NCBI RefSeq assembly: GCF_965641715.1
Contig: NZ_OZ282453.1
Source of the DNA: Escherichia coli
Lineage (GTDB): Bacteria > Pseudomonadota > Gammaproteobacteria > Enterobacterales > Enterobacteriaceae
Length of the DNA: 64,000 nt
Reading direction: 5' to 3' (one strand)
How positions within the stretch are numbered: the stretch's first letter is position 1; every line of letters begins with the position of its first letter. Positions 1 through 64,000 of this stretch are shown here, one piece after another. Below the pieces are notes generated by a model. That model was not told where the DNA came from, made no database searches, and saw nothing but the letters and a program-made list of their open reading frames with translations. Both the position numbers and the translations under genes were made by a program.

Positions 1-135
1 ACCGCGACCCTGAAAGTGGGGAAACTGTATATCGATTACGACTACACCCCCGTCCCGCCGCTGGAAAATCTGACCCTGCGCCAGCGCATCACCGATACCT
101 ATCTGGCGAACCTGTCAGACTCGGTCAACAGCTAA
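1..135 (+). CDS. P2-like phage tail sheath protein (gpFI-like), 3' end only, truncated by window edge
   Basis: Open frame from window start to TAA at about 133-135, directly upstream of the tail tube gene; assignment by P2 gene order (FI-FII), not by a recognisable motif. Confidence 0.45.
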
Positions 136-147
136 GGAGCTCTGAGC

Positions 148-666
148 ATGGCGTTACCCCGCAAACTGAAATACCTGAACATGTTCAACGATGGCCTCAG
201 CTATATGGGCGTTGTTGAATCCGTCACCCTGCCAAAACTGACCCGCAAGCTGGAGAAATATCGCGGCGGCGGAATGCCGGGGGCGGTGTCGGTTGACCTC
301 GGCCTCGATGATGATGCGCTGTCGCTTGAGTGGACGCTCGGTGGTCTGCCTGACATTGAATTGTGGGTGCAGTACGCCTCGCCGGGTGCTGACAGTGTGC
401 CGCTGCGCTTTACCAGCTCTTATCAGCGTGACGACACCGGCGCGATTTCTGCCGTCGAGGTAGTGATGCGTGGCCGTCATAAAGAATACGACGGCGGTGA
501 AAACAAGCAGGGCGAAAGCGGCACGACCAAAATGGCGACCGAGTGCGCCTATTACCAGCTCACGATTGATGGCAAAGAAGTCATCGAAATTGACGTGATC
601 AACATGGTGCTGAAAGTCGACGGTGTCGACCGTATGGCAGAGCATCGCAAGGCGATTGGCCTGTAA
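148..666 (+). CDS. P2-like phage tail tube protein (gpFII family)
   Basis: 172-aa ORF in track, same length as P2 FII; sits in conserved order FII-E-T-U-D-ogr. Confidence 0.85.
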   Translation: MALPRKLKYLNMFNDGLSYMGVVESVTLPKLTRKLEKYRGGGMPGAVSVDLGLDDDALSLEWTLGGLPDIELWVQYASPGADSVPLRFTSSYQRDDTGAISAVEVVMRGRHKEYDGGENKQGESGTTKMATECAYYQLTIDGKEVIEIDVINMVLKVDGVDRMAEHRKAIGL

Positions 667-720
667 TCCCTCAACCGGTCAGCGGGGCTGGCCGGTCACT
701 TACCCTGATGAGAAATTCGC

Positions 721-1035
721 ATGAAAAATATCAATGAAACTGCTGTTGCTGGCACTGAAAACGTCAATCCGAATGTCGTTATTTTTGACACGCCGCTGAT
801 GCGTGGTGAGCAGAAAATTGAACAGGTCACCTTAACCAAACCAAACGCGGGAACCCTGCGCGGGGTGTCGCTGGCCTCGCTGGCAAGTTCCGACGTTGAC
901 GCGCTGATTAAGGTGCTGCCGCGCATGACGTATCCGGCACTGACCGAGCACGAGCTCGCGCGTCTGGATGCGTCAGACCTGATTTCGCTGGCCGGTAAGG
1001 TGGTCGGTTTTTTGTCACCGGCTTCGGGTCGCTGA
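721..1035 (+). CDS. P2-like tail assembly chaperone (gpE family), zero-frame product
   Basis: 104-aa ORF between tail tube and tape measure genes; contains slippery T TTT TTG near its 3' end as in P2 E/E+E'. Confidence 0.75.
   Translation: MKNINETAVAGTENVNPNVVIFDTPLMRGEQKIEQVTLTKPNAGTLRGVSLASLASSDVDALIKVLPRMTYPALTEHELARLDASDLISLAGKVVGFLSPASGR
1008..1014 (+). other. Programmed -1 ribosomal frameshift site (T TTT TTG) producing E+E' fusion that would terminate near 1190
   Basis: Heptamer TTTTTTG in the E frame (codons GGT TTT TTG); the -1 frame stays open from the slip site to a TAA overlapping the tape measure start (about 1188-1190). Conserved chaperone frameshift of long-tailed phages (lambda G/GT, P2 E/E+E'). 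Confidence 0.65.
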
Positions 1036-1179
1036 CCTTCCCGGAAAAACTGTCGGTCGATGACCTGATGGCGGATATCGCGGTGATCTTCCACTGGCCG
1101 CCATCAGAGCTAAATTCCCTGAGCGTGACCGAGCTCCTGACATGGCGCGATAAGGCGCTGCAACGAAGCGGAAGCCATC

Positions 1180-3621
1180 ATGAGCAATAACGTCAGAATC
1201 GAGGTGCTGCTGAACGCAGTCGACCGGGCAAGCCGCCCGCTTAAAGCGATTCAGAACGCCAGCAAATCCCTGTCCGGTGATATCCGCAATTCACAAAAAA
1301 GCCTGCGCGAACTTAATGCGCAGGCGTCCCGTATTGACGGATTCCGCAAAGCCAGCGCACAGCTTGCCGTGACCGGTCACTCGCTTGAGAAAGCGAAACA
1401 GGAAGCGCAAGCCCTTGTCACGCAATTTAAAAACACCGAGCGCCCGACACGTGCGCAGGCGCAGGTGCTTGAATCGGCAAAGCGTGCCGCCGACGGGCTG
1501 CAGACGAAATACAACAGCCTAACTGAGTCTGTGAAACGCCAGCAACGCGAGCTCGGTGCTGTCGGGATTAATACCCGTAATCTGGCAAATGATGAGCGGG
1601 GGCTCAAATCGCGCATCAGTGAGACGACTGCGCAGCTCAATCGGCAGCGTGAGGCACTGGCGAAAGTCAGCGCACAGCAGGCAAAGTTAAGCCGGGTGAA
1701 AGCGCGGTATCAGGCCGGTAAATCGCTTGCCGGTAGCATGGCGGCGGCTGGCGCGGCCGGTGTCGGTATTGCGACAACAGGAACCATGGCCGGGGTCAAG
1801 CTGCTGACGCCGGGTTATGAATTTGCACAGAAAAACTCAAAGCTGCAGGCAGTGCTCGGTGTCGACAAACAGTCGCCTGAAATGCAGGCGCTGCGTAAAC
1901 AAGCGCGCCAGCTCGGTGACAATACCGCTGCCTCTGCCGATGATGCGGCGGGTGCGCAGATTATCATCGCGAAAAGCGGCGGTGATGCGGCGGCCATTCA
2001 GGCGGCGACGCCGGTCACACTGAATATGGCGCTGTCCAACAAGCGCACGATGGAAGAGAACGCCGCGCTGCTGACGGGCATGAAATCCGCTTTCCAGCTC
2101 TCTAACGATAAAGTCGCGCATATTGGCGATGTTCTCTCGATGACGATGAACAAAACCGCCGCTGACTTTGACGGGATGAGCGATGCGCTGACCTATACCG
2201 CGCCGGTGGCGAAAAATGCCGGGGTGAGTATCGAAGAAACCGCCGCGATGGTGGGGGCGCTGCACGATTCTAAAATCACCGGCTCGATGGCGGGTACAGG
2301 GAGCCGTGCCGTTCTGAGTCGCCTGCAGGCGCCGACCGGTAAAGCCTACGACGCCATCAAAGAGCTCGGCATTAAAACGAGCGACAGCAAAGGCAATACG
2401 CGCCCGATATTTTCCATCCTGAAGGAAATGCAGCGCAGTTTTGAGAAAAACAATCTCGGAACGGGTCAGAAAGCCGAATACATGAAAACCATTTTCGGTG
2501 AAGAAGCCAGCTCAGCGGCCGCTGTGCTGATGGCCGCCGCATCAAACGGCAAGCTCGACCAGCTCACCGCCGCGTTTAAAGCCTCGGACGGCAAGACTGA
2601 GGAGCTGGTTAAGGTTATGCAGGATAACCTCGGCGGCGACTTTAAAGAGTTTCAGTCAGCCTATGAGGCGGTTGGCACTGACCTGTTTGATCAGCAGGAG
2701 GGCTCACTGCGTAAGCTGACGCAGACGGCCACGCAATATGTGCTCAGGCTCGACGGCTGGATCCAGAAAAATAAAGGGCTGGCGACCACCATCGGCGTGG
2801 TGGTCGGGGGTGCGCTGGCGCTGATTGGTGTAATGGGCGGGATTGGCCTTGTCGCATGGCCGGTGGTAATGGGGATTAATGCCATCATTGCGGCGGCTGG
2901 CGTGCTCGGTGTGGTTTTCAGTACGGTTGGAGGCGCGATTGTCACGGCCATTGGCGCAATCAGCCTGCCGGTGCTGGCGGTTGCCGGTGCCGTGGTGGCC
3001 GGTGCGTTGCTGATCCGTAAATACTGGGAGCCGCTCGGTGCATTTTTCTCGGGCGTGGTGGAGGGACTGAAAGCCGCCTTTGCACCGGTGGGGGACATGT
3101 TTACCCCGCTCGCGCCGGTGTTTGACGCCATCGCTGAAAAGCTGGGTGTCGTCTGCCAGTGGTTTAAAGACCTGCTTGCGCCGGTGAAAGCCACGCAGGA
3201 CACGCTCTCCAGTTGCAAAAATGTCGGCGTTACTTTTGGTCAGGCGCTGGCTGATGCGCTGATGATGCCGCTCAAGATGTTTAACAGCCTGAGCGGCAAG
3301 GTCGGCTGGCTGCTGGAGAAACTCGGCGTTATCAAAAAAGAATCCAGCGACCTCGACCAGACCGCAGCGAAAGCGAATAAGGCGTCCCCGAATGGCGGGT
3401 ATATCCCTGCGACCGCAGGTTATGGCGGGTATCAGGCGTATCAGCCGGTCACAGCGCCCGCAGGCCTGTCTTATATCGACCAGAGCAAAAGCGAATACAA
3501 CATCAACCTGCAGGGCGGAGTCGCACCGGGCAGTGACCTTGACCGCCAGCTCCGTGACGCGGTCGACAAACTTGACCGCGAGAAACGTGCGCGTCAGCGA
3601 TCCAGTATGAGACTCGACTGA
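1180..3621 (+). CDS. P2-like phage tail tape measure protein (gpT family)
   Basis: 813-aa ORF; Ala/Gln/Lys-rich N-terminal half and long Gly/Ala/Val-rich hydrophobic segment; position between E/E' and U. Confidence 0.9.
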   Translation: MSNNVRIEVLLNAVDRASRPLKAIQNASKSLSGDIRNSQKSLRELNAQASRIDGFRKASAQLAVTGHSLEKAKQEAQALVTQFKNTERPTRAQAQVLESAKRAADGLQTKYNSLTESVKRQQRELGAVGINTRNLANDERGLKSRISETTAQLNRQREALAKVSAQQAKLSRVKARYQAGKSLAGSMAAAGAAGVGIATTGTMAGVKLLTPGYEFAQKNSKLQAVLGVDKQSPEMQALRKQARQLGDNTAASADDAAGAQIIIAKSGGDAAAIQAATPVTLNMALSNKRTMEENAALLTGMKSAFQLSNDKVAHIGDVLSMTMNKTAADFDGMSDALTYTAPVAKNAGVSIEETAAMVGALHDSKITGSMAGTGSRAVLSRLQAPTGKAYDAIKELGIKTSDSKGNTRPIFSILKEMQRSFEKNNLGTGQKAEYMKTIFGEEASSAAAVLMAAASNGKLDQLTAAFKASDGKTEELVKVMQDNLGGDFKEFQSAYEAVGTDLFDQQEGSLRKLTQTATQYVLRLDGWIQKNKGLATTIGVVVGGALALIGVMGGIGLVAWPVVMGINAIIAAAGVLGVVFSTVGGAIVTAIGAISLPVLAVAGAVVAGALLIRKYWEPLGAFFSGVVEGLKAAFAPVGDMFTPLAPVFDAIAEKLGVVCQWFKDLLAPVKATQDTLSSCKNVGVTFGQALADALMMPLKMFNSLSGKVGWLLEKLGVIKKESSDLDQTAAKANKASPNGGYIPATAGYGGYQAYQPVTAPAGLSYIDQSKSEYNINLQGGVAPGSDLDRQLRDAVDKLDREKRARQRSSMRLD

Positions 3622-3634
3622 GGGAGGGATAAAA

Positions 3635-4099
3635 ATGTTAATGGGGCTGGGCTTTTTCGTGTTTGAACGGCGCACCCTGCCGCATCAGTCAATGCAGTAT
3701 TCGAAGGACTACCGCTGGGTGTCAAATGACCGTATCGGAAAACCCCCGGCTTATCAGTATCTCGGGGAGGGGGAAACCTCGCGTACCCTGTCGGGCACGC
3801 TTTACCCTGAAATCACCGGCGGGCGTCTGTCACTGATGGCCATCGAACTGATGGCCGATGAGGGGCGCGCATGGCCGCTGATTGACGGAACCGGCATGAT
3901 CCACGGGATGTATGTCATCGATAAAGTGACTCACAACCACACCGAGTTATTCAGCGACGGCGCGGCTAAAAAAATCGAGTTTAGCCTGTCGCTTAAGCGG
4001 GTGGATGAATCCCTCGCGGCCATCTACGGCGACCTGAAAACGCAGGCTGATAATCTGGTCACGTCTGCCGGTAACTGGCTCGGGGGGCTGGCGGGATGA
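3635..4099 (+). CDS. P2-like phage tail protein (gpU family)
   Basis: 154-aa ORF immediately after tape measure and overlapping gpD start by 4 nt; P2 synteny. Confidence 0.8.
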   Translation: MLMGLGFFVFERRTLPHQSMQYSKDYRWVSNDRIGKPPAYQYLGEGETSRTLSGTLYPEITGGRLSLMAIELMADEGRAWPLIDGTGMIHGMYVIDKVTHNHTELFSDGAAKKIEFSLSLKRVDESLAAIYGDLKTQADNLVTSAGNWLGGLAG

Positions 4100-5259
4100 T
4101 AACGGGAATGACTATTCAGGCCGGGGCGCGCATTGCTCCTGATTTTATGCTCACGCTCGGTGGCGCAGATATCACACAGAATTTCAGCGACCGGCTTATC
4201 GGGCTGACCATGACCGACAATCGCGGATTCGAGGCTGACCAGCTTGATATCGAGCTCGATGATACCGATGGACTGGTCGAGCTGCCGCCGCGCGGGGCAT
4301 CGCTGACCCTGTGGCTGGGCTGGCAGGGCTCGGCGCTGATTAACAAAGGGAGTTTTACGGTTGACGAAATCGAGCACCGGGGCGCGCCTGACAGGCTGAC
4401 TATCCGGGGACGCAGTGCGGATTTTCGCGGGACGCTGAACTCGCGCCGCGAGCAGTCATGGCACGACACCACGCTCGGGGTGATTGTCGAGACTATCGCG
4501 CAGCGTAACAAACTGACGGCCAGCGTGGCTGATACCCTGAAAGCTGTTGCTGTGCCGCATATTGACCAGTCTCAGGAATCCGACGCGGCGTTTTTGTCCC
4601 GACTGGCGGATCGCAACGGGGCAACGGTTTCGGTCAAGGCCGGGAAATTGTTATTCCTGAAAGCCGGTAGCGCGATGACGGCCAGTGGTAAGGCCATCCC
4701 GCAAATGACCGTCGAACGCGGCGACGGCGACCGGCATCAGTTTGCCATAGCCGACCGCGAGGCATACTCCGGCGTAACCGCTAAATGGCTGCACACCAGA
4801 GACCCGAAACCGCAAAAGCAAAAGGTGAAGCTCAAGCGCAAACCCAAAGAGCAGCACCTGCGTGCGCTGCAGCACCCGAAGGTTGCTAAAACATCGGCAA
4901 AGGCTAAAAAGAAGAAGGTGCAGGAAGCGCGGGAAGGTGAGTATATGGCCGGTGAGTCCGACAATGTTCTGGAACTCACGACCATCTACGCGACAAAGGC
5001 GCAGGCCATGCGCGCAGCTCAGGCAAAGTGGGACAGGATACAGCGTGGGGTGGCGGAGTTTTCGATCACGCTCGCCACTGGCCGCGCTGATTTATTTCCT
5101 GAAACGCCGGTGGCAGTGAAAGGCTTTAAGCGCGTTATAGACGAGCAGGCGTGGATAATCAGTCGTGTGGTACACAGCCTCAACGGGAGCGGCTTCACGA
5201 CGGGCTTAGAGCTTGAGGTTAAGGTTTCTGATGTGGAGTATGAAAGCGAGGAAGTTTAA
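4096..5259 (+). CDS. P2-like phage tail protein D (gpD family)
   Basis: 387-aa ORF (same length as P2 gpD) with Lys-rich basic stretch; followed by ogr. K-12 retains only a remnant of this gene (yegZ) at this position. Confidence 0.85.
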   Translation: MITGMTIQAGARIAPDFMLTLGGADITQNFSDRLIGLTMTDNRGFEADQLDIELDDTDGLVELPPRGASLTLWLGWQGSALINKGSFTVDEIEHRGAPDRLTIRGRSADFRGTLNSRREQSWHDTTLGVIVETIAQRNKLTASVADTLKAVAVPHIDQSQESDAAFLSRLADRNGATVSVKAGKLLFLKAGSAMTASGKAIPQMTVERGDGDRHQFAIADREAYSGVTAKWLHTRDPKPQKQKVKLKRKPKEQHLRALQHPKVAKTSAKAKKKKVQEAREGEYMAGESDNVLELTTIYATKAQAMRAAQAKWDRIQRGVAEFSITLATGRADLFPETPVAVKGFKRVIDEQAWIISRVVHSLNGSGFTTGLELEVKVSDVEYESEEV

Positions 5260-5339
5260 CGGTGTGTGTTGTTTATGTGTTTGTTTTATAAATAAAAATT
5301 AGTAAAATTAACACATTGAATACGCCGGAGACCCTCATC

Positions 5340-5561
5340 ATGTTTCATTGTCCGAAATGCCATCATGCCGCCCACGCCCGCACGAGTCGCTATTTTACTG
5401 ATACCACAAAAGAGCGGTATCACCAGTGCACAAACATTAACTGCAGCTGCACGTTTGTGACCACTGAAACAGTCGAGCGTTTTATCGTGTCGCCGGGGGA
5501 AGTAGTACCCGCGCCGCCGCATCCGACATCATCAGGTCAGCAACAAATTCACTGGATGTGA
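5340..5561 (+). CDS. ogr: Ogr/Delta-family zinc-finger late-gene transcription activator
   Basis: 72-aa product MFHCPKCHHAAHARTSRYF...CTNINCSCTF with Cys4 zinc-finger spacing typical of P2 Ogr; ATG at 5340 inside track ORF 5316-5561. Confidence 0.9.
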   Translation: MFHCPKCHHAAHARTSRYFTDTTKERYHQCTNINCSCTFVTTETVERFIVSPGEVVPAPPHPTSSGQQQIHWM

Positions 5562-5571
5562 CAAACGAGAA

Positions 5572-5596
5572 AGCCCCGCGAATGCGGGGCTTTTTG
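5572..5596 (+). terminator. Rho-independent terminator downstream of ogr
   Basis: GC stem AGCCCCGC / GCGGGGCT with 4-nt loop followed by TTTTT, 10 nt after the ogr stop. Confidence 0.65.
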
Positions 5597-5866
5597 CAAC
5601 TTTTAGATCAGTTATGTTAAGTACATTTCCGTCGGCAAAGTGCCAGGAGCGGGTTCTAGAGAGTGACTAACGTTAGTTATATGTGTAAAATTCCTTAAAA
5701 ATAAGAAGGATATATATCCATGACAGCAATTGCATATTGGATTAACTGAGAATCAATTGAGAAATTTTTGGGGGGCAAAAAATAAACTAGCTAATTAAAT
5801 TTTTATAAATAACGAATATAAGACTGCAAGCCATTTAACAAAAGTTTATAAATAAAGGAGTCAGTT

Positions 5867-6718
5867 TTGAACAATATCCCCATATCTACTCAATGGACTT
5901 TAGACGCTACGGGTGAAGTTGGACGCTCATCAGTAAATTCTGTTTATATGATTATATGTCCTGCGACAGGCTCGAAAGGATCTGGTTTTTTAATAGATAA
6001 TGGGTTAATAGTAACGAACGAGCATGTTATCACTGGATGCTCTACAAATCAGATTTTCGCAATTTCAGCTTATGGACAGAAGATTCCAATTTCTCAAAAA
6101 TGGATAGATTCTGATCGCGATTTAGCTGTGCTGAGACCTGCCATTACCCAGACTGGTGGGCTAAGTATTGTTAAGGATAATGATCTTAAAGTTGGTGAAT
6201 CAGTAACAACTTGGGGATACCCATTAGGATACAACGGTCCTGCACCGTTACTATCCGTTGGTTATCTAGCAGGATTTAACTCATACCAAACCGCCAAGGG
6301 ACAAAAAAAACATCTAGTGGTAAATGGGGCATTTAACTCAGGAAATTCTGGTGGAGCTCTTTTAAAAGCTTCAGATAATAAAGTAATAGGTATTGTAGTG
6401 AGTAAGCATGCTCCTATCAGTCAATACCATCAATCAGCTATTGAAGCTTTGTCTGAAAATATGAGTGGCGTCACCTATACCGCTACTAATGACGCTGGAG
6501 AAACTAAAAGTTTTGTAGAATCTCAAATTGTAGCAGAATTATTGATTCATATGAGAAGTCTAACTCAAGTTATGATTGGAGAAGCAATTGCAGCAGAGGA
6601 ATTACTTTCGATGCTTAGCGAAATTGACTTGAGTCCACCACAATCTATGTCAAGAAATGCCTTATGTCATTGCGGGAGTGGAAAACGCTTCAAAGAATGT
6701 CATGGAAAGATATCCTAG
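5867..6718 (+). CDS. Prophage cargo protein: cytoplasmic HtrA/DegP-like (S1C, trypsin-fold) serine protease domain fused to C-terminal SEC-C zinc-binding motif
   Basis: 283-aa ORF with TTG start 6 nt after an AAGGAG Shine-Dalgarno. Motifs: GSGFLI...TNEHV (His about aa 53), DLAVL (Asp about aa 85), GNSGGAL (Ser about aa 161), as in the DegP/HtrA catalytic triad. C-terminus CHCGSGKRFKECHG matches the SecA SEC-C zinc motif. No signal peptide, no PDZ domain. Visibly AT-rich relative to flanks. Confidence 0.75.
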   Translation: MNNIPISTQWTLDATGEVGRSSVNSVYMIICPATGSKGSGFLIDNGLIVTNEHVITGCSTNQIFAISAYGQKIPISQKWIDSDRDLAVLRPAITQTGGLSIVKDNDLKVGESVTTWGYPLGYNGPAPLLSVGYLAGFNSYQTAKGQKKHLVVNGAFNSGNSGGALLKASDNKVIGIVVSKHAPISQYHQSAIEALSENMSGVTYTATNDAGETKSFVESQIVAELLIHMRSLTQVMIGEAIAAEELLSMLSEIDLSPPQSMSRNALCHCGSGKRFKECHGKIS

Positions 6719-6866
6719 TAAGTACTTATATCAGTCTGATAATGGCTCTTCAAATACAAAAGACTTCACTTACTCTGCCGTCATCTCTGCTCCTCGCTTA
6801 TTGCAGACGGTCAAAAGCTTACAAGCTGTTGACTAGATGTGTTCTTACATTGTCAGTTAAAACAAA

Positions 6867-6891
6867 AGCCCCGCAAATGCGGGGCTTTTTG
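6867..6891 (+). terminator. Rho-independent terminator downstream of the cargo gene (near-identical copy of the ogr terminator)
   Basis: Stem AGCCCCGC / GCGGGGCT, loop AAAT, then TTTTT; differs from the 5572-5596 hairpin essentially by one loop base. Confidence 0.65.
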
Positions 6892-6956
6892 TATCGATGT
6901 GGTCAATGTGTGGACATTGATAGAAATAAATCCATTTATTTCAGTAAGTTACATGC

Positions 6957-6983
6957 AAAAAATAAGCCCGTGTAAGGGAGATT
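6957..6983. other. P2-type attachment site core (prophage attR), identical to the 3' end of cyaR
   Basis: Sequence AAAAAATAAGCCCGTGTAAGGGAGATT matches the 27-nt P2 att core as I recall it; lies at the junction between prophage cargo and the host cyaR gene. Confidence 0.55.
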
Positions 6984-7043
6984 ACACAGGCTAAGGAGGT
7001 GGTTCCTGGTACAGCTAGCATTTTATGGGTTATGTTTTTCAGC
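6957..7043 (-). ncRNA. cyaR: CyaR (RyeE) Hfq-dependent sRNA
   Basis: Minus-strand sequence GCUGAAAAACAUAACCCAUAAAAUGCUAGCUGUACCAGGAACCACCUCCUUAGCCUGUGUAAUCUCCCUUACACGGGCUUAUUUUUU matches CyaR from memory, including the CCUCCU anti-SD loop and terminator; a TGTGA CRP half-site lies about 40 nt upstream. Confidence 0.8.
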
Positions 7044-7127
7044 GAAGCGGATGATAACCTTAATAAATGCAGCTGTATGTGATCGGTTTCTAAGAATTTT
7101 CCATCCGGGAAAAATAATCGAAATTAA

Positions 7128-8489
7128 TCACTTACCGTGGGGGTTACGCGTGGTTTCCCCGGAGAAATTACGCATCAGCAGCGCGTAATTTAGCTCAAGA
7201 TCCTGCGGCACCGGGAGCCACACAGTATAACCATCGCCTGGTGCTATCGGCATAGCTTCGCCTTTGGCGTTTTCCATGTGCTCAAGGGTAAAGTTAATGT
7301 TGCCTTGCGGCGTCATCAGCTCAAGGCTGTCGCCAACGGAGAATTTATTTTTCACCGCTACCGCCGCGAGGTCCCCCTTGCGCTCACCGGTAAACTCACC
7401 AACAAACTGCTGGCGGTCAGAAACCGAATAACCGTATTCGTAGTTCTGATAATCGTCGTGAGTATGACGACGCAGGAAACCTTCGGTATAGCCACGATGC
7501 GCCAGACCTTCCAGAGTTTCTAGCAGGCTGGTATCGAACGGTTTGCCCGCAGCGGCATCATCGATAGCTTTGCGGTAAACCTGTGCGGTGCGTGCGCAAT
7601 AGTAGAAAGATTTAGTACGGCCTTCGATTTTCAGCGAATGCACGCCCATTTTGGTCAGGCGTTCTACATGGGCGATGGCGCGCAGATCTTTCGAGTTCAT
7701 GATGTAAGTGCCGTGCTCATCTTCAAACGCGGTCATATACTCGCCCGGACGCTGGGCTTCTTCGATCATAAACACTTTGTCGGTTGGCGCGCCGATACCC
7801 AGCGTCGGCTCAACATTTTGCACCGGAATCGGCTCGTACTTGTGTACGATGTTGCCAACATCATCTTCTTTCCCTTCCTGGACGTTGTACTCCCAGCGGC
7901 AGGCGTTGGTGCAGGTACCCTGGTTCGGATCGCGCTTGTTGATATAGCCAGAGAGCAGGCAGCGACCGGAGTAGGCCATGCACAGTGCGCCGTGAACGAA
8001 GATCTCGATCTCCATATCCGGCACCTGATTGCGGATCTCTTCAATCTCTTCCAGCGACAGCTCGCGAGAGAGGATCACGCGGGTCAGGCCCATTTGCTGC
8101 CAGAATTTCACCGTTGCCCAGTTTACGGCGTTAGCCTGCACCGAGAGGTGGATCGGCATTTCAGGGAAGTGCTCACGCACCAGCATAATCAGCCCTGGAT
8201 CGGACATAATCAGCGCATCCGGCCCCATTTCCACCACCGGTTTCAGGTCACGGATAAAGGTTTTCAGCTTGGCGTTGTGCGGTGCAATGTTGACCACGAC
8301 ATAAAACTTTTTCCCCAGCGCGTGGGCTTCATTGATGCCGAGCTGAAGATTTTCGTGGTTGAATTCGTTGTTGCGCACACGCAGGGAGTAACGCGGCTGG
8401 CCCGCATAAACAGCATCTGCGCCATAAGCGAAAGCGTAACGCATATTTTTCAGCGTTCCCGCCGGGGAAAGGAGTTCCGGTTTAAACAT
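7128..8489 (-). CDS. rlhA: U32-family peptidase-like protein YegQ/RlhA (23S rRNA 5-hydroxycytidine synthase)
   Basis: 453-aa ORF recognised as E. coli YegQ (MFKPELLSPAGTLKNMRYAFAYGADAVYAGQPRYSLR...); conserved position next to cyaR. Confidence 0.9.
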   Translation of the reverse strand: MFKPELLSPAGTLKNMRYAFAYGADAVYAGQPRYSLRVRNNEFNHENLQLGINEAHALGKKFYVVVNIAPHNAKLKTFIRDLKPVVEMGPDALIMSDPGLIMLVREHFPEMPIHLSVQANAVNWATVKFWQQMGLTRVILSRELSLEEIEEIRNQVPDMEIEIFVHGALCMAYSGRCLLSGYINKRDPNQGTCTNACRWEYNVQEGKEDDVGNIVHKYEPIPVQNVEPTLGIGAPTDKVFMIEEAQRPGEYMTAFEDEHGTYIMNSKDLRAIAHVERLTKMGVHSLKIEGRTKSFYYCARTAQVYRKAIDDAAAGKPFDTSLLETLEGLAHRGYTEGFLRRHTHDDYQNYEYGYSVSDRQQFVGEFTGERKGDLAAVAVKNKFSVGDSLELMTPQGNINFTLEHMENAKGEAMPIAPGDGYTVWLPVPQDLELNYALLMRNFSGETTRNPHGK

Positions 8490-8591
8490 AATTCTCTCGT
8501 TCTGATGACAGGTCAGATCCGCTTCACCTGATGAAGCGGTTAGGGGAGTGCCCCCACTTTAAGGGCGGGCATTGTAGCGCAATCGGCGGGT

Positions 8592-8888
8592 TTAGCTCCA
8601 GTGTAAATGTCTGGTGGCGTCCTGGTTTTGGTTAAGGATACGAATGACGATAATTTCCCCTGGTGATTGCAGGAAATAAATTACGTGGCGTTCAAAAGGA
8701 AGAACAAAAATACCTTCGCCTAATTCAGGTCTGGGCGTACCTATATTATTGTTACTCAGAATCTGGAGAACGTCTGAAAGATGTTCCACATATCTGTCGG
8801 CTTGTGGTTCGCCGAAATGGTGATAACTGTAATACCAGATGCCTTCTAAATCTTCATTGGCTTTTGGCATGAGTTTAATAATACGCAC
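8592..8888 (-). CDS. ParE/RelE-superfamily type II toxin (ParE-like)
   Basis: 98-aa ORF with ParE-like features (...IVIRILNQNQD...); immediately downstream of, and 1 nt from, a ParD-like antitoxin gene. Start codon uncertain (GTG at 8888 or internal ATG, Met7). Confidence 0.7.
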   Translation of the reverse strand: MRIIKLMPKANEDLEGIWYYSYHHFGEPQADRYVEHLSDVLQILSNNNIGTPRPELGEGIFVLPFERHVIYFLQSPGEIIVIRILNQNQDATRHLHWS

Positions 8889-8889
8889 A

Positions 8890-9141
8890 TTATTTCCTTA
8901 TCCCTGCTTTCACCTTCCGTAAAAACGCGTCCTTTTCCCACGGCTGAGCTTCACCACTACTCAACCCTTCTGCAAGCATGTCACGTAACGCTTGCAGGCG
9001 AGACTCTGCTTGCTTTTCTCGAAGTAAGCGCAGTGACTCACGGATCACTTCGCTTTGGGTGCGATAGTCGCCGGATTCAATTAAGGACTCGATAAATTCA
9101 CGCAACTCATCGCCGAGATCAACCGTCATCGTTCTGGCCAT
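8890..9141 (-). CDS. ParD-like antitoxin (ribbon-helix-helix, CopG family)
   Basis: 83-aa ORF MARTMTVDLGDELREFIESLIESGDYRTQSEVIRESLRLLRE..., typical ParD N-terminal RHH; upstream partner of the ParE-like gene. Confidence 0.75.
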   Translation of the reverse strand: MARTMTVDLGDELREFIESLIESGDYRTQSEVIRESLRLLREKQAESRLQALRDMLAEGLSSGEAQPWEKDAFLRKVKAGIRK

Positions 9142-9384
9142 GTTTATGCTCTCCTGTAAGTAAAAATCTTACATCAGTGTATGTCATAAACCGGATAGCG
9201 TCACGAAAAGTATTAGAAGATATTTTGGCAGATGAACATGTTCAGGAGGATAAGCATGGAGATGTTAAACAAAGAAAGCACAATGAGTATTCATCAGTGT
9301 CCACTATTTTAATGGCGCAGGTAAATAAATAAGCGTTATTTGGAAATAAAGCCGGACGCCAACAATCCACGCCCGGCATCGTAA

Positions 9385-9717
9385 TTACGTATTGTCTTTC
9401 ACCGTCTGGCTTGTGCCATTGGCTTTAACGGAGGCAATTCCGGTTTCACGAGATTGCGCGGTGGCATACATCTGGCTGGAGCCGATAATTTGATGATTGG
9501 CGGCTTTCAGATTGAAATAGAATTTGCCGTTGCTTGCCGTTTTTTTCTCATAGCGTTCTTCTTGCGGGCTGTTGCTACGCACCGACGCGATGCCCTTTTC
9601 CGCAGAGGCTTTTGAAGTATACAGCTCGCTGGTGAGGATAGTCTCACCATTGCCCGCTTTTAGCACAAACCGGAACTGATTATCACTGCTCTTAGTGAGT
9701 TCAAACCAACCAGCCAT
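9385..9717 (-). CDS. yegP: UPF0339 family protein YegP (tandem DUF1508 repeats)
   Basis: 110-aa product MAGWFELTKSSDNQFRFVLKAGNGE... with internal duplication (...KKTASNGKFYFNLKAANHQ...); ATG inside track ORF 9385-9756. Confidence 0.85.
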   Translation of the reverse strand: MAGWFELTKSSDNQFRFVLKAGNGETILTSELYTSKASAEKGIASVRSNSPQEERYEKKTASNGKFYFNLKAANHQIIGSSQMYATAQSRETGIASVKANGTSQTVKDNT

Positions 9718-9907
9718 AATGACTCCTTGATTGAAATTGCGTATCGAAAACAGCATCTAAAGGTGCTGTTTACCGATTAAAGTATGAGCGATTTTCTGGT
9801 GCCTGCTAGGGCGGAGAGATAATGTCAGTTTGCTGACCATGCGTGGGATAATGTTGCCGGATCGGGTCTGAACGCCATCTCCGGCTAACAAAGTCATGTC
9901 GCTAAAA

Positions 9908-10630
9908 CTAAACGATGCGGCAGGCGTCGGCTTCCCAGCGGTAACCAACGCCGTAAACGGCGCGGATAAATGACTGTTCGGCGTCGAGAGATTCCAGCTT
10001 GCGGCGCAGGTTTTTAATGTGGCTGTCGATGGTGCGGTCGGTTACTACGCGGTAGTCGTCATAAAGATGATTGAGCAATTGCTCGCGGGAGAACACTTTT
10101 CCTGGTTCATGAGAGAGCGTTTTCAGCAGACGAAATTCCGCAGGCGTCAGGTCAAGCATTTTACCGCGCCATGAAGCCTGAAAACGACCTTCGTCGATAA
10201 TCAACGGGCTTTCAGCATCCTGTTGCTGCAACTCACGCTGCGGTTTGCAACGGCGCAAAATGGTTTTGACACGCGCTACCACTTCCCGTGGGCTGTACGG
10301 CTTGCAGATGTAGTCATCTGCGCCAATCTCCAGCCCCAGCAGGCGGTCGATCTCTTCGATTTTTGCTGTCACCATCACGATAGGAATGTCAGAAAAACGA
10401 CGAATTTCCCGGCACAGCGTCAAGCCATCGGTGCCAGGGAGCATCAGATCCAACAGGATCAGATCCGGTGGTGTCTGGCGCACATACGGCAGTACCTGAT
10501 CGCCGTGGCTGATAAGCGTCGGCGCATAGCTCGCAGCACGCAGATAATCAATGAGCAACTGCCCCAGCTTCGGTTCATCTTCCACGATCAAAATACGCGG
10601 TGTGTTTTCGTCGATTGGTAACTCGGTCAT
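9908..10630 (-). CDS. baeR: Two-component response regulator BaeR (OmpR family)
   Basis: 240-aa ORF with receiver domain ([18 protein letters not shown]...D...LMLPGTDG) and winged-helix C-terminus; overlaps baeS stop. Confidence 0.95.
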
Positions 10631-12030
10631 ACTTCTCTCTGTAAATCCCGTTCCAGCGGTAACTCTACTGTAATGCTTACCCCGCCAAAAGGCGAATGGG
10701 CAGCAATAATGCGGCCATTATGTGCTTCAACAATGTTCAGGCAAATCGCCAACCCCAGCCCGGAACCGCCGCTGGCACGGTTGCGGGAACCTTCGGTGCG
10801 ATAAAAACGTTCAAACAATTTTTGTAGCTGATCGTCACTGACACCTGGCGCACTGTCGGCAAAGGTCAGGCGCACCGTTTTGTCGTGCTGCTCGGCAGAG
10901 ATTTTCAGGCTGCCGCCGCTGTCAGTGTAGCGCAGGCTGTTTTCCAGTAAATTATTGAACAACTGCATTAAACGGTCGCGATCGCCAAATACGGTAATAC
11001 TGTCTGGCAGGGAAAATTGCAGTTTCAGGCCACGGCTGGCGAATCGTTCGCGAAATGCGCCGCCCGCCACTTCCAGCAGTGGGATCAAATCTACCGGTGC
11101 TTTTTGATAGGCGAGAGCGCCTTCATCAGACATCGACAACTGATGAAGATCGTCAACCAGTTTGGTCAGTGTACCGACCTCCGCCTGTAAAGACGCCACC
11201 GTCTCCGGCGTGAATTTGCGCACGCCATCCTGAATGGCTTCCAGTTCACCGCGCAGCACCGCTAATGGCGTACGCAGTTCGTGAGAAATATCGGCCATAA
11301 AATCGCGCCGCATTTGCTGGTTTTTCTCCAGCGTGCTGGCGAGCTGGTTGAAGTCTTGCGCCAGTTTGCCCAGTTCATCTTCACTGGTGGGCGTTACGCG
11401 GGTAGTGAAATCGCCCGCCGCCAGTTTGTGCGTGCCGTCCACCAGCCGTTTGACCGGGGCCAAAAGACCACGCGCCAGCAGAAAGGTGGCGAGCGCCGCG
11501 AGTAACGTTGCCAGGGCGACAATCAGCCAGCTGGTTTGCCGCTGTTGTTTATCGAAATTGATATCAGTATTGCGCGTTAACCGCTCAACGGGGGAGGCGA
11601 TCACCGCGCCAACTTCCGCACCGTTGACCAGAATGGGTCGCCGTGTACCGTCAGGTGGAATCGGCGCTCGCGGACCAACCAGCACTTTGTTGTTTTGATC
11701 AACCACCCAGAACTGGGTACGCCAGCCGTGCGGTGGCATACCCGGGCCGGGTTTATCTTCCGAATTATCGTGTTCAAATGAACGCAGGATCTGAAAGACA
11801 AAGCGATCATTGTTGCGCAGGAAGCGCCAGTTACCATGCTGCGCATACTGCTCGCCAAGCGCATCACTTAACAGTTGTAATCGCTGTTCATTACCATGCT
11901 TGATGTAATCAATAAAGCCACGCTCAAAACTGATACGCACCGCCCAGTGCATACTGATCAGCAAGACAATGCAGGTGGCGAAAATCGCCAGAAACAGTTT
12001 GCCGGTAATACCGGGTCGCCAGAACTTCAT
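10627..12030 (-). CDS. baeS: Envelope-stress sensor histidine kinase BaeS
   Basis: 467-aa ORF with two TM segments, HAMP, H-box ([11 protein letters not shown]) and ATPase domain; in mdtABCD-baeSR operon. Confidence 0.95.
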
Positions 12031-13442
12031 TGCGCGCTCCTTTTTCGCCGCGAAATAGCTACATTTTGATGCGTATCGTTCGGCACTCTGGCAAAGATGA
12101 ACGCCGGAAGGGCGATGATAAACGCCATGCTAAGCCAGGTGTACATAAAGACGGTTTGTGTGGTGCCGCTGTCGACGCTGACATGCTGCGAACCAAAAAG
12201 TCCCAGCAACAGCCCGGCGATGGTGACGCCGATACTCATCGACAATTGCATAATCATCGACAGCAGACTGTTGCCGCTGCTCGCCAGATTGTCCGGGAGA
12301 TCTTTCAGCGTCAGGGTGTTCATGGAGGAGAAACGGGTCGAGTTGACCATCCCTTGTAAAAACAGGACGAACGGCAAAACGTAGTACCAGCCCAACAGAG
12401 CGGTAGTCATAAACAACAGGGTGACCAGCGACAGACCCAGCGTGGTCGCTACCAGTACCCGACGATAACCAAAGCGATTCACCACCTGTACAACAATCCG
12501 CTTCATCCCCATGCTGCCAAGCACCATCGGGATCATCATCAGTCCGGCATGAAACGGTGAGAAGCCAAGGCCAATTTGCAGGAAAACCGGCGTCATAAAG
12601 GGCAACATGCCGCTACCGATACGTCCGGCAAAGCTCCCCGCCAGGCCCAGCGAAAAGGTACGAGTGCGGAACAGTTTCAGACTGAAAAGAGCGCGGTTGT
12701 TATTTCTGGCGTGCAGCAGATAAAGCACCAGTGCCACCACACCAACTGCGACCAGGCCAGTAATCGCCAGCGGCGATAAACCTGTACCTTTACTGCCGTC
12801 CAGCGCCAGGGTTAATACCGCCATGCCAACCGCCAGCAATAAAAAGCCGGAAAGATCAAAGCGCCGCGTCTGCATGGTGTAGTTCGGCATTAACATCAAT
12901 GTGGCGATCGCACCGATAATCCCCACCGGAATGTTGATCAAAAAGATCCAGTGCCACGACGCGTACTCCACCAGCAGACCGCCGAGCGCCGGACCGAGCA
13001 GCGGACCGACCTGACCGGGTAACGTGACAAAGGTCATCGCCGCCATATATTGCTCGCGCGGTACGATTTTCATCACCGTCAATCTGCCGACCGGCACCAT
13101 CATCGCGCCGCCAACGCCCTGTAACGCGCGTGCCAGCAACAGTTCGTTCAGCGTGCCGGAAAGCGCGCAAAACAATGAACCGAGAGTAAACAGCACGATG
13201 GCGGTAAAGAAAATATTGCGCACGCCGACTTTGTCCGCCAGCCAGCCGCTGGCGGGCAGCATCACCGCCACGGTCAGTACATAAGAGACAATGACCATGT
13301 GCATATGCAACGGACTTTCCCCGAGGCTTTGCGCCATTGAGGGAAGGGCGGTGTTTACGATGGTGGTGTCCAGCGACTGCATAAAGAAGCCGAAAGCCAC
13401 AATCCACAATTGCCAGCGGGTGCTGTCGGGAAGATCTGTCAT
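12027..13442 (-). CDS. mdtD: MFS transporter MdtD
   Basis: 471-aa polytopic membrane ORF between mdtC and baeS. Confidence 0.95.
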
Positions 13443-16400
13443 TTACTCGGTTACCGTTTGTTTAGGTTTACGCGAAAAACGCAGCCGCAGACGGTCGAAA
13501 AAGAGATATACCACCGGCGTGGTATACAGCGTCAGGAGCTGACTCATCACCAGACCGCCGACAATGGTGATCCCCAAGGGTTGCCGCAGCTCCGAGCCGT
13601 CACCGCCCGACAACACCAGCGGCAGCGCGCCAAACAGCGCCGCCAGGGTAGTCATCATAATCGGGCGAAAACGCAGCAGACAGGCCTGGAAAATAGCTTC
13701 CTGCGGCGTCAGGTTACCGTGCCGTTGGGCTTCAAGCGCAAAATCGACCATCATAATGGCGTTTTTCTTCACAATGCCGATTAATAGCATGATCCCTATC
13801 ATGGCGATTAGGCTGAACGGGGCATTGAACAGCTCCAGCGCCAGCAGCGCTCCAACGCCCGCCGAGGGCAGGGTGGAGAGAATCGTCAGCGGATGTACGT
13901 AACTCTCGTAAAGGATACCCAGCACGATATACACCGTGGCGATGGCGGCGATAATCAGGATCACCTGTGAGTTCATCGTCTCCTGGAACACCTGCGCCGT
14001 GCCGGCAAAACTGCCGCGCACCGTCGAAGGCACACCAAGCTGGGTCATTGCGCGGTCGATTGCCGCACTGGCGTCCGAGAGCGATTTTCCGGTCGGCAGG
14101 TTGAACGAGATGGTCGAGGCTGCCGATAATCCCTGATGATTCACCGATAGTGGGGCATTCGCCGGTTGCCATTTAGCGAAATACGACAGCGGGATCGCTT
14201 TTCCTTCGTTATTGATTACGAACATTTTTTCCAGCGCACTGATGTCCTGGGTATAGCGCGGATCCACTTCCATCACCACTTTGTACTGGTTCATCGGCTG
14301 GTAAATGGTCGAGATTTGCCGCTGACCGAAGGCGTTATTTAACAGGCTGTTGGCGGCCTGTACGTCGATTCCCAGCCGTGCCATGGTGTCGCGATCGTAA
14401 ACCAGATTCATCTCCGCGCCGTTATCCTGCTGATCGGAGTTCACGTCCGCCAGTTCCGGTAACGTTGCCAGTTTTTTGCGGATTTTCGGCTCCCATTCGC
14501 GCAGTGCCGCCAGGTCGTCGGATAACAACGTGTACTGGTAACTGGCGTTCGACTGACGTCCGCCAACGCGAATATCCTGTACCGCCATCAGGAACAGATT
14601 CGCCCCCGGTTCTTTCGCCAGTTTCACCCGCAGACGGTCGATAATTTGCTGCGCCGTTTCGCTGCGTTCGCCGCGTGGCTTGAGGGTGATAAACATCATC
14701 CCGCTGTTCACCCGCGAACCGCCGGTAAAGCCGGTGACATTATCCACTGCCGGATCGTCACGGATAATTTTCATGAAATCCTGCAATTTTCCGCGCATCG
14801 CCTGAAACGAAATACTCTGATCCGCCTGTATCCCGCCCATCAACACGCCGGTGTCCTGCTCCGGGAAGAAGGTTTTCGGGATCGAGATATAGAGCCAGAT
14901 ATTCAAAGCAATGGTGCCAAGCAGCACCACGCCCACCAGACGGGTATGATTGAGCACCCATTTCAGTGACTTACCATAGCCTTGTTGCAGGGCTACCAAC
15001 ATGCGACCAAAACCACGCAGTCGCTTTTGCTCGCGCGGCTTGCTGGCTTTCAGCATCCAGCCACACATCATTGGCGTTAATGTCAGAGAAACCAGCAACG
15101 AAATACCAATGGCGACAGAAAGCGTCACGGCAAACTCGCGTAACAGTCGGCCCGGCAATCCGCCCATCAACAGCAGCGGCAGGAACACCGCCACCAGTGA
15201 CAGACTCATCGACAGCACCGTAAAGCCGACTTCGCGAGTACCTTGTAGCGCGGCCTGTAGTGGTTTCATCCCCGCTTCCAGATGACGGGCAATGTTTTCC
15301 AGCACCACGATGGCGTCATCCACCACGAAACCAGTAGCGATGGTGAGCGCCATTAACGACAGGTTATTGAGACTGAATCCGCACAGGTACATCGCCGCAA
15401 ACGTACCAATCAGCGAAACCGGCACCGCAACGGCGGGAATAATAGTGGCGCGACCCGAGCGCAGGAATAAAAAGACCACCAGAATCACCAGCGCCACCGA
15501 GATAATCAGCGTTTGCTCGACTTCTTCCAGCGAGGCGCGAATGGTGGGGGAGCGATCCTGAGCAATTTGCAGATCAATCGCCGCCGGAATGGTCTCCTGC
15601 AACTCCGGTAATTTTGCCCGGATGCTGTCTACCGTCTGGATAATATTGGCTTCCGGCAGTTTGCGGATCATCAGCAAAATAGCCGGTTTGGCGTTGGTCA
15701 TCCCGGCGTTGCGCACATCCTGCACTGAGTCGGTTACCGTTGCCACATCGCCCAGACGAACCGCACCACCATTGTTGTAGTGAATAATCAGCGGCTGATA
15801 TTCAGCGGCGGTTTTCAGTTCATCGTTGGTCTGGATCTGCCAGCGGTGAGTGCCATCTTCCAGCGCCCCCTGCGGTTTACGCACGTTGGCATTGCTGATG
15901 GCAGTGCGTACGTCGTCCAGCGACACGCCCTGATTAAACAGCGCCTGCGGGTTCAGCCCGACGCGCACGGCGGGCAGCGAGCTGCCGCCGACATCGACAT
16001 CACCGACGCCGTCGATTTGCGAAATCGTCGGAGCCAGCTGCGTCGAGGCGAAATCGTACAATTCACCCTGCGAATAAGTATCGGAGGTTAGCGTCAGGAT
16101 CATAATTGGCGCATCCGACGGGTTCGCTTTGCGATAAGTCGGGCGGCTGGGCATCCCACTGGGCAGCAGACTTTGTGCGGCGTTGATCGCCGCCTGCACA
16201 TCACGCGCCGCACCGTTGATATCCCGGTCAAAATCAAACTGCAAAATAATACGCGTGCTGCCGAGCGAACTGCTGGAGGTCATTTCACTGACCCCGGCAA
16301 TGCGCCCAAGTGAACGCTCCAGCGGCGTGGCAACGGAAGACGCCATTGTCTCCGGCGACGCACCGGGCAGCGAGGCGCTGACCATAATCACCGGAAAATC

Positions 16401-16520
16401 GACCTGCGGCAGCGGGGCGACCGGCAGCATACGGAAACCCAGTATGCCGCACAGGGTAATGGCGACCGACAGTAAAATCGTCGCCACCGGGCGGTAAATG
16501 AAGAGGGCAAAAAACTTCAC
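13443..16520 (-). CDS. mdtC: RND multidrug efflux pump subunit MdtC
   Basis: 1025-aa RND transporter, paralogous to upstream MdtB. Confidence 0.95.
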
Positions 16521-19500
16521 TTACGCCTCCTCTTCATGGCGAGCAAAGCGACTTTTGGTCCACAATGCCAGGCGGTCGAATAGCAGATAAATCACCGGCG
16601 TGGTAAACAGAGTCAGCACCTGGCTGACAACCAGACCACCGACCATACCAATGCCTAACGGACGACGCAGTTCTGCGCCGACCCCGGTACTTAACATCAG
16701 CGGTAGCGCGCCGAGCAGTGCCGCCAGAGTGGTCATCAGGATCGGACGAAAACGCAGCAGACAAGCCTGATAGATGGCATCGCGCGGCGACATGCCTTGC
16801 TCGCGTTCGGCAGCCAGCGCGAAGTCGATCATCATGATGGCGTTCTTCTTCACAATACCGATCAACAAAATAATGCCGATAATCGCGATCACATCCAGTT
16901 CGCTACCGGCAATCAGTAACGCCAGTAGTGCGCCGACCCCTGCCGTGGGCAACGTCGAGAGAATGGTGATCGGATGAATAAAGCTTTCGTACAGAATACC
17001 CAGCACGATATACATCGCCACTACTGCCGCGACAATCAGCCAGACAGTACTGCCCAGCGCCGACTGGAAGGCGAGGGTGCTGCCCTGGAATTGTGTGGTG
17101 ATATCCACTGGCAGATTCAGCGTTTTTTCGGTATCCATAATCGCCTGCACCGCATCGCCCAGCGAATAGTTATCCGGCACGTTAAAGGAGATGGTCGTTA
17201 CCGGGAACTGATCCAGATGGTTGATGGAAAGCGGCGCAAAACGCTGCTCAACTTTGGCAATTGAGCTTAACGGCACCACGCCGCCATCGCTGCTGGTAAG
17301 GCGAATGGTATCCAGCGCCGCAAGCCCTGGGGTATTTTCGGTGTTGTGCTCCAGCACCACGCGATACTGGTTGGCCTGAGTATAAATGGTGGAAATCAGC
17401 CGCTGACCAAACGCGTTGTACAGGGCGTTATCGACGTCCGCCATGCTGATCCCCAGACGGCTGGCGCTGTCGCGATCAACATTGACATACGCCACCAGCC
17501 CTTTGTCCTGCCAGTCGCTGGAGACATCAGATAGCTGTGGCAGCTGCTGGAGTTTTTCCATCAACTGTGGCACCCAGGTACTGAGCGCATCCAGTGACGT
17601 GGCCTGCAAGGTAAACTGGTACTGGGTGCGGCTGACCTGAGTATCGATGGTCAGGTCCTGCGTTGGTTGCAGGAAGAGATCGACGCCCGGCACTTTATCC
17701 ACCGCCGTTTGCAGACGGGCGATGACTTTTTGCACCCGATCATCACGTTCATCCAGCGGTTTGAGGTTGATCTGTAAACGCGCACTGTTCAGCGACGGGT
17801 TAGTGCCATCAACGCCAACAAATGAGGTCAGACTTTGCACTGCCGGATCCTGCAAAATCACGTCCGCGACCTGGCGTTGCCGCTGGGCCATATTGGTAAA
17901 GGAGCTGGATTGCGGTGCCTGCAAAGTGCCCTGAATAATGCCGTTGTCCTGTACCGGGAAGAAACCTTTCGGAATGAACACCCACAATAGAACGCTAAGC
18001 AGCAGCGTGCTGAGCGCCACGCTTAAGGTCAGCCACGGATGATTCAGCACTTTCGCCAGTCCACGTCCATAGGCGGCGATTATCCTGTCGAACATTTTCT
18101 CCGAGGCACGGGAGAAGCGGTTCTGTTTACGCAGCGACTCCTGGCTGAGCATCCGCGCGCACATCATCGGTGTCAGGGTCAGCGACACCACCGCTGAGAT
18201 CAAAATCGCTACCGCCAGGGTAATAGCAAATTCGCGGAACAGTCGCCCGACGATATCGCCCATAAACAGCAGTGGGATCAACACCGCAATCAGTGAGAAG
18301 GTCAGCGAGATAATGGTAAAGCCGATTTCACCTGCGCCCTTGAGCGCCGCCGCCAACGGTTTTTCGCCTTTTTCGATATAGCGGGAAATATTTTCGATCA
18401 CCACGATGGCGTCATCGACCACGAACCCGGTGGCGATAGTTAACGCCATCAGCGTCAGGTTATTGATTGAAAAATCGAGAAACACCATAACCGCAAAAGT
18501 GCCGATTAACGACAGCGGCACGGCAACACCGGGAATGATGGTCGCCGGAATATTGCGCAAAAACAGGTAGATAATCATGACTACCAGCGCGATAGCCATC
18601 ATCAGCTCAAACTGGGTATCGTCGACGGATGCGCGGATATTGGTGGTACGGTCAGAAAGTACCGTCACCTTCACCGATTTCGGCAGACTCTCGGTGAGCT
18701 GCGGCAGCATCTGCCGGATGCTGTCGGCGGTGGAGATAATGTTAGCACCGGGCTGGCGCTGAACATTCATCACAATGGCCTGTTCTTTATTCGCCCATGC
18801 GCCGAGCCAGCTGTTTTCTGCACCTTGCTCTACGGTTGCGACATCGCCCAGACGAATCGGCGCGCCGTTCTGGTAGGCGATAATCAACTGGCGATATTCT
18901 TCCGCAGATTGCATTTGGTCATTCGCGGAAAGCGTAACCGCGCGGGAAGGGCCGTCGAGGCTACCTTTTGCAGAGTTAACGTTAGCGCCGGTAATGGCGG
19001 TGCGCACGGTTTCGCTGGTCAGGCCGAGGGCGGCAATCGCCTGAGCGTTAAGTTTGACGCGAACAGCCGGACGCTGCCCGCCGGAAAGCGTCACCAGGCC
19101 GACGCCGGAAATCTGCGAGATTTTCTGCGCGACGCGGGTTTCCACCATATCTTCCACTTGCGTCATCGGCATGGCTGTTGAGGTGACGGCGAGCGTCATG
19201 ATCGGCGGATCTGCCGGGTTCACTTTGCTGTAAACCGGCGGGTTAGGCAGATCGCTCGGCAACAAGTTGGTCGCAGCGTTAATCGCGGCCTGCACTTCCT
19301 GCTCGGCGACATCGAGCGGTAATGTTAGCTGGAACTGCAAAGTGATAACTGACGCACCGCCGGAACTTTGCGACGACATCTGTTTCAGGCCAGACATCTG
19401 CCCGAACTGGCGTTCGAGCGGCGCGGTAACGGCAGAGGTTATGACATCCGGGCTCGCACCTGGGTAGAGCGTGACCACCTGAATGGTCGGATAGTCCACT

Positions 19501-19643
19501 TCCGGCAGCGCCGAAACGGGCAGGGCGCGATAACCGATAATCCCGGCGAGTAAGATCGCCACCATCAACAGCGTGGTGGCGACAGGACGCATAATAAACA
19601 GGCGCGACGGGCCGCCTGTGCTGCTCGGGGGTAACACCTGCAT
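16521..19643 (-). CDS. mdtB: RND multidrug efflux pump subunit MdtB
   Basis: 1040-aa RND transporter. Confidence 0.95.
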
Positions 19644-20890
19644 CAGGAGCGAGCTCCTTTTTTCGCGTATTCGCGGCTGGTGGCTTTCTCTTCCGGAGTG
19701 GTGGCGCTCTGGGCTTCCACCACTTCCACTTTCGCCCCTTCGGTCAGGCGATCAATGCCGTCTGTCACCACGCGATCGCCCGCAGAAATACCTGCGCGGA
19801 TCACCACTTTCTGACTGTCCTGAATGCCCGGCGTCACCAGATGTTTGCTGACCTTGTTTTCGCTATTCAGCACCCAGACAAAATGGCCTTCATTGCCCAT
19901 TTGCAGGGCGGCGGTGGGGATCACTACGGCGTTTTGTTCGGTGTCGACTAACATGCGCGCGTTAACAAACTGATTGGGAAACAGCGCATCATCCTGATTA
20001 TTAAAGCGTGCTTTCACTTTAATCGTACCGGTAGTGGCATCGATTTGGTTATCGAGACTTAACAGCGTGCCTTCACTTAATTTCTTCGAGTTGGTGCGAT
20101 CCCAGGCTTCTACCACCAGCGGTTTTCCGGCTTTTTGCGCCTGCACAACGGTAGCGATATCGCTTTCCGGCAGGGTAAAGAGCAAATCGATAGGATGCGT
20201 CTGGGTGATCACCACAATTCCGGTGGTATCACCACTGGAGATTTGGTTACCAACATCAACCTGCTTGAGACCAACGCGACCATCGACTGGTGCGGTGATG
20301 CGGCTCCAGTCGAGTTGCAGCTGTGCGCTGGCGACGCTTGCTTCATCAGCCTTAATGGTGCCTTCGGTTTCACTGACCAGCGCTTGTTGGGCATCCAGTT
20401 CCTGACGAGATACGAGATTGGTTTTTACCAGTTGTTGATAACGCGCCAGGTCACGGCGGGCGTTGGCAAGCGTGGCTTTATCTTTTGCCAGTTGGCCCTG
20501 GGCTTGTGCTAATGCAACTTTGAACTGGCTGGGGTCAATTTCTGCCAGTAAATCGCCTGCTTTGACCTGCTGGCCTTCCTGGAAATGTAACGCCATCAAC
20601 TGACCATCTACGCGGCTGCGCACCGTAACGGTGTTAGCAGCGGTAATGGTGCCAAGCCCGGTGAGGTAACGCGGAACTGCCTGTTCTACGGCGGTCGCCG
20701 CCTGAACCGGGGCTAATGGGCCGGAACGCATACCACGGCGACCACCCGCTGGCGATTGCTGCGCTTGTTTCGTCGCCCCTGGGGCTGCACTCTGGGAGTC
20801 ATTGCGGCCTTGCCAGAACCAGAATGCGGCGATGGCGGCGATAACCACCACGATTACGATTACCCAACGGGATTTATAACTACCTTTCAT
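19643..20890 (-). CDS. mdtA: Periplasmic adaptor (membrane fusion) protein MdtA
   Basis: 415-aa product starting [26 protein letters not shown]...; ATG at 20890 inside longer track ORF 19643-21037; overlaps mdtB start by 1 nt. Confidence 0.95.
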
Positions 20891-20943
20891 CGTTAAGAGT
20901 TTCTCTTCCTGAAACGTTTCGCGGAATGATACTAGTGTAGCCA

Positions 20944-20961
20944 GCCAATAAGGGAGAAAAA
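20944..20961 (-). promoter_or_regulatory. Candidate BaeR box in the mdtA promoter
   Basis: Minus-strand TTTTTCTCCCTTATTGGC about 55-70 nt upstream of the mdtA ATG; matches the BaeR consensus TTTTTCTCCATDATTGGC (as I recall it) at about 15/18 positions. Confidence 0.5.
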
Positions 20962-21129
20962 TGGAGGAATTATGAAACACTATCGGGAATCGTCTGAATG
21001 GCGGGCACATTTGCGAGCACGCATCCAGTAATAACACAGGAAACTATTTTATCTACGCGTTAGCGATAGACTGCTTGCATGGCGAAAGGAGGTAAGCCGA
21101 CGATTTCAGCGGGACGCTGAAACGGGAAA

Positions 21130-21270
21130 GCCCCTCCCGAGGAAGGGGCCATAAATAAGGAAAGGGTCATGATGAAGATACTCATCATCGTGGTGCTCTT
21201 AGTGATTAGCTACCCAGCATACTAAGACTACCAGGGCGGGGGAACCCCCGCTCTACCCTCACTCCTGAAA
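21130..21270 (-). ncRNA. Sib-family antisense sRNA (antitoxin), copy 1; boundaries approximate
   Basis: Inferred from the Ibs/Sib architecture: Sib RNAs are about 140 nt and fully complementary to the ibs ORF on the opposite strand; ends not determinable from sequence alone. Confidence 0.4.
21169..21225 (+). CDS. Ibs-family type I toxin peptide, copy 1 (MMKILIIVVLLVISYPAY)
   Basis: 18-codon ORF with ATGATG start and hydrophobic core, hand-translated from the repeat unit; not in ORF track (below size cutoff). Confidence 0.6.
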   Translation: MMKILIIVVLLVISYPAY

Positions 21271-21457
21271 GTATGCCTTCACGTTCAGAATGTCAATCCG
21301 CAGGCTTTGCAGTCTGCGATCCTGCCAGCAAATATTCTTTGCGAGACGTTACGCAATAATCACACTTGAAACTATTTTATCCGCAAGTCAGCGATAGACT
21401 GCATACAGGGCGAAAGGAGGTAAGCCGAAGATTTCAGCGGGACGCTGAAACGGGAAA

Positions 21458-21598
21458 GCCCCTCCCGAGGAAGGGGCCTTAAATAAGGAAAGGGTCATGA
21501 TGAAGTGGATCATCATCGTGGTGCTCTTAGTTATTAGCTTGCCGGCTTACTAAGTCATCAAAGCGGGGGAAACCCCGCTCTACCCTCACTCCTGAAAG
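21458..21598 (-). ncRNA. Sib-family antisense sRNA, copy 2; boundaries approximate
   Basis: As copy 1, by repeat periodicity. Confidence 0.4.
21497..21553 (+). CDS. Ibs-family type I toxin peptide, copy 2 (MMKWIIIVVLLVISLPAY)
   Basis: 18-codon ORF at the equivalent position of repeat unit 2. Confidence 0.6.
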   Translation: MMKWIIIVVLLVISLPAY

Positions 21599-21784
21599 TA
21601 TGCCTTCACGGTCAGATTGTCAATCCGCAGGCTTTGCAGTCTGCGATCCTGCCAGCAAATATTCTTTGCGAGGCGTTACGCAATAATCACACTTGAAACT
21701 ATTTTATCCGCAAGTCAGCGATAGACTGCATACAGGGCGAAAGGAGGTAAGCCGAAGATTTCAGCGGGACGCTGAAACGGGAAA

Positions 21785-21925
21785 GCCCCTCCCGAGGAAG
21801 GGGCCTTAAATAAGGAAAGGGTCATGATGAAGCTACTCATCATCGTGGTGCTCTTAGTCATAAGCTTCCCCGCTTACTAAGACTACCAGGGCGGGGGAAC
21901 CCCCGCTCTACCCTCATTCCTGAAA
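21785..21925 (-). ncRNA. Sib-family antisense sRNA, copy 3; boundaries approximate
   Basis: As copy 1, by repeat periodicity. Confidence 0.4.
21824..21880 (+). CDS. Ibs-family type I toxin peptide, copy 3 (MMKLLIIVVLLVISFPAY)
   Basis: 18-codon ORF at the equivalent position of repeat unit 3. Confidence 0.6.
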   Translation: MMKLLIIVVLLVISFPAY

Positions 21926-22112
21926 GTATGCCTTCACGGTCAGATTGTCAATCTGCAGGCTTTGCAGTCTGCGATCCTGCCAGCAAATATTCTTTGCGAG
22001 ACGTTACGCAATAATCACACTGGAAACTATTTTATCCGCAAGTCAGCGATAGACTGCATGCATGGCGAAAGGAGGTAAGCCGACGATTTCAGCGGGATGC
22101 TGAAACGGGAAA

Positions 22113-22256
22113 GCCCCTCCCGAGGAAGGGGCCTTAAATAAGGAAAGGGTTATGATGAAGCACGTCATCATACTGGTGATACTCTTAGTGATTAGCTTCC
22201 AGGCTTACTAAGAACACCAGGGGGAGGGGGAAACCTCTCCTAACCCTCACTTCTGA
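22113..22256 (-). ncRNA. Sib-family antisense sRNA, copy 4; boundaries approximate
   Basis: As copy 1, by repeat periodicity. Confidence 0.4.
22152..22211 (+). CDS. Ibs-family type I toxin peptide, copy 4 (MMKHVIILVILLVISFQAY)
   Basis: 19-codon ORF in the most diverged, yegL-proximal repeat unit; closest to K-12 IbsA as I recall it. Confidence 0.6.
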   Translation: MMKHVIILVILLVISFQAY

Positions 22257-22430
22257 AATTATGTCACTCCGCCCTTAGTGTCAATCGACGGCTCTCCGTT
22301 CTTGCGAGGCGAATAGCAAAATTTTCTGCGCCGCCGGGCCTAATTCTGAAAGTTTCTTCGTTTGCTCTTATTTCATTATTGCAATCGGTATGATACCGGA
22401 CCTCAATAATTCTCTAAGAAAGGATTTCTT

Positions 22431-23090
22431 ATGAGCGAACAAATCACGTTTGCCACCAGCGATTTTGCCAGTAACCCGGAACCACGTTGCCCCTGCATTC
22501 TGCTGCTGGATGTATCTGGCTCGATGAGCGGCAGACCTATTAATGAACTTAACGCCGGATTGGTTACCTTTCGTGATGAACTGCTTGCTGATCCGCTGGC
22601 TTTAAAAAGAGTGGAACTCGGCATTGTGACGTTCGGCCCGGTGCATGTGGAACAACCCTTTACCAGCGCCGCTAACTTTTTCCCGCCCATCCTGTTTGCC
22701 CAGGGGGATACGCCTATGGGGGCCGCCATTACCAAAGCCCTGGATATGGTTGAAGAGAGGAAACGTGAGTACCGCGCAAATGGTATTTCGTATTATCGCC
22801 CGTGGATTTTCCTGATCACCGATGGCGCTCCAACCGATGAGTGGCAGGCTGCCGCCAACAAAGTGTTTCAGGGGGAAGAAGATAAGAAGTTTGCCTTCTT
22901 TTCCATCGGTGTTCAGGGGGCGGATATGAAGACTCTGGCACAAATCAGCGTTCGTCAGCCTTTGCCACTGCAGGGATTACAATTCCGTGAACTGTTTAGC
23001 TGGTTATCCAGTTCGCTGCGTTCGGTTTCCCGCTCCACGCCGGGAACGGAAGTTGTGCTGGAAGCGCCAAAAGGCTGGACGTCAGTGTGA
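22431..23090 (+). CDS. yegL: von Willebrand factor A (vWA) domain protein YegL (TerY-like)
   Basis: 219-aa ORF with vWA/MIDAS-type DxSxS motif ([11 protein letters not shown]); first gene of a three-gene overlapping operon. Confidence 0.9.
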
Positions 23091-23848
23091 GCTGGCGTCT
23101 GGTTTATGCATCCGCTGTTGGAACGTTGCACATTAGCGCTGATTTACCTTGTCAGGATGCCTGCCAGATGCAGGTTGCTTGGCTAAATGACCAGCAGCCA
23201 TTACTGGTGATGTTCCTTGCTGATGGCGCAGGTAGCGTTTCGCAGGGAGGAGAAGGCGCGAAGCTCGCCGTCAATGAAGCGATGGCGTTTATGGTGCAAA
23301 AAGTACAGGACGGTGAATTGGGGCTTAATGATGTTCTCGCCACAAATATGGTACTGACCATTCGTCAACGACTTTTTGCCGAGGCAGAAGCCAAAGCATT
23401 AGCAGTTCGCGATTTTGCCTGCACGTTTCTGGGATTGATTTCATCGGATAACGGCACATTGATTATGCAAATTGGCGACGGCGGTGTAGTGGTGGATTTG
23501 GGTCGTGGTCTGGAACTGCCGCTCACGCCGATGGTGGGTGAATATGCCAATATGACGCATTTCATTAGCGATGAAGATGCTGTTTCCAGACTGGAAACTT
23601 TCACCAGCACTGAGCGTGCGCATAAAGTTGCAGCATTTACGGATGGTATTCAGCGACTGGCGTTAAATATGCTGGATAATTCTCCTCATGTGCCTTTCTT
23701 TACCCCGTTTTTCAATGGACTGGCGTCAGCAACGCAGGAACAACTCGATTTATTACCTGAATTGTTAAAGCAGTTTTTGTCCAGCCCGGCGGTAAACGAG
23801 CGTACCGATGATGATAAAACGTTGGCACTGGCGCTGTGGTTACCATGA
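23087..23848 (+). CDS. yegK: PP2C-like protein phosphatase YegK
   Basis: 253-aa ORF; GTG start overlaps yegL stop (GTGA); recognised as E. coli YegK. Confidence 0.85.
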
Positions 23849-25785
23849 AACCCACTTTATATACTGCTACTGGTGAGTGCGTTACGCCAGGCCGTGAACT
23901 GGGCAAAGGCGGTGAAGGTGCGGTTTATGATATCGAGGAGTTTGCCGATAGCGTCGCCAAGATTTATCACACGCCGCCACCCGCCTTAAAACAGGACAAA
24001 CTTGCCTTTATGGCTGCGACAGCTGACGCGCAGTTGTTGAATTATGTCGCCTGGCCGCAGGCAACGCTTCACGGTGGACGAGGCGGAAAAGTTATCGGTT
24101 TTATGATGCCAAAAGTTTCTGGTAAAGAACCGATTCATATGATCTATAGCCCGGCACATCGTCGCCAGAGTTACCCTCATTGTGCGTGGGATTTTCTACT
24201 CTATGTTGCGCGCAATATTGCTTCATCTTTTGCTACGGTTCACGAGCACGGGCACGTCGTGGGTGACGTAAACCAGAACAGCTTTATGGTAGGTCGCGAC
24301 AGCAAAGTGGTGTTGATCGATAGTGACTCCTTTCAGATTAACGCCAATGGCACACTGCATTTATGCGAAGTCGGCGTGTCGCATTTTACGCCGCCAGAGC
24401 TACAAACCTTGCCATCATTTGTCGGTTTTGAACGTACCGCGAATCACGATAATTTTGGCCTTGCGTTGCTGATTTTTCACGTCTTGTTTGGTGGGCGGCA
24501 TCCTTATTCTGGTGTGCCGCTTATCTCTGATGCGGGTAATGCGCTGGAGACGGATATTGCCCATTTCCGTTATGCCTACGCGTCAGATAATCAGCGACGT
24601 GGTTTAAAACCGCCGCCACGATCTATTCCGCTGTCGATGTTACCGGGAGATGTTGAAGCCATGTTTCAGCAGGCATTCACGGAAAGTGGCGTGGCAACGG
24701 GGCGTCCGACGGCAAAAGCGTGGGTAGCGGCACTTGATTTACTACGCCAACAGTTAAAGAAATGTACCGTTTCGGCAATGCATGTTTACCCCGGTCATTT
24801 GACTGACTGCCCGTGGTGTGCGCTGGATAATCAAGGCGTTATCTATTTTATTGATCTCGGCGAAGAGGTCATTACCACCAGCGGTGATTTTGTGCTGACG
24901 AAAGTCTGGGCGATGGTGATGGCGTCAGTAGCACCGCCAGCATTGCAATTGCCATTACCCGATCATTTCCAACCGACTGGCAGGCCGCTTCCTTTAGGCC
25001 TGTTACGGCGCGAATACATCATTCTGATTGAGATCGCACTGTCAGCGTTATCGCTGTTGCTTTGCGGCCTTCAGGCAGAACCGCGTTATATTATTTTGGT
25101 TCCTGTGCTGGCGGCTATCTGGATTATTGGCAGTCTGACAAGCAAAGCTTATAAAGCAGAAATCCAGCAACGCCGTGAGGCATTTAATCGCGCGAAAATG
25201 GACTATGACCATTTAGTCAGCCAGATCCAACAGTTGGGCGGGCTGGAAGGTTTTATCGCCAAACGGACGATGCTCGAAAAAATGAAGGAAGAAATTCTCG
25301 GGTTACCGGAAGAAGAAAAACGTGCTCTGGCAGCACTTCACGACACTGCAAGGGAACGGCAGAAGCAGAAGTTTCTGGAGGGATTTTTTATTGATGCTGC
25401 CTCTATTCCCGGCGTTGGTCCTGCGCGTAAAGCGGCGTTACGGTCTTTTGGTATTGAAACAGCAGCGGATGTTACCCGTCGTGGCGTTAAGCAAGTTAAA
25501 GGGTTTGGCGACCATCTGACCCAGGCGGTTATCGACTGGAAAGCGAGCTGTGAACGCCGTTTTGTGTTCAGGCCGAACGAAGCGGTAACGCCAGCAGACA
25601 GACAGGCGGTAATGGCGAAAATGGCCGCCAAACGACATCGGCTGGAATCGGCGTTGACTGTCGGCGCGACAGAGTTGCAGCGATTCCGCCTTCATGCTCC
25701 AGCACGGACCATGCCGTTGATGGAACCGTTACGTCAGGCGGCAGAAAAACTGGCTCAGGCGCAGGCAGATTTAAGCCGCTGCTGA
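23836..25785 (+). CDS. yegI: Eukaryotic-like Ser/Thr protein kinase YegI
   Basis: 649-aa ORF (alternative ATG at about 23845); kinase-like N-terminal region, predicted TM segment mid-protein and coiled-coil C-terminal part; overlaps yegK by 13 nt. Confidence 0.9.
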   Translation: MVTMKPTLYTATGECVTPGRELGKGGEGAVYDIEEFADSVAKIYHTPPPALKQDKLAFMAATADAQLLNYVAWPQATLHGGRGGKVIGFMMPKVSGKEPIHMIYSPAHRRQSYPHCAWDFLLYVARNIASSFATVHEHGHVVGDVNQNSFMVGRDSKVVLIDSDSFQINANGTLHLCEVGVSHFTPPELQTLPSFVGFERTANHDNFGLALLIFHVLFGGRHPYSGVPLISDAGNALETDIAHFRYAYASDNQRRGLKPPPRSIPLSMLPGDVEAMFQQAFTESGVATGRPTAKAWVAALDLLRQQLKKCTVSAMHVYPGHLTDCPWCALDNQGVIYFIDLGEEVITTSGDFVLTKVWAMVMASVAPPALQLPLPDHFQPTGRPLPLGLLRREYIILIEIALSALSLLLCGLQAEPRYIILVPVLAAIWIIGSLTSKAYKAEIQQRREAFNRAKMDYDHLVSQIQQLGGLEGFIAKRTMLEKMKEEILGLPEEEKRALAALHDTARERQKQKFLEGFFIDAASIPGVGPARKAALRSFGIETAADVTRRGVKQVKGFGDHLTQAVIDWKASCERRFVFRPNEAVTPADRQAVMAKMAAKRHRLESALTVGATELQRFRLHAPARTMPLMEPLRQAAEKLAQAQADLSRC

Positions 25786-25796
25786 GCCATTTTCTT

Positions 25797-27149
25797 TTAA
25801 CGAAATACCACTTCCGCCCAGCGTGCCAGCCCGGCGGTGACGGAGCCAAAGTCATCGCCGCCTGCAATCGGAATGCCCGGCAACTGTTCTGCCAGCGCTT
25901 TTTTAATCAGCGGCGAACGGGCGCTACCGCCGGTCAGGTATATAACGTCCGGTTTTTCCTGGGCGTTATCCAGCGCCAGTTGCACCTGTTCCAGAATCCG
26001 CGCCAGTGGCTGGCTGAGGGCGCTTTCCAGCCCTTGCTGGCTAATCAGCGTAGCCAGTTCATCGCTGATAAACGGCAGTGAGGCGCGGGTTTCCGCTACG
26101 CTTGAAAGAGCGATTTTGCTCTCTTCTGCGCTGCGTACCAGGCGATAGCTTAAACGCTGACGCCAGACTTTCTGTAGCAGGGCCACTTTTTCCGGTTCGC
26201 GGGCATCGCGTACCAGATCGTTAAGCAGACGACCGTTGGCACTACTGTAGAAATCACTCTGCGCAGGTACGTCGTTGATGGCAACCGCATTCCACCACGG
26301 CAGAATCGGCAGGGCGATGCCTTTTTCGGTTTCGCCACCCATGCCCAGTAACGGCATCAGGTTTTTAAACGCCAGCGCGATATCCAGATCGTTACCGCCA
26401 ATACGGCAACCACTGTGACCCAGCAGGCTGGCTTCACGATCGAGACGCGAACGCCACTGCGGCCCCATCAGCAGCAATGAACAGTCAGTCGTACCACCGC
26501 CGATATCCACCACCAGCACCCGTTTTTCTTCCTGCAAGGTGGCTTCGTAATCCAGCCCAGCCGCGACCGGCTCGTACTGGAATACCACGTCCCTGAATCC
26601 GGCACGCTTCGCCGCGCGTTCCAGAATCCCTTGCGCCTGGGCGTTTGCTTCATCGCCGCCCAGCCCCTGGAAGTTGATCGGGCGACCAATCACCGCCTGA
26701 GTAATCGTTTCTGGCAGCTGTGCCTGCGCCTGCTGGCGAATGTGCAACATCATTGCGCAGACCAGATCCTCAAACAGCGCTACCTGCTGCGGTTTTAAGC
26801 CGCTGGCACCGAGGAACGATTTTGGTGATTTCACAAACCACACTTCTTCCGGATCATCAATGTACTGTGCCAGTGAGGAAAGACCGAACTGCACGCTTTT
26901 CGCCGTAACATCGATATCTTCTTCGCGGTTATAACGAATCGCCCGACGCAACAGCGCCTGCGTTTCATCGTCGTCTGCCGGAACATCATGATGGCGGTAC
27001 AGCCATTCGCTTACCGCTTCACGCGTTGGCGCGCAAAGCATTGAAGGCAGCAGCGTGCTGTCGTTTTCCATTTTTAGCAAGTGCGGTTTACCGTCACGCA
27101 TGACCGCCACTGAACAGTTTGCTGTACCGTAATCAAAACCAATAAACAC
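25797..27149 (-). CDS. yegD: Hsp70/actin-fold ATPase chaperone homologue YegD
   Basis: 450-aa product from GTG start (VFIGFDYGTANCSVAV...) inside track ORF 25797-27212; Hsp70-like phosphate loops (DIGGGTTD). Confidence 0.9.
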   Translation of the reverse strand: MFIGFDYGTANCSVAVMRDGKPHLLKMENDSTLLPSMLCAPTREAVSEWLYRHHDVPADDDETQALLRRAIRYNREEDIDVTAKSVQFGLSSLAQYIDDPEEVWFVKSPKSFLGASGLKPQQVALFEDLVCAMMLHIRQQAQAQLPETITQAVIGRPINFQGLGGDEANAQAQGILERAAKRAGFRDVVFQYEPVAAGLDYEATLQEEKRVLVVDIGGGTTDCSLLLMGPQWRSRLDREASLLGHSGCRIGGNDLDIALAFKNLMPLLGMGGETEKGIALPILPWWNAVAINDVPAQSDFYSSANGRLLNDLVRDAREPEKVALLQKVWRQRLSYRLVRSAEESKIALSSVAETRASLPFISDELATLISQQGLESALSQPLARILEQVQLALDNAQEKPDVIYLTGGSARSPLIKKALAEQLPGIPIAGGDDFGSVTAGLARWAEVVFR

Positions 27150-27282
27150 GAAATAATCCCCATGCCGGTGAAGAAGGGGCGTGACTTTAGCGAAATGTTG
27201 CCGTCGCGACAACCGGAATATGAAAGCAAAGCGCAGCGTCTGAATAACGTTTATGCTGAAAGCGGATGAATAAGGAGATGCG

Positions 27283-28131
27283 ATGTATACCCTGAACTGG
27301 CAGCCGCCGTATGACTGGTCGTGGATGTTGGGATTTCTCGCCGCCCGTGCAGTGAGCGGTGTGGAAACGGTCGCGGACAGTTATTATGCCCGTAGTCTGG
27401 CGGTGGGCGAATATCGCGGCGTGGTGACTGCTATTCCGGATATAGCCCGCCATACTCTGCACATAAATTTAAGTGCAGGTTTAGAACCTGTTGCCGCAGA
27501 GTGTCTGGCGAAAATGAGCCGCCTGTTTGATCTGCAATGTAACCCGCAGATTGTTAACGGTGCGTTGGGCAGGTTAGGCGCGGCGCGGCCCGGATTGCGT
27601 TTACCCGGCTGTGTTGATGCTTTTGAGCAGGGCGTGCGGGCGATTTTAGGCCAACTGGTGAGCGTGGCGATGGCGGCAAAATTGACTGCCAAAGTGGTAC
27701 AACTTTATGGCGAACGGCTGGATGATTTTCCGGAGTATATCTGCTTCCCCACGCCTCAGCGGCTGGCAGCAGCCGACCCGCAGGCATTAAAAGCGTTAGG
27801 CATGCCGTTGAAACGGGCAGAGGCGCTGATTCATCTGGCAAATGCGGCGCTGGAGGGCACCTTACCAATGACAATACCGGGCGACGTAGAACAAGCGATG
27901 AAAACGCTGCAAACTTTTCCGGGTATCGGGCGCTGGACGGCGAATTATTTCGCTTTACGTGGCTGGCAGGCGAAAGATGTTTTCCTGCCGGATGATTATC
28001 TGATTAAACAGCGATTTCCGGGAATGACACCGGCGCAAATCCGCCGTTATGCCGAGCGCTGGAAGCCCTGGCGTTCTTATGCGCTGTTGCATATCTGGTA
28101 TACGGAAGGCTGGCAGCCAGACGAAGCATGA
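27283..28131 (+). CDS. alkA: 3-methyladenine DNA glycosylase II AlkA
   Basis: 282-aa ORF recognised as AlkA (MYTLNWQPPYDWSWMLGFLAARAVSGVE...), with helix-hairpin-helix region. Confidence 0.95.
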   Translation: MYTLNWQPPYDWSWMLGFLAARAVSGVETVADSYYARSLAVGEYRGVVTAIPDIARHTLHINLSAGLEPVAAECLAKMSRLFDLQCNPQIVNGALGRLGAARPGLRLPGCVDAFEQGVRAILGQLVSVAMAAKLTAKVVQLYGERLDDFPEYICFPTPQRLAAADPQALKALGMPLKRAEALIHLANAALEGTLPMTIPGDVEQAMKTLQTFPGIGRWTANYFALRGWQAKDVFLPDDYLIKQRFPGMTPAQIRRYAERWKPWRSYALLHIWYTEGWQPDEA

Positions 28132-28139
28132 CGTTGGTC

Positions 28140-28228
28140 GCCGGAAGCGGTGCGAGCGCCTTGCGGAATGAGCGATTTGTAGGCCTGATAAGACGCGTTA
28201 GCGTCGCATCAGGCAATGGGCAAACGCT
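28140..28228. repeat. REP (repetitive extragenic palindromic) element(s) between convergent alkA and dgcE
   Basis: Characteristic REP motifs GCCTGATAAGACGCG...CGTCGCATCAGGC. Confidence 0.75.
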
Positions 28229-28231
28229 CCC

Positions 28232-31200
28232 TCAGTTAATCGCGAAATAACTACTATTCACCAGCAAATCCAGCGGTTGGGCATCGGCAATCACATTACC
28301 ATAAATCAGATCGACGCCGATGCCAGAAAGCGTATCCATCACTAAGGGTAAAACGACTGGCCCGGCGATGGTTTTCATCCCGAGTCGCTGAGCGTGCCCC
28401 TGAATAATCGTAATCAGCATCTCATCCATCAAATTACCCTGCACGTTGGCGCATAACTCATCATCGAGTAGCAGGTAATCTGCCATATTCGCTTTCAGCG
28501 AGTTGAAGATTTGCAGATCGCGGCCCACCTGACTGAATATGATCCGACATCCCCCCAGCCGCAGTTTTTGCACGCTTTCTGCGTGATCTAAAATCGCTTC
28601 AGCCGGAATAATCAGATGTAATAACCGTGGTGGTAGAGGGCTATTTTCCAGCTGCTCAAGCAGGTCATTCACCAGCATGGCGCTACTCAAACCGGCAACG
28701 GAAAGGGGGAGGGCGATGCTTATGCCTTTACTGGCAACCGCTTTTGCGGCCTGCTGGAAAAATTCGTGGAATACCCGGCGGTCAAGAGCATGGCTAAGCG
28801 CCGGATCGCTGAAGCTACGACGAAATGTTTGTTCATCAATAATCTCGCCTTCGCAACTCCAGAGCTTAAGTGAAATCAGCCACAAATTACGCGCTTCCGG
28901 GATCCGTGGCGAAGCGACACCGTGGGCGAGCATCATCAACTGATTCTCTTTAATCATACGCCACTGTTCATCAAGCGACATCGCCGCCCGTTCGCTATGT
29001 GCGGCAGCTTGCTGCGGTTCGTAAACCGTCACCCGGCCCCGGCCACCATTTTTGGAGGCATAACAGGCGATATCAGCCTGCGACATCACTTCTGCCGCCT
29101 GATGATTGTTGTCATCGATCAAGGTAATCCCGGCGCTGGCACCTACCCGATGTACCCGGCCTTCCCATATAAAGTGATAGTCATTCACAGCACTGATAAT
29201 ACGTGTAGCGATAAAACGAGCGCTTTCAACATTGCAGTCTGGCAGCAGCAGACCAAATTCATCACCGCCGAGCCGCGCCAGCACGTCACTGGAGCGCAGC
29301 ATACTCAGCATCAACGACGCCAGTTCGCGCAGCAAAGCGTCGCCCGCCGCATGCCCGGCGCTGTCATTCACCGCTTTAAAGCGATCAAGATCGATAAACA
29401 CCAGTGCATGTCGCTGATGCGTACTGTTTACCGTTTGCAGCAGGATACGCAGTTGTTTCTCAAAACTGGCGCGGTTGGCGAGATGCGTCAGTGCATCATG
29501 GGAGGCGCTGTAGCTCAGCTGGCGCAGCATTTTGCGTGATTCGGTGACGTCCTGAATCACCAGAACCGAGCCTATATTGCTGCCGTCCAGAGTACTTAAC
29601 GGCGTAATACTGTAATGCACGTCGTAGCTGCCGCCGCTCCGGCAGTGCAATACCACATCTTGTTCAATCGCGGAACGTGAGGTGTCGGCACTGTAAATGT
29701 TCTCCATTAATGGTCCGTTGTCGCCAAAAGTAATATGCAACACCGTCAGGAGCGGAACACCTAATGCTTCTTCCTGCGTCCAGCCGCTCATCTTCTCCGC
29801 CACTGGATTCATAAAGGTAATTTTCATCGCCATATCAATACAGACCACGGCTTCACCGATGGAATCAAGCGTAATGTGCAGGCGCTCTTTTTCCTGAAAC
29901 AATGCCTCGTTAAGCTGTTTAACCTCGGTCATATCCATATTAATGCCGAGCAGACGTTCGACTTCGCCTTCTTTATTCAGTACCCGGTTGGCGAGGGCGC
30001 GGATATGGCGGATGCCATCTTTCACGGCAATGCGAAATTCCAGCTTAAAGGGCGAGCGCGATTGCAATGAATCGCGAATCACTTTTTCGGCGTGTTGCCG
30101 ATCTTCCGGCAGCACGCACTCGTACCACACCTGCCAGTTCGGTTTGATATGCGGAGGAATTTCATACAGCTCGAACATCCGCTTATCCCAGCTAAAAATA
30201 TTCGGCTTCAGCTCCCACTCCCAGATGCCAATCCCGCCCGCTTCGTTAGCCAGCGTGATGCGCTCCATCAGTTGCTGATTGACCTGTTCGGTGCGTTTTA
30301 GCTCGTTAATGTCTTCAATCTGAGCGATAAAATAGAGCGGCGTGCCATCCGTGTGGCGCACCAGAGAGACGGCAAGCAACGCCCAGACAACATCGCCATT
30401 GCGGTTGTAGTAACGTTTTTCCATTGAATAGGTGTTTATTTCACCGCTTATCAGCTTTTCAACCTGTTGGAGATCTTTATTGAGATCCTCCGGCCAGGTC
30501 AGTTGCTGAAAGGTGAGTCCGCGCAGCTCTTCCTGACTGTAACCGAGAAACTGGCAGAGTGCTTTGTTGGATTGCAGCCATTGTCCCTCGGTGCCCACTA
30601 ACGCCATACCGATAGCGGAATATTCCATCGCGTTTCGAAAGCGGGTTTCGCTTTCGGAAATGTGTTTGCGTTCCGCACGAAAGGCATACATCACCATGGT
30701 CATGATGTTGGCGGGCAGCAGGATCAGCAAAAACGGTAGCCACGGCATATGGCTCATCAGGTATGTACGCGGCGTAGCAAGCAGGGAGGGATCCGCGGCC
30801 ATCATCAGCGACACCATCATCACCGTGGTAAGGAAGATCAAAAAGGCTTCCATTCGTGGCAGGCGCACGGCGCTCCACATCAACAGCACAATAATGAAAG
30901 TAAAAGGCCACGGCAGATACAGCATCGAAAGCCAGCTTAACGTCAGTGTGATGGCTAACGTGAGCAGCGACTCAAAAAGCAACCTTGGGTTGCGATGGCG
31001 CAGCAGATAGTGTGGTTTAAATAACAATCCCAGCGGCACCAATGCCAGGGCGCCGATGGATTCTGACAGTACCCATATCAAAAATGCCTTGAGAGGATCG
31101 TCTCCGGGCGTCAGCAGGACAACCAGAACACCCCCTAACAGAGGTGGAACAATGGCGCTGCCGAATGCCAGACGCAGCCAGTCAGCCAGATTTTGCAAGG

Positions 31201-31549
31201 GGTTATACCACGGCAGCAATTTACGTAGCAGCACTGCCCCGACCACGGCTTCAACAATATTGATGGTCGTCCAGGTCATGTTCAGCGAGCTGGTGGAAAA
31301 AAGCAGGATGGATGCGGCGATATTTCCCAGCGAACAGCTCAGCGCAATTCCCGGCCACATGCGCCCGGCATGGCGATAAAACGCCACCATCATGATGGAC
31401 GTCGGGAACCACAGTGGGGCGAGTTGGGTGCCAAACTGCGAAAGCTCAAGCGAGAAAAGGGTAAAGATAAACGAGACTAAACCTAAACTGACCAGGTGAA
31501 GCAGCGGGTGGGGCAGGGCAATTAATACATGCTGTGATTGTTTGCTCAT
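28232..31549 (-). CDS. dgcE: Diguanylate cyclase DgcE (YegE): MASE1 membrane domain, PAS domains, GGDEF, degenerate EAL
   Basis: 1105-aa ORF with N-terminal polytopic region, PAS repeats, GGDEF motif (RLGGDEFGLLL) and C-terminal EAL-like domain. Confidence 0.95.
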   Translation of the reverse strand: MSKQSQHVLIALPHPLLHLVSLGLVSFIFTLFSLELSQFGTQLAPLWFPTSIMMVAFYRHAGRMWPGIALSCSLGNIAASILLFSTSSLNMTWTTINIVEAVVGAVLLRKLLPWYNPLQNLADWLRLAFGSAIVPPLLGGVLVVLLTPGDDPLKAFLIWVLSESIGALALVPLGLLFKPHYLLRHRNPRLLFESLLTLAITLTLSWLSMLYLPWPFTFIIVLLMWSAVRLPRMEAFLIFLTTVMMVSLMMAADPSLLATPRTYLMSHMPWLPFLLILLPANIMTMVMYAFRAERKHISESETRFRNAMEYSAIGMALVGTEGQWLQSNKALCQFLGYSQEELRGLTFQQLTWPEDLNKDLQQVEKLISGEINTYSMEKRYYNRNGDVVWALLAVSLVRHTDGTPLYFIAQIEDINELKRTEQVNQQLMERITLANEAGGIGIWEWELKPNIFSWDKRMFELYEIPPHIKPNWQVWYECVLPEDRQHAEKVIRDSLQSRSPFKLEFRIAVKDGIRHIRALANRVLNKEGEVERLLGINMDMTEVKQLNEALFQEKERLHITLDSIGEAVVCIDMAMKITFMNPVAEKMSGWTQEEALGVPLLTVLHITFGDNGPLMENIYSADTSRSAIEQDVVLHCRSGGSYDVHYSITPLSTLDGSNIGSVLVIQDVTESRKMLRQLSYSASHDALTHLANRASFEKQLRILLQTVNSTHQRHALVFIDLDRFKAVNDSAGHAAGDALLRELASLMLSMLRSSDVLARLGGDEFGLLLPDCNVESARFIATRIISAVNDYHFIWEGRVHRVGASAGITLIDDNNHQAAEVMSQADIACYASKNGGRGRVTVYEPQQAAAHSERAAMSLDEQWRMIKENQLMMLAHGVASPRIPEARNLWLISLKLWSCEGEIIDEQTFRRSFSDPALSHALDRRVFHEFFQQAAKAVASKGISIALPLSVAGLSSAMLVNDLLEQLENSPLPPRLLHLIIPAEAILDHAESVQKLRLGGCRIIFSQVGRDLQIFNSLKANMADYLLLDDELCANVQGNLMDEMLITIIQGHAQRLGMKTIAGPVVLPLVMDTLSGIGVDLIYGNVIADAQPLDLLVNSSYFAIN

Positions 31550-31866
31550 TACCGCTTTATCCGCAAGGCCAGGTCGCCAGTATTCGTTTCTGTGTTTATG
31601 CTAGTACAAAAGTTTTACATTTTATATGCGAATTGCTCATAAAGTGACGTAAAGGCGGATAATTTGCGCAACTGCGTATAACATTTTTTACCTTACATAA
31701 AACTAATCAACGTAATTTGCCACCGGGAATTCTTTGTCAACAATTAACTCTGAGCGCGCGGCAACGCTATTCGACTGGTATCAGGCGGATGAAATCCCTA
31801 TAATTGCCGCGTTTGGCGCTTCGTCGCCCCCTTCCTAACATCCAGGTTAATCAGGTCGCTAAATAT

Positions 31867-32508
31867 ATGACTGATCAGTCTCATCAGTGCGTCATTATCG
31901 GTATCGCTGGCGCATCGGCTTCCGGCAAGAGTCTTATTGCCAGTACCCTTTATCGTGAATTACGTGAGCAAGTCGGTGATGAACACATCGGCGTAATTCC
32001 CGAAGACTGCTATTACAAAGATCAAAGCCATCTGTCGATGGAAGAACGCGTTAAGACCAACTACGACCATCCCAGCGCGATGGATCACAGCCTGCTGCTT
32101 GAGCATTTACAAGCGTTGAAACGCGGCTCGGCAATTGACCTGCCGGTTTACAGCTATGTTGAACATACGCGTATGAAAGAAACGGTGACGGTTGAGCCGA
32201 AGAAGGTCATCATTCTCGAAGGCATTTTGTTGCTGACGGATGCACGTTTGCGTGACGAACTTAACTTCTCCATTTTCGTTGATACCCCGCTGGATATCTG
32301 CCTGATGCGCCGCATCAAGCGTGACGTTAACGAGCGTGGGCGTTCAATGGATTCCGTGATGGCGCAATATCAAAAAACCGTGCGCCCGATGTTCCTGCAA
32401 TTCATTGAGCCTTCTAAACAATATGCGGACATTATCGTGCCGCGCGGCGGGAAAAACCGCATCGCGATCGATATATTGAAAGCGAAAATAAGTCAGTTCT
32501 TTGAATAA
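31867..32508 (+). CDS. udk: Uridine/cytidine kinase
   Basis: 213-aa product [27 protein letters not shown]... with P-loop; ATG at 31867 inside track ORF 31804-32508. Confidence 0.95.
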
Positions 32509-32599
32509 GCTTGATAAATTGTGTACCGTTCAGTGATAACCTGGTATGCCCTTGACGTAATTGGCGTTAAGGGAGTGATGCGCGAAAGGAGAAAATGCC

Positions 32600-33181
32600 A
32601 TGCGTCTGTGTGACCGAGATATTGAAGCCTGGCTTGATGAAGGCCGTTTGTCGATCAACCCACGTCCGCCAGTGGAGCGTATTAACGGCGCGACGGTGGA
32701 TGTACGCCTGGGCAATAAATTTCGTACCTTCCGTGGTCACACGGCAGCGTTTATCGATCTGAGCGGTCCCAAAGATGAAGTGAGCGCCGCGCTTGACCGC
32801 GTGATGAGCGATGAGATCGTTCTCGACGAGGGCGAGGCGTTCTATCTTCACCCAGGAGAGCTGGCGCTGGCGGTGACGCTGGAGTCGGTGACGCTGCCAG
32901 CCGATCTGGTGGGCTGGCTGGACGGGCGTTCCTCTTTGGCGCGTCTGGGGCTGATGGTGCACGTCACCGCGCACCGCATCGATCCGGGCTGGTCTGGCTG
33001 CATTGTGCTGGAGTTCTACAACTCCGGTAAGCTGCCGCTGGCGCTGCGTCCGGGCATGTTAATTGGTGCGCTGAGCTTTGAGCCGCTTTCCGGCCCGGCG
33101 GCGCGACCTTACAACCGCCGTGAAGATGCGAAGTATCGCAACCAGCAGGGCGCGGTAGCCAGCCGAATCGATAAAGACTAA
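32600..33181 (+). CDS. dcd: dCTP deaminase
   Basis: 193-aa [26 protein letters not shown]...; conserved udk-dcd pair. Confidence 0.95.
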
Positions 33182-33202
33182 TTCAGGCCCATTGAGGATA
33201 CC

Positions 33203-35056
33203 ATGAGACGATTTCTGACGACGCTGATGATACTCCTGGTCGTGCTGGTGGCCGGGTTATCTGCGTTAGTGTTGCTGGTGAATCCGAATGATTTCCGCGA
33301 CTATATGGTCAAGCAAGTTGCTGCACGTAGCGGTTATCAATTGCAGCTCGACGGGCCACTGCGTTGGCACGTCTGGCCGCAGCTTAGTATCCTCTCCGGG
33401 CGAATGTCTCTCACCGCCCAGGGCGCAAGCCAGCCACTGGTTCGCGCCGACAACATGCGTCTGGACGTGGCGCTTTTACCACTACTGAGTCATCAACTGA
33501 GCGTTAAGCAGGTGATGCTAAAAGGGGCAGTGATCCAACTGACGCCGCAGACGGAAGCGGTGCGCAGTGAAGACGCTCCGGTTGCACCGCGCGACAATAC
33601 CTTGCCGGATCTGTCAGACGATCGCGGATGGTCGTTTGATATATCCAGTCTTAAGGTGGCGGACAGCGTTCTGGTGTTCCAGCATGAAGATGACGAGCAG
33701 GTGACAATCCGCAATATCCGCCTGCAAATGGAACAAGATCCCCAACATCGTGGCTCATTTGAGTTCTCCGGGCGGGTTAATCGCGATCAGCGCGATCTCA
33801 CGATATCCCTTAACGGTACGGTAGATGCTTCTGATTATCCGCATGATTTAACGGCGGCTATTGAACAAATTAACTGGCAGTTGCAGGGTGCCGATTTACC
33901 AAAACAAGGTATTCAGGGGCAGGGGAGTTTCCAGGCCCAGTGGCAGGAGTCACATAAACGCCTTTCATTTAACCAAATCAGCTTGACCGCCAATGACAGT
34001 ACGCTGAGCGGGCAAGCACAGGTTACGCTGACAGAGAAACCGGAATGGCAGCTGAGACTGCAATTCCCGCAACTGAATCTTGACAACCTCATCCCGCTTA
34101 ATGAAACCGCGAATGGTGAAAACGGTGCCGCGCAGCAGGGGCAGAGCCAATCAACGTTGCCGCGCCCGGTCATTTCTTCGCGTATTGATGAACCGGCCTA
34201 TCAGGGACTGCAAGGCTTTACGGCTGATATTTTGTTGCAGGCCAGTAACGTGCGCTGGCGCGGAATGAATTTTACAGATGTTGCCACGCAAATGACCAAC
34301 AAGTCGGGTCTGCTGGAAATTACTCAACTACAGGGCAAGCTTAACGGTGGACAGGTTTCACTGCCGGGCACGCTGGACGCGACATCAATAAATCCGCGGA
34401 TAAACTTCCAGCCACGGCTGGAAAACGTTGAGATTGGCACCATTCTGAAGGCGTTTAACTATCCGATTTCGTTGACCGGAAAGATGTCACTGGCTGGTGA
34501 TTTCTCCGGTGCTGACATAGATGCCGACGCATTCCGCCACAACTGGCAAGGACAGGCACATGTCGAAATGGCCGATACGCGCATGGAAGGGATGAACTTC
34601 CAGCAGATGATTCAGCAAGCGGTAGAACGTAATGGTGGTGATGTGAAGGCCGCTGAAAACTTCGATAACGTAACGCGTCTTGACCGCTTTACCACCGATT
34701 TGACGTTGAAGGATGGCGTCGTGACGTTAAACGACATGCAAGGTCAATCGCCTGTGCTGGCGTTGACAGGGGAAGGTATGTTGAATCTGGCAGATCAAAC
34801 CTGCGACACCCAGTTTGATATTCGGGTCGTGGGTGGTTGGAACGGGGAAAGCAAACTGATTGATTTCCTTAAAGAAACGCCAGTACCGCTGCGGGTTTAT
34901 GGCAACTGGCAGCAACTCAATTACAGTCTGCAAGTGGATCAGTTACTGCGCAAACATCTACAGGACGAAGCGAAACGTCGCCTGAATGACTGGGCCGAGC
35001 GGAATAAAGATTCCCGTAATGGCAAAGATGTGAAGAAGTTGCTGGAGAAGATGTAG
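33203..35056 (+). CDS. asmA: Outer-membrane assembly protein AsmA
   Basis: 617-aa ORF with N-terminal TM anchor; conserved position after dcd. Confidence 0.95.
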   Translation: MRRFLTTLMILLVVLVAGLSALVLLVNPNDFRDYMVKQVAARSGYQLQLDGPLRWHVWPQLSILSGRMSLTAQGASQPLVRADNMRLDVALLPLLSHQLSVKQVMLKGAVIQLTPQTEAVRSEDAPVAPRDNTLPDLSDDRGWSFDISSLKVADSVLVFQHEDDEQVTIRNIRLQMEQDPQHRGSFEFSGRVNRDQRDLTISLNGTVDASDYPHDLTAAIEQINWQLQGADLPKQGIQGQGSFQAQWQESHKRLSFNQISLTANDSTLSGQAQVTLTEKPEWQLRLQFPQLNLDNLIPLNETANGENGAAQQGQSQSTLPRPVISSRIDEPAYQGLQGFTADILLQASNVRWRGMNFTDVATQMTNKSGLLEITQLQGKLNGGQVSLPGTLDATSINPRINFQPRLENVEIGTILKAFNYPISLTGKMSLAGDFSGADIDADAFRHNWQGQAHVEMADTRMEGMNFQQMIQQAVERNGGDVKAAENFDNVTRLDRFTTDLTLKDGVVTLNDMQGQSPVLALTGEGMLNLADQTCDTQFDIRVVGGWNGESKLIDFLKETPVPLRVYGNWQQLNYSLQVDQLLRKHLQDEAKRRLNDWAERNKDSRNGKDVKKLLEKM

Positions 35057-35065
35057 GTTACCAGG

Positions 35066-35115
35066 TGACCTGTCCTGTAGGCCTGATAAGACGCGTAAAG
35101 CGTCGCATCAGGCGT
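35066..35115. repeat. REP element downstream of asmA
   Basis: TGTAGGCCTGATAAGACGCG...CGTCGCATCAGGCG palindromic motif. Confidence 0.7.
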
Positions 35116-35507
35116 TCGCGGCGGCACCATTATATTCTGAATATGTAAGATCGAAGGCTGTTCCGTTCACTTGATGTTCCTCACTACTATGGAACGCTCA
35201 AGCCGGTGAACGTGCCAGGGTGGCTCAATCGCCACCACCCTGGCAACCCGGGCTCCCGGCGGTAAATCGCCGCTGGCGCGGTTCCCTCATCTTATTCCTT
35301 TCGGCTATCGGGTACGGGCGCGAGGTAACATCCCTGTAAAACGCGCCCTCAGCCCACATCCGTGTGGGCTGCCCCGGCCTACAGGAAACGATTCGGCGAT
35401 TTACAGCCGGACCCACACCCCCGCTGTAATGTCCATGTACCATAGACAACGCTTCATTGCTGAAGTTATAAGGCGTTACGCAGCATCGGGTAAAATGACC
35501 GATACCA

Positions 35508-37091
35508 TCACACCTCGTACTCCATCTCGCCATCCTTACGCAGCGGTATAATCTGCACCTTCTGCACGCGATGGCTTTCTACCTGCAACGTTTTAAGCAA
35601 ATAATCCCCCACCTGAACTTCTTCGCCAGGTTTTGGAATACGCTGCAAATATTCCATCAATAGCCCGGCAATGGTGTGATATTCACGTTTTTCATCCAGC
35701 GGCAGCGGCACATATTGCACCAGATCTTCCAGCGGCATATGACCATTCGCCGTCCAGGAACCGTCCGCATTCTTCTGAATATCATGGCGGGCGTCGATCT
35801 CTTCCACTTCGTTCGGTAAGTTACCGGCAATGGTTTCAGTGACGTCACTTAATGTCACAATCCCTTCCACCGAGCCAAACTCATCCACCACAAAAGCAAA
35901 GTGCGTGCGGGCATTACGGAACTGCTCCAGGGCAGGTAACAACGGCAAGGTTTCCGGGAACACCAGCGGCTGGCGAATCAACACCCGCAGGTTGAGCGGT
36001 TCGCCGCGCAGAGACTGTTGTAGCAGGTCGATAACGTGAACAACACCGAGCAAATCTTCTGCGTCATCACCGTCGGTAACCACCAGCCGCGTATGCTGAT
36101 TTCGCTCCAGCAACTGGCGGATTTCTTCTTCCGGCGCGTTGAGATCGATATGCTCAATATCGTGGCGCGACGTCATAATGCTGCTGACGGTACGCTGGTT
36201 AAGATTAAGTACCCGCTCAATCATCCGCCGTTCCTGCGGATTAAAGATCTGCTGGTTACCATGATCCACCAGCATGGACGCGGTTTCGGCGTCCAGTTCC
36301 GCATCTTCTTTTTGCCCGCTAAGCAGGCGCATTACCGCTTCGGTAGTCCGCTGGCGTAGCGTCTGGTTAGCGGAAAGAAAACGTCGCCGGTTAAAGATAG
36401 CCAACTGATTGAGCGCCTCGATCATCACCGAGAAACCAATAGCAGCGTACAGGTAGCCTTTCGGAATGACGAAGCCGAAACCTTCTGCCACCAGGCTAAA
36501 GCCAATCATCAACAGGAAGCTTAAGCAGAGAATAACGATGGTCGGGTGACTGTTAACAAATTGCGTTAACGGCTTGCTGGCCATCAACATCAGGCTGATA
36601 GCGATAACCACGGCGGCCATCATGACCAGTAAATGGTCGACCATCCCGACGGCGGTAATCACTGAGTCGAGTGAGAAGATGGCGTCCAGTACCACAATTT
36701 GCGTCACCACGCCCCAGAACTTCGCACCTTTGCGTTGTGTGGGATTATTGCTGTCTTTCCCTTCCAGCCGTTCGTTCAGCTCCATCGTGGCTTTGAACAA
36801 CAGGAAGAAACCACCAAACAGCATGATTAAGTCGCGGGCGCTAAAGGTAAACGAGCGGAAGCTGAACAGCGGTTGAGTCAGGGTGACCAGCCAGGAGATT
36901 GACGCCAGCAGTAACAGGCGCATTAACATCGCCAGCAGCAGCCCGGTAACCCGTGCGCGGTCGCGCTGCTTCGGCGGTAGTTTTTCGGCGAGGATGGCAA
37001 TAAAGACCAGGTTATCAATGCCGAGGACCAGTTCGATCACAATCAGCGTGATTAACCCGGCCCAGATAGACGGATCGGCAATCCATTCCAT
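35508..37091 (-). CDS. yegH: TerC-family membrane protein with CBS-pair and CorC/HlyC C-terminal domains (YegH)
   Basis: 527-aa product starting [33 protein letters not shown]... inside the longer track ORF 35508-37157. Confidence 0.9.
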
Positions 37092-37540
37092 AGTAAGTAC
37101 AAAACCTATTCGTTGTATGACAAATGTCACAATTCGATCATGGATAAATCGGGGCAAAAATGCAATGTTGCAGCACTATTTATCTCATATTATTTGAGGG
37201 TAATAACCTCACATTATCCCTGAATTAAAAGTGGTAATAATAAAACATTATTTAAGAAATATCGCATGTGGAGACGCAATATTAAATATTGTCAACATAA
37301 AGAAACTCCTAAAAACCATATTGAATGACACTTAATATAATTCTTAAAAATAGCCAATTGCCGAATTGTTACCTTGCCTGCTATTCCGTTAGCTGTAACA
37401 CTTCCTCCTGCATTATTGGAGAGCCAATATTCAATTACCATAATGTCACCTTATATTCGGAAGTTAATTTCCGCAATAACCCTTTCTCATCAACGACTGT
37501 ATGTTGAGAGGGTTTTAAAAATTAAGCTAAATCAGTGTAT

Positions 37541-37571
37541 TGGTAGCTAAAAAGCCAGGGGCGGTAGCGTG
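37541..37571 (+). promoter_or_regulatory. JUMPstart element with ops site (GGCGGTAGCGTG) in the wza leader; RfaH-dependent antitermination signal
   Basis: TGGTAGCTAAAAAGCCAGGGGCGGTAGCGTG about 180 nt upstream of wza; exact match to ops consensus GGCGGTAGnnTG. Confidence 0.75.
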
Positions 37572-37749
37572 TCTGGATGCCTGAAAGACCAGTCTGAATT
37601 ATTCTGTCAATAGCCTGCGGATGAAATCAATTTTTTTAGGACTGATGCCAGTTAAATTTTTATTCAATTAACTGCAAGGTAAATGTGCATGGCGACATTG
37701 CTATTAATAGTGCACAGGATAATTACTCTGCCAAAGTGATAAATAAACA

Positions 37750-38889
37750 ATGATGAAATCCAAAATGAAATTGATGCCATTATTGGTGTCAGTAACCTTG
37801 ATAAGCGGTTGCACAGTACTTCCGGGCAGCAATATGTCGACGATGGGTAAAGACGTCATCAAACAGCAGGACGCTGATTTCGATCTCGACAAAATGGTGA
37901 ATGTTTATCCGTTGACCCCGCGCCTGATTGATCAATTACGTCCACGACCCAACGTAGCGCGCCCCAATATGACGCTGGAAAGTGAGATCGCGAATTACCA
38001 GTATCGCGTCGGGCCGGGGGACGTTCTGAATGTCACCGTCTGGGATCACCCGGAACTCACCACGCCAGCCGGTCAGTACCGCAGCTCCAGCGACACCGGC
38101 AACTGGGTACAGCCTGACGGCACTATGTTTTACCCGTATATCGGCAAGGTTCACGTAGTCGGGAAAACGCTCGCTGAAATCCGCAGTGATATTACCGGGC
38201 GCTTAGCGACGTACATCGCTGACCCGCAGGTGGACGTTAATATCGCCGCCTTCCGCTCGCAAAAAGCCTATATCTCCGGCCAGGTGAATAAATCCGGTCA
38301 ACAGGCGATCACCAACGTGCCACTGACCATTCTCGACGCCATCAACGCCGCAGGTGGCCTGACCGACACCGCTGACTGGCGCAACGTGGTGCTAACACAC
38401 AATGGTCGTGAAGAGCGTATTTCTTTGCAGGCGCTGATGCAAAACGGCGACCTCAACCAGAATCGACTGCTTTACCCCGGCGATATTCTCTACGTGCCGC
38501 GTAATGATGATCTGAAAGTATTTGTGATGGGTGAAGTGAAGAAACAGAGCACCCTGAAAATGGACTTTAGCGGCATGACCCTGACTGAAGCCCTGGGCAA
38601 TGCTGAAGGCATCGACATGACCACCTCCAACGCCAGCGGCATCTTTGTCATTCGTCCGCTGAAAGGCGAGGGCGGGCGTAACGGCAAGATTGCCAATATC
38701 TACCAGCTGGATATGTCCGATGCCACGTCGCTGGTGATGGCGACAGAATTCCGCCTGCAACCTTATGACGTGGTGTATGTCACCACCGCCCCGGTTTCCC
38801 GCTGGAACCGTCTGATCAATCAGTTGCTGCCAACTATTAGCGGTGTCCGTTACATGACGGATACAGCCAGCGACATTCATAACTGGTAA
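37750..38889 (+). CDS. wza: Outer-membrane polysaccharide export lipoprotein Wza
   Basis: 379-aa ORF with lipoprotein signal (LISGCTV); first gene of colanic acid cluster. Confidence 0.95.
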
Positions 38890-38894
38890 TCGTC

Positions 38895-39338
38895 ATGTTT
38901 AACAACATCTTAGTTGTCTGTGTCGGCAATATTTGCCGTTCCCCGACGGCGGAACGCTTACTGCAACGTTATCACCCGGAGCTGAAAGTGGAGTCCGCTG
39001 GACTCGGCGCGCTGGTCGGTAAGGGCGCTGATCCTACCGCCATCAGCGTTGCCGCAGAGCATCAACTGTCTCTGGAAGGTCACTGTGCACGGCAAATCAG
39101 CCGCCGCCTGTGTCGCAACTATGACCTGATTTTGACCATGGAAAAGCGCCATATCGAACGCTTATGCGAGATGGCACCTGAGATGCGCGGCAAAGTGATG
39201 CTGTTTGGTCACTGGGATAACGAATGTGAAATCCCCGATCCGTATCGCAAAAGCCGGGAAACGTTTGCAGCGGTGTACACATTACTTGAACGGTCTGCCC
39301 GCCAGTGGGCGCAGGCATTGAACGCAGAGCAGGTATAA
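38895..39338 (+). CDS. wzb: Low-molecular-weight protein-tyrosine phosphatase Wzb
   Basis: 147-aa ORF with CX5R P-loop (VCVGNICRS). Confidence 0.95.
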   Translation: MFNNILVVCVGNICRSPTAERLLQRYHPELKVESAGLGALVGKGADPTAISVAAEHQLSLEGHCARQISRRLCRNYDLILTMEKRHIERLCEMAPEMRGKVMLFGHWDNECEIPDPYRKSRETFAAVYTLLERSARQWAQALNAEQV

Positions 39339-39340
39339 GA

Positions 39341-41503
39341 ATGACAGAAAAAGTAAAACAACATGCCGCTCCGGTAACGGGCAGTGATGAAATCGATATT
39401 GGTCGCCTGGTCGGCACCGTCATTGAAGCGCGCTGGTGGGTGATTGGCATCACCGCTGTATTTGCCGTCTGTGCCGTGGTTTACACCTTCTTCGCCACGC
39501 CGATTTATAGTGCCGACGCACTGGTACAAATCGAGCAAAACAGCGGCAATTCGTTAGTACAGGATATCGGCTCGGCATTAGCCAACAAACCGCCTGCATC
39601 GGACGCCGAGATCCAGTTGATTCGTTCGCGTCTGGTGCTTGGTAAAACGGTGGACGATCTCGACCTCGATATTGCGGTGAGCAAAAACACGTTCCCGATT
39701 TTCGGGGCGGGCTGGGATCGCCTGATGGGACGGCAGAACGAGACGGTGAAAGTGACTACCTTTAACCGCCCGAAAGAGATGGCGGATCAGGTGTTTACGC
39801 TTAATGTGCTGGACGATAAAAACTACACCCTGAGCAGTGATGGCGGCTTTAGCGCCCGTGGGCAAGCGGGCCAGATACTGAAAAAAGAAGGCGTCACGCT
39901 GATGGTTGAAGTCATTCACGCCAGCCCGGGCAGTGAGTTTACCATCACCAAATACTCCACGCTGGGGATGATCAACCAACTGCAAAACAGCCTGACGGTA
40001 ACGGAGAACGGCAAAGACGCAGGCGTACTGAGCCTGACTTATACCGGTGAAGATCGCGAACAGATCCGCGACATTCTTAACAGCATCGCCCGTAACTATC
40101 AGGAACAAAATATTGAGCGCAAATCGGCGGAAGCGTCGAAAAGCCTCGCTTTCCTCGCGCAACAGTTACCGGAAGTACGTAGCCGCCTTGATGTTGCCGA
40201 AAACAAACTGAATGCCTACCGTCAGGATAAAGATTCTGTTGATCTGCCGCTGGAAGCGAAAGCGGTGCTCGATTCGATGGTGAACATCGACGCGCAGTTG
40301 AACGAACTGACCTTTAAAGAAGCGGAAATCTCCAAGCTGTACACCAAAGTTCACCCGGCGTACCGCACGCTGCTGGAGAAACGGCAGGCGCTGGAAGACG
40401 AAAAAGCCAAACTTAATGGTCGCGTAACGGCGATGCCGAAAACCCAGCAGGAAATTGTGCGTCTGACCCGCGATGTCGAGTCTGGTCAGCAGGTCTATAT
40501 GCAACTGCTGAATAAAGAGCAGGAGCTGAAAATCACCGAGGCCAGCACCGTCGGCGATGTGCGCATTGTTGACCCGGCAATCACCCAGCCTGGCGTGCTA
40601 AAACCGAAGAAAGTGCTGATTATCCTTGGGGCGATTATCCTTGGTCTGATGCTCTCTATCGTGGGTGTGCTGCTGCGCTCGTTGTTTAATCGCGGTATCG
40701 AAAGCCCGCAAGTGCTGGAAGAACACGGTATCAGCGTCTATGCCAGCATCCCGCTGTCGGAATGGCAGAAAGCGCGCGATAGCGTCAAAACCATCAAAGG
40801 AGTTAAACGCTATAAACAGAGCCAGCTACTGGCGGTGGGGAATCCAACCGATCTGGCGATTGAAGCCATCCGCAGTCTGCGTACCAGTCTGCACTTCGCG
40901 ATGATGCAGGCGCAGAACAATGTGTTGATGATGACCGGGGTTAGCCCGTCAATCGGTAAAACCTTTGTCTGCGCCAACCTGGCGGCGGTGATCAGCCAGA
41001 CCAATAAACGGGTGTTGTTGATCGACTGCGATATGCGCAAAGGCTACACCCATGAGCTGTTGGGCACTAATAACGTCAATGGCCTGTCGGAAATTCTGAT
41101 TGGTCAGGGCGATATTACTACCGCTGCTAAACCGACCTCGATTGCCAAATTTGACCTGATCCCGCGCGGTCAGGTACCGCCAAATCCTTCTGAACTGTTG
41201 ATGAGCGAACGCTTTGCCGAACTGGTGAACTGGGCGAGTAAAAACTATGACCTGGTGTTGATTGATACGCCGCCGATTCTGGCAGTGACCGATGCGGCAA
41301 TTGTTGGTCGTCATGTCGGAACCACGTTAATGGTGGCTCGTTATGCGGTCAACACATTGAAAGAAGTGGAAACCAGTCTGAGCCGCTTTGAGCAAAACGG
41401 TATTCCGGTGAAAGGGGTGATTCTGAACTCCATCTTCCGCCGCGCCAGCGCGTATCAGGATTATGGCTATTACGAATACGAATATAAGTCGGATGCGAAA
41501 TAA
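39341..41503 (+). CDS. wzc: Tyrosine autokinase / polysaccharide co-polymerase Wzc
   Basis: 720-aa product starting MTEKVKQHAAPVTGSDEIDIGRLV; Walker A (GVSPSIGKT) and C-terminal Tyr-rich tail (YQDYGYYEYEY); ATG at 39341 inside track ORF 39305-41503. Confidence 0.95.
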   Translation: MTEKVKQHAAPVTGSDEIDIGRLVGTVIEARWWVIGITAVFAVCAVVYTFFATPIYSADALVQIEQNSGNSLVQDIGSALANKPPASDAEIQLIRSRLVLGKTVDDLDLDIAVSKNTFPIFGAGWDRLMGRQNETVKVTTFNRPKEMADQVFTLNVLDDKNYTLSSDGGFSARGQAGQILKKEGVTLMVEVIHASPGSEFTITKYSTLGMINQLQNSLTVTENGKDAGVLSLTYTGEDREQIRDILNSIARNYQEQNIERKSAEASKSLAFLAQQLPEVRSRLDVAENKLNAYRQDKDSVDLPLEAKAVLDSMVNIDAQLNELTFKEAEISKLYTKVHPAYRTLLEKRQALEDEKAKLNGRVTAMPKTQQEIVRLTRDVESGQQVYMQLLNKEQELKITEASTVGDVRIVDPAITQPGVLKPKKVLIILGAIILGLMLSIVGVLLRSLFNRGIESPQVLEEHGISVYASIPLSEWQKARDSVKTIKGVKRYKQSQLLAVGNPTDLAIEAIRSLRTSLHFAMMQAQNNVLMMTGVSPSIGKTFVCANLAAVISQTNKRVLLIDCDMRKGYTHELLGTNNVNGLSEILIGQGDITTAAKPTSIAKFDLIPRGQVPPNPSELLMSERFAELVNWASKNYDLVLIDTPPILAVTDAAIVGRHVGTTLMVARYAVNTLKEVETSLSRFEQNGIPVKGVILNSIFRRASAYQDYGYYEYEYKSDAK

Positions 41504-41509
41504 CGACGC

Positions 41510-41560
41510 CTGCATTCGCACCGCCCCGTAGGCCGGATAAGGCGCTCACGCCGCATCCGG
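41510..41560. repeat. REP element between wzc and wcaA
   Basis: GCCGGATAAGGCGCTCACGCCGCATCCGGC palindrome. Confidence 0.7.
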
Positions 41561-41595
41561 CAAGCAAACCAGCTCATAAGCCGGGAGTACAACCT

Positions 41596-42435
41596 ATGAA
41601 AGACAATCCGCTGATCTCAATCTATATGCCAACCTGGAACCGCCAACAACTGGCGATTCGGGCGATAAAATCGGTCCTGCGCCAGGACTACAGCAACTGG
41701 GAGATGATCATCGTGGATGATTGCTCCACCTCCTGGGAACAACTGCAACAGTACGTCAGCGCCCTCAACGATCCGCGTATCACCTACATTCACAACGACA
41801 TTAACAGCGGGGCGTGCGCGGTACGTAACCAGGCGATTATGCTGGCGCAAGGGGAATATATCACCGGGATTGATGACGATGACGAATGGACACCCAACCG
41901 TCTGAGCGTCTTCCTCGCCCATAAACAGCAACTGGTCACTCACGCCTTTTTGTACGCTAACGACTACGTATGCCAGGGAGAAGTTTATTCCCAACCGGCA
42001 AGCTTACCACTGTATCCCAAATCGCCGTACTCACGCCGCCTGTTCTATAAACGCAATATCATTGGCAATCAGGTCTTTACCTGGGCATGGCGTTTCAAAG
42101 AGTGTTTGTTCGATACCGAACTGAAAGCGGCACAGGATTACGACATCTTCCTGCGGATGGTGGTGGAGTATGGCGAACCGTGGAAAGTGGAAGAGGCGAC
42201 GCAGATCCTGCATATCAATCACGGCGAAATGCAGATCACCTCGTCACCGAAAAAATTCTCCGGATACTTCCACTTTTACCGCAAGCACAAAGACAAATTT
42301 GACCGCGCCAGCAAAAAATATCAGCTGTTTACCCTCTACCAGATCCGCAATAAACGCATGACCTGGCGCACTTTGCTGACGCTGCTGTCGGTGCGTAACG
42401 GCAAACGTCTGGCTGATGGTATTCGGGGGCGCTAA
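41596..42435 (+). CDS. wcaA: Colanic acid glycosyltransferase WcaA (GT2)
   Basis: 279-aa ORF; position and size match K-12 wcaA. Confidence 0.9.
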   Translation: MKDNPLISIYMPTWNRQQLAIRAIKSVLRQDYSNWEMIIVDDCSTSWEQLQQYVSALNDPRITYIHNDINSGACAVRNQAIMLAQGEYITGIDDDDEWTPNRLSVFLAHKQQLVTHAFLYANDYVCQGEVYSQPASLPLYPKSPYSRRLFYKRNIIGNQVFTWAWRFKECLFDTELKAAQDYDIFLRMVVEYGEPWKVEEATQILHINHGEMQITSSPKKFSGYFHFYRKHKDKFDRASKKYQLFTLYQIRNKRMTWRTLLTLLSVRNGKRLADGIRGR

Positions 42436-42437
42436 AG

Positions 42438-42926
42438 ATGCTGGAAGATCTGCGCGCCAACAGCTGGAGTTTACGCCCGTGCTGCATGGTTCTTGCCTAT
42501 CGTGTTGCTCATTTTTGTTCGGTGTGGCGCAAAAAGAACGTCCTCAACAATCTGTGGGCGGCCCCGCTGCTGGTGCTGTATCGCATTATCACCGAATGCT
42601 TTTTCGGTTATGAAATCCAGGCAGCCGCAACCATTGGCCGCCGCTTTACTATCCATCACGGTTACGCCGTAGTGATCAATAAAAACGTGGTTGCGGGGGA
42701 TGATTTCACCATTCGCCACGGCGTCACTATCGGCAATCGGGGTGCCGATAACATGGCATGTCCACACATTGGCAACGGCGTCGAACTCGGTGCCAACGTC
42801 ATTATTCTTGGTGATATCACGCTTGGTAACAACGTCACCGTGGGCGCGGGCAGCGTGGTGCTCGACTCTGTCCCGGACAACGCGCTGGTGGTGGGAGAAA
42901 AAGCGCGAGTGAAGGTAATCAAATGA
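42438..42926 (+). CDS. wcaB: Colanic acid O-acetyltransferase WcaB (hexapeptide repeat)
   Basis: 162-aa ORF with left-handed beta-helix hexapeptide repeats. Confidence 0.9.
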   Translation: MLEDLRANSWSLRPCCMVLAYRVAHFCSVWRKKNVLNNLWAAPLLVLYRIITECFFGYEIQAAATIGRRFTIHHGYAVVINKNVVAGDDFTIRHGVTIGNRGADNMACPHIGNGVELGANVIILGDITLGNNVTVGAGSVVLDSVPDNALVVGEKARVKVIK

Positions 42927-44140
42927 ATATTTTGCAATTTAATGTGCGACTGGCGGAAGGCGGGGCAGCAGGTGTGGCGTTAGATCTCCACCAGCGTGCG
43001 CTGCAACAGGGGCTGGCGTCACATTTTGTCTACGGCTACGGCAAAGGCGGCAAAGAGAGCGTCAGCCATCAAAACTATCCGCAGGTCATCAAACATACGC
43101 CGCGGATGACTGCGATGGCGAACATTGCCCTGTTTCGTCTGTTTAATCGCGATCTGTTCGGCAATTTCAATGAGTTATATCGCACCATTACTCGCACACC
43201 GGGTCCGGTGGTCCTGCATTTTCATGTGCTGCACAGCTACTGGTTGAATCTTAAGAGCGTGGTGCGCTTTTGCGAAAAAGTGAAAAACCACAAACCGGAT
43301 GTCACTCTGGTCTGGACGCTGCACGACCACTGGAGCGTTACCGGGCGCTGCGCCTTTACCGACGGTTGTGAAGGCTGGAAAACGGGCTGCCAGAAATGCC
43401 CGACCTTAAATAATTATCCGCCGGTGAAGATTGATCGGGCGCACCAGCTGGTGGCGGGCAAACGCCAGTTATTCCTTGAGATGCTGGTGCTGGGCTGTCA
43501 GTTTATTTCCCCCAGCCAGCATGTGGCTGACGCTTTCAATAGCCTGTACGGTCCAGGGCGTTGCCGGATCATCAATAATGGCATTGATATGGCAACCGAA
43601 GCGATTCTGGCGGATTTGCCTCCGGTGCGCGAAACTCAGGGCAAGCCGAAAATCGCGGTGGTAGCGCATGACCTGCGTTACGACGGCAAAACTAACCAGC
43701 ACCTGGTGCGCGAGATGATGGCGCTGGACGACAAAATCGAACTGCATACCTTCGGTAAGTTCTCGCCGTTCACCGCTGGCAACGTGGTCAATCACGGCTT
43801 TGAAACCGACAAACGTAAGCTGATGAGCGCGCTCAATCAGATGGATGCGCTGGTATTCAGTTCTCGCGTCGATAACTACCCGCTGATTTTGTGTGAGGCG
43901 TTATCAATTGGCGTGCCGGTGATTGCCACCCATAGCGACGCGGCGCGTGAAGTGTTGCAAAAATCCGGCGGTAAAACCGTCAGCGAAGAAGAGGTGCTGC
44001 AACTGGTCCAGTTAAGCAAACCGGAAATCGCGCAGGCGATATTTGGTACCACGCTGGCTGAGTTCAGCCAACGCAGCCGCGCCGCCTACAGTGGACAACA
44101 GATGCTGGAGGAGTATGTCAACTTCTATCAGAATCTGTAG
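42923..44140 (+). CDS. wcaC: Colanic acid glycosyltransferase WcaC (GT4)
   Basis: 405-aa ORF; synteny. Confidence 0.9.
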   Translation: MNILQFNVRLAEGGAAGVALDLHQRALQQGLASHFVYGYGKGGKESVSHQNYPQVIKHTPRMTAMANIALFRLFNRDLFGNFNELYRTITRTPGPVVLHFHVLHSYWLNLKSVVRFCEKVKNHKPDVTLVWTLHDHWSVTGRCAFTDGCEGWKTGCQKCPTLNNYPPVKIDRAHQLVAGKRQLFLEMLVLGCQFISPSQHVADAFNSLYGPGRCRIINNGIDMATEAILADLPPVRETQGKPKIAVVAHDLRYDGKTNQHLVREMMALDDKIELHTFGKFSPFTAGNVVNHGFETDKRKLMSALNQMDALVFSSRVDNYPLILCEALSIGVPVIATHSDAAREVLQKSGGKTVSEEEVLQLVQLSKPEIAQAIFGTTLAEFSQRSRAAYSGQQMLEEYVNFYQNL

Positions 44141-45332
44141 CTACCTGCTGCTGCCGCTGATCTACCTGCTGGTTAACGTCAAAATCGCCCAGCTTGGCGA
44201 AAGTTTCCCCATCACCATCGTCACTTTTTTACCTGTCTTGTTACTGCTGTTTTTAGAACGCATCAGCGTTAAAAAATTGATGATTGCCTTAGGGATTGGC
44301 GCGGGACTCACGGCGTTTAACTACCTGTTTGGTCAGTCGTTGGATGCCAGTAAATACGTCACTTCAACCATGCTGTTTGTCTATATTGTGATCATTATTG
44401 GCATGGTGTGGAGTATTCGCTTTAAAACGATTTCGCCACACAACCATCGCAAGATATTACGTTTCTTTTATCTGGTGGTCGGACTGGTGGTGGCGCTGGC
44501 GGCGGTGGAGATGGCGCAAATTATCCTCACCGGTGGCAGTAGTATTATGGAGTCGATTTCGAAATATCTGATTTACAGCAACAGCTATGTGCTGAATTTC
44601 ATCAAATTCGGCGGCAAGCGCACGACAGCACTTTATTTCGAACCGGCATTTTTCGCTCTGGCATTAATCTCAATTTGGCTCAGCATCAAACAGTTTGGTA
44701 TCAAAACGCCTAAAACCGATGCTATGATTCTCGCAGGGATAATATTATCCGGATCGTTTTCAGGGGTTATGACCTTTATCCTGTTTTATTTGCTGGAGTG
44801 GGCATTTCAATATCTGAATAAAGAGGCGATTAAGAAAAAGTTACCGTTAGCATTGATTTCTCTGGCTGTATTCCTGGTTGGTGTGGTAATCGCGTTTCCT
44901 TATATTTCCACCCGTCTGGGCGATTTAGGTACGGAAGGATCGTCATCGTATTATCGTATTGTCGGTCCGCTGGTGATGGTCGGTTATTCTTTGACCCATA
45001 TTGACGGTGTAGTCAGATTTGGCTCACTTTATGAATATGTTGCATCATTCGGAATATTTAACGGTGCGGATGTCGGAAAAACCATAGACAATGGTTTGTA
45101 TCTGCTGATTATTTATTTTTCCTGGTTCGCGGTGTTTTTATCGCTGTGGTACATGGGGAAAGTGATAAAAATGATGATCAACGCTTTTGGTGATAACCGC
45201 AATTTTCGCGTGCAATTATATCTTTTTACTCCGGTATCGCTGTTTTTTACCGGTTCGATATTTAGCCCGGAATATGCATTTTTAATCGTCTGTCCGTTTA
45301 TTTTGCGAAAAGCGTTAAATATTACGAGGTAA
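44115..45332 (+). CDS. wcaD: Colanic acid polymerase WcaD (Wzy-like)
   Basis: 405-aa polytopic membrane product starting [19 protein letters not shown]... inside track ORF 44043-45332; overlaps wcaC 3' end. Confidence 0.9.
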
Positions 45333-45342
45333 GAATAAGAAC

Positions 45343-46089
45343 ATGTTGCTTAGCATAATCACTGTCGCGTTTCGTAACCTCGAAGGGATAGTCAAAACAT
45401 ATGCCTCGCTGGCGCATCTGGCGCAGGCGGACGATATCAGCTTCGAATGGATTGTTGTCGATGGCGGTTCCAACGATGGCACCCGTGAGTATCTGGAAAA
45501 TCTCAATGGTATCTATAACCTACGCTTTGTCAGCGAGCCAGATAACGGTATCTACGACGCCATGAACAAAGGCATTGCGATGGCACAAGGCAAGTTCGCG
45601 TTGTTTCTCAACTCAGGTGATATTTTTCATCAGGATGCCGCAAATTTTGTCCGTAAGTTAAAAGTGCAAAAAGATAACGTGATGATCACCGGCGATGCGC
45701 TGCTGGATTTTGGCGACGGGCATAAAATTAAACGTAGCGCCAAACCGGGTTGGTATATTTATCACAGCCTGCCCGCCAGTCATCAGGCGATATTTTTCCC
45801 GGTATCCGGTTTGAAAAAATGGCGTTATGACCTGGAATATAAAGTTTCTTCTGATTACGCGCTGGCAGCCAAAATGTATAAAGCCGGTTATGCATTTAAA
45901 AAACTCAATGGTCTGGTGTCTGAATTTTCTATGGGTGGGGTATCAACCACCAATAATATGGAATTATGTGCTGACGCCAAAAAAGTCCAACGGCAAATAT
46001 TACATGTGCCTGGCTTCTGGGCAGAATTATCCTGGCATTTACGCCAGCGTACTACCTCAAAGACGAAAGCCTTATATAACAAAAGCTGA
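45343..46089 (+). CDS. wcaE: Colanic acid glycosyltransferase WcaE (GT2)
   Basis: 248-aa ORF; synteny. Confidence 0.9.
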
Positions 46090-46104
46090 ATATAAGGGAA
46101 AACG

Positions 46105-46653
46105 ATGCAGGATTTAAGTGGATTCTCGGTGCCGAAAGGGTTCCGGGGGGGCAACGCTATTAAAGTGCAATTGTGGTGGGCAGTACAGGCAACATTATTT
46201 GCCTGGTCGCCACAAGTATTGTATCGCTGGCGGGCATTTTTATTACGTTTATTCGGCGCAAAAATAGGAAAAAACGTAGTTATTCGTCCGTCAGTAAAAA
46301 TTACCTATCCGTGGAAATTAACCTTAGGTGATTACGCGTGGGTCGGCGATGACGTCAATTTATATACCCTCGGTGAAATAACCATTGGCGCACATTCGGT
46401 GATATCGCAAAAAAGTTATTTATGCACCGGGAGCCACGACCATGCAAGTCAACATTTCACCATTAACGCCACGCCTATTGTGATTGGCGAGAAATGCTGG
46501 CTGGCAACCGATGTTTTTGTTGCCCCAGGCGTCACGATTGGCGACGGCACCGTCGTGGGTGCGCGAAGCAGTGTTTTTAAATCGCTTCCGGCAAATGTGG
46601 TTTGCCGGGGGAATCCCGCAGTGGTGATACGCAAACGCGTTGAAACTGAATAA
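46105..46653 (+). CDS. wcaF: Colanic acid O-acetyltransferase WcaF (hexapeptide repeat)
   Basis: 182-aa ORF with hexapeptide repeats. Confidence 0.9.
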   Translation: MQDLSGFSVPKGFRGGNAIKVQLWWAVQATLFAWSPQVLYRWRAFLLRLFGAKIGKNVVIRPSVKITYPWKLTLGDYAWVGDDVNLYTLGEITIGAHSVISQKSYLCTGSHDHASQHFTINATPIVIGEKCWLATDVFVAPGVTIGDGTVVGARSSVFKSLPANVVCRGNPAVVIRKRVETE

Positions 46654-46679
46654 ATTCAAAAAATACAGAGGAATAAGAC

Positions 46680-47801
46680 ATGTCAAAAGTCGCTCTCATC
46701 ACCGGTGTAACCGGACAAGACGGTTCTTACCTGGCAGAGTTTCTGCTGGAAAAAGGTTACGAGGTACATGGTATTAAGCGTCGCGCATCGTCATTCAACA
46801 CCGAGCGCGTGGATCACATTTATCAGGATCCGCACACCTGCAACCCGAAATTCCATCTGCATTATGGCGACCTGAGTGATACCTCCAACCTGACGCGCAT
46901 TTTGCGTGAAGTGCAGCCGGATGAAGTGTACAACCTGGGCGCAATGAGCCACGTTGCGGTCTCTTTTGAGTCACCAGAATATACCGCTGACGTCGACGCG
47001 ATGGGTACGCTGCGCCTGCTCGAGGCGATCCGCTTCCTCGGTCTGGAAAAGAAAACCCGTTTCTATCAGGCTTCCACTTCTGAACTGTACGGTCTGGTGC
47101 AGGAAATTCCGCAGAAAGAAACCACGCCGTTCTATCCGCGATCTCCGTATGCGGTCGCCAAACTGTATGCCTACTGGATCACCGTTAACTACCGCGAATC
47201 CTACGGCATGTACGCCTGTAACGGTATTCTCTTCAACCATGAATCCCCGCGCCGCGGCGAAACCTTCGTTACCCGCAAAATCACCCGCGCAATCGCCAAT
47301 ATCGCCCAGGGGCTGGAGTCGTGCCTGTACCTCGGCAATATGGATTCCCTGCGTGACTGGGGCCACGCCAAAGACTACGTAAAAATGCAGTGGATGATGC
47401 TGCAACAGGAACAGCCAGAAGATTTCGTTATCGCGACCGGCGTTCAGTACTCCGTACGTCAGTTCGTGGAAATGGCGGCAGCACAGCTGGGCATCAAACT
47501 GCGCTTTGAAGGCACGGGTGTTGAAGAGAAGGGCATTGTGGTTTCCGTCACCGGGCATGACGCGCCGGGCGTTAAACCGGGCGATGTGATTATCGCTGTT
47601 GACCCGCGCTACTTCCGTCCGGCAGAAGTTGAAACGCTGCTCGGCGACCCGACCAAAGCGCACGAAAAACTGGGCTGGAAACCGGAAATCACCCTCAGAG
47701 AGATGGTGTCTGAAATGGTGGCTAATGACCTCGAAGCGGCGAAAAAACACTCTCTGCTGAAATCTCACGGCTACGACGTGGCGATCGCGCTGGAGTCATA
47801 A
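46680..47801 (+). CDS. gmd: GDP-mannose 4,6-dehydratase
   Basis: 373-aa ORF with SDR Rossmann motif ([17 protein letters not shown]). Confidence 0.95.
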
Positions 47802-47803
47802 GC

Positions 47804-48769
47804 ATGAGTAGACAACGCATTTTTATCGCTGGCCATCGCGGGATGGTCGGTTCTGCCATCAGGCGGCAGCTCGAACAGCGCGGTGATGTGGAACTGGTAT
47901 TACGCACCCGCGACGAGCTGAACCTGCTGGACAGCCGCGCCGTGCATGATTTCTTTGCCAGCGAACGTATTGACCAGGTCTATCTGGCGGCGGCGAAAGT
48001 GGGCGGCATTGTTGCCAACAACACCTATCCGGCGGATTTCATCTATCAGAACATGATAATTGAGAGCAACATCATTCACGCCGCGCATCAGAACGACGTG
48101 AACAAACTGCTGTTTCTCGGATCGTCCTGTATCTACCCGAAACTGGCAAAACAGCCGATGGCAGAAAGCGAGTTGTTGCAGGGCACGCTGGAGCCGACCA
48201 ACGAGCCTTACGCCATTGCCAAAATCGCCGGGATCAAACTGTGCGAATCTTACAACCGCCAGTATGGACGCGATTACCGCTCAGTCATGCCGACCAACCT
48301 GTATGGCCCGCATGACAACTTCCACCCGAGTAATTCGCATGTGATCCCTGCATTGCTGCGTCGCTTCCACGAGGCGACGGCACAGAATGCACCGGACGTG
48401 GTGGTGTGGGGCAGCGGTACACCGATGCGCGAATTTCTGCACGTCGATGATATGGCGGCGGCGAGCATTCATGTCATGGAGCTGGCGCATGAAGTCTGGC
48501 TGGAAAACACCCAGCCGATGCTGTCACACATTAACGTCGGCACGGGCGTTGACTGCACTATCCGCGAGCTGGCGCAAACCATCGCCAAAGTAGTGGGTTA
48601 CAAAGGTCGGGTGGTTTTTGATGCCAGCAAACCGGATGGTACGCCGCGCAAACTGCTGGATGTGACGCGCCTGCATCAGCTTGGCTGGTATCACGAAATC
48701 TCACTGGAAGCGGGGCTTGCCAGCACTTACCAGTGGTTCCTTGAGAATCAAGACCGCTTTCGGGGGTAA
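47804..48769 (+). CDS. fcl: GDP-L-fucose synthase (WcaG)
   Basis: 321-aa ORF with NAD(P)-binding motif ([12 protein letters not shown]). Confidence 0.95.
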
Positions 48770-48771
48770 TG

Positions 48772-49251
48772 ATGTTTTTACGTCAGGAAGACTTTGCCAC
48801 GGTAGTGCGCTCCACACCGCTTGTCTCTCTCGACTTTATTGTCGAGAACAGTCGCGGCGAGTTTCTGCTTGGCAAAAGAACCAACCGCCCGGCGCAGGGT
48901 TACTGGTTTGTGCCAGGAGGGCGCGTGCAGAAAGACGAAACGCTGGAAGCCGCATTTGAGCGGCTGACGATGGCGGAACTGGGGCTGCGTCTGCCGATAA
49001 CAGCAGGCCAGTTTTACGGTGTCTGGCAGCACTTTTATGACGATAACTTCTCTGGCACGGATTTCACCACGCACTATGTGGTGCTCGGTTTTCGCTTCAG
49101 AGTAGCGGAAGAAGAACTGTTACTGCCGGATGAGCAGCATGACGATTACCGCTGGCTGACGCCGGACGCACTGCTCGCCAGTGACAATGTTCACGCTAAC
49201 AGCCGCGCCTATTTTCTCGCTGAGAAGCGTGCCGGAGTACCCGGATTATGA
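48772..49251 (+). CDS. gmm: GDP-mannose mannosyl hydrolase (Nudix, WcaH)
   Basis: 159-aa product [24 protein letters not shown]...; second ATG of track ORF 48769-49251. Confidence 0.9.
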
Positions 49252-50471
49252 AAATACTGGTCTACGGCATTAACTACTCGCCGGAGTTAACCGGCATCGG
49301 CAAATACACCGGCGAGATGGTGGAATGGCTGGCGGCACAAGGTCATGAGGTGCGGGTTATTACCGCACCGCCTTACTACCCGCAGTGGCAGGTGGGCGAG
49401 AACTATTCCGCCTGGCGCTACAAACGAGAAGAGGGGGCCGCCACGGTGTGGCGCTGCCCGCTGTACGTGCCAAAACAGCCGAGCACCCTGAAACGCTTGT
49501 TGCATCTCGGCAGTTTTGCCGTCAGCAGTTTTTTCCCGTTGATGGCGCAACGTCGCTGGAAGCCGGATCGTATTATCGGCGTGGTGCCAACGCTGTTTTG
49601 CACGCCAGGAATGCGCCTGCTGGCGAAGCTCTCTGGTGCGCGTATCGTGCTGCATATTCAGGATTACGAAGTGGACGCCATGCTGGGGCTGGGCCTTGCC
49701 GGAAAAGGCAAAGGCGGCAAAGTGGCACAGCTGGCAACGGCGTTCGAACGTAGCGGACTGCATAACGTCGATAACGTCTCCACGATTTCGCGTTCGATGA
49801 TGAATAAAGCCATCGAAAAAGGCGTGGCGGCGGAAAACGTCATCTTCTTCCCCAACTGGTCGGAAATCGCCCGTTTTCAGCATGTTGCAGATGCAGATGT
49901 TGATGCCCTTCGTAACCAGCTTGGCCTGCCGGATAACAAAAAAATCATTCTTTACTCCGGCAATATTGGTGAAAAGCAGGGGCTGGAAAACGTTATTGAA
50001 GCTGCCGATCGTCTGCGCGATGAACCGCTGATTTTTGCCATTGTCGGGCAGGGCGGCGGCAAAGCGCGGCTGGAAAAAATGGCGCAGCAGCGTGGACTGC
50101 GCAACATGCAATTTTTCCCGCTGCAATCGTATGACGCTTTACCCGCACTGCTGAAGATGGGCGATTGCCATCTGGTGGTGCAAAAACGCGGCGCGGCAGA
50201 TGCCGTATTGCCGTCGAAACTGACCAATATTCTGGCAGTAGGCGGTAACGCGGTGATTACTGCTGAAGCCTACACAGAACTGGGGCAGCTTTGCGAAACC
50301 TTTCCGGGCATTGCGGTTTGCGTTGAACCGGAATCGGTTGAGGCGCTGGTGGCGGGGATTCGTCAGGCGCTCCTGCTGCCCAAACACAACACGGTGGCAC
50401 GTGAATATGCCGAACGCACGCTCGATAAAGAGAACGTGTTACGTCAATTTATAAATGATATTCGGGGATAA
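49248..50471 (+). CDS. wcaI: Colanic acid glycosyltransferase WcaI (GT4)
   Basis: 407-aa ORF; synteny. Confidence 0.9.
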
Positions 50472-50473
50472 TT

Positions 50474-51910
50474 ATGGCGCAGTCGAAACTCTATCCAGTT
50501 GTGATGGCAGGTGGCTCCGGTAGCCGCTTATGGCCGCTTTCCCGCGTACTTTACCCCAAGCAGTTTTTATGCCTGAAAGGCGATCTCACCATGCTGCAAA
50601 CCACCATCTGTCGCCTGAACGGCGTGGAGTGCGAAAGCCCGGTGGTGATTTGCAATGAGCAGCACCGCTTTATTGTCGCGGAACAGCTGCGTCAACTGAA
50701 CAAACTCACCGAGAACATTATTCTCGAACCGGCAGGGCGTAACACTGCACCTGCCATTGCACTGGCGGCGCTGGCGGCAAAACGTCATAGCCCGGAGAGC
50801 GACCCGTTAATGCTGGTATTGGCGGCGGATCATGTGATTGCCGATGAAGACGCGTTCCGTGCCGCCGTGCGTAATGCCATGCCGTATGCCGAAGCGGGCA
50901 AGCTGGTGACCTTTGGCATTGTGCCGGATCTACCAGAAACCGGTTATGGCTATATTCGTCGCGGTGAAGTGTCTGCGGGTGAGCAGGATACGGTGGCCTT
51001 TGAAGTGGCGCAGTTTGTCGAAAAACCGAATCTGGAAACCGCCCAGGCCTATGTGGCAAGCGGCGAATATTACTGGAACAGCGGCATGTTCCTGTTCCGC
51101 GCCGGACGCTATCTCGAAGAACTGAAAAAATATCGCCCGGATATTCTCGACGCCTGTGAAAAAGCGATGAGCGCCGTCGATCCGGATCTCGATTTTATTC
51201 GCGTGGATGAAGAAGCGTTTCTGGCCTGCCCGGAAGAGTCGGTGGATTACGCGGTCATGGAACGTACGGCAGATGCTGTTGTGGTGCCGATGGATGCGGG
51301 CTGGAGCGATGTCGGTTCCTGGTCTTCATTATGGGAGATTAGCGCCCACACCGCCGAGGGCAACGTTTGCCACGGCGATGTGATTAATCACAAAACTGAA
51401 AACAGCTATGTGTATGCCGAATCTGGCCTGGTCACCACCGTCGGGGTGAAAGATCTGGTAGTGGTGCAGACCAAAGATGCGGTGCTGATTGCCGACCGTA
51501 ACGCGGTGCAGGATGTGAAAAAAGTGGTCGAGCAGATCAAAGCCGATGGTCGCCATGAGCATCGGGTACATCGCGAAGTCTATCGCCCGTGGGGCAAATA
51601 TGACTCTATCGACGCGGGCGACCGCTACCAGGTGAAACGCATCACCGTGAAACCGGGCGAAGGCTTGTCGGTACAGATGCACCATCACCGCGCGGAACAC
51701 TGGGTGGTTGTCGCGGGAACGGCAAAAGTCACTATTGACGGTGATATCAAACTGCTTGGTGAAAACGAGTCGATTTATATTCCGCTGGGGGCGACGCACT
51801 GCCTGGAAAACCCGGGGAAAATTCCGCTCGATTTAATTGAAGTGCGCTCCGGCTCTTATCTCGAAGAGGATGATGTGGTGCGCTTCGCGGATCGCTACGG
51901 ACGGGTGTAA
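50474..51910 (+). CDS. cpsB: Mannose-1-phosphate guanylyltransferase (ManC)
   Basis: 478-aa ORF with nucleotidyltransferase N-terminus ([16 protein letters not shown]) and cupin C-terminus. Confidence 0.95.
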
Positions 51911-52020
<110 letters not shown>

Positions 52021-52102
52021 CGAAACCGCGGTGTAAATAACGACAAAAACAAAATTGGCCGTTTCGGTCAGGGCCAACTATTGCCTGAAAAAGGGTAACG
52101 AT

Positions 52103-53473
52103 ATGAAAAAATTAACCTGCTTTAAAGCCTATGATATTCGCGGGAAATTAGGCGAAGAACTGAATGAAGATATTGCCTGGCGTATTGGTCGCGCCTATGG
52201 CGAATTTCTTAAACCGAAAACCATTGTTTTAGGCGGTGATGTCCGCCTCACCAGCGAAACCTTAAAACTGGCGCTGGCAAAAGGTTTACAGGATGCGGGC
52301 GTCGACGTGCTGGATATTGGCATGTCCGGCACCGAAGAGATCTATTTCGCCACGTTCCATCTCGGCGTGGATGGCGGCATTGAAGTTACCGCCAGCCATA
52401 ATCCGATGGATTACAACGGCATGAAGCTGGTGCGCGAAGGGGCTCGCCCAATCAGCGGTGATACCGGACTGCGCGATGTCCAGCGTCTGGCTGAAGCCAA
52501 CGACTTTCCTCCCGTCGATGAAACCAAACGCGGTCGCTATCAGCAAATCAGCCTGCGTGATGCATACGTTGATCACCTGTTTGGTTATATCAACGTCAAA
52601 AACCTCACGCCGCTCAAGCTGGTGATTAACTCCGGGAACGGCGCAGCGGGTCCGGTAGTGGACGCCATTGAAGCCCGCTTTAAAGCCCTCGGCGCACCTG
52701 TGGAATTGATCAAAGTGCACAACACGCCGGACGGTAATTTCCCCAACGGTATTCCTAACCCGCTACTGCCAGAATGCCGCGACGACACCCGCAATGCGGT
52801 CATCAAACACGGCGCGGATATGGGCATTGCCTTTGATGGCGATTTTGACCGCTGCTTCCTGTTTGACGAAAAAGGGCAGTTTATCGAAGGCTACTACATT
52901 GTCGGCCTGCTGGCAGAAGCGTTCCTCGAAAAAAATCCCGGCGCGAAGATCATCCACGATCCACGTCTCTCCTGGAACACTGTTGATGTGGTGACGGCCG
53001 CGGGCGGCACTCCGGTGATGTCGAAAACCGGACACGCCTTTATTAAAGAACGTATGCGCAAGGAAGACGCCGTCTACGGTGGCGAAATGAGCGCCCACCA
53101 TTACTTCCGTGATTTCGCTTACTGCGACAGCGGCATGATCCCGTGGCTGCTGGTCGCCGAACTGGTGTGCCTGAAAGGAAAAACGCTGGGAGAACTGGTG
53201 CGCGACCGGATGGCGGCATTCCCGGCAAGCGGTGAGATCAACAGCAAACTGGCGCAACCCGTTGAGGCGATTAACCGCGTGGAACAGCATTTTAGCCGTG
53301 AGGCGCTGGCGGTGGATCGCACCGATGGCATCAGCATGACCTTTGCCGACTGGCGCTTTAACCTGCGCACCTCCAACACCGAACCGGTGGTGCGGTTGAA
53401 TGTGGAATCACGCGGTGATGTGCCGCTGATGGAAGCGCGAACGCGAACTCTGCTGACGTTGCTGAACGAGTAA
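52103..53473 (+). CDS. cpsG: Phosphomannomutase (ManB)
   Basis: 456-aa product [20 protein letters not shown]... with phosphoserine loop (TASHNP); ATG at 52103 inside track ORF 52055-53473. Confidence 0.95.
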
Positions 53474-53527
53474 TGTCGGATCTTCCCTTACCCCATTGCG
53501 GGTAAGGGGCTAATAACAGGAACAACG

Positions 53528-54922
53528 ATGACAAATCTAAAAAAGCGCGAGCGAGCGAAAACCAATGCATCGTTAATCTCTATGGTGCAACGCTTTTCAG
53601 ATATCACCATCATGTTTGCCGGACTATGGCTGGTTTGCGAAGTCAGCGGACTGTCATTCCTCTACATGCACCTGTTGGTGGCGCTGATTACGCTGGTGGT
53701 GTTCCAGATGCTGGGCGGCATCACCGATTTTTATCGCTCATGGCGCGGTGTTCGGGCAGCGACAGAATTTGCCCTGCTGCTACAAAACTGGACCTTAAGC
53801 GTGATTTTCAGCGCCGGACTGGTGGCGTTCAACAATGATTTCGACACGCAACTGAAAATCTGGCTGGCGTGGTATGGGCTGACCAGTATCGGACTGGTGG
53901 TTTGCCGTTCATGTATTCGTATTGGGGCGGGCTGGCTGCGTAATCATGGCTATAACAAGCGCATGGTCGCCGTAGCGGGGGATTTAGCCGCCGGACAAAT
54001 GCTGATGGAGAGCTTCCGTAATCAGCCGTGGTTAGGGTTTGAAGTGGTGGGGGTTTACCACGACCCGAAACCGGGCGGCGTTTCTAACGACTGGGTGGGT
54101 AACCTGCAACAGCTGGTCGAGGATGCTAAAGCAGGCAAGATTCATAACGTCTATATCGCGATGCAAATGTGCGACGGCGCGCGAGTGAAAAAACTGGTCC
54201 ATCAATTGGCGGACACCACCTGTTCGGTGCTGCTGATCCCCGATGTCTTTACCTTCAATATTCTTCATTCCCGTATCGAAGAGATGAACGGCGTACCGGT
54301 GGTGCCGCTGTATGACACGCCGCTTTCCGGGGTAAACCGCCTGCTCAAACGTGCGGAAGATATTGTGCTGGCGACGCTTATTCTGCTGCTGATCTCCCCG
54401 GTGCTGTGCTGTATTGCGCTGGCGGTGAAACTCAGTTCACCAGGGCCGGTTATTTTCCGCCAGACTCGCTATGGCATGGATGGCAAGCCGATCAAAGTGT
54501 GGAAGTTCCGTTCCATGAAAGTGATGGAGAACGACAAAGTGGTGACTCAGGCGACGCAGAACGATCCGCGCGTCACCAAAGTGGGGAACTTTCTGCGCCG
54601 CACCTCGCTGGATGAATTGCCGCAGTTTATCAATGTGCTGACCGGGGGGATGTCGATTGTCGGTCCACGTCCGCACGCGGTGGCGCATAACGAACAGTAT
54701 CGACAGCTCATTGAAGGCTACATGCTGCGCCATAAGGTGAAACCGGGCATTACCGGCTGGGCGCAGATTAATGGCTGGCGCGGCGAAACTGACACGCTGG
54801 AGAAAATGGAAAAACGCGTCGAGTTCGACCTTGAGTACATCCGCGAATGGAGCGTCTGGTTCGATATCAAAATCGTTTTCCTGACGGTATTCAAAGGCTT
54901 CGTTAACAAAGCGGCATATTGA
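53528..54922 (+). CDS. wcaJ: UDP-glucose:undecaprenyl-phosphate glucose-1-phosphate transferase WcaJ
   Basis: 464-aa ORF with N-terminal TM segments and C-terminal sugar transferase domain. Confidence 0.95.
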   Translation: MTNLKKRERAKTNASLISMVQRFSDITIMFAGLWLVCEVSGLSFLYMHLLVALITLVVFQMLGGITDFYRSWRGVRAATEFALLLQNWTLSVIFSAGLVAFNNDFDTQLKIWLAWYGLTSIGLVVCRSCIRIGAGWLRNHGYNKRMVAVAGDLAAGQMLMESFRNQPWLGFEVVGVYHDPKPGGVSNDWVGNLQQLVEDAKAGKIHNVYIAMQMCDGARVKKLVHQLADTTCSVLLIPDVFTFNILHSRIEEMNGVPVVPLYDTPLSGVNRLLKRAEDIVLATLILLLISPVLCCIALAVKLSSPGPVIFRQTRYGMDGKPIKVWKFRSMKVMENDKVVTQATQNDPRVTKVGNFLRRTSLDELPQFINVLTGGMSIVGPRPHAVAHNEQYRQLIEGYMLRHKVKPGITGWAQINGWRGETDTLEKMEKRVEFDLEYIREWSVWFDIKIVFLTVFKGFVNKAAY

Positions 54923-54923
54923 T

Positions 54924-56402
54924 ATGAGCTTACGTGAAAAAACCATCAGCGGCGCGAAGTGGTCGGCGATTGCCACGGTGATCATCATCGGCCTCGGGCT
55001 GGTGCAGATGACCGTGCTGGCGCGGATTATCGACAACCACCAGTTCGGCCTGCTGACTGTGTCGCTGGTGATTATCGCGCTGGCAGATACGCTTTCTGAC
55101 TTTGGTATCGCTAACTCGATTATTCAGCGAAAAGAAATCAGCCACCTTGAACTCACCACGCTGTACTGGCTGAACGTCGGGCTGGGGCTTGTGGTGTGCG
55201 TGGCGGTGTTTTTGTTGAGTGATGCCATTGGCGACGTGCTGAATAACCCGGACCTGGCACCGTTGATTAAAACATTGTCGCTGGCGTTTGTGGTGATCCC
55301 CCACGGGCAACAGTTCCGCGCGTTGATGCAGAAGGAGCTGGAGTTCAACAAAATCGGCATGATCGAAACCAGCGCGGTGCTGGCGGGCTTCACTTTTACG
55401 GTGGTTAGCGCCCATTTCTGGCCGCTGGCGATGACCGCGATCCTCGGTTATCTGGTCAATAGTGCGGTAAGAACGCTGCTGTTTGGCTACTTTGGCCGCA
55501 AAATTTATCGCCCTGGTCTGCATTTCTCGCTGGCGTCTGTTGCACCGAACTTACGCTTTGGTGCCTGGCTGACGGCGGACAGCATCATCAACTATCTCAA
55601 TACCAACCTTTCGACGCTGGTGCTGGCGCGTATTCTCGGCGCGGGCGTGGCAGGGGGATACAACCTGGCGTACAACGTGGCCGTTGTGCCACCGATGAAG
55701 CTGAACCCAATCATCACCCGCGTGTTGTTTCCGGCATTCGCCAAAATTCAGGACGACACCGAAAAGCTGCGCGTTAACTTCTACAAGCTGCTGTCGGTAG
55801 TGGGGATTATCAACTTTCCGGCTCTGCTGGGGCTGATGGTGGTGTCGAATAACTTTGTACCGCTGGTCTTTGGTGAGAAGTGGAACAGCATTATTCCGGT
55901 GCTGCAATTGCTGTGTGTGGTGGGTCTGCTGCGTTCGGTGGGTAACCCGATTGGTTCGCTGCTGATGGCGAAAGCGCGGGTCGATATCAGCTTTAAATTC
56001 AACGTATTCAAAACATTTCTGTTTATTCCGGCGATTGTTATTGGTGGGCAGATGGCGGGCGCAATCGGCGTCACGCTCGGTTTCCTGCTGGTGCAGATTA
56101 TCAACACCATTCTCAGTTACTTCGTGATGATTAAACCGGTTCTTGGTTCCAGTTATCGCCAGTACATCCTGAGTTTATGGCTGCCGTTTTATCTCTCGCT
56201 GCCGACGCTGGTGGTCAGTTATGCACTGGGCATTGTGCTGAAAGGGCAACTGGCGCTGGGGATGCTGCTGGCGGTGCAAATAGCCGCAGGCGTGCTGGCG
56301 TTTGTGGTGATGATTGTGCTGTCGCGCCATCCGTTGGTGGTGGAAGTAAAGCGTCAGTTTTGTCGCAGCGAAAAAATGAAAATGCTTTTACGGGCGGGGT
56401 GA
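54924..56402 (+). CDS. wzxC: Colanic acid repeat-unit flippase WzxC
   Basis: 492-aa polytopic membrane ORF. Confidence 0.95.
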   Translation: MSLREKTISGAKWSAIATVIIIGLGLVQMTVLARIIDNHQFGLLTVSLVIIALADTLSDFGIANSIIQRKEISHLELTTLYWLNVGLGLVVCVAVFLLSDAIGDVLNNPDLAPLIKTLSLAFVVIPHGQQFRALMQKELEFNKIGMIETSAVLAGFTFTVVSAHFWPLAMTAILGYLVNSAVRTLLFGYFGRKIYRPGLHFSLASVAPNLRFGAWLTADSIINYLNTNLSTLVLARILGAGVAGGYNLAYNVAVVPPMKLNPIITRVLFPAFAKIQDDTEKLRVNFYKLLSVVGIINFPALLGLMVVSNNFVPLVFGEKWNSIIPVLQLLCVVGLLRSVGNPIGSLLMAKARVDISFKFNVFKTFLFIPAIVIGGQMAGAIGVTLGFLLVQIINTILSYFVMIKPVLGSSYRQYILSLWLPFYLSLPTLVVSYALGIVLKGQLALGMLLAVQIAAGVLAFVVMIVLSRHPLVVEVKRQFCRSEKMKMLLRAG

Positions 56403-56439
56403 GTTGTTGTTTTCGGTTCCGACAACGGTTGCCGGGTGC

Positions 56440-56715
<276 letters not shown>

Positions 56716-56773
56716 AAACGGCAACGAACACAACAAACACAGCCTCACCTGGCATCACATTTATGAGGAAAAA

Positions 56774-58054
56774 ATGAAATTACTTATTCTGGGCAACCAC
56801 ACTTGCGGCAATCGTGGCGACAGCGCCATCTTGCGCGGCTTACTTGATGCCATCAACATCCTCAATCCACACGCAGAAGTGGACGTGATGAGCCGCTATC
56901 CGGTCAGTTCTTCCTGGCTGCTCAACCGCCCGGTAATGGGTGATCCGCTGTTCCTTCAAATGAAACAACACAACAGCGCGGCGGGCGTTGTCGGGCGCGT
57001 TAAAAAAGTCCTCCGTCGCCGCTATCAACACCAGGTACTGCTCTCGCGCGTCACCGACACTGGCAAGCTGCGTAATATCGCCATCGCCCAGGGATTCACC
57101 GACTTCGTGCGCCTGCTGTCAGGTTACGACGCCATTATCCAGGTCGGCGGATCGTTTTTTGTCGATCTCTACGGCGTGCCGCAGTTTGAACATGCGCTTT
57201 GCACGTTTATGGCGAAAAAGCCGCTGTTTATGATTGGTCACAGCGTCGGTCCCTTCCAGGATGAGCAATTTAACCAACTGGCGAACTACGTTTTTGGTCA
57301 CTGCGACGCGCTGATCCTGCGCGAATCGGTCAGCCTTGATTTGATGAAACGCAGCAATATCACTACCGCAAAAGTGGAACATGGCGTCGATACCGCGTGG
57401 CTGGTCGATCACCACACAGAAGACTTCACCGCCAGCTATGCCGTCCAACACTGGCTGGACGTTGCCGCACAACAGAAAACGGTGGCAATTACCCTGCGCG
57501 AACTGGCACCGTTCGACAAACGTCTCGGCACCACTCAACAAGCGTATGAAAAAGCCTTTGCCGGGGTGGTCAATCGCATTCTCGACGAAGGCTATCAGGT
57601 CATTGCGCTCTCCACCTGTACGGGCATCGACAGCTATAACAAAGACGACCGCATGGTGGCGCTCAACCTGCGCCAGCATATCAGCGATCCTGCCCGTTAC
57701 CACGTAGTGATGGATGAACTTAACGATCTGGAAATGGGCAAAATTCTCGGTGCCTGTGAACTCACCGTTGGTACGCGTCTGCACTCCGCTATTATCTCAA
57801 TGAACTTTGCTACTCCGGCGATTGCCATCAACTATGAACATAAATCCGCTGGGATCATGCAGCAGCTGGGGCTGCCAGAGATGGCAATTGATATCCGTCA
57901 TTTATTAGACGGCAGCCTGCAAGCGATGGTTGCGGATACCTTAGGCCAACTTCCGGCGCTGAACGCGCGACTTAACGAAGCTGTCAGTCGCGAACGTCAG
58001 ACGGGAATGCAGATGGTGCAATCTGTGCTTGAACGCATCGGGGAGGTGAAATGA
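56774..58054 (+). CDS. wcaK: Colanic acid pyruvyl transferase WcaK
   Basis: 426-aa ORF; synteny. Confidence 0.9.
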   Translation: MKLLILGNHTCGNRGDSAILRGLLDAINILNPHAEVDVMSRYPVSSSWLLNRPVMGDPLFLQMKQHNSAAGVVGRVKKVLRRRYQHQVLLSRVTDTGKLRNIAIAQGFTDFVRLLSGYDAIIQVGGSFFVDLYGVPQFEHALCTFMAKKPLFMIGHSVGPFQDEQFNQLANYVFGHCDALILRESVSLDLMKRSNITTAKVEHGVDTAWLVDHHTEDFTASYAVQHWLDVAAQQKTVAITLRELAPFDKRLGTTQQAYEKAFAGVVNRILDEGYQVIALSTCTGIDSYNKDDRMVALNLRQHISDPARYHVVMDELNDLEMGKILGACELTVGTRLHSAIISMNFATPAIAINYEHKSAGIMQQLGLPEMAIDIRHLLDGSLQAMVADTLGQLPALNARLNEAVSRERQTGMQMVQSVLERIGEVK

Positions 58055-59271
58055 AGGTCGGCTTCTTTTTACTGAAATTTCCGTTGTCGTCGGAAACCTT
58101 CGTTCTTAACCAAATCACTGCGTTTATTGATATGGGATTTGAGGTGGAGATTATCGCGCTGCAAAAAGGCGACACACAAAACACCCACGCGGCATGGACG
58201 AAATACAACCTTGCTGCCAGAACCCGCTGGTTACAGGACGAACCTACGGGCAAAGTGGCGAAACTGCGCCACCGCGCCAGCCAGACCTTACGCGGCATTC
58301 ATCGTAAAAATACCTGGCAGGCGCTCAACCTCAAACGCTATGGTGCTGAGTCGCGGAACCTGATTTTGTCTGCCATTTGCGGTCAGATCGCAACACCATT
58401 TCATGCCGATGTCTTTATCGCTCATTTTGGCCCTGCGGGGGTAACCGCAGCAAAACTACGCGAACTGGGTGTCATTCGCGGCAAAATTGCCACTATCTTT
58501 CACGGTATTGATATCTCCAGTCGGGAAGTGCTCAACCACTACACTCCCGAATATCAACAACTGTTTCGCCGTGGCGACCTGATGTTACCGATAAGCGATT
58601 TGTGGGCCGGAAGGCTGCAAAAAATGGGCTGCCCGAGGGAAAAAATCGCCGTATCGCGCATGGGCGTGGACATGACGCGCTTTAGCCCGCGTCCGGTGAA
58701 AGCGCCCGCAACGCCGCTGGAAATCATCTCCGTCGCACGCTTAACCGAAAAAAAAGGCCTGCATGTGGCGATCGAAGCCTGCCGTCAGTTGAAAGAGCAG
58801 GGCATGGCATTTCGCTATCGCATCCTCGGCATTGGCCCGTGGGAACGACGCCTGCGTACCCTCATCGAACAATATCAACTGGAAGATGTGGTAGACATGC
58901 CGGGCTTTAAACCGAGCCACGAAGTGAAAGCGATGCTCGACGACGCGGATGTCTTCCTGTTGCCATCGGTAACGGGCGCGGATGGCGATATGGAAGGTAT
59001 TCCGGTGGCGCTAATGGAAGCGATGGCGGTCGGCATTCCGGTGGTTTCTACTCTGCATAGCGGAATACCGGAATTGGTGGAGGCCGATAAATCCGGCTGG
59101 CTGGTGCCTGAGAACGATGCTCGCGCACTGGCACAACGTCTGGCGGCGTTTAGCCAACTGGACACCGACGAACTGGCTCCGGTCGTCAAACGTGCGCGCG
59201 AAAAAGTCGAACACGATTTTAACCAGCAGGTGATCAATCGAGAACTCGCCAGCTTGCTGCAAGCTTTATAG
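58051..59271 (+). CDS. wcaL: Colanic acid glycosyltransferase WcaL (GT4)
   Basis: 406-aa ORF overlapping wcaK stop. Confidence 0.9.
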
Positions 59272-59281
59272 AGGAGAACGC

Positions 59282-60676
59282 ATGCCATTTAAAACACTCT
59301 CCCGACGCACCTTCCTGACGGCAAGCTCGGCGCTTGCCTTCCTCCATACCCCTTTCGCTCGCGCACTTCCCGCCCGACAAAGCGTTAACATTAACGACTA
59401 CAACCCTCACGACTGGATCGCCTCATTTAAACAAGCCTTCAGCGAAGGGCAAACGGTCGTCGTGCCTGCTGGATTCGTTTGTGACAATATCAACACCGGC
59501 ATCTTCATCCCTCCCGGCAAAACGTTACACATCCTTGGAAGCCTGCGCGGCAACGGCAGAGGGCGATTTGTCTTACAGGACGGCAGCCAGGTGACAGGGG
59601 AGGAGGGCGGCAGTATGCATAACATCACCCTGGATGTGCGAGGCTCTGACTGCACCATCAAAGGGCTGGCGATGAGCGGCTTTGGTCCGGTAACGCAGAT
59701 TTATATCGGCGGCAAAAACAAACGGGTCATGCGCAACCTGACCATCGATAATCTCACCGTTAACCACGCTAATTACGCTATTTTGCGCCAGGGATTTCAT
59801 AACCAGATTATCGGTGCCAACATCACCAACTGTAAATTTAGTGATTTACAGGGCGACGCCATTGAATGGAACGTGGCGATTAACGACCGTGATATTTTGA
59901 TATCTGACCATGTCATCGAGCGCATCAACTGTACCAACGGCAAAATCAACTGGGGCATCGGCATAGGTCTTGCGGGAAGCACTTATGATAATAATTACCC
60001 GGAAGACCAGGCAGTGAAAAACTTTGTCGTGGCGAATATCACGGGAACGGATTGTCGGCAGTTGATCCATGTTGAAAATGGTAAACATTTTGTTATTCGT
60101 AATATCAAAGCCCGCAATATCACGCCGGATTTCAGTAAGAAAGCAGGTATTGATAACGCGACGGTCGCTATTTACGGTTGTGACAATTTCGCAATTGATA
60201 ATATTGAAATGATTAATAGCGCCGGGATGTTAATCGGCTATGGGGTAATTAAAGGCAAATATCTCTCGATACCGCAAAATTTCCGAGTGAATAATATTCA
60301 ACTGGATAACACCCATCTTGCTTATAAATTGCGCGGCATCCAAATCTCCGCTGGGAATGCCGTCTCCTTTGTGGCGCTGACTAACATTGAGATGAAGCGT
60401 GCGTCGCTGGAGTTACACAACAAACCGCAACACCTTTTTATGCGTAATATCAAGGTGATGCAGGAATCCTCAGTTGGACCCGCATTGAGCATGAACTTCG
60501 ACATGCGCAAAGACGTTCGCGGCGTCTTTATGGCGAAAAAAGAAACACTGCTGTCTCTTGCAAATGTTCATGCGGTGAATGAAAAAGGGCAAAGCTCCGT
60601 CGATATCGACAGAGTTAATCACCATATTGTTAATGTGGAAAAGATTAACTTTAGATTGCCGGAACGGAGGGAGTAG
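59282..60676 (+). CDS. wcaM: Colanic acid biosynthesis protein WcaM (putative Tat-exported, beta-helix)
   Basis: 464-aa ORF with twin-arginine-like N-terminus ([22 protein letters not shown]). Confidence 0.9.
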
Positions 60677-60850
60677 ATTTGCGACCATTCCTGGAAAAAT
60701 GGAGCCATACTTAGGAACAATGCTACTGCAATCCACAACGAAGCGGCGTAACATCACAAGTAATTCAGTAATCAATTCAGGGTAATTGATGCTGGCGAAA
60801 AAAATCGAACAAGCTATAATTCAGCAACCATTTTACAGGTGGATGAAATA

Positions 60851-61744
60851 ATGACGAATTTAAAAGCAGTTATTCCTGTAGCGGGTCTTGGGATGCATAT
60901 GTTGCCTGCCACTAAGGCGATTCCCAAAGAGATGCTACCGATCGTCGACAAGCCAATGATTCAGTACATTGTTGACGAGATTGTGGCTGCAGGGATCAAA
61001 GAAATCCTCCTGGTAACTCACGCGTCCAAGAACGCGGTCGAAAACCACTTCGACACCTCTTATGAGTTAGAGTCTCTCCTTGAACAGCGCGTGAAGCGTC
61101 AGCTGCTGGCGGAAGTGCAGTCCATCTGTCCACCGGGCGTGACCATTATGAACGTGCGTCAGGGCGAACCTTTAGGTTTAGGCCACTCCATTTTGTGTGC
61201 ACGACCCGCCATTGGTGACAATCCATTTGTCGTGGTGCTGCCAGACGTTGTGATCGACGACGCCAGCGCCGACCCGCTGCGTTACAACCTTGCTGCCATG
61301 ATTGCACGTTTCAATGAAACGGGCCGCAGTCAGGTGCTGGCAAAACGTATGCCGGGTGACCTCTCTGAATACTCGGTCATCCAGACCAAAGAACCGCTGG
61401 ATCGCGAAGGTAAAGTCAGCCGCATCGTCGAATTTATCGAAAAACCGGATCAGCCGCAGACGCTGGACTCAGACATCATGGCCGTTGGTCGCTATGTGCT
61501 TTCTGCCGATATTTGGCCGGAACTGGAACGTACTCAGCCTGGTGCATGGGGGCGTATTCAGCTGACTGATGCCATCGCTGAACTGGCGAAAAAACAGTCC
61601 GTTGATGCCATGCTGATGACAGGTGACAGCTACGACTGCGGTAAAAAAATGGGCTATATGCAAGCGTTCGTGAAGTATGGGCTACGCAACCTCAAAGAAG
61701 GGGCGAAGTTCCGTAAAGGGATTGAGAAGCTGTTAAGCGAATAA
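60851..61744 (+). CDS. galF: UTP-glucose-1-phosphate uridylyltransferase regulatory paralogue GalF
   Basis: 297-aa product [32 protein letters not shown]...; ATG at 60851 inside track ORF 60839-61744. Confidence 0.95.
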
Positions 61745-62009
61745 TGAAAATCTGACCGGATGTAACGGTTGATAAGAAAATTATAACGGCAGTGAAGATT
61801 CGTGGCGAAAGTAATTTGTTGCGAATTTTCCTGCCGTTGTTTTATATAAACAATCAGAATAACAAGGAGTTAGCAATAGGATTTTAGTCAAAGTTTTCCA
61901 GGATTTTCCTTGTTTCCAGAGCGGATTGGTAAGACAATTAGCGTTTGAATTTTTCGGGTTTAGCGCGAGTGGGTAACGCTCGTCACATCGTAGGCATGCA
62001 TGCAGTGCT

Positions 62010-62041
62010 CTGGTAGCTGTAAAGCCAGGGGCGGTAGCGTG
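62010..62041 (+). promoter_or_regulatory. JUMPstart element with ops site (GGCGGTAGCGTG) upstream of the O-antigen (rfb) operon
   Basis: CTGGTAGCTGTAAAGCCAGGGGCGGTAGCGTG about 75 nt upstream of rfbB; near-duplicate of the element upstream of wza. Confidence 0.75.
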
Positions 62042-62115
62042 CATTAATACCTCTATTAATCAAACTAAGAGCCGCTTATTTCACAGCATGCTCTGAAGTA
62101 ATATGGAATAAAAGA

Positions 62116-63201
62116 GTGAAGATACTTGTTACTGGTGGCGCAGGATTTATTGGTTCTGCTGTAGTTCGTCACATTATAAATAATACGCAGGATAGTGTTG
62201 TTAATGTCGATAAATTAACGTACGCCGGAAACCTGGAATCACTTGCTGATGTTTCTGATTCTGAACGCTATATTTTTGAACATGCGGATATTTGCGATGC
62301 TGCTGCAATGGCACGGATTTTTGCTCAGCATCAGCCGGATGCAGTGATGCACTTGGCTGCTGAAAGCCATGTTGACCGTTCAATTACAGGTCCTGCGGCA
62401 TTTATTGAAACCAATATTGTTGGTACTTATGTCCTTTTGGAAGCCGCTCGCAATTACTGGTCTGCTCTTGATAGCGACAAGAAAAATAGCTTCCGTTTTC
62501 ATCATATTTCTACTGACGAAGTATATGGTGATTTGCCTCATCCTGACGAGGTAAATAATACAGAAGAATTACCCTTATTTACTGAGACAACAGCTTACGC
62601 GCCAAGCAGCCCTTATTCCGCATCCAAAGCATCCAGCGATCATTTAGTCCGCGCGTGGAAACGTACCTATGGTTTACCGACCATTGTGACTAATTGCTCT
62701 AACAATTATGGTCCTTATCATTTCCCGGAAAAATTGATTCCATTGGTTATTCTCAATGCTCTGGAAGGTAAAGCATTACCTATTTATGGTAAAGGGGATC
62801 AAATTCGCGACTGGCTGTATGTTGAAGATCATGCGCGTGCGTTATATACCGTCGTAACCGAAGGTAAAGCGGGTGAAACTTATAACATTGGTGGACACAA
62901 CGAAAAGAAAAACATCGATGTAGTGCTCACTATTTGTGATTTGTTAGATGAGATTGTCCCGAAAGAGAAATCTTACCGCGAGCAAATTACTTATGTTGCC
63001 GATCGTCCGGGACACGATCGCCGTTATGCGATTGATGCTGAGAACATTGGTCGCGAATTGGGATGGAAACCACAGGAAACGTTTGAGAGCGGGATTCGTA
63101 AAACGGTGGAATGGTACCTGTCCAATACAAAATGGGTTGATAATGTGAAAAGTGGTGCCTATCAATCGTGGATTGAACAGAACTATGAGGGCCGCCAGTA
63201 A
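62116..63201 (+). CDS. rfbB: dTDP-glucose 4,6-dehydratase (RmlB)
   Basis: 361-aa ORF, GTG start, SDR fold with [12 protein letters not shown]-binding motif. Confidence 0.95.
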
Positions 63202-64000
63202 TGAATATCCTCCTTTTTGGCAAAACAGGGCAGGTAGGTTGGGAACTACAGCGTGCTCTGGCACCTCTGGGTAATTTGATTGCTCTTGATGTTCACTCCA
63301 CTGATTACTGTGGTGATTTTAGTAATCCTGAAGGTGTAGCTGAAACCGTAAGAAGCATTCGGCCTGATATTATTGTCAACGCAGCCGCTCACACCGCAGT
63401 AGACAAAGCAGAATCAGAACCGAAGTTTGCACAATTACTTAACGCGACGAGTGTCGAAGCGATCGCGAAAGCAGCCAATGAAGTCGGCGCTTGGGTTATT
63501 CACTACTCTACTGACTACGTATTTCCGGGGACCGGTGAAATACCATGGCTGGAGACGGATGCAACCGCACCACTAAATGTTTACGGTGAAACCAAGTTAG
63601 CCGGAGAAAAGGCGTTACAGGAATATTGCGCGAAGCATCTTATTTTCCGGACCAGCTGGGTCTATGCAGGAAAAGGAAATAACTTCGCCAAAACGATGCT
63701 ACGTCTGGCAAAAGAGCGTGAAGAATTAGCGGTTATTAACGATCAGTTTGGTGCGCCAACAGGTGCTGAACTGCTGGCTGATTGTACAGCACATGCCATT
63801 CGTGTCGCACTGAATAAACCGGATGTCGCAGGCTTGTACCATTTGGTAGCCAGTGGTACCACAACCTGGTACGATTATGCTGCGCTGGTTTTTGAAGAGG
63901 CGCGCAAAGCAGGCATTCCCCTTGCACTCAACAAGCTCAACGCAGTACCAACAACTGCCTATCCTACACCAGCTCGTCGTCCACATAACTCTCGCCTTAA
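63201..64000 (+). CDS. rfbD: dTDP-4-dehydrorhamnose reductase (RmlD), 5' portion; 3' end beyond window
   Basis: ATG overlapping rfbB stop (ATGA); frame open to window end, translation [30 protein letters not shown]...; not in ORF track because no stop within the window. Confidence 0.9.
   Translation, partial: MNILLFGKTGQVGWELQRALAPLGNLIALDVHSTDYCGDFSNPEGVAETVRSIRPDIIVNAAAHTAVDKAESEPKFAQLLNATSVEAIAKAANEVGAWVIHYSTDYVFPGTGEIPWLETDATAPLNVYGETKLAGEKALQEYCAKHLIFRTSWVYAGKGNNFAKTMLRLAKEREELAVINDQFGAPTGAELLADCTAHAIRVALNKPDVAGLYHLVASGTTTWYDYAALVFEEARKAGIPLALNKLNAVPTTAYPTPARRPHNSRL

Follow-up and report, generated by a model that had tools for sequence, protein, structure and literature searches.

The 64-kb window of Escherichia coli DNA analyzed here opens inside a cluster of phage tail genes that ends in a late-gene activator, and this arm is separated by a low-GC insert from a phage attachment site that overlaps the small RNA gene cyaR. 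The genes of the phage arm are as follows:

1..135, + strand: 3' end of the FI tail sheath gene, cut by the window start (stop codon at 133-135, frame open before it)
148..666, + strand: FII tail tube gene, 172 aa (Pfam Phage_tube, 2.8e-58; 64.5% identity to P2 FII over 172/172 aa)
721..1190, + strand: E and E+E' tail assembly chaperone (E at 721-1035, Phage_TAC_7; E' at 1068-1190, Phage_P2_GpE, 5e-20)
1180..3621, + strand: T tape measure gene, 813 aa (PhageMin_Tail, 1.3e-43; 80% identity to P2 T)
3635..4099, + strand: U tail gene, 154 aa (Pfam Phage_P2_GpU, 2.6e-39)
4096..5259, + strand: D tail/late-control gene, 387 aa (Pfam Phage_GPD, 6.2e-25; 72% identity to P2 D over 386 aa)
5340..5561, + strand: ogr, zinc-finger late-gene activator, 73 aa (Pfam Ogr_Delta, 2.2e-20; 72.6% identity to P2 Ogr)

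Open reading frames and Pfam matches place these genes across window 1-5561 in the order FI end, FII, E/E', T, U, D, and ogr, which is that of bacteriophage P2 (NC_001895), and blastn aligns P2 18711-24290 collinearly with the arm at 72.5% nucleotide identity, with protein identities to the P2 counterparts of 60-80%. The sequence-only reading of this DNA had described the FII-E/E'-T-U-D genes and ogr as complete and P2-sized, and the lengths agree (in aa, window/P2: FII 172/172, E 104/91, T 813/815, U 154/159, D 387/387, and ogr 73/72). The ogr product also exceeds the cutoff of the NCBIfam equivalog PRK09678 (138 bits, cutoff 116). Within E, a -1 slippery heptamer, T TTT TTG, lies at 1008-1014 in the same context as in P2 (GGTCGGTTTTTTGTC), with the E' frame open from 999, and a programmed -1 frameshift yielding E+E' is predicted from this conserved site. 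The assignment to the P2 type stood, whereas P2 itself is not the phage in question, as the tail genes are nearer to Enterobacter phage ENT4, the best isolated relative (82%), and to 186-type phages (77%) than to P2 (72.5%). The arm is mosaic, with a breakpoint in T near position 3250: against the closest RefSeq prophage, 136 mismatches fall in 1-3250 and 5 in 3251-6750. We place the probability that a P2-type (Peduoviridae) prophage at the classic cyaR site has its right arm in window 1-6983 at about 90%.

The far end of the arm is defined by three features:

6894..6956, + strand: P arm of attP (window 6860-6983 aligns to P2 24259-24382, annotated 'Int P arm', 'IHF', and 'attP core')
6957..6983, + strand: attR core (27/27 identical to the attP core annotated in NC_001895 at 24356-24382)
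6957..7043, - strand: cyaR sRNA gene, intact (87/87 identical to the annotated K-12 cyaR, exact string match)

Two integrase arm-site repeats in the P arm, TGTGGTCA at 6898-6905 and TGTGGACA at 6909-6916, both fit the published arm-site consensus tgTGGaCa (PMC3448106), and an IHF-site homologue occupies 6922-6955. The layout of terminator, P arm with tgTGGaCa repeats, IHF site, and 27-nt core is that of the P2 attP, and P2 likewise has the cyaR 3' end as its attB. The core gave a single zero-mismatch match in the 64-kb window, with no second copy there, as expected, and 0 of 100 shuffles matched even at three mismatches. It is also the final 27 nt of the K-12 cyaR gene, comprising the terminator loop, the 3' half-stem, and the U tract, and Rfam RF00112 (CyaR/RyeE) matches 6960-7045 on the minus strand with 100.7 bits (gathering score 47) over model positions 1-85 of 85. 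Both the proposed coincidence of the P2 att core with the terminator-proximal 27 nt of cyaR, an exact match at 6957-6983, and the proposed integration of a P2-like arm at the cyaR 3' end, where the 27/27 core adjoins a P arm homologous to that of P2, were borne out. Integration is best explained by site-specific recombination, catalyzed by a P2-type tyrosine integrase, between the phage attP and a bacterial attB formed by the last 27 nt of cyaR, the classical P2 site ('locI'). The resulting attR reads ogr, terminator, cargo, terminator, P arm, core, and cyaR body, with phage DNA directly 3' of cyaR, and because the core is common to phage and host, the full 87-nt cyaR and its terminator are retained.

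The annotation of K-12 bears out the statement that this strain has only the ogrK/yegZ remnant at cyaR, as ogrK, the yegZ pseudogene, and a 'cryptic prophage PR-X' feature are all that it records there. The yegZ pseudogene is a fragment of a D homologue, which K-12-type RefSeq records call 'phage late control D family protein', and K-12 keeps only the final 0.6 kb of such an element, namely D', ogrK, the P arm, and the core. The site is empty in E. coli C, in which yegR, a single core/cyaR, and yegQ follow one another with no phage gene between them. Of 5426 complete E. coli genomes, 4562 match a synthetic empty-site query without a break, and in 1129 (~21% of complete E. coli genomes) ogr is contiguous with the P arm and cyaR. 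The cyaR insertion site and the K-12 remnant are known biology, already in the literature: 'cyaR RNA' is catalogued as a P2-type insertion site, 'ogr-D'' as the K-12 remnant, and Wphi2 of E. coli W and P2*B of E. coli B as P2-type prophages at cyaR (PMC3032704 Table 2). By their catalogue entries, the last two share the site and the phage type with the present element, and these entries make no mention of the protease cargo described below (PMC3032704).

Between ogr and the P arm lie four further features:

5570..5596, no strand assigned: terminator hairpin copy 1, the ogr/F-operon terminator, AAAGCCCCGCGAATGCGGGGCTTTTTG (terminator scan; aligns to the annotated P2 terminator 24265-24288)
5597..6864, + strand: inserted cargo (moron), ~1.27 kb, 37% GC (gap in the P2 alignment between window 5595 and 6860)
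5867..6718, + strand: HtrA-like (S1C) serine protease gene, 283 aa (TTG start 5 nt after AAGGAG)
6865..6891, no strand assigned: terminator hairpin copy 2, AAAGCCCCGCAAATGCGGGGCTTTTTG (26/27 identity with the first copy; the P2 terminator, from 24259 on, aligns here as well)

The first reading of the window overlooked this insert, by which ogr and the att site are held 1.27 kb apart with one gene between them. P2, by comparison, has ~70 nt at the same place, and in the cargo-less relative T-HYM1 one terminator is followed directly by the P arm. The GC content of the insert is 0.37 versus 0.57 for the phage arm. A low-GC cassette of ~1.27 kb has entered at the ogr terminator, duplicating the hairpin, and comprises its own upstream region and one gene, whose product is a cytoplasmic serine protease of HtrA type bearing a SEC-C zinc motif. 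The insert is best taken for a putative lysogen-expressed moron; a sigma-70 promoter scan upstream of the cargo gene gave no signal above chance. The insert is carried by 34 of the 5426 complete E. coli genomes at 99.8-99.9% identity, all of them among the 37 genomes that match the whole prophage arm together with yegQ.

P2-like phages carry morons, or lysogenic-conversion cassettes, at the tin/old, Z/fun, and orf30 loci, and antiviral hotspots in such phages have been described (PMC9122126, Rousset et al., 2022; bioRxiv 10.64898/2026.02.27.708500). The present insert resembles P2-like morons in being a low-GC, self-contained, single-gene insert flanked by terminators. It differs from them in position, as the relevant passages of those reports do not list the ogr-P arm interval as a hotspot (PMC9122126; bioRxiv 10.64898/2026.02.27.708500), and in its rarity in E. 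coli, where 34 genomes carry an ogr-attP insert versus 1129 with ogr directly beside cyaR. The ogr-attP interval was also considered as a variable E. coli hotspot, and this was rejected: it is contiguous in those 1129 genomes, and the sole cargo found in it is the present one.

The cargo protein matches Pfam Trypsin_2 (1e-19) and, at its C terminus, SEC-C (3.6e-07). Its catalytic residues H53, D85, and S161, within the motifs TNEHV, RDLA, and GNSGG, are invariant in 32 homologues, and its AlphaFold model (pLDDT 82) finds its best PDB folds in Deg1, DegP, DegQ, and DegS. It shares with HtrA/DegP/DegQ/DegS (MEROPS S1C) the chymotrypsin-fold protease domain, its best PDB matches in sequence and fold being DegQ, Deg1, DegP, and DegS. 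Unlike that family, it has neither a PDZ domain (no Pfam match) nor a signal peptide (on direct reading, the N terminus MNNIPISTQWTLDATGEV contains no hydrophobic leader), and its ~100 C-terminal residues, with the SEC-C zinc motif, have no solved relative by sequence. All NCBIfam HtrA/Deg equivalogs score it far below their cutoffs (e.g., 54.9 bits vs. 470). A tblastn search of isolated phages matched none that encode it, and homologues at 80-90% identity form single-gene cargo of unrelated temperate phages and also sit in a cassette of a Vibrio superintegron.

It is rather likely that this protease is either inert cargo or serves some purpose other than defence, such as general proteolysis or the processing of phage or host proteins, and does not protect the lysogen or exclude other phages. 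No model in PADLOC-DB 2.0 matches it over its full length; it is only the protease domain that resembles domains of RT-Protease_XI, PDC-M35A, LmuA, and HamA, and the SEC-C tail gives weak matches to E2 models. PADLOC, PHROGs, and NCBIfam assigned it to no named defence family and gave domain-level matches only, no literature was found that links a SEC-C plus trypsin protein or an integron-borne trypsin protein to anti-phage defence, and the promoter scan at chance level points the same way. Against a passive role stand the invariant catalytic triad, the recurrence of 80-90% identical homologues in unrelated temperate phages and the Vibrio superintegron, a Klebsiella homologue that lies three genes away from a TIR-domain gene with umuDC between, and the presence at other cargo sites of the same prophage of Tin and of an ABC-ATPase candidate system. 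On these grounds we put forward, as a tentative proposal that may well prove wrong, that the protease could be an unrecognised single-gene form of lysogen protection, acting by superinfection exclusion or abortive infection. The gene would then travel in a ~1.1-kb cassette shared by P2-like, lambdoid or P22-like, and Mu-like-baseplate myoviruses and chromosomal integrons, and P2-like phages would have, in the ogr-attP interval, an extra cargo site that is seldom used.

With FI cut by the window start, the completeness of the prophage and its attL were read from sister contigs. Window 1-13621 is matched at 100% identity by Logan contig L004, in which FI occupies 7763-8956 and position 8822 corresponds to window position 1; the contig runs on upstream for 8.8 kb through lysis, baseplate, fibre, and sheath genes, all intact. 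The NCBI assembly GCA_036956245.1 differs from the window by 1 base across the same 13.6 kb (99.99%), while the best match to the window among the 5426 complete E. coli genomes is 98.1%. In these identical or near-identical contigs the complete prophage measures 31,961 bp from int to ogr. The gene order in GCA_036956245.1 is int, C, cox, B, A, a two-gene cargo, Q, P, O, N, M, L, X, and the lysis genes, followed by R, S, a tin-like gene, V, W, J, I, H, G, FI, and FII to ogr. Each essential P2 gene has a full-length homologue there, including those for head, packaging, lysis, replication, the C/Cox switch, and the integrase, and no IS element or truncation was seen in the prophage as it was walked upstream on this assembly. 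Identity between its integrase and P2 Int is 83.6%, the P2 cos site is matched only at 16/19, and the C/Cox switch and the A/B replication genes are of P2 type; P2 itself is not SOS-inducible. The prophage departs from P2 in its holin and endolysin, which are not homologous to P2 Y and K, in having neither old nor fun(Z), and in carrying tin at the orf30 position.

The attL copy of the 27-nt core, whose existence the sequence-only reading had anticipated, is located in the sister contig at a distance of 31,961 bp upstream, in the yegR-int interval, and agrees with the core at 25/27 positions (AAAAAATAAGCCCGTGTAAGGGCGTTT), the mismatches falling at core positions 23 and 25, on the int side. The same junction recurs in a RefSeq relative (L001), which likewise has the complete prophage, and in two IMG/VR prophage calls with differing chromosomal flank alleles. 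Collinearity between the reconstructed attP and the attP-int region of P2 extends over 491/497 nt, and blastn against the phage collection matched the reconstruction only to P2-type phages, at ~75% identity. An exact-pattern scan of IMG/VR gave no free phage with this attP, both matches being prophage attL junctions, and because no free attP was found, we infer rather than observe a phage-side core variant of 25/27, in which the attP core probably reads ...GGGCGTTT. As both attL mismatches are on the int side, the crossover would lie to their left, that is, left of core position 23, and at most ~22 nt of the cyaR 3' end would be physically phage DNA. The earlier proposal that integration regenerates the cyaR 3' end from phage sequence is thereby kept in substance, with cyaR intact at attR and the phage P arm 3' of the core, and narrowed in extent to this stretch of ~22 nt or less.

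These contigs also bear on whether the arm could belong to a defective remnant, larger than that of K-12 and cut short or interrupted before the window start. That start falls within FI, and nothing before it is seen directly; remnants are frequent at the site, those of the K-12 ogrK/yegZ type being among the 1129 genomes with ogr beside cyaR, and one relative (H45) has an IS150 insertion in this region. The 100% identical contig, in contrast, adds 8.8 kb of intact genes, no essential P2 gene is missing or shortened in the near-identical assembly, where int and attL are also present, and 74 indexed blocks of the assembly collection contain the integrase-yegR junction, which makes a defective remnant improbable. 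The gene content of the sister genomes supports a complete prophage, in agreement with the suggestion that a complete P2-like prophage extends beyond the window start: the run from int to ogr is uninterrupted, and upstream extension in GCA_036956245.1 recovered the capsid, lysis, and int genes.

That the protease gene and its flanks are chromosomal, with the phage truly ending at the first terminator (~5597), is hardly credible despite the fall in GC from 0.57 to 0.37 near that point and the lack of isolated phage genomes encoding the protein, since both the core and the P arm, Int and IHF sites included, follow on the right-hand side of the gene (6894-6983), which places the gene inside the att-bounded element, and since the gene is absent from the locus in the empty E. 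coli C and in the cargo-less lysogen T-HYM1, with all 34 insert genomes among the 37 that match the prophage arm and yegQ.

Little is at stake in the finding of a P2-type prophage at this locus, which is a textbook case of a tyrosine-integrase phage at the 3' end of an sRNA gene: the phage carries a copy of the end of the gene, and the gene therefore survives integration. Its value is that of a clean annotation, with an exact attR, P arm, and core, an intact cyaR, and a predicted phage-derived 3' end of ~22 nt. The cargo gene is the only part that may lead to anything new. As a conserved, PDZ-less cytoplasmic protease of HtrA type with an intact catalytic triad, recurring as the single gene of such cargo in several phage families and in integron cassettes, it would be a reasonable candidate for a phage panel.

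The left end of the window carries the right arm of the prophage, which ends in an attR core lying inside the 3′ end of cyaR, and its features are listed below.

Features of the prophage arm and its attachment site (window coordinates)
1-135, plus strand: 3′-terminal 44 codons of FI, the sheath gene (open reading frame call)
148-666, plus strand: FII (open reading frame; Pfam family above cutoff)
721-1035, plus strand: E (open reading frame; Pfam family above cutoff)
1068-1190 as annotated, frame open from 999, plus strand: E′ frame (open reading frame; Pfam family above cutoff)
1180-3621, plus strand: T (open reading frame; Pfam family above cutoff)
3635-4099, plus strand: U (open reading frame; Pfam family above cutoff)
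4096-5259, plus strand: D (open reading frame; Pfam family above cutoff)
5340-5561, plus strand: ogr (open reading frame and Pfam; passes the NCBIfam equivalog PRK09678)
5867-6718, plus strand: sole open reading frame of the cargo insert (TTG start, 5 nt after AAGGAG; 283 aa)
6960-7045, minus strand: Rfam CyaR (100.7 bits against a gathering score of 47)

Each gene from FII to ogr matches its corresponding Pfam family well over the cutoff, and the arm is collinear with P2 (NC_001895) 18711-24290 at 72.5% nucleotide identity. The encoded proteins are 60-80% identical to those of the P2 tail arm, with window/P2 lengths of 172/172 (FII), 813/815 (T), 154/159 (U), 387/387 (D) and 73/72 aa (Ogr), and the reading of these genes from sequence alone as full length and P2-sized is thus borne out. 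The -1 frameshift heptamer of P2, T TTT TTG, is kept with its context at 1008-1014. The closest isolated phage is Enterobacter phage ENT4 (82%), followed by 186-type phages (~77%), a ranking by which, judged on sequence, the prophage is of P2 type and not P2 itself. Against the closest RefSeq prophage (NZ_AP021944.1), 136 mismatches fall in window 1-3250 (~4% divergent) and just 5 in 3251-6750, the right side up to attR being ~99.9% identical; this clustering indicates a recombination (mosaic) breakpoint at ~3250, inside gene T. One close relative of the prophage, NZ_CP028578.2 (H45), has an IS150 inserted in its counterpart of this arm.

The K-12 cyaR (87 nt) has an exact copy at 6957-7043. 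The attP core of the P2 record (24356-24382) occurs once in the window, at 6957-6983, without mismatch, and none of 100 shuffles matched it even with three mismatches permitted. In K-12 the 27-nt core forms the last 27 nt of cyaR, so that the proposed coincidence of the core with the terminator-proximal end of the gene holds at all 27 positions; on the CyaR RNA it spans the terminator loop, the 3′ half-stem and the U tract. The adjoining window 6860-6956 aligns to P2 24259-24355, comprising the terminator, the Int P arm and the IHF site, and the P arm holds two arm repeats, TGTGGTCA and TGTGGACA, both of which fit the arm-site consensus tgTGGaCa (PMC3448106). At the same site K-12 is annotated with only ogrK, the yegZ pseudogene and a feature named "cryptic prophage PR-X", in agreement with the remnant described earlier. 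Beyond cyaR, a ParE/RelE toxin and ParD antitoxin pair is encoded at 8592-9141 on the minus strand between yegQ and yegP; not all relatives have the pair, and K-12 and the related lysogen T-HYM1 lack it.

The sequence-only reading also proposed that a complete P2-like prophage extends beyond the window start, and contigs (near-)identical to the window support this. The best match among 5426 complete RefSeq E. coli genomes reaches 98.1%; exact-protein look-up with T returned a Logan contig (L004), which agrees with window 1-13621 at every base, and the assembly GCA_036956245.1, which differs over that interval by one base, the two contigs differing from each other at 3 of 22,442 positions. Upstream of the window the latter, the sister contig, has from left to right yegS, yegR and attL; int, C, cox, orf78, B, orf80, orf83 and A, with a gene resembling orf91 after them; the genes for an ABC-ATPase and its 370-aa partner; Q, P, O, N, M, L and X, then the lysis genes (holin/lysozyme, lysB and lysC); R and S, then a minus-strand tin-like gene; and V, W, J, I, H, G and FI, which lead into the window genes. 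By tblastn, all essential genes of P2 have full-length matches in this prophage, whose Int is 83.6% identical to that of P2, and Y, K, lysA, old, fun and orf30 of P2 gave no match. In contrast to P2, its lysis genes are non-homologous replacements. The capsid, lysis and integrase genes and the attL core sought by upstream extension were all found, and the sister contig has neither truncation or IS disruption of the upstream genes nor loss of the second core. The exact integrase protein is indexed in 74 assembly-collection blocks and adjoins yegR at every place shown.

On the sister contig the core recurs 31,961 bp upstream of its attR copy and ~80 nt from the stop codon of int, with 25 of 27 positions matching (AAAAAATAAGCCCGTGTAAGGGCGTTT). 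Both mismatches, core positions 23 and 25, fall toward int (P′). A RefSeq relative and two IMG/VR prophage calls, the latter with different alleles in the flank next to yegR, have the same attL, and the two mismatches stay with the phage from one host background to another. A reconstructed attP (P arm, core and P′) is collinear with the attP-int region of P2 over 491 of 497 nt. Because the core is common to phage and host, attR re-creates a complete cyaR. In the simplest reading the phage attP core would be ...GGGCGTTT and strand exchange would occur to the left of core position 23. The earlier proposal that integration regenerates the cyaR 3′ end from phage sequence then stands as to the complete gene at attR, and is narrowed to at most the last ~22 nt as physically phage DNA. 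Searches for a free attP sequence of this phage found none. At attL the core can pair with a 5′ half-stem contributed by P′, giving a cyaR-terminator-like hairpin followed by U6 downstream of int, which is probably the int terminator; the whole segment (L010 3455-3540, from GCA_036956245.1) has a minimum free energy of -26.8 kcal/mol, whereas P2 attP folds differently (-14.2 kcal/mol).

Placement of the prophage at cyaR is correct, ordinary and documented. In the E. coli W genome paper (PMC3032704), "cyaR RNA" appears in a table as a site of P2-type insertion, with Wphi2 there in strain W, P2*B in strain B and "ogr-D'" in K-12, so the finding is already known in kind. A synthetic empty site (yegR flank, core and cyaR) aligns contiguously in 4562 of the 5426 genomes, small remnants counted in, and is split by a large insert in the other ~16%; a synthetic cargo-less junction (ogr, terminator, P arm, core and cyaR) is contiguous in 1129 genomes (21%), K-12-type remnants counted in. 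The site is empty in E. coli C. "Empty" attB sites too have a degraded P-arm-like stretch directly 3′ of cyaR (ATCGATGTGGTCAATGGAAGACGG...; P2 P arm for comparison, ATGTGGTCAATGTGTGGAC), seen in E. coli C (L021 1440-1500), in the attL flank of the sister contig and in K-12 (L003 ~7800-7830), where the stretch and a partial core abut the D′ (yegZ) fragment; it resembles a scar left by a far older P2-like integration. Some genomes (H127-H131 and H133; e.g., ST131 strain 751) have ~170 nt extra at the yegR-cyaR site, the 827-nt empty-site query spanning 997 nt in two aligned pieces, which may be a small remnant or repeat.

The sequence-only reading of the arm, sound as to genes and core, missed a cargo insert between ogr and attP. 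The P2 alignment stops at window 5595 and restarts at 6860, and the cargo-less T-HYM1 has ogr, one terminator, P arm, core and cyaR with nothing between. The terminator hairpin occurs twice in the window (5570-5596 and 6865-6891; 26 of 27 positions identical), a duplication suggesting that insertion or recombination took place at the ogr terminator; both copies look bidirectional. The bracketed cargo of ~1.27 kb has 37% GC, against 57% in the phage arm, and is rare, present in 34 of the 5426 genomes at 99.8-99.9% identity. By tblastn it had no match in 50,697 phage records, and a literature search found nothing describing the protease or the ogr-attP cargo position. The sister prophage holds cargo elsewhere: a Tin homologue (PADLOC, 5.6e-93; L004 1860-2612) at the S-V (orf30) position rather than the tin/old position of P2, and, next to the portal gene, the ABC-ATPase pair, a candidate two-gene system (L010 10001-12672) whose ATPase resembles NsnB, PDC-M55A and AriA.

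The cargo protein combines a Trypsin_2 domain (1e-19) with a C-terminal SEC-C motif (3.6e-07), and only its closest homologues, most of them gammaproteobacterial, share the SEC-C tail. Residues H53, D85 and S161, together with a C-terminal LTQVMIGEA segment, do not vary across 32 aligned homologues. Its AlphaFold model (pLDDT 82) matches the protease domains of Deg1, DegP, DegQ, DegS and MarP; unlike the HtrA family, it has neither a PDZ domain nor a signal peptide, and all NCBIfam HtrA scores fall far under their cutoffs. PADLOC assigned no known defence family, with domain-level matches only, to the protease domains of RT-Protease_XI, PDC-M35A, LmuA and HamA, and none of the >900 homologues has an informative name. 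Homologues at 72-90% identity are single-gene cargo in a lambdoid Klebsiella prophage, where the gene is terminal and adjoins umuDC, past which lies a TIR-domain gene; in a Yersinia prophage whose portal is of P22 type, where it separates the lysis module from the replication module; in a myovirus prophage that has a Mu-like baseplate, again terminal and past the tail-fibre chaperone; and in superintegron cassette arrays of Vibrio parahaemolyticus. Nucleotide homology to the Klebsiella and Mu-like contexts (window 5645-6757 and 5789-6811, ~86%) covers the gene and ~80-220 nt upstream, which points to a mobile cassette of ~1.1 kb. A lysogen-protecting function for this HtrA-like protease would be plausible, though less likely than not, and this moron is the one lead from the prophage arm worth an experiment.

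Follow-up and report, generated by a model that had tools for sequence, protein, structure and literature searches.

In phage P2, gene E is flanked by FII, which encodes the tail tube, and by the tape measure gene T, and a −1 shift at TTTTTTG yields two products from one start, the 91-aa E and the 142-aa E+E′, according to PMC3091744 and PMC3931495 (citing Christie et al., 2002). P2 requires both proteins to build its tails (PMC3091744). The E stop follows the heptamer by six codons, the E′ stop overlaps the start of T, and the two parts of the product fall into the Pfam families PF10109 and PF06528. The literature has recorded this frameshift since 2002, and it is conserved throughout the Peduoviridae. 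The equivalent genes of phage 186 (orf51/orf52, gene H) and PSP3 (orf23/orf23.5) have the same architecture and heptamer; the records of P2, 186, and PSP3 all annotate the −1 frameshift at the same sequence, and that of P2 marks it at the G.

An analogous arrangement is found in phage lambda, which has a non-contractile tail. The overlapping ORF pair G/GT lies between the major tail and tape measure genes, and ribosomes slip by −1 near the end of the first ORF, on G_GGA_AAG. As summarized in PMC5009743 (from Levin, 1993; Xu, Hendrix and Duda, 2004, 2013, 2014), low-level slippage gives a short and a rare long product in a fixed ratio; both products serve as assembly chaperones, and neither is present in virions. 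The same overview puts the G/GT ratio at about 30:1 and assigns the chaperone roles (PMC5009743).

Other −1 signals are furnished with stimulatory elements. E. coli dnaX and the cassettes of IS elements combine an X_XXY_YYZ heptamer with an upstream Shine-Dalgarno (SD)-like sequence; in dnaX-type signals the SD stimulator stands 9–14 nt upstream of the slip site and a stem-loop lies a few nucleotides downstream (PMC5009743). Here, a locus in an E. coli chromosome is compared with these systems.

Results

A P2-Type Tail Operon at the Right End of a Prophage

The window (the whole stretch of DNA analysed, 64,000 nt of E. coli chromosome) begins in the last codons of a sheath gene and contains the right end of a P2-like prophage, which adjoins cyaR/yegQ (Table 1). 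The gene order tube-E/E′-tape measure-U-D-ogr is that of P2, 186, and PSP3, with U and D completing a FETUD-type operon. The DNA is only about 75–77% identical to that of P2-group phages. The tail tube ORF matches PF04985 (Phage_tube, E = 2.8e-58) over the full profile and the tape measure ORF matches PF10145 (PhageMin_Tail, E = 1.3e-43) in a Pfam scan. Similarity to sequenced P2-like phages stops near position 5596, the match to Enterobacter phage ENT4 ending at 5595.

Table 1. Features of the prophage right end, with positions in the window.
Feature	Position	Strand	Remarks
Tail tube gene (P2 FII homologue)	148–666	+	172-aa ORF; directly upstream of E
Gene E, tail assembly chaperone	721–1035	+	0-frame product 104 aa; ATG 721, TGA 1033–1035
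SD-like element AAGGTGGTCG	997–1006	+	just 5′ of slip site; possible modulator
Slippery heptamer T_TTT_TTG	1008–1014	+	X_XXY_YYZ phase; sequence and context as in P2
Dual-coding overlap	1014–1035	+	last 0-frame E codons and TGA, with first E′ codons
E′, −1 frame extension	1014–1190	+	58 codons and TAA 1188–1190
Hairpin A, inside E′	1065–1107	+	10-bp outer stem, 6-bp inner stem; clade-specific
Hairpin B (GGCGC/GCGCU), inside E′	1144–1159	+	recovered in consensus fold
Tape measure gene (P2 T homologue)	1180–3621	+	813-aa ORF; ATG overlaps E′ end
Tail gene U	3635–4099	+	154 aa; PF06995 Phage_P2_GpU, E = 2.6e-39
Tail gene D	4096–5259	+	387 aa; PF05954 Phage_GPD, E = 6.2e-25
ogr-like late activator gene	5316–5561	+	PF04606 Ogr_Delta, E = 2.2e-20
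Terminator hairpin after ogr-like gene	5570–5596	+	repeat and hairpin

A preliminary description of this DNA had taken the frameshift as support for a tail module that is intact and functional and has not decayed to a remnant. The part of that claim that concerns the visible genes holds: FII (172 aa), E, E′, T, U, D, and Ogr are full length with end-to-end Pfam matches, and the module is clearly not a remnant of the short ogr/D-fragment type. As the window covers only the last 5.6 kb of the prophage, the arrangement might be an inherited relic in a defective element, neither expressed nor functional now; this is very improbable, given that all seven visible frames are full length with end-to-end family matches, that in the nearest E. 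coli relative the prophage is complete from int to ogr and contains a single pseudogene, a non-structural one, and that the module is present with at least 90% identity in about 50 E. coli genomes. Over positions 1–5300 the closest of the complete E. coli genomes has 97.4% identity, and at the same site it carries a full prophage that spans about 31 kb between int and ogr, which makes intactness of the present prophage plausible, though not proven for this genome. On the side of the relic reading, this chromosomal site is known to hold a P2 remnant in K-12 strains.

Anatomy of the Slip Site and the −1 Frame

Gene E, placed between FII and T as in P2, belongs to the gpE tail assembly chaperone family, as judged from matches to PF10109 (Phage_TAC_7, E = 1.4e-10, 41.4 bits vs. 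a cutoff of 25, Pfam scan) and to the tail protein family phrog_103 (E = 1e-41), and from 59 residues identical to the N-part of P2 E. Its 0-frame product has a longer, divergent N-terminus compared with the 91-aa protein of P2, and the E of 186/PSP3 has 111 aa with a different N-terminus, its gene ending in TAG rather than TGA.

The heptamer lies in phase near the 3′ end of E: its first T closes a GGT codon, and TTT and TTG come next. The slip site with its flanks (GGTCGGTTTTTTGTC) is identical to that of P2. The preliminary description had located the slippery sequence a few codons before the E stop, and six 0-frame codons (SPASGR) do separate it from the TGA. Read from G1014, the −1 frame stays open for 58 codons, with no stop before position 1188, to the predicted TAA, which overlaps the tape measure ATG at 1180 (ATGAGCAATAA overlap). 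The E start and E′ stop thus coincide exactly with the 721–1190 interval first proposed, and the E+E′ fusion (721–1014 joined to 1014–1190) has 156 aa compared with 142 aa in P2, E′ having one extra codon before its stop. The −1 frame has no ribosome binding site of its own, and the +1 frame is closed after 15 codons.

TTTTTTG occurs 17 times in the window (17.3 expected), so that the heptamer alone, present at chance frequency, has no meaning by itself. Among the codon positions of the five tail genes, only 0.8% have a −1 frame that remains open for 58 codons or longer, and the combination of heptamer and long open −1 frame is above chance.

Homology of the extension to known E′ segments, the absence of which the preliminary description would have taken as refuting it, was borne out. 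The −1 extension matches PF06528 (Phage_P2_GpE, E = 1.5e-19, 69.6 bits vs. a cutoff of 23, Pfam scan) and phrog_1756 (E = 1.8e-25, residues 1–57 covered), and is identical to P2 E′ at 39/58 residues (67%) and to 186 E′ at 45/58 (78%). A search of PDB sequences with E+E′ found no solved relative (best E = 0.52). Like lambda G/GT, the locus has two overlapping ORFs flanked by the major tail gene and the tape measure gene, with the slip site near the end of the first ORF. The Pfam scan detected no sequence homology to lambda gpG/gpT, yielding only PF10109 and PF06528, and the heptamer is T_TTT_TTG rather than G_GGA_AAG; the two systems are analogous in function but do not belong to one family.

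Conservation of the Signal and Constraint on the −1 Frame

In-phase TTTTTT(G/A) is kept at all 84 P2/186-like loci compared (81 TTTTTTG, 3 TTTTTTA), always six codons before the E stop and followed by an open −1 frame of 57–62 codons, whose end overlies the ATG of T in all but one; the ATGAG(C/T)AA(TAA) overlap at the E′/T junction is conserved in this comparison. TTTTTTG with a −1 frame open into T is also kept in 10 of 12 divergent Peduoviridae (from Erwinia, Klebsiella, Salmonella, Shewanella, Pseudomonas, Burkholderia, Ralstonia, and Aeromonas), and one relative has the same gene layout with a non-homopolymeric G_GGA_AAG heptamer.

These patterns bear on whether the frame might instead change in the RNA, by polymerase stuttering on T6 that adds a U to some transcripts, normal translation of which would give E+E′. 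The shift site is a homopolymer run, and bacterial transcriptional slippage on A/T runs is known (PMC5009743). However, the run has only six T, compared with about nine in documented bacterial cases (PMC5009743), its reading phase, which matters for tRNA re-pairing and not for a stuttering polymerase, is fixed in 84/84 loci, and the relative of the same layout uses G_GGA_AAG, so that we regard this mechanism as extremely improbable.

Synonymous diversity is near zero at most codons of the dual-coding overlap, as expected where two reading frames overlap. Beyond the E stop, entropy in the alignment of positions 1036–1067 is 0.19, 0.16, and 0.81 at the first, second, and third codon positions of the −1 frame, respectively; since variation falls mainly at −1-frame third positions, this stretch, which lies upstream of the internal ATG at 1068, appears to be translated in the −1 frame.

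This codon periodicity argues against reading E′ as a separate small gene, expressed from ATG 1068 without any frameshift as a 40-aa "GpE family phage tail protein." Such an ORF does exist (1068–1190), the Pfam GpE domain starts exactly at its ATG, and RefSeq/PGAP and several phage records annotate E′ as a separate gene, as does the automated annotation of the closest E. coli genome, which calls a 40-aa E′ from the equivalent ATG. But the 32 nt before that ATG have −1-frame codon periodicity and no purine-rich ribosome binding site precedes it; divergent relatives have Val, Ile, or Ala at this residue, with GCC (Ala) in RSA1 and ATT (Ile) in Mannheimia, neither of which is a usual start codon. 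Moreover, the −1 ORF runs unbroken back to the heptamer in every locus compared, phrog_1756 spans the whole 58-residue extension, and the product described for P2 is the fusion (PMC3091744). An independently initiated E′ is therefore highly improbable.

Candidate cis Elements Around the Slip Site and in E′

The predicted duplex of positions 997–1006 with the 3′ end of 16S rRNA has a free energy of −12.8 kcal/mol, which places this element among the strongest 0.06% of tail-operon 10-mers. Its codon K93 is AAG, and its codon V94 GTG, in 79 of 80 sequences each; the SD-like motif AAGGTGAT is shared with 186/PSP3, and GGTG(A/G)T-like motifs are present in most divergent relatives. As a dnaX-type stimulator the element has the right strength but the wrong spacing: depending on the core alignment, 4–7 nt separate the element from the heptamer, and no SD-like stimulator was found at the 9–14 nt reported for −1 signals (PMC5009743). 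A role for the element in modulating slippage is therefore a hypothesis.

Nor was a stable stem-loop or pseudoknot found a few nucleotides 3′ of the heptamer. Folds of 1008–1100 (z = −1.4) and 1015–1060 (z = −0.5) are no better than those of shuffled sequences, and consensus folds of 63 and 71 sequences contain no conserved helix 5–9 nt downstream, in agreement with the absence of a stem-loop just 3′ of the P2-type heptamer in PMC3091744. Two further candidates were rejected. An RNAalifold hairpin around the slip site (GGUGG...CACC, alignment columns 22–42) has one-sided changes only, and a ribosome decoding the site would unwind it. The other is a long-range helix that would pair the bases just past the E stop with the T ribosome binding site and so couple translation of T to termination of E. 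It looks promising in P2 (−10.8 kcal/mol) as well as here, but many relatives keep just 3 bp of it.

Unlike the stem-loop of dnaX-type signals, the only conserved hairpin at this locus starts about 50 nt downstream of the slip site. Hairpin A has a free energy of −23.5 kcal/mol (z = −3.5), a stability that none of 200 shuffles reached, and 99.6% of cells in a 63-sequence alignment are paired, without compensatory change. Its stem codons have a synonymous diversity of 0.08 compared with 0.32 in E (p = 3e-4). The hairpin is shared with 186/PSP3, and all 15 pairs are present in phage 186. It was not retained as a universal part of the signal, as only 5–11 of the 15 homologous pairs form in divergent Peduoviridae that keep TTTTTTG and no compensatory change occurs within the clade. 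Hairpin B has a free energy of −8.6 kcal/mol (z = −2.4); all 80 sequences have the same stem codons, R143 CGC and A146 GCG, whereas the loop codons D144 and K145 vary. In both E′ hairpins, the codons of the stems are synonymously frozen and those of the loops drift.

Discussion

The anatomy of the sequence, the homology of both parts of the product, the conservation of the signal, and the −1-frame constraint upstream of internal start codons are direct observations, and we conclude with high confidence that the locus represents the programmed −1 ribosomal frameshift known from P2 (E/E+E′), here in an E. coli prophage of the P2-like type (Peduoviridae). As a counterpart of the P2 frameshift it is nothing biologically new.

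What we infer is that ribosomes slip in this strain, how efficiently and through exactly which tRNA events they do so, and that the products act as chaperones; by analogy with P2 and lambda, tandem tRNA slippage would give E and a minor amount of E+E′. Most ribosomes would read E to its TGA and release the 104-aa tail assembly chaperone, and a minority would move back one base while decoding T_TTT_TTG, the P-site tRNA-Phe re-pairing from UUU to UUU and the A-site tRNA-Leu from UUG to UUU. The slipped ribosomes would then read the 58 codons of the −1 frame and release a 156-aa E+E′ that has the N-terminus of E and a GpE-domain C-terminus. Tandem slippage after decoding of Leu would be marked by the predicted junction tryptic peptide VVGFLVTGFGSLTFPEK, and −1 decoding in the A site by the predicted junction peptide VVGFFVTGFGSLTFPEK (VVGFFVTGF... 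is the alternative predicted junction peptide), and the C-terminal peptide of the 0-frame product would be VVGFLSPASGR. The efficiency of slippage is not predictable, because there is no canonical conserved 3′ structure and the SD-like element lies too close to the heptamer.

By the same analogy with P2 E/E+E′ and lambda G/GT, both E and E+E′ would act on the tape measure protein encoded downstream. Recruitment of tail tube subunits is the role generally proposed for the rare long form, so that the fixed ratio set by slippage would be part of tail assembly, and neither E nor E+E′ is expected in the virion.

A more tentative proposal, which we think unlikely, is that in the P2/186 clade, including this prophage, the E′ region doubles as a structured RNA, with the hairpins and the SD-like element as previously undescribed cis elements. 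Earlier screens, which reported no structure, looked no further than about 60 nt downstream. If the proposal is true, these elements might tune the efficiency of frameshifting, shield from Rho or RNases a largely untranslated stretch that only a few frameshifted ribosomes would read, or set translation of the tape measure.

For annotation, the correct product is the 156-aa E+E′ fusion, in place of which pipelines frequently annotate a 40-aa "GpE family" gene of its own, and the recoding signal is recognizable from the raw sequence. The tail operon at the window's left end appears to belong to an intact P2-like prophage and not to a short remnant.

Anatomy of the frameshift site

The leftmost 5.6 kb of the window holds the final part of a P2-like tail operon, as read from the ORF list and a Pfam scan (see table). 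The heptamer T_TTT_TTG (1008-1014) lies within GGT TTT TTG of the 104-aa E ORF, in X_XXY_YYZ phase, and the TGA of E (1033-1035) is six codons past it. Reading from G1014, the -1 frame has 58 open codons before a TAA (1188-1190) within ATGAGCAATAA, which also holds the tape measure ATG (1180); the +1 frame at the slip site is shut after 15 codons. The preliminary description had read 721-1190 as a conserved -1 programmed frameshift in the tail chaperone gene, and took this as a sign of an intact, functional tail module; because the ORFs, the heptamer phase, the E stop and the -1 stop over the tape measure start are all read in the sequence, its coordinates and its account of the site are exact.

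Features of the tail operon end in the window
Feature	Coordinates	Strand	Pfam family
Tail tube gene	148-666	+	PF04985
E (104-aa ORF)	721-1035	+	PF10109 (Phage_TAC_7)
Tape measure gene	1180-3621	+	PF10145
U	3635-4099	+	
D	4096-5259	+	
Ogr/Delta zinc-finger activator	5316-5561	+	

The window has 17 copies of TTTTTTG over its two strands, with 17.3 expected; the heptamer by itself is not beyond chance, but its combination with a long open -1 frame and a homologous extension is. Across five tail genes, the -1 frame stays open for at least 58 codons after only 0.8% of codon positions, and the 58-residue extension matches PF06528, Phage P2 GpE (E=1.5e-19; 69.6 bits, cutoff 23), and phrog_1756 (E=1.8e-25).

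Comparison with characterized phages

By megablast the tail module falls among the Peduoviridae, with 82% identity to Enterobacter phage ENT4 and 75-77% to BIS20, Yersinia P2-like phages, 186, PSP3 and others. In its record, P2 has E (91 aa) and E+E' (a joined CDS with a -1 frameshift) annotated, and the G of TTTTTTG is marked as the "site of -1 translational frameshift"; the local sequence there is GGTCGGTTTTTTGTCGCC in P2 and GGTCGGTTTTTTGTCACC in the window; 186 (orf51/orf52) and PSP3 (orf23/orf23.5) carry the same frameshift annotation. The window E' has 39 of 58 residues in common with P2 E', and 45 of 58 with each of 186 and PSP3. According to the passages on the P2 experiments (Christie et al. 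2002) in two later sources, both the 91-aa E and a 142-aa E+E' arise from one start through a -1 shift at TTTTTTG, E' is without a ribosome binding site of its own, and a downstream hairpin was not found (PMC3091744; PMC3931495). In lambda, the G:GT ratio is about 30:1 and both proteins are absent from virions (PMC5009743).

Conservation across related phages

Searching IMG/VR for the fusion protein gave 595 confirmed stretches, the best 80 of which (69-93% identity) were analyzed with P2, 186, PSP3 and the window. An in-phase TTTTTT(G/A) is present at all 84 loci (81 G, 3 A), always exactly six codons from the E stop. The -1 frame past it has 57-62 open codons, and its end overlaps the tape measure ATG in 83. 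At the exception (IMG/VR contig 3300035363_000005, around 941-1160), the -1 frame has 62 codons and the usual overlapping ATG was not found; this junction may be a variant or a sequencing error. The E' domain is present in 404 phage records.

Among 12 divergent Peduoviridae (hosts Erwinia, Klebsiella, Salmonella, Shewanella, Pseudomonas, Burkholderia, Mannheimia, Ralstonia and Aeromonas), all have a -1 frame that stays open into the tape measure gene and 10 keep TTTTTTG; T_TTT_TTG is not universal in the family. Mannheimia phage 535AP1 (L094 665-671) has a lambda-like G_GGA_AAG in its place, and in Klebsiella phage ST16-OXA48phi5.4 (L090 620-626) the sole candidate is C_CCT_TTC; in both, the -1 frame remains open and encodes the GpE domain.

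A change of frame by transcriptional slippage on the T run is unlikely: the run is six Ts only, against about nine in documented cases (PMC5009743), its reading phase is strictly conserved, and a relative with the same gene layout uses a non-homopolymeric heptamer. Automated annotation frequently calls E' as a separate gene of 40 aa that begins at the counterpart of ATG 1068. RefSeq/PGAP does so in E. coli AR_0137, the closest E. coli genome (L098 32455-32924, corresponding to window 721-1190), giving E and a separate "GpE family phage tail protein" rather than E+E', as do several phage records. Against this call, no Shine-Dalgarno sequence was found upstream of 1068, divergent relatives have Val, Ile or Ala at that position, and the -1 ORF reaches back to the heptamer at every one of the 84 loci and in the 12 divergent phages. 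In the 32 nt from the E stop to ATG 1068, the three codon positions of the -1 frame have alignment entropies of 0.19, 0.16 and 0.81, the signature of sequence translated in that frame.

Possible stimulatory elements

Single-sequence and consensus folds revealed no conserved structure 3' of the heptamer at the canonical spacing, which matches the literature. Three hypothesized cis features emerge from sequence comparison: a 10-mer abutting the heptamer and two hairpins within E', a region that would be translated only rarely. The 10-mer, AAGGTGGTCG (997-1006), is complementary to the anti-Shine-Dalgarno sequence; its predicted duplex with the 16S 3' end (-12.8 kcal/mol) ranks in the top 0.06% for the operon and is as strong as that of gene U's own RBS. 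The Lys and Val codons within it are fixed at the synonymous level in 79 of 80 sequences, and most divergent relatives carry comparable motifs ahead of the T run; it stands 4-7 nt from the heptamer, closer than the 9-14 nt described for -1 stimulators. The window, P2 and 186 all have the larger hairpin (1065-1107; -23.5 kcal/mol, z=-3.5) intact, and over 63 sequences it is 99.6% paired. Synonymous diversity is 0.08 at its stem codons, lower than in E (0.32, p=3e-4) and in the rest of E' (0.27, p=7e-3) by a post hoc test, and its loop codons vary freely; the smaller hairpin (1144-1159) likewise has frozen stem codons and variable loop codons. This pattern in both hairpins holds across the P2/186 clade but is lost in divergent Peduoviridae. 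The hairpins contain no compensatory changes, the test was post hoc, and the larger hairpin is not retained in divergent Peduoviridae that still carry the heptamer; the elements would at most be clade-specific modulators. A long-range helix pairing the E stop with the tape measure RBS was tested and rejected.

Genomic context and prophage integrity

The tail module shares 97.4% identity with a prophage of AR_0137 and other strains, and about 50 genomes hold it at 90% identity or more. Since AR_0137 carries a complete prophage of about 31 kb between yegR and yegQ (int to ogr, one non-structural pseudogene), the view that the module belongs to an intact prophage is supported by way of that genome; the window itself has only the last 5.6 kb. 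Two variable spots of the AR_0137 prophage (L098 12435-15106 and 23962-25576) hold apparent cargo genes, for DUF3696 with a hypothetical protein and for DUF262 with a HEPN-domain protein, which are plausibly anti-phage defense.

Outside the prophage end, the window is E. coli chromosome, containing yegQ/trhP, the CyaR sRNA, yegP, baeSR-mdtABCD, four Sib RNAs and the colanic acid cluster. Of 5426 complete E. coli genomes, 5423 match the segment 5300-9800 (95-99% identity), but only 34 do so over 80% or more of its length, so part of it is rare. Between ogr and the CyaR gene (6960-7045, minus strand), a 27-nt terminator-like hairpin sequence, AAAGCCCCGC(G/A)AATGCGGGGCTTTTTG, occurs twice, 1295 nt apart (5570-6891), flanking an island that is AT-rich (33-40% GC, with the prophage at about 58%) and whose single gene (5867-6718) encodes a trypsin-like peptidase that has a SEC-C motif at its C-terminus; the island could be phage cargo or an insertion at the attachment site. 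Two small ORFs (98 and 83 aa) lie between yegQ and yegP (8592-9141, minus strand), around which matching E. coli genomes have a ParD antitoxin and a RelE/ParE toxin annotated. The Sib antitoxin RNAs (RF00113, 127-142 bits) are tandem copies about 330 nt apart (21154-22284, minus strand).

Mechanism and implications

The observation of a -1 programmed frameshift signal in the tail chaperone gene is confirmed and its interpretation supported, with site anatomy, homology and evolutionary constraint established. A minority of ribosomes would slip by -1 on T_TTT_TTG, the P-site tRNA-Phe re-pairing from UUU to UUU and the A-site tRNA-Leu from UUG to UUU, to yield a 156-aa E+E' beside abundant 104-aa E. 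Both proteins would chaperone the tape measure protein, and the E' domain would take the part of the T domain of lambda in tube subunit recruitment. The site is one more instance of a textbook recoding signal that is already known; its practical worth lies in the correct annotation of the 156-aa fusion.

Follow-up and report, generated by a model that had tools for sequence, protein, structure and literature searches.

Two probable copies of a P2-type ogr/att terminator hairpin bracket a variable cargo slot at the right end of an Escherichia coli prophage

We analysed a stretch of 64,000 nucleotides from Escherichia coli (E. coli; NCBI RefSeq assembly GCF_965641715.1, contig NZ_OZ282453.1), which will be hereafter referred to as the window. 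A P2-like prophage occupies the yegQ/cyaR site, and the region described here is its right end. It can be described as an ordered series composed of gpD, ogr, a first hairpin (HP1), an AT-rich cargo that encodes a trypsin-like protease, a second hairpin (HP2), the P-arm sites of the integrase (Int) and the att core. The coordinates are summarized in Table 1. The ogr gene, which RefSeq names 'DNA-binding transcriptional regulator' in strain AR_0137, has a DNA identity of 72% to ogr of phage P2, and relatives of it are encoded by 387 viral contigs. The P-arm sites are near-identical to those annotated in P2 ('protein_bind Int, P arm', 24293-24320) and are kept in all related loci. Prophage-free E. 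coli genomes match the window only from position 6957 on. The 3' end and the terminator of cyaR overlap the att core, with a terminator-like site at 6992-6965, and the transcription of cyaR runs toward the prophage. In the list of open reading frames (ORFs), the only gene between ogr and att is that of the protease. When positions 5200-7200 were searched with Rfam, only CyaR reached the gathering score, and the other matches were generic terminators.

Table 1 Summary of the features at the right end of the prophage (positions in the window).
Feature	Position	Strand	Description and basis
gpD-type gene	4096..5259	+	P2 gpD-type late control/tail gene, last in the tail (F) operon; ORF list; identical region of AR_0137 annotated by RefSeq as 'phage late control D family protein'
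ogr	5340..5561	+	Zinc-finger late-transcription activator, 73 aa; translation
HP1	5570..5596		ogr-proximal hairpin, predicted intrinsic terminator; stem AAAGCCCCGC/GCGGGGCTTT, loop GAAT, T5 tail
L-box	5597..5655	+	Conserved segment of about 58 nt after HP1, ending ...GCAAAGTGCCAGGAGCGG; alignment and pattern search
Transferable cargo unit	5645..6757	+	Protease gene with its promoter region and about 40 nt of 3' flank
Candidate promoter	5663..5691	+	Sigma-70-like, for the cargo gene; GTGACT-17-TAAAAT
Serine protease gene	5867..6718	+	283 aa, TTG start, upstream AAGGAG ribosome-binding site
R-box	6783..6864	+	Conserved segment of about 80 nt before HP2; MAFFT alignment
HP2	6865..6891		att-proximal hairpin copy; loop AAAT, A-rich 5' and T-rich 3' flanks
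Int arm-type binding sites	6895..6916	+	P arm of attP; direct repeats ATGTGGTCA / TGTGTGGAC
att core	6957..6983		P2 att core AAAAAATAAGCCCGTGTAAGGGAGATT, prophage/host junction (attR); same as the annotated P2 attP core
cyaR (ryeE)	6960..7045	-	Host sRNA gene; Rfam RF00112, 100.7 bits, E = 1.9e-20
yegQ/trhP	7128..8489	-	Host gene; ORF list and RefSeq annotation of K-12 and AR_0137

HP1 and HP2 are made by a 27-nt repeat, AAAGCCCCGC[G/A]AATGCGGGGCTTTTTG, whose two copies are the same at 26 of 27 positions. The sole mismatch is the first base of the loop, G5580 in HP1 and A6875 in HP2. Outside the repeat, the left flanks read 'caaacgag' and 'gttaaaaca' and the right flanks 'caactttt' and 'tatcgatg' for HP1 and HP2, respectively. 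The initial annotation, which had described two near-identical hairpins that differ by one loop base and lie in unrelated flanking sequence, was correct on each of these points, and the repeat is two bases wider than it had given. HP1 starts 8 nt past the stop codon of ogr (5559-5561). HP2 starts 147 nt past the stop codon of the protease gene (6716-6718) and ends 4 nt before the P-arm repeats. The two hairpins are the only matches in the 64 kb of the window when up to three mismatches are allowed, and none of 100 shuffled sequences contained any match. Both are also present in an independent E. coli genome, that of strain AR_0137. Among 2.9 million viral contigs, the exact 25-nt motif was found in 28 stretches, 18 of them directly 3' of an ogr gene, while the remaining ten or so are unrelated terminators. 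Because the motif is this rare, a chance identity of HP1 and HP2 is very unlikely. The hairpin is a member of a common terminator type.

Both hairpins are predicted to be strong Rho-independent terminators. Their stems have 10-12 bp, including 7 G-C pairs, and are closed by 4-nt loops, with folding energies of -21.5 kcal/mol for HP1 (z = -5.7) and -20.8 kcal/mol for HP2 (z = -6.3). In each of them a run of A precedes the stem and a run of T follows it, and each sits 3' of a gene, HP1 of ogr and HP2 of the protease gene. On the plus strand, TTTTTG follows both stems. On the minus strand, the tail of HP2 is TTTTGTTTT and that of HP1, which is weaker, is TTTCTCGTTT. Because of its A-rich 5' flank and T-rich 3' flank, HP2 would be bidirectional.

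Cargo-free relatives have a single hairpin at this place. Phage P2 (GenBank AF063097) has one terminator (24265-24288), located 4 nt before the Int P arm. This hairpin, which is equivalent to HP1, is annotated as the terminator of the ogr transcript and of the F operon; int and C of P2 are on the opposite strand and converge on ogr. The P2 terminator resembles the hairpins of the window in lying 8-10 nt past the ogr stop codon, in its GC-rich stem with A and T runs, and in ending 4 nt before the Int arm-type sites, which are followed by the same arm, IHF region and core. However, P2 has one copy, with the stem CCCCTC/GAGGGG, while the window has two copies, with the stem CCCCGC/GCGGGG, and 1.27 kb of foreign DNA between them. 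The remnant ogrK of K-12 also has one hairpin. In the canonical P2-Ogr lineage, one hairpin was found in 41 of 44 viral contigs, and the arm is then at +39 to +41. A contiguous arrangement of ogr, hairpin, arm, core and yegQ, in which one hairpin abuts both ogr and the P arm, is present in 1,125 of 5,426 E. coli genomes. P2, ogrK and the cargo-free relatives thus bear out the earlier statement that a canonical P2 end has one terminator between ogr and att. The nearest cargo-free relative aligns with the left flank of HP1 and with the right flank of HP2. A near-isogenic cargo-free derivative (at least 98% identity) was absent from the 5,426 E. coli genomes, and there is therefore no sign of a precise, hairpin-by-hairpin loss of the cargo.

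In the Ogr lineage of the window, 26 of the 29 loci with a recognisable arm have 0.4-4.9 kb between an ogr-side and an arm-side hairpin. About 40 unrelated types of cargo lie between these hairpins in 160 related viral contigs; the turnover is very high, as some 60 sampled loci gave about 40 distinct cargo clusters. The alignment of many ogr-att regions, which had been proposed as a check, thus contains both a single hairpin without cargo and hairpin-cargo-hairpin with varied cargo genes. Homology of the window to 108 phage records is lost at 5593-5596. Over 36 distinct right flanks of HP1, the information content is about zero by 3-8 nt past the stem, and it stays at zero until HP2 over 25 distinct left flanks. 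Since the hairpin is single without cargo and paired with cargo, and since homology collapses at the hairpins, the ogr-attP gap is a hotspot bounded by a split terminator. HP1 and HP2 are probably two copies of the P2-type ogr/att terminator, and they bracket a variable cargo slot. In the full-text literature that was searched, neither the ogr-attP slot nor a duplication of the ogr terminator is described.

PADLOC models were matched (E < 1e-5, raw count of matches) by 7 of 20 representative cargo proteins and by the protease of the window. Many of the cargo proteins resemble defence proteins, namely PtuA, ApeA-like (HEPN), TIR, AbiTii, NsnA-like, PD-T4-6-like and PDC-M35A. Some loci have an unusual arrangement. 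Locus L042 has three hairpins with two cargo units. In L271, a canonical P2 ogr with its HP1 is joined to a foreign module composed of cargo, HP2, arm and core, so that the mosaic joint is at the hairpin. In L014 and L016, the hairpin/arm junction is exactly where a group II intron is inserted. Mapping of the crossover through the same cargo on different ogr lineages was attempted and set aside, the cargo of L271 having no DNA homology to the cluster that it looks like.

By its domain matches, the protein encoded in the window is a trypsin-like (S1/Trypsin_2) serine protease with a predicted C-terminal SEC-C metal-binding motif. Precomputed Pfam matches of an identical protein are PF13365, PF00089 and PF02810. 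In NCBIfam, the matches to HtrA/MarP-type domains are below cutoff, and the PADLOC matches are to PDC-M35A and to the protease domain of RT-Protease_XI. The GC content of the region (200-nt windows, 5600-6900) is 29-44%, compared with 54-63% in the tail genes. The transferable unit is found at 99.8% identity or more in 34 of 5,426 E. coli genomes. It aligned to the chromosome of Klebsiella michiganensis (L123/L124) with a DNA identity of 86.3% over 1,116 nt, and this chromosomal copy is flanked by no such hairpin, left or right, so the hairpin did not arrive with the cargo. The unit stops short of both hairpins, by about 50 nt at HP1 and by about 108 nt at HP2. Judging from these ends, the DNA that actually moved here is the protease unit and not the whole segment from hairpin to hairpin. 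The idea that the cassette boundaries coincide with the hairpin is only partly supported: population-wide, conservation stops at the outer edge of each hairpin, but the protease unit ends inside the hairpins.

Two conserved segments, the L-box and the R-box, form an inner frame around the protease unit. The L-box is common to at least eight loci with different cargo. In viral contigs, the L-box or its core (L-core) was found only after ogr and a hairpin, besides five unrelated matches in GC-rich DNA. The R-box is common to loci L005, L031, L033 and L060, which have other cargo, and weakly to L072. An R-box profile built without the sequence of the window matches the window at 6787-6864 (E = 8e-11). 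Since different cargos share these boxes, exchange would occur inside the hairpins. On the 3' flank of the Klebsiella copy the same profile scored 6.6 bits, seventh among 3,000 shuffles, and it is suggestive that the R-box may travel with the protease gene. The existence of the two boxes means that the slot has features outside the split-terminator model.

Several possible origins of the boxes were considered and rejected. In genome contigs the L-core gave 109 matches, compared with about 139 expected by chance, and none was beside ogr, which does not fit a mobile or repeated element. The similarity of the L-box to the P arm of P2 or of the window, expected for a diverged P arm of another integrase type, is within that of shuffles, and the R-box has no similarity above shuffles to the 3' end of ogr, of which it could have been a remnant. 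The 24-nt cores of the L-box and R-box have a weak inverted match (19/24 in three loci; nhmmer E ~2). As long terminal inverted repeats, the two boxes gave a local alignment score of 19, compared with 15.2 +/- 2.3 for shuffles (maximum 26), and the match of their cores is taken as a weak signal and not as such repeats. An ERIC-like element was also set aside: the ERIC primer sequences are absent from the window, and the resemblance is in a cargo-specific part that is not kept across loci. By eye, there is no conserved GTTRRRY core, as in an integron gene cassette, in the L-box, the R-box or the hairpins. Complete genomes of E. coli contained no 'empty frame', in which the L-box would be joined directly to the R-box.

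On the arm side, the hairpins were folded one sequence at a time, as their loop lengths differ. All 26 distinct P-arm-proximal sequences fold at an equal distance from the arm, with a mean energy of -15.9 kcal/mol and a mean z of -5.1. Their stems vary by compensatory changes (CCCCGC/GCGGGG, CCCCTC/GAGGGG, CCCTGC/GCAGGG, CCTCGC/GCGAGG and AACCCGC/GCGGGTT), while the spacing to the arm is constant. These comparisons indicate that the structure of the arm-side hairpin, and not its sequence alone, is under selection. Of the hairpins with an asymmetric loop, all 13 on the ogr side have (A/G)AAT, and 5 of the 9 on the arm side have ATT(T/C). Counted on GC-core stems, the upstream A run of the arm-side hairpins is 5.35/8 and their downstream T run 4.09/8 (Wilcoxon p = 0.004), and the downstream T run of the ogr-side hairpins is greater, 5.02 (Mann-Whitney p = 0.008 vs arm-side); these effects of direction are modest, and the p-values are optimistic because the loci are related to each other. 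Many arm-side hairpins do not have a good T run and may therefore terminate the transcription of the cargo poorly on the plus strand. As a separate observation, the identity of 26/27 in the window exceeds what selection on structure alone needs, which calls in addition for recombination at the hairpin, gene conversion or a recent duplication.

The slot has similarities with several known systems. A moron, in the concept of Juhala and Hendrix, is said to be an extra gene with its own promoter and terminator between conserved genes. The cargo of the window is similar in being an AT-rich extra gene of deviant base composition, missing from close relatives and located between conserved neighbours, with a promoter-like site before it and a terminator after it. 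The promoter-like site inside the unit is weak, as it matches 9/12 of the consensus and such sites are not above the shuffled expectation in this region. An own terminator is classical for morons (summarised in PMC3573123), but the one after the cargo of the window belongs to the frame of the phage; it does not travel with the unit and is absent from the Klebsiella copy. The moron positions described for P2-like phages are A/Q and G/FI (PMC3573123; PMC9519451), and the ogr-attP gap is neither of them. The anti-phage hotspots of P2 and P4 (Rousset et al. 2022, PMC9122126; Vassallo et al. 2022, PMC9519451) are, like the slot, small loci of high turnover with conserved anchors; the slot, with about 40 clusters in 0.4-4.9 kb between conserved phage anchors, fits this description of a P2-type hotspot, and many of its cargo proteins resemble defence proteins. 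However, these hotspots are beside cos or in the tail-fibre region and have protein-coding anchors, while the ogr slot is anchored by a pair of hairpins and is known from sequence. It adjoins attP and not cos, which is elsewhere on the P2 map, and so departs from the adjacency to cos proposed for hotspot 1. The PeSL cassettes of T4-type phages are composed of a promoter and a stem-loop, occur in many copies per genome and have demonstrated mini-circles (Arbiol et al. 2010, PMC2839356). In both systems, non-essential ORFs of a hyperplastic region lie between repeats of a terminator stem-loop, and these repeats mark the indels between related phages. In the window, there are only two copies, no conserved promoter is part of the repeat, and the 27-nt stem-loop alone is repeated between unrelated flanks. 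Indels end at the motif in comparison with cargo-free phages and across the population, but not for the protease unit.

The position of HP2 can also be compared with phage lambda. In the retroregulation by sib, a hairpin lies across attP from int. HP2 is likewise on the far side of attP from int; in the circular phage it would therefore be linked to the transcript of int, and in the prophage it would be parted from int. We take this likeness as positional only, and it does not imply processing by RNase III or control of int.

We favour, with a probability of about 0.6, the reading that a bidirectional terminator was duplicated once and that selection kept it as an insulator on both sides of the cargo. 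HP1 and HP2 would be copies of one ancestral element, a bidirectional Rho-independent terminator that takes up the entire interval from the stop codon of ogr to the Int arm in P2-type phages devoid of cargo; in the prophage of the window, an accessory segment of about 1.27 kb occupies the ogr-attP gap. The pair would have been made by one ancient duplication at the hairpin, after which selection and possibly gene conversion acted. HP1 would have remained with ogr, where it would end the transcription of ogr and of the tail operon before the cargo. HP2 would have remained with the P arm, where it would end the transcription of the cargo before attR and cyaR. It would also stop leftward transcription before this reaches the cargo; the source of such transcription would be the int/C operon in the circular phage and the host side in the prophage. 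By blocking transcription on each side, the two hairpins would be insulators that make the ogr-attP gap safe for foreign genes. They would delimit the slot on the outside, and the most recent exchange of cargo would have had its crossovers elsewhere. Within the frame of the L-box and R-box, the protease unit would have been swapped in by recombination that was probably illegitimate.

A different explanation, possible but in our view doubtful, is that the hairpin is an active recombination linker of the PeSL kind, at which recombination over the short homology between hairpins, either those of different molecules or HP1 and HP2 themselves, inserts, deletes and swaps cargo; the direct repeat would then have been left by a crossover at the hairpin that was unequal or of the Campbell type. 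Cargo-free and cargo-bearing relatives do differ exactly at the hairpin, and the breakpoints match its edges in the 36 right flanks of HP1 and the 25 left flanks of HP2, but such breakpoints are also expected under selection alone, because the gap has no other permissive position. The left junction often keeps TTTGTAT(C), the bases that precede the arm in cargo-free phages, so that about 30 nt are duplicated. The 26/27 identity of the window pair would be explained as well; this pair is, however, an extreme case, and the likeness of hairpins within a genome is barely above that between genomes (permutation p = 0.03). Moreover, where the loop of an arm-side hairpin is asymmetric, it has the reverse-complement form in about half of the cases, which recombination between direct repeats would not yield, and direct duplication is therefore no general signature of the site. 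Shuffling and mini-circles of PeSL in T4-type phages (PMC2839356) give a precedent, to which can be added the mosaic joint of L271, the three hairpins and two cargo units of L042, and the intron of L014 and L016, whose place at the hairpin/arm junction means that the site can be targeted via the hairpin. Against these, donor-side boundaries can be mapped for one cargo only, the protease unit, and they lie 50 and 108 nt inward of the hairpins; several different cargos have the inner L-box and R-box in common; and the 5,426 genomes contained no cargo-free derivative at 98% identity or more. The initial annotation had suggested that the cassette was inserted by recombination at the terminator, or that the hairpin is a hotspot of cargo exchange. 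The breaks of homology at the hairpins and the mosaic joint agree with this; the inner ends of the protease unit, the weak likeness within genomes, the inverted loops and the absence of precise cargo loss do not. An active recombination site at the hairpin is possible.

It is quite unlikely that the two hairpins are independent terminators, HP1 being the phage's own and HP2 having come as the terminator of a moron, with a likeness due to convergence on a common enterobacterial terminator. The exact 25-nt motif is indeed a terminator in about ten unrelated viral contigs, HP2 is clearly unlike HP1 in many loci, and morons classically have their own terminator. However, the Klebsiella copy of the unit has no such hairpin, and none of the three contexts examined has the protease unit with R-box and hairpin outside a phage, which argues against independence. 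The distance from HP2 to the P arm does not vary with the cargo, and HP2 occupies the place of the single hairpin of cargo-free phages. With 28 stretches among 2.9 million contigs, and no match in 100 shuffles, the motif is far too rare for a chance match of 26/27. Duplication of a target site by an enzyme like a transposase or an integrase, with cuts to either side of the hairpin, is largely refuted and very improbable. The insert is flanked by a direct repeat of about 27-33 nt and has the 19/24 inverted repeats at the inner ends of the L-box and R-box, but these are statistically weak (nhmmer E ~2; local alignment in the range of shuffles), and the direct repeat is not systematic across genomes. 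The 1.3 kb insert contains no transposase, integrase or terminal inverted repeat, and the protease is its only sizeable ORF. To our knowledge, 27-33 nt far exceeds the target-site duplications of known transposons. Finally, an unlikely joint reading would make HP2 a working part of the P2 integration module, where the leftward C-int transcript of the circular phage would have its 3' end, under a sib-like, position-dependent control; HP1, HP2, the L-box and the R-box would be a docking frame for the capture and exchange of single-gene defence cargos, and the hairpins would be PeSL-like linkers able to release cargo circles.

P2-like prophages are among the commonest in E. coli, and their two described variable loci are major anti-phage reservoirs. 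Our data indicate a third slot, between ogr and attP, in which many cargos look like defence genes. The general view of morons and hotspots is unchanged, and the slot is a variation on their known biology. Its anchor is simple, the stop codon of ogr with a hairpin at one end and, at the other, a hairpin with the Int arm repeats, which makes the mining of candidate defence or fitness genes cheap. The locus is also a test case of how a phage adds cargo in a 35-nt gap between two essential functions and disturbs neither of them. The apparent solution, as read from the sequence, is that one terminator is kept on each side.

Positions 1-6983 of the window hold the right end of a P2-like prophage. 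In E. coli genomes that lack a prophage here, the match to the window begins only at position 6957, so that the junction between prophage and host is the att core. The 3' end and the terminator of cyaR, whose transcription is directed at the prophage, overlap this core, and integration therefore restores the end of cyaR with phage sequence.

Features of the prophage right end and its host junction
Feature	Position	Remark
Tape-measure gene, then gpU		upstream of gpD
gpD	4096-5259	
ogr	5340-5561	
HP1	5570-5596	hairpin, ogr side
L-box	5597-5655	about 58 nt
Protease unit	5645-6757	AT-rich
Trypsin-like protease, 283 aa, with SEC-C motif	5867-6718	sole gene of the AT-rich stretch
R-box	6783-6864	about 80 nt
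HP2	6865-6891	hairpin, arm side
Int P-arm repeats	6895-6916	
P2 att core, 27 nt	6957-6983	
cyaR, host sRNA gene	6960-7045	minus strand
yegQ/trhP		host gene beyond cyaR

The two hairpins around the cargo are real. They are copies of the 27-mer AAAGCCCCGC-NAAT-GCGGGGCTTTTTG and differ from each other at one loop base only, while their immediate flanks are unrelated, in agreement on both points with the initial annotation. HP1 and HP2 both fold, with about -21 kcal/mol each, and are followed by T5. With up to 3 mismatches allowed, the 64 kb contain no further copy, and 100 shuffles gave no match. The hairpin is a member of a common terminator type; in 2.9 million viral contigs, its motif was found in 28 stretches, of which 18 are located directly 3' of ogr and about 10 are unrelated terminators. 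This rarity, together with the lack of matches in the shuffles, indicates that the identity of HP1 and HP2 is due to common descent or sequence exchange and not to chance.

Cargo-free relatives have one hairpin. The window hairpin is homologous to the one that is annotated in P2 as 'terminator for ogr transcript and F operon' (24265-24288), whose end is separated by 4 nt from the Int P-arm site. The ogrK remnant of K-12, at the same locus, consists of ogr, a single hairpin, the arm and the core. A single hairpin, with the arm at +39 to +41, is also present in 41 of the 44 viral contigs that encode a P2-identical Ogr with sequence downstream. A synthetic junction from which the cargo was deleted has a contiguous match in 1,125 of 5,426 complete E. 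coli genomes. The initial annotation was thus correct that a canonical P2 end has one terminator between ogr and att. In strain T-HYM1 (90% identity), the closest relative without cargo, the left side aligns with the window as far as HP1 and the right side from HP2 on; compared with cargo-free genomes, the insertion in the window comprises one hairpin and about 1.27 kb. There is good support for the claim that a single terminator turned into two, one on each side of a cargo slot.

Across the lineage, we compared 80 viral contigs encoding close relatives of the window Ogr. An insert of 0.4-4.9 kb separates ogr from the arm in 26 of the 29 contigs with a recognisable P2-type arm. The inserts, taken from the ogr-to-arm intervals L003-L082, form about 40 mutually unrelated clusters, and a GC-rich hairpin always precedes the arm at a fixed distance. 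Both arrangements named in the initial annotation, a single hairpin without cargo and two hairpins around varied cargo, occur among P2-like relatives. To the right of the ogr hairpin (36 distinct sequences), the information content drops to about zero within 3-8 nt of the stem, often just after TTTGTAT(C), the bases found before the arm in phages without cargo. In 25 distinct sequences on the left of the arm hairpin, it is about zero right up to the hairpin. In the phage collection, all 108 matching records end their homology at 5593-5596, with the exception of one that reaches about 8 nt further. Representative cargo proteins include a sulfatase and an EAL phosphodiesterase, and 7 of 20 match PADLOC defence models, namely PtuA, an ApeA-like HEPN protein (PDC-S58), two TIR proteins, AbiTii, an NsnA-like and a PD-T4-6-like protein.

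The protease unit has 86% DNA identity to a chromosomal locus of Klebsiella michiganensis (L123/L124), located between a SRAP gene and umuDC with a TIR gene nearby; such a hairpin is absent on both sides of that locus. Remoter homologues are found in a Yersinia prophage, near its lysis genes, and on a Microbulbifer chromosome, and the protease also occurs in Vibrio (L125 and L127 are among these loci). The variable contexts in which this trypsin-like/SEC-C protease forms a single-gene unit thus differ greatly. A role as effector in defence or abortive infection is possible, since the protein matches PDC-M35A, a PADLOC candidate, as well as the protease domain of RT-Protease_XI. All 34 carriers among 5,426 E. 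coli genomes have at least 99.8% identity over the cargo. The L-box and the R-box, which lie between the hairpins and the protease unit, are common to loci with quite different cargos (L005, L017, L023, L031, L033, L049-L053, L060 and L066). In this sub-lineage, cargo replacement has therefore occurred inside a frame of HP1, L-box, cargo, R-box and HP2. The inner ends of the boxes form a weak imperfect inverted repeat (19/24); neither a function nor a match elsewhere was found for the boxes. The 3' flank of the Klebsiella copy has a faint R-box signal (6.6 bits, 7th among 3,000 shuffles). In L031 (6260-6300) and L033, the L-box has a 14-nt tandem duplication, TAATAACATGACCG / TAATCACATGACCG.

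The proposal that the cassette was inserted by recombination at the hairpin, or that the hairpin is a hotspot, holds in part. Population-wide, homology does stop at the hairpins, but the protease unit ends inside them, with the conserved boxes between, and the boundaries of the window cassette lie elsewhere. We therefore do not accept the hairpins as its crossover sites. Also against such a crossover, no near-isogenic cargo-free derivative was found among 5,426 genomes, and within one genome HP1 and HP2 are barely more similar than random pairings (13.6 versus 12.5 ± 0.6; p = 0.03, 23 distinct genomes), the window being the most extreme pair. In L271, a canonical P2 ogr locus with cargo, the two hairpins clearly differ. 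Furthermore, among hairpins with asymmetric loops, the loop is (A/G)AAT in 13/13 on the ogr side and the reverse complement, ATT(T/C), in 5/9 on the arm side; direct duplication is therefore not the rule. The arm-side hairpins of L005, L037, L042, L059 and L060, with loop ATTT/ATTC instead of the usual ogr-side AAAT/GAAT on the same palindromic stem, look as if flipped, whereas HP2 of the window is unflipped. A recombination hotspot at the hairpin is possible.

The repeat consists of the hairpin and a few flanking bases. This extent is compatible with one crossover of a circular intermediate at the hairpin, with unequal crossing-over of two phage genomes, and with modules of two phages joined at their terminators. 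The near-identity of HP1 and HP2 may be due to a recent event or to gene conversion. Rearrangements of whole hairpin-att modules do occur. In L271, canonical P2 ogr and HP1 are joined to a foreign module of cargo, HP2, arm and core. In L042 (6715-7760; same in L045), a hairpin, the P arm, the IHF region and half of the P2 core, the left one, are followed by about 800 bp of other DNA, after which come another hairpin and another P arm, here with a different core; these tandem modules look like the remains of a replaced att module or of the capture of DNA next to att. In L014 (6640-7084) and L016, a group II intron occupies the exact junction of hairpin and arm, at the expected start of the Int P arm. 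It starts with GTGCG directly after ...GCGGGGCTTTTTGTAT, and the hairpin before it is AAAGCCCCGCATTTGCGGGGCTTTTTGTAT. The L014 intron matches Rfam RF02001 (135.9 bits) and RF01998 (70.5 bits) and has a reverse-transcriptase ORF. At least one element class therefore recognises the hairpin as a target. Group IIC introns habitually insert after terminators, and the position in L014 and L016 fits this habit.

A hairpin forms in each of the 26 distinct arm-proximal sequences (mean -15.9 kcal/mol, mean z = -5.1). The stems vary by compensatory changes and the spacing to the arm is constant, which points to selection for a hairpin at precisely this position, passed on together with the att module. 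Since C and int of P2 lie on the other strand and are directed at ogr across attP, the single hairpin has a position suited to ending both of the converging transcription units. In arm-side hairpins, the upstream A run, which is the U run of leftward transcripts, is better kept than the downstream T run (5.35 versus 4.09 of 8; p = 0.004); in ogr-side hairpins, the T run is kept (5.02; p = 0.008 compared with the arm side). These figures are indicative only, as the loci are interrelated. This pattern is consistent with a split of the dual terminator role. HP2 of the window is predicted to be good in both directions. It would halt protease transcripts ahead of attR and cyaR, and it would halt leftward transcripts, which would be cyaR read-through in the prophage or C-int transcripts in the circular phage, sparing the cargo antisense reading. 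Judged from sequence, these are the most likely functions.

The cargo resembles a moron in its behaviour, but the terminator behind it is part of the phage frame. The slot is comparable to the P2 defence hotspots but differs from them in location and anchors. As a precedent for terminators that serve as recombination linkers, the PeSL system of T4-type phages comes closest; its defining trait, a composite promoter/stem-loop motif, is absent at the window hairpins. In the papers open to search, A/Q and G/FI are the only variable loci described for P2-like phages, and no description of the ogr-attP slot was found in this literature. The ogr-attP gap is a further accessory-gene slot in P2-like phages, of moderate practical value and modest surprise. 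Several of its large cargo ORFs, for example those of 824, 495, 477 and 473 aa, have no match and could represent new systems.

Follow-up and report, generated by a model that had tools for sequence, protein, structure and literature searches.

Serine proteases of the HtrA type (DegP, DegQ and DegS; MEROPS S1C, Trypsin_2) are built on a domain of chymotrypsin fold, in which His, Asp and Ser form the triad and a GNSGG loop is present; all of these recur in a 283-aa protein encoded in a P2-like prophage of Escherichia coli. Unlike these relatives, the prophage protein has neither a PDZ domain nor a signal peptide and ends in a SEC-C tail. The loop that follows its VIGIV strand contains an additional helix (residues 186-196), an invariant strand-helix stands where the PDZ domain would begin, and its gene is cargo of a mobile element rather than a conserved envelope stress gene.

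Trypsin-like proteases are also part of bacterial immunity. Hachiman HamMAB, AVAST type 1 and Lamassu-protease contain trypsin-like nuclease-protease pairs (Tuck et al., PMC12799240), and retron type XI is a fusion of a reverse transcriptase (RT) and a protease (Mestre et al., PMC7736814). These are likewise cytoplasmic, PDZ-less trypsin-like domains. In these systems, however, the protease forms one polypeptide with a sensor or core protein (RT, HamA, LmuA or a STAND NTPase), and in the nuclease-protease pairs an MBL pro-nuclease is encoded upstream of it, whereas the protease described here stands alone in a 1.27-kb unit; no MBL gene adjoins any of the homologues examined.

The SEC-C domains of SecA and AscA (YecA) bind SecB and ribosomes (10.1101/613315, 10.1101/2020.07.21.215244). 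Beyond protein export, the SEC-C motif is found in Rugutis, a validated defence protein of lactococcal plasmids (PMC11381338), and in the DefensePredictor candidate E2DP of E. coli (PMC13092281 supplement). As here, a single gene on mobile DNA makes up the whole unit in both cases, and the SEC-C zinc motif is terminal, yet there is no similarity beyond the roughly 20 residues of the motif, neither protein has a protease, and the motif of Rugutis is N-terminal.

The P2 genes old, tin and fun are prophage exclusion or cargo genes, and Lit of e14, a zinc metalloprotease, is a prophage protease able to abort infection. Together with PifA of F, these are, as is the protease gene, single accessory genes of temperate elements in variable slots that conserved genes flank; Lit has no similarity to the protease, and PADLOC returned no Lit match. 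The P2 hotspots A-Q and Z/fun (PMC9519451, PMC9122126) differ in position from the slot considered here, which lies between ogr and att. The integron compartment is reported to be rich in small defence systems too (Getz 2025, Darracq 2025, Kieffer 2025, cited in PMC12614218), and there a homologue from Vibrio parahaemolyticus forms the same kind of single-gene cassette.

A single-gene insert between ogr and the att core

The window analysed here is a stretch of 64,000 nucleotides from E. coli (contig NZ_OZ282453.1 of assembly GCF_965641715.1), and the features of the prophage end that carries the protease gene are collected in Table 1. A preliminary description, made from the sequence alone, had noted an accessory, AT-rich block of about 1.3 kb between the ogr terminator and the att core, and had placed ogrK about 100 bp from cyaR in K-12. 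Both points hold: the insert measures 1.27 kb (5598-6863), GC content is 33-40% over 5600-7000 versus 55-62% in the prophage tail genes, and the gap between ogr and cyaR is 1,398 bp here versus 101 bp between ogrK and cyaR in K-12. In strain WP2-S18-ESBL-07, RefSeq labels the same ogr, directly 3' of gene D, as 'DNA-binding transcriptional regulator'.

Table 1. Coordinates of the protease gene, its domains and the surrounding prophage and host features (positions in the window)
Feature	Position	Strand	Remarks
ogr, P2 late-gene activator	5340..5561	+	ORF; final conserved gene of the prophage ahead of the cargo
ogr terminator hairpin, copy 1	5570..5598	+	terminator-like site; delimits the insert on the left
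AT-rich non-coding stretch 5' of the cargo gene	5598..5866	+	GC 0.33
Shine-Dalgarno sequence AAGGAG	5855-5860	+	6 nt before the TTG start
283-aa protease gene	5867-6718	+	RefSeq WP_001059829.1, 'trypsin-like peptidase domain-containing protein'; TTG start
HtrA-type chymotrypsin-fold protease domain, residues ~26-232	5942..6562	+	H53, D85, S161 in GNSGG
Invariant strand-helix C-terminal to the protease fold, residues 233-252	6563..6622	+	T-QVMIGEAI, then helix
SEC-C (SecA-like metal-binding) motif, residues 263-281	6653..6709	+	Pfam SEC-C 6.2e-7
Terminator hairpin, copy 2	6864..6893	+	near-identical to copy 1; delimits the insert on the right
P2 attP arm and ~27-bp att core (about 6957-6983)	6894..6983	.	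homology to other P2-like prophages
cyaR sRNA, host side of attR	6960..7045	-	Rfam RF00112, 100.7 bits, E 2.4e-20
yegQ	7128-8489	-	

The borders of the insert are formed by two copies of one hairpin, which is single-copy in cargo-free relatives. In the cargo-free prophage of UTAK-6, alignment places the att arm directly 3' of the ogr terminator hairpin, and this single copy is near-identical to the hairpin at 6864-6893 as well. The latter had been taken for the protease gene's own terminator, a view that has to be given up, as it duplicates the ogr terminator almost exactly. Downstream of it, 6894-6983 is 92-94% identical to the equivalent stretch in other P2-like prophages at yegQ/cyaR. The att core, whose sequence at about 6957-6983 we take to be that of P2, overlaps the 3' end of cyaR, and the K-12 annotation likewise puts the border of a cryptic prophage inside the 3' end of this gene. 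We interpret 5598-6863 as a self-contained, horizontally mobile single-gene 'moron' inserted at the ogr terminator.

The segment 5598-6863 has no credible second ORF on either strand, in agreement with the single 283-aa gene with a strong Shine-Dalgarno sequence described before, and sigma-70-like matches upstream of the gene were weak and no more frequent than chance. An in-frame TAA at 5849-5851, five codons upstream of the TTG start, rules out a longer N-terminus. The Shine-Dalgarno sequence and TTG start are kept in four contexts, and a non-ATG start (TTG or GTG) with a GGAG Shine-Dalgarno sequence is conserved across eight. About 220 bp of the upstream region are common to the copy in Klebsiella michiganensis, itself located in another prophage type; ribosome binding site, start codon and these ~220 bp travel with the protease gene. 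Compared with copies in other mobile elements, the intact gene of the window yields dN/dS values of 0.05-0.18, which indicate that it is under purifying selection.

A protease fold followed by a SEC-C tail

Where HtrA catalytic signatures without a PDZ domain had been pointed out, Pfam matched Trypsin_2 to residues 38-176 (1.5e-19) and found no PDZ domain in the 283-aa protein, while H53, D85 and S161 proved invariant in 53 relatives; we predict a catalytically intact HtrA-type serine protease. The profile searches proposed in the preliminary description, with Trypsin_2 and SEC-C as the expected matches, returned both.

A conserved helix at the N-terminus (residues 5-25) leads into the protease domain, and the whole protein was modelled by AF2 with a pLDDT of 84. 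Alignment to DegS/DegQ identifies GVTYTA as the last barrel strand and residues 218-232 as the C-terminal helix of the fold. Only 51 residues lie beyond the fold, and the model shows them as a strand, a helix and a SEC-C knuckle. The strand-helix of residues 233-252 (DSSP on the model: strand 235-242, helix 243-252), in which Q234, V235, I237, G238 and E239 are invariant in the 53 relatives, aligns to the start of the PDZ domain in DegS/DegQ, and after it relatives have nothing, a SEC-C tail or TPR repeats. Residues 180-252, which are among the best-conserved in the protease family, had been described as part of a linker of about 90 aa; this was wrong, given that they comprise the last strand and helix of the fold and then the invariant strand-helix. 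The DegS/DegQ alignment also rules out that residues 184-233 are an insertion of ~50 aa into loop L2 and that QVMIGEAI, which lies beyond the fold, closes the barrel as its last strand.

Against viral structures, Foldseek returned only generic trypsin folds, and against AFDB50 only unnamed family members. All NCBIfam HtrA-type models scored far below their thresholds, with 50-60 bits versus cut-offs of 250-800, the best match being MarP_fam (60.4 bits versus 250), with degP_htrA_DO at 50 bits versus 416. In PADLOC, the best matches were RT-Protease_XI (7e-21), LmuA (5e-7) and HamA1 (8e-7), all of them restricted to the protease domain, as were those to Avs1b and to PDC-M35A (47 bits, E 6e-13), whose partner genes are absent. 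The retron match covers only positions 334-495 of the 506 in the profile, and Pfam found no RT domain in the protein. That the architecture is not a named defence system, as previously stated, is thus borne out for PADLOC-DB 2.0.0, in which the region gave matches to single domains and to no system; nor does any Pfam architecture describe a protein with Trypsin_2 and SEC-C. WP_001059829 was absent from those parts of the DefensePredictor and Vassallo 2022 supplements that were searched. The literature searched contained no trypsin/HtrA protease with SEC-C in a phage context, and since several screens of such loci (Getz 2025, Darracq 2025, Kieffer 2025, Brenes & Laub 2025) lay beyond its scope, 'undescribed' is not certain.

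The terminal motif is a true SEC-C, as had been suspected, the Pfam match spanning model positions 1-19 of 19. It has the form CxC-x8-C[HC] with conserved Gly and basic residues at the C-terminus (CHCGSGKRFKECH, residues 267-279), and C267, C269, C278 and H279 are the predicted ligands. The motif of the window protein, CHCGSGKRFKECHG, resembles those of SecA, AscA (YecA) and YchJ (for comparison, we take the SecA motif to be CPCGSGKKYKQCHG), and it is C-terminal as in SecA and YecA; here, however, it is attached to a protease instead of a translocation ATPase or chaperone. Matches confined to the tail were obtained to YchJ-like and E2 proteins (NCBIfam, PADLOC). SEC-C occurs in 26 of the 120 closest relatives, never with a signal peptide. 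The N-terminus of the window protein is polar, and the earlier statement that it lacks a signal peptide stands, also in view of the upstream in-frame stop; the protein is predicted to be cytoplasmic.

Mobile contexts and the wider protease family

The gene is rare, with 34 carriers among 5,426 complete E. coli genomes (0.6%), all at an identity of at least 99.8%. Many of the listed carriers are clinical isolates with strain names pointing to NDM or ESBL resistance. In collinear P2-like prophages at the same site, the ogr-att slot is either empty, as in UTAK-6, or filled with other cargo, namely an 86-aa ORF in EC11 and a TM2-domain gene in 30EVA2 and HUE1. The proposal of accessory cargo in a variable slot fits these observations. 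As to whether the gene is restricted to this slot and replaced by other cargo in relatives, the second part is correct and the first is not, for it is also found in other prophages and in integrons.

Members of the SEC-C clade at 65-90% identity occur in a range of mobile contexts, those at 72-90% being single-gene cargo in lambdoid, P22-like, Mu-like and K139-like prophages, in integron cassettes of V. parahaemolyticus and in an ICE. In Klebsiella michiganensis, the gene lies at the end of a lambdoid prophage and adjoins a TIR-domain gene; in a P22-like prophage of Yersinia, it separates the replication genes from the lysis genes and is read from the opposite strand. One SEC-C relative is found at the end of a prophage with a Mu-like tail, and another relative in the int-cI hotspot of a K139-like Vibrio prophage, a site known as an anti-phage hotspot (Rousset 2022, PMC9122126). 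In V. parahaemolyticus, the homologue, 72% identical, makes up a cassette of its own in the chromosomal integron, bounded by attC sites: 130-nt repeats at 7367-7496 and 8849-8978 flank the gene at 8001-8861 (coordinates of that locus), the array has five repeat copies in 7 kb, and the neighbouring cassettes vary between strains. Further relatives lie on an ICE whose genes include a TrwC relaxase and an integrase, and 39 nt downstream of a PifA homologue (1e-99), the latter 4 kb from a type III restriction-modification (RM) system and beside CcdAB and ParDE, and a relative without SEC-C is carried by a casposon-like element.

Neither a recurrent neighbour gene beside the homologues examined nor an antitoxin-like partner in nine contexts was found, and none of the loci examined was a conserved housekeeping neighbourhood, all being on or beside mobile elements. 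Such contexts and a presence in 0.6% of complete E. coli genomes speak against a core housekeeping gene, one of the findings that the preliminary description had named as adverse to its proposal. DNA and tblastn searches of 50,697 isolated-phage records and of PLSDB plasmids found no relative. Applied to 25 neighbouring genes, PADLOC gave clear matches to the type III RM system, PifA, an ABC-ATPase and the TIR-domain protein. For the majority of genes around the other copies it gave none, so that no statistical enrichment can be claimed.

The family as a whole comprises about 218 clusters among 1.84 billion representatives, and 37 of 56 full-length cluster representatives (about two thirds) have signal-peptide-like N-termini. 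Proviruses of Alphaproteobacteria contain exported homologues, with a lipoprotein gene as their neighbour. Given the share of about two thirds with signal peptides, the SEC-C form without export is a derived, mobile-element-borne clade, and since exported members are found in proviruses too, cytoplasmic defence cannot be the family-wide function. 'PDZ-less and cytoplasmic', the wording used before, therefore describes the window protein correctly, but not the general state of its family. In some relatives TPR repeats replace the SEC-C tail, and such tail-swapping fits a tail that would act as a swappable adaptor or sensor. A search with residues 182-257 alone retrieved only 13 fragmentary proteins and is uninformative on other architectures.

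Possible functions of the protease

Taken together, the comparison of loci makes the gene a credible phage-defence candidate, and it is by association with defence loci that it becomes one: relatives occupy the int-cI hotspot of a K139-like prophage, Vibrio integron cassettes and a position after PifA near a type III RM system. Its most likely role would be the protection of the lysogen by superinfection exclusion or abortive infection, and we tentatively favour a latent cytoplasmic protease that acts in one of these processes and uses its tail as a docking module. Such a protein would be produced at a low level in the lysogen, its start codon being a conserved TTG or GTG, and would remain latent, as other HtrA proteases do. 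The SEC-C tail would hold it at a defined cytoplasmic site, for which ribosomes or SecB are candidates because SecA and AscA (YecA) bind both via SEC-C. Upon infection, the protease would cleave a phage protein, or a host protein required by the phage, and phage development would stop. Here, we infer expression, latency, docking partner, target and phenotype alike. Further support comes from the recurrence of trypsin-like proteases as defence modules (PMC12799240, PMC7736814) and from the SEC-C motifs of Rugutis and the candidate E2DP; against this reading, the protease unit contains neither a recognisable sensor nor a partner gene to keep a free cytoplasmic protease harmless, defence-system models match single domains at most, most neighbours at the other loci lack a PADLOC match, and the searched phage isolates and PLSDB plasmids encode no relative. 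Prophage slots and integrons also suit many non-defence cargo functions.

Alternatively, the protease may serve the mobile element itself and not shield the host from other phages. It might degrade host immunity proteins as counter-defence, cleave the repressor of a competitor, assist in host takeover or act in post-segregational addiction. This appears rather unlikely, even though the gene is cargo on unrelated prophages, integrons and an ICE, has its SEC-C-less relative on the casposon-like element, resides at prophage ends, a location shared with genes for anti-defence and lysogenic conversion, and encodes an enzyme that is a plausible means of inactivating host proteins. Sedentary integron cassettes and a chromosomal island of RM, PifA and toxin-antitoxin genes are host-side locations in which anti-defence is unexpected, an antitoxin-like partner is absent in all nine contexts, and the gene stands outside the early and late phage operons, 3' of the ogr terminator.

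Also unlikely is a host-fitness gene without a link to phages, for example a cytoplasmic quality-control or regulatory protease acting on nascent or SecB-bound proteins. Homology to the HtrA quality-control proteases, the exported appearance of most family members and a tail motif through which, in the protein-export pathway, SecA and AscA/YecA contact SecB and ribosomes are in keeping with it, yet so sporadic a distribution, in E. coli and in the sequence databases alike, and the permanent association with mobile elements, never with a conserved housekeeping neighbourhood, speak against it. Such a gene might, for instance, affect envelope biogenesis, stress tolerance or virulence.

A bolder form of the defence reading, which we regard as decidedly unlikely to hold in full, sees the family as a protease chassis with exchangeable addressing by a signal peptide, a TPR sensor or a SEC-C tail. 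Mimicking the metal-binding domain of SecA, the tail would park the latent protease at the ribosome exit site or SecB, where it would cut nascent or unfolded proteins during infection, e.g. massively translated phage proteins or the precursors of outer-membrane phage receptors, and the ogr-att slot would be a third, hitherto undescribed cargo hotspot of P2-like phages. If true, the protein-targeting machinery would here be turned to defence.

Export of the window protein and a role in the envelope, as for most of its family, are highly improbable; such a protein might, for instance, degrade receptors of phages, or the proteins they eject, in the periplasm. The signal-peptide-like N-termini of many cluster representatives and the proviral homologues beside a lipoprotein gene speak for export, but the in-frame TAA five codons before the TTG leaves no room for an upstream extension of the polar N-terminus, SEC-C and a signal peptide never occur together in the 120 closest relatives, and Cys/His metal-binding motifs of the SEC-C type are cytoplasmic in SecA, YecA and YchJ. 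Finally, a normal gene of the P2-like phage, with a part in lysogeny control, morphogenesis or lysis, is effectively refuted by the comparative data, for although the gene lies inside the prophage borders and immediately 3' of ogr, it is absent from otherwise collinear prophages at the same site and from all but the 34 E. coli genomes, has a GC content of 39% versus 55-60% in the prophage, follows a terminator and recurs in unrelated phage types and integrons.

If the defence role is false, a rare accessory protease remains. If it is true, phage exclusion or abortive infection by this gene would constitute a one-gene immune system whose sole enzymatic part is a free-standing protease, in contrast to the trypsin-like proteases of the defence systems examined, which are fused to sensor or core proteins. 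The SEC-C tail, a motif present without explanation on at least two other defence proteins, would gain a function outside protein export, and the ogr-att junction would join the two known P2 cargo hotspots as a site at which to search for new systems. A gene that moves among prophages, integron cassettes and defence islands would then also provide a compact example of how such cargo circulates.

The insert between ogr and cyaR

The window opens in the interior of the tail module of a P2-like prophage. Beyond the hairpin that follows ogr, the GC content drops from 55-62% to 33-40%, as far as ~7000. An ORF scan of this low-GC stretch found a sole credible ORF, which encodes WP_001059829.1 (hereafter the protease), merely called 'trypsin-like peptidase domain-containing protein' in RefSeq. 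Its TTG start lies 6 nt downstream of AAGGAG, and a longer N-terminus is impossible because an in-frame TAA is located five codons upstream. The second hairpin is followed by the P2 att arm, with the att core at ~6957-6983 overlapping the 3′ end of cyaR. K-12 has 101 bp between its cryptic ogrK and cyaR, compared to 1,398 bp between ogr and cyaR in the window, so the preliminary description was right to read this junction as carrying an accessory block.

Features of the window and of compared loci
Feature	Locus	Position	Strand	Remark
Tape measure gene	window	1180-3621		P2-like prophage tail module
U	window	3635-4099		P2-like prophage tail module
D	window	4096-5259		P2-like prophage tail module
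ogr	window	5340-5561		P2-like prophage
G+C-rich hairpin and T-run	window	5570-5598		directly 3′ of ogr
Protease ORF	window	5867-6718	+	283 codons, TTG start
Second hairpin	window	6864-6893		near-identical to 5570-5598 hairpin
cyaR	window	6960-7045	-	Rfam match, 100.7 bits
yegQ	window	7128-8489	-	next gene beyond cyaR
ParE/RelE-family toxin gene	window	8592-8888	-	between yegQ and yegP
ParD antitoxin gene	window	8890-9141	-	between yegQ and yegP
Protease start	window; L002, L018, L005, L010; L021; L034; L032; L031	5867; 8001; 8016; 7001; 6920; ~7028
PifA island	L031	4796-7882		chromosomal
D2, D3, D5 repeats	L005	7467-7982; 11626-11889		V. parahaemolyticus integron
Cas1/DNA polymerase region	L015	5196-12453		contains tail-less relative
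Lipoprotein-like gene	L026	6728-7144		signal LSLTAC
Accessory regions	L036	7730-11474; 20502-21488		WP2-S18-ESBL-07, prophage part 5′ of window

We aligned both hairpin regions with P2-like prophages that occupy this chromosomal site in other strains. In UTAK-6, ogr and a single hairpin run straight into the att arm, hence the ogr-att slot is empty. EC11 carries a different insert with an 86-aa ORF between two hairpin copies at the same positions relative to ogr, while 30EVA2 and HUE1 hold a TM2-domain gene in the slot. Two different inserts, those of the window and EC11, are each bracketed by two near-identical ogr terminator hairpins, the empty slot having one; the hairpin appears to be where this slot recombines. 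The literature describes two P2 hotspots, A-Q (old/tin) and Z/fun (PMC9519451, PMC9122126); the ogr-att junction adds a third slot, smaller than these. Of 5,426 complete E. coli genomes, 34 carry the protease block, every copy being chromosomal and at least 99.8% identical. As to whether the gene is restricted to this slot and replaced by other cargo in relatives, the slot is empty or differently filled there, and the gene is found in other prophages, integrons and islands as well.

Elsewhere in the same prophage, the A-Q hotspot of WP2-S18-ESBL-07 is occupied by a DUF3850 gene, an ORF of 76 aa and a gene pair made up of a DUF3696 ABC-ATPase and a 370-aa partner. In PADLOC, the ATPase is matched by NsnB (4e-55) as well as by PDC-M55A and AriA-like models. 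Between S and V there is a hypothetical gene of 328 aa, and Z/fun is empty. The ParE/RelE-ParD pair of the window is a separate small accessory insertion, as it is missing at yegQ-yegP in K-12, 30EVA2 and HUE1.

Domains, fold and start codon of the protease

Pfam returned the anticipated matches, i.e. Trypsin_2 at residues 38-176 (1.5e-19), Trypsin (8e-8) and SEC-C at 263-281 (6e-7; ligands C267, C269, C278 and H279), and found no PDZ domain. All curated HtrA-type NCBIfam models score the protein far under their cut-offs; judged by its sequence, it is related to the HtrA protease domain without being a canonical HtrA.

Fold borders were drawn from the modelled secondary structure and from an alignment with DegS and DegQ of E. 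coli. In the model, residues 172-232 complete the protease fold with a VIGIVVS strand, an extra helix (186-196), a GVTYTA strand and a C-terminal helix (218-232), followed by a predicted added strand and helix at residues 233-252 (T-QVMIGEAI-AAEELLSML). What had been described as an about 90-aa linker is instead this remainder of the fold plus the strand-helix, which occupies the exact point where HtrA proteins start their PDZ domain and whose residues Q234, V235, I237, G238 and E239 form the family's strongest invariant motif.

The N-terminal helix (residues 5-25, IPxSTQWTLDAxGxxGR) is conserved, confirming the TTG start. About eight SEC-C clade contexts, all of those examined, keep TTG (once GTG) and a GGAG SD, which fits selection for low expression. 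Gene callers often pick an internal ATG ('256-aa' versions) or an upstream ATG for homologues; the 256-aa annotations are artefacts, given the non-ATG start. Between copies in different elements, dN/dS is 0.05-0.18. The analysis shows an intact, conserved and predicted cytoplasmic HtrA-type protease with a SecA-like tail.

Genomic contexts and family

We examined nine independent contexts of the SEC-C clade, the first being the ogr-att slot of the window. In Klebsiella michiganensis, the gene sits at a lambdoid prophage end beside host yedK, 2 kb from a TIR-domain gene, and ~220 bp upstream and 130 bp downstream were transferred with it. In a Yersinia P22-portal prophage, it lies on the opposite strand between lambda-P-type replication genes and the lysis cassette; a fourth copy is at the end of a Mu-like-tail prophage also present in IMG/VR. 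V. parahaemolyticus chromosomal integrons carry it as a cassette flanked by attC copies, with neighbours varying by strain, and the same protein adjoins the integrase of a Vibrio K139/P2-related prophage, within the int-cI interval, an anti-phage hotspot (Rousset et al., PMC9122126). In the L031 island, a PifA homologue (PADLOC 1e-99) is followed after 39 nt by a protease homologue with 75% identity, and the two may form one operon; a type III RM system (REase_III, 2e-174) is 4 kb away, CcdAB and ParDE lie downstream, and CsrA is also present. The remaining two are an element that encodes a TrwC relaxase, a DUF3800 protein and an integrase, and an island carrying an integrase and a Mom-like gene. 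In Microbulbifer, a further copy from this clade resides in an island of small hypothetical genes. No recurring partner gene was found among the contexts examined. As far as genome comparison goes, these contexts show that the gene travels as a one-gene unit among temperate phages, integrons and islands and repeatedly occupies sites where defence genes accumulate.

Within the integron, the 5′ untranslated parts of the protease and acetyltransferase cassettes share non-attC repeats (families D2, D3 and D5), which may represent a shared promoter or regulatory element.

The family is small: when 1.84 billion cluster representatives were searched with a profile, just 218 clusters were recovered at E<=1e-30, and AFDB50 returned only family members, as unnamed 'serine protease'. 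Of 56 full-length representatives, 37 have a signal-peptide-like N-terminal extension, 14 none and five a non-hydrophobic one; among the 120 closest relatives, a SEC-C tail is found in 26 and a signal peptide in at least 11, with no protein having both. From these tallies, the cytoplasmic SEC-C form is placed as a derived clade, whose named members are all Gammaproteobacteria (Escherichia, Klebsiella, Yersinia, Vibrio, Microbulbifer and Pseudidiomarina) with 65-90% identity. Several relatives, tallied separately from the N-termini, have C-terminal TPR repeats (P0142: Trypsin_2 and three TPR_12 repeats), and the segment after the strand-helix behaves as a site at which addressing or sensing modules are exchanged. 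In the homologues P0142, P0105, P0072, P0054 and P0147, SEC-C is replaced by long tails that are helical or made of TPR repeats; P0072 has an additional ~110-residue insertion within the protease domain.

Relatives without SEC-C also lie in mobile contexts. One, tail-less, lies between genes for Cas1 and a family-B DNA polymerase, a pairing that resembles a casposon-type self-synthesising transposon; others adjoin IS91 and a group II intron, or lie in an archaeal-type integrated element. Signal-peptide-bearing relatives adjoin terminase in alphaproteobacterial proviruses, in one of which a small gene with a lipoprotein-like signal immediately follows the homologue, the two adjoining the small and large terminase genes.

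Candidate function and alternatives

We tentatively favour a latent cytoplasmic protease that excludes or aborts infecting phage, although the odds fall a little short of even. The lysogen would produce small amounts of the protease, which would stay latent in the cytoplasm, docked by its SEC-C tail, possibly at ribosomes or SecB; upon infection, its cleavage of a phage or host protein would exclude or abort the infecting phage. Trypsin-like proteases have established roles in bacterial immunity, activating MBL pro-nucleases in Hachiman and AVAST (PMC12799240) and being fused to the RT in retron type XI (PMC7736814). The PADLOC matches of the window protein are to the protease domains of these systems, at domain level only, their defining partners being absent. 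SEC-C motifs occur on Rugutis, a validated single-gene defence protein (PMC11381338), and on the DefensePredictor system E2DP (PMC13092281 supplement), and those of SecA and AscA/YecA bind SecB and ribosomes (10.1101/613315, 10.1101/2020.07.21.215244). Counting against this proposal, the protein has no obvious sensor or restraint of its activity. Moreover, a cytoplasmic mechanism cannot be ancestral because most of the wider family is exported.

That the protease instead serves the mobile element, through counter-defence, host takeover or addiction, is unlikely, as the gene is also found in sedentary integrons and in the chromosomal RM/PifA/toxin-antitoxin island. A contribution to host fitness outside phage biology, in proteostasis or export, is rather improbable given its extremely sporadic occurrence, always in association with mobile elements. 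Export of the protease to the envelope is very improbable, since the ORF structure leaves no room for a signal peptide and SEC-C tails never occur together with one among the 120 closest relatives; a core P2 function is hardly credible, being contradicted by the comparative data.

The architecture and family are undescribed in PADLOC-DB 2.0.0, NCBIfam, PHROG annotations and the accessible literature, which leaves out some relevant 2025 screens, so prior testing of the Vibrio cassette or of the E. coli gene is possible. The protease is a protease-based, mobile-element-borne candidate immunity gene, well-founded and cheaply testable, with the SEC-C tail as its unusual feature.
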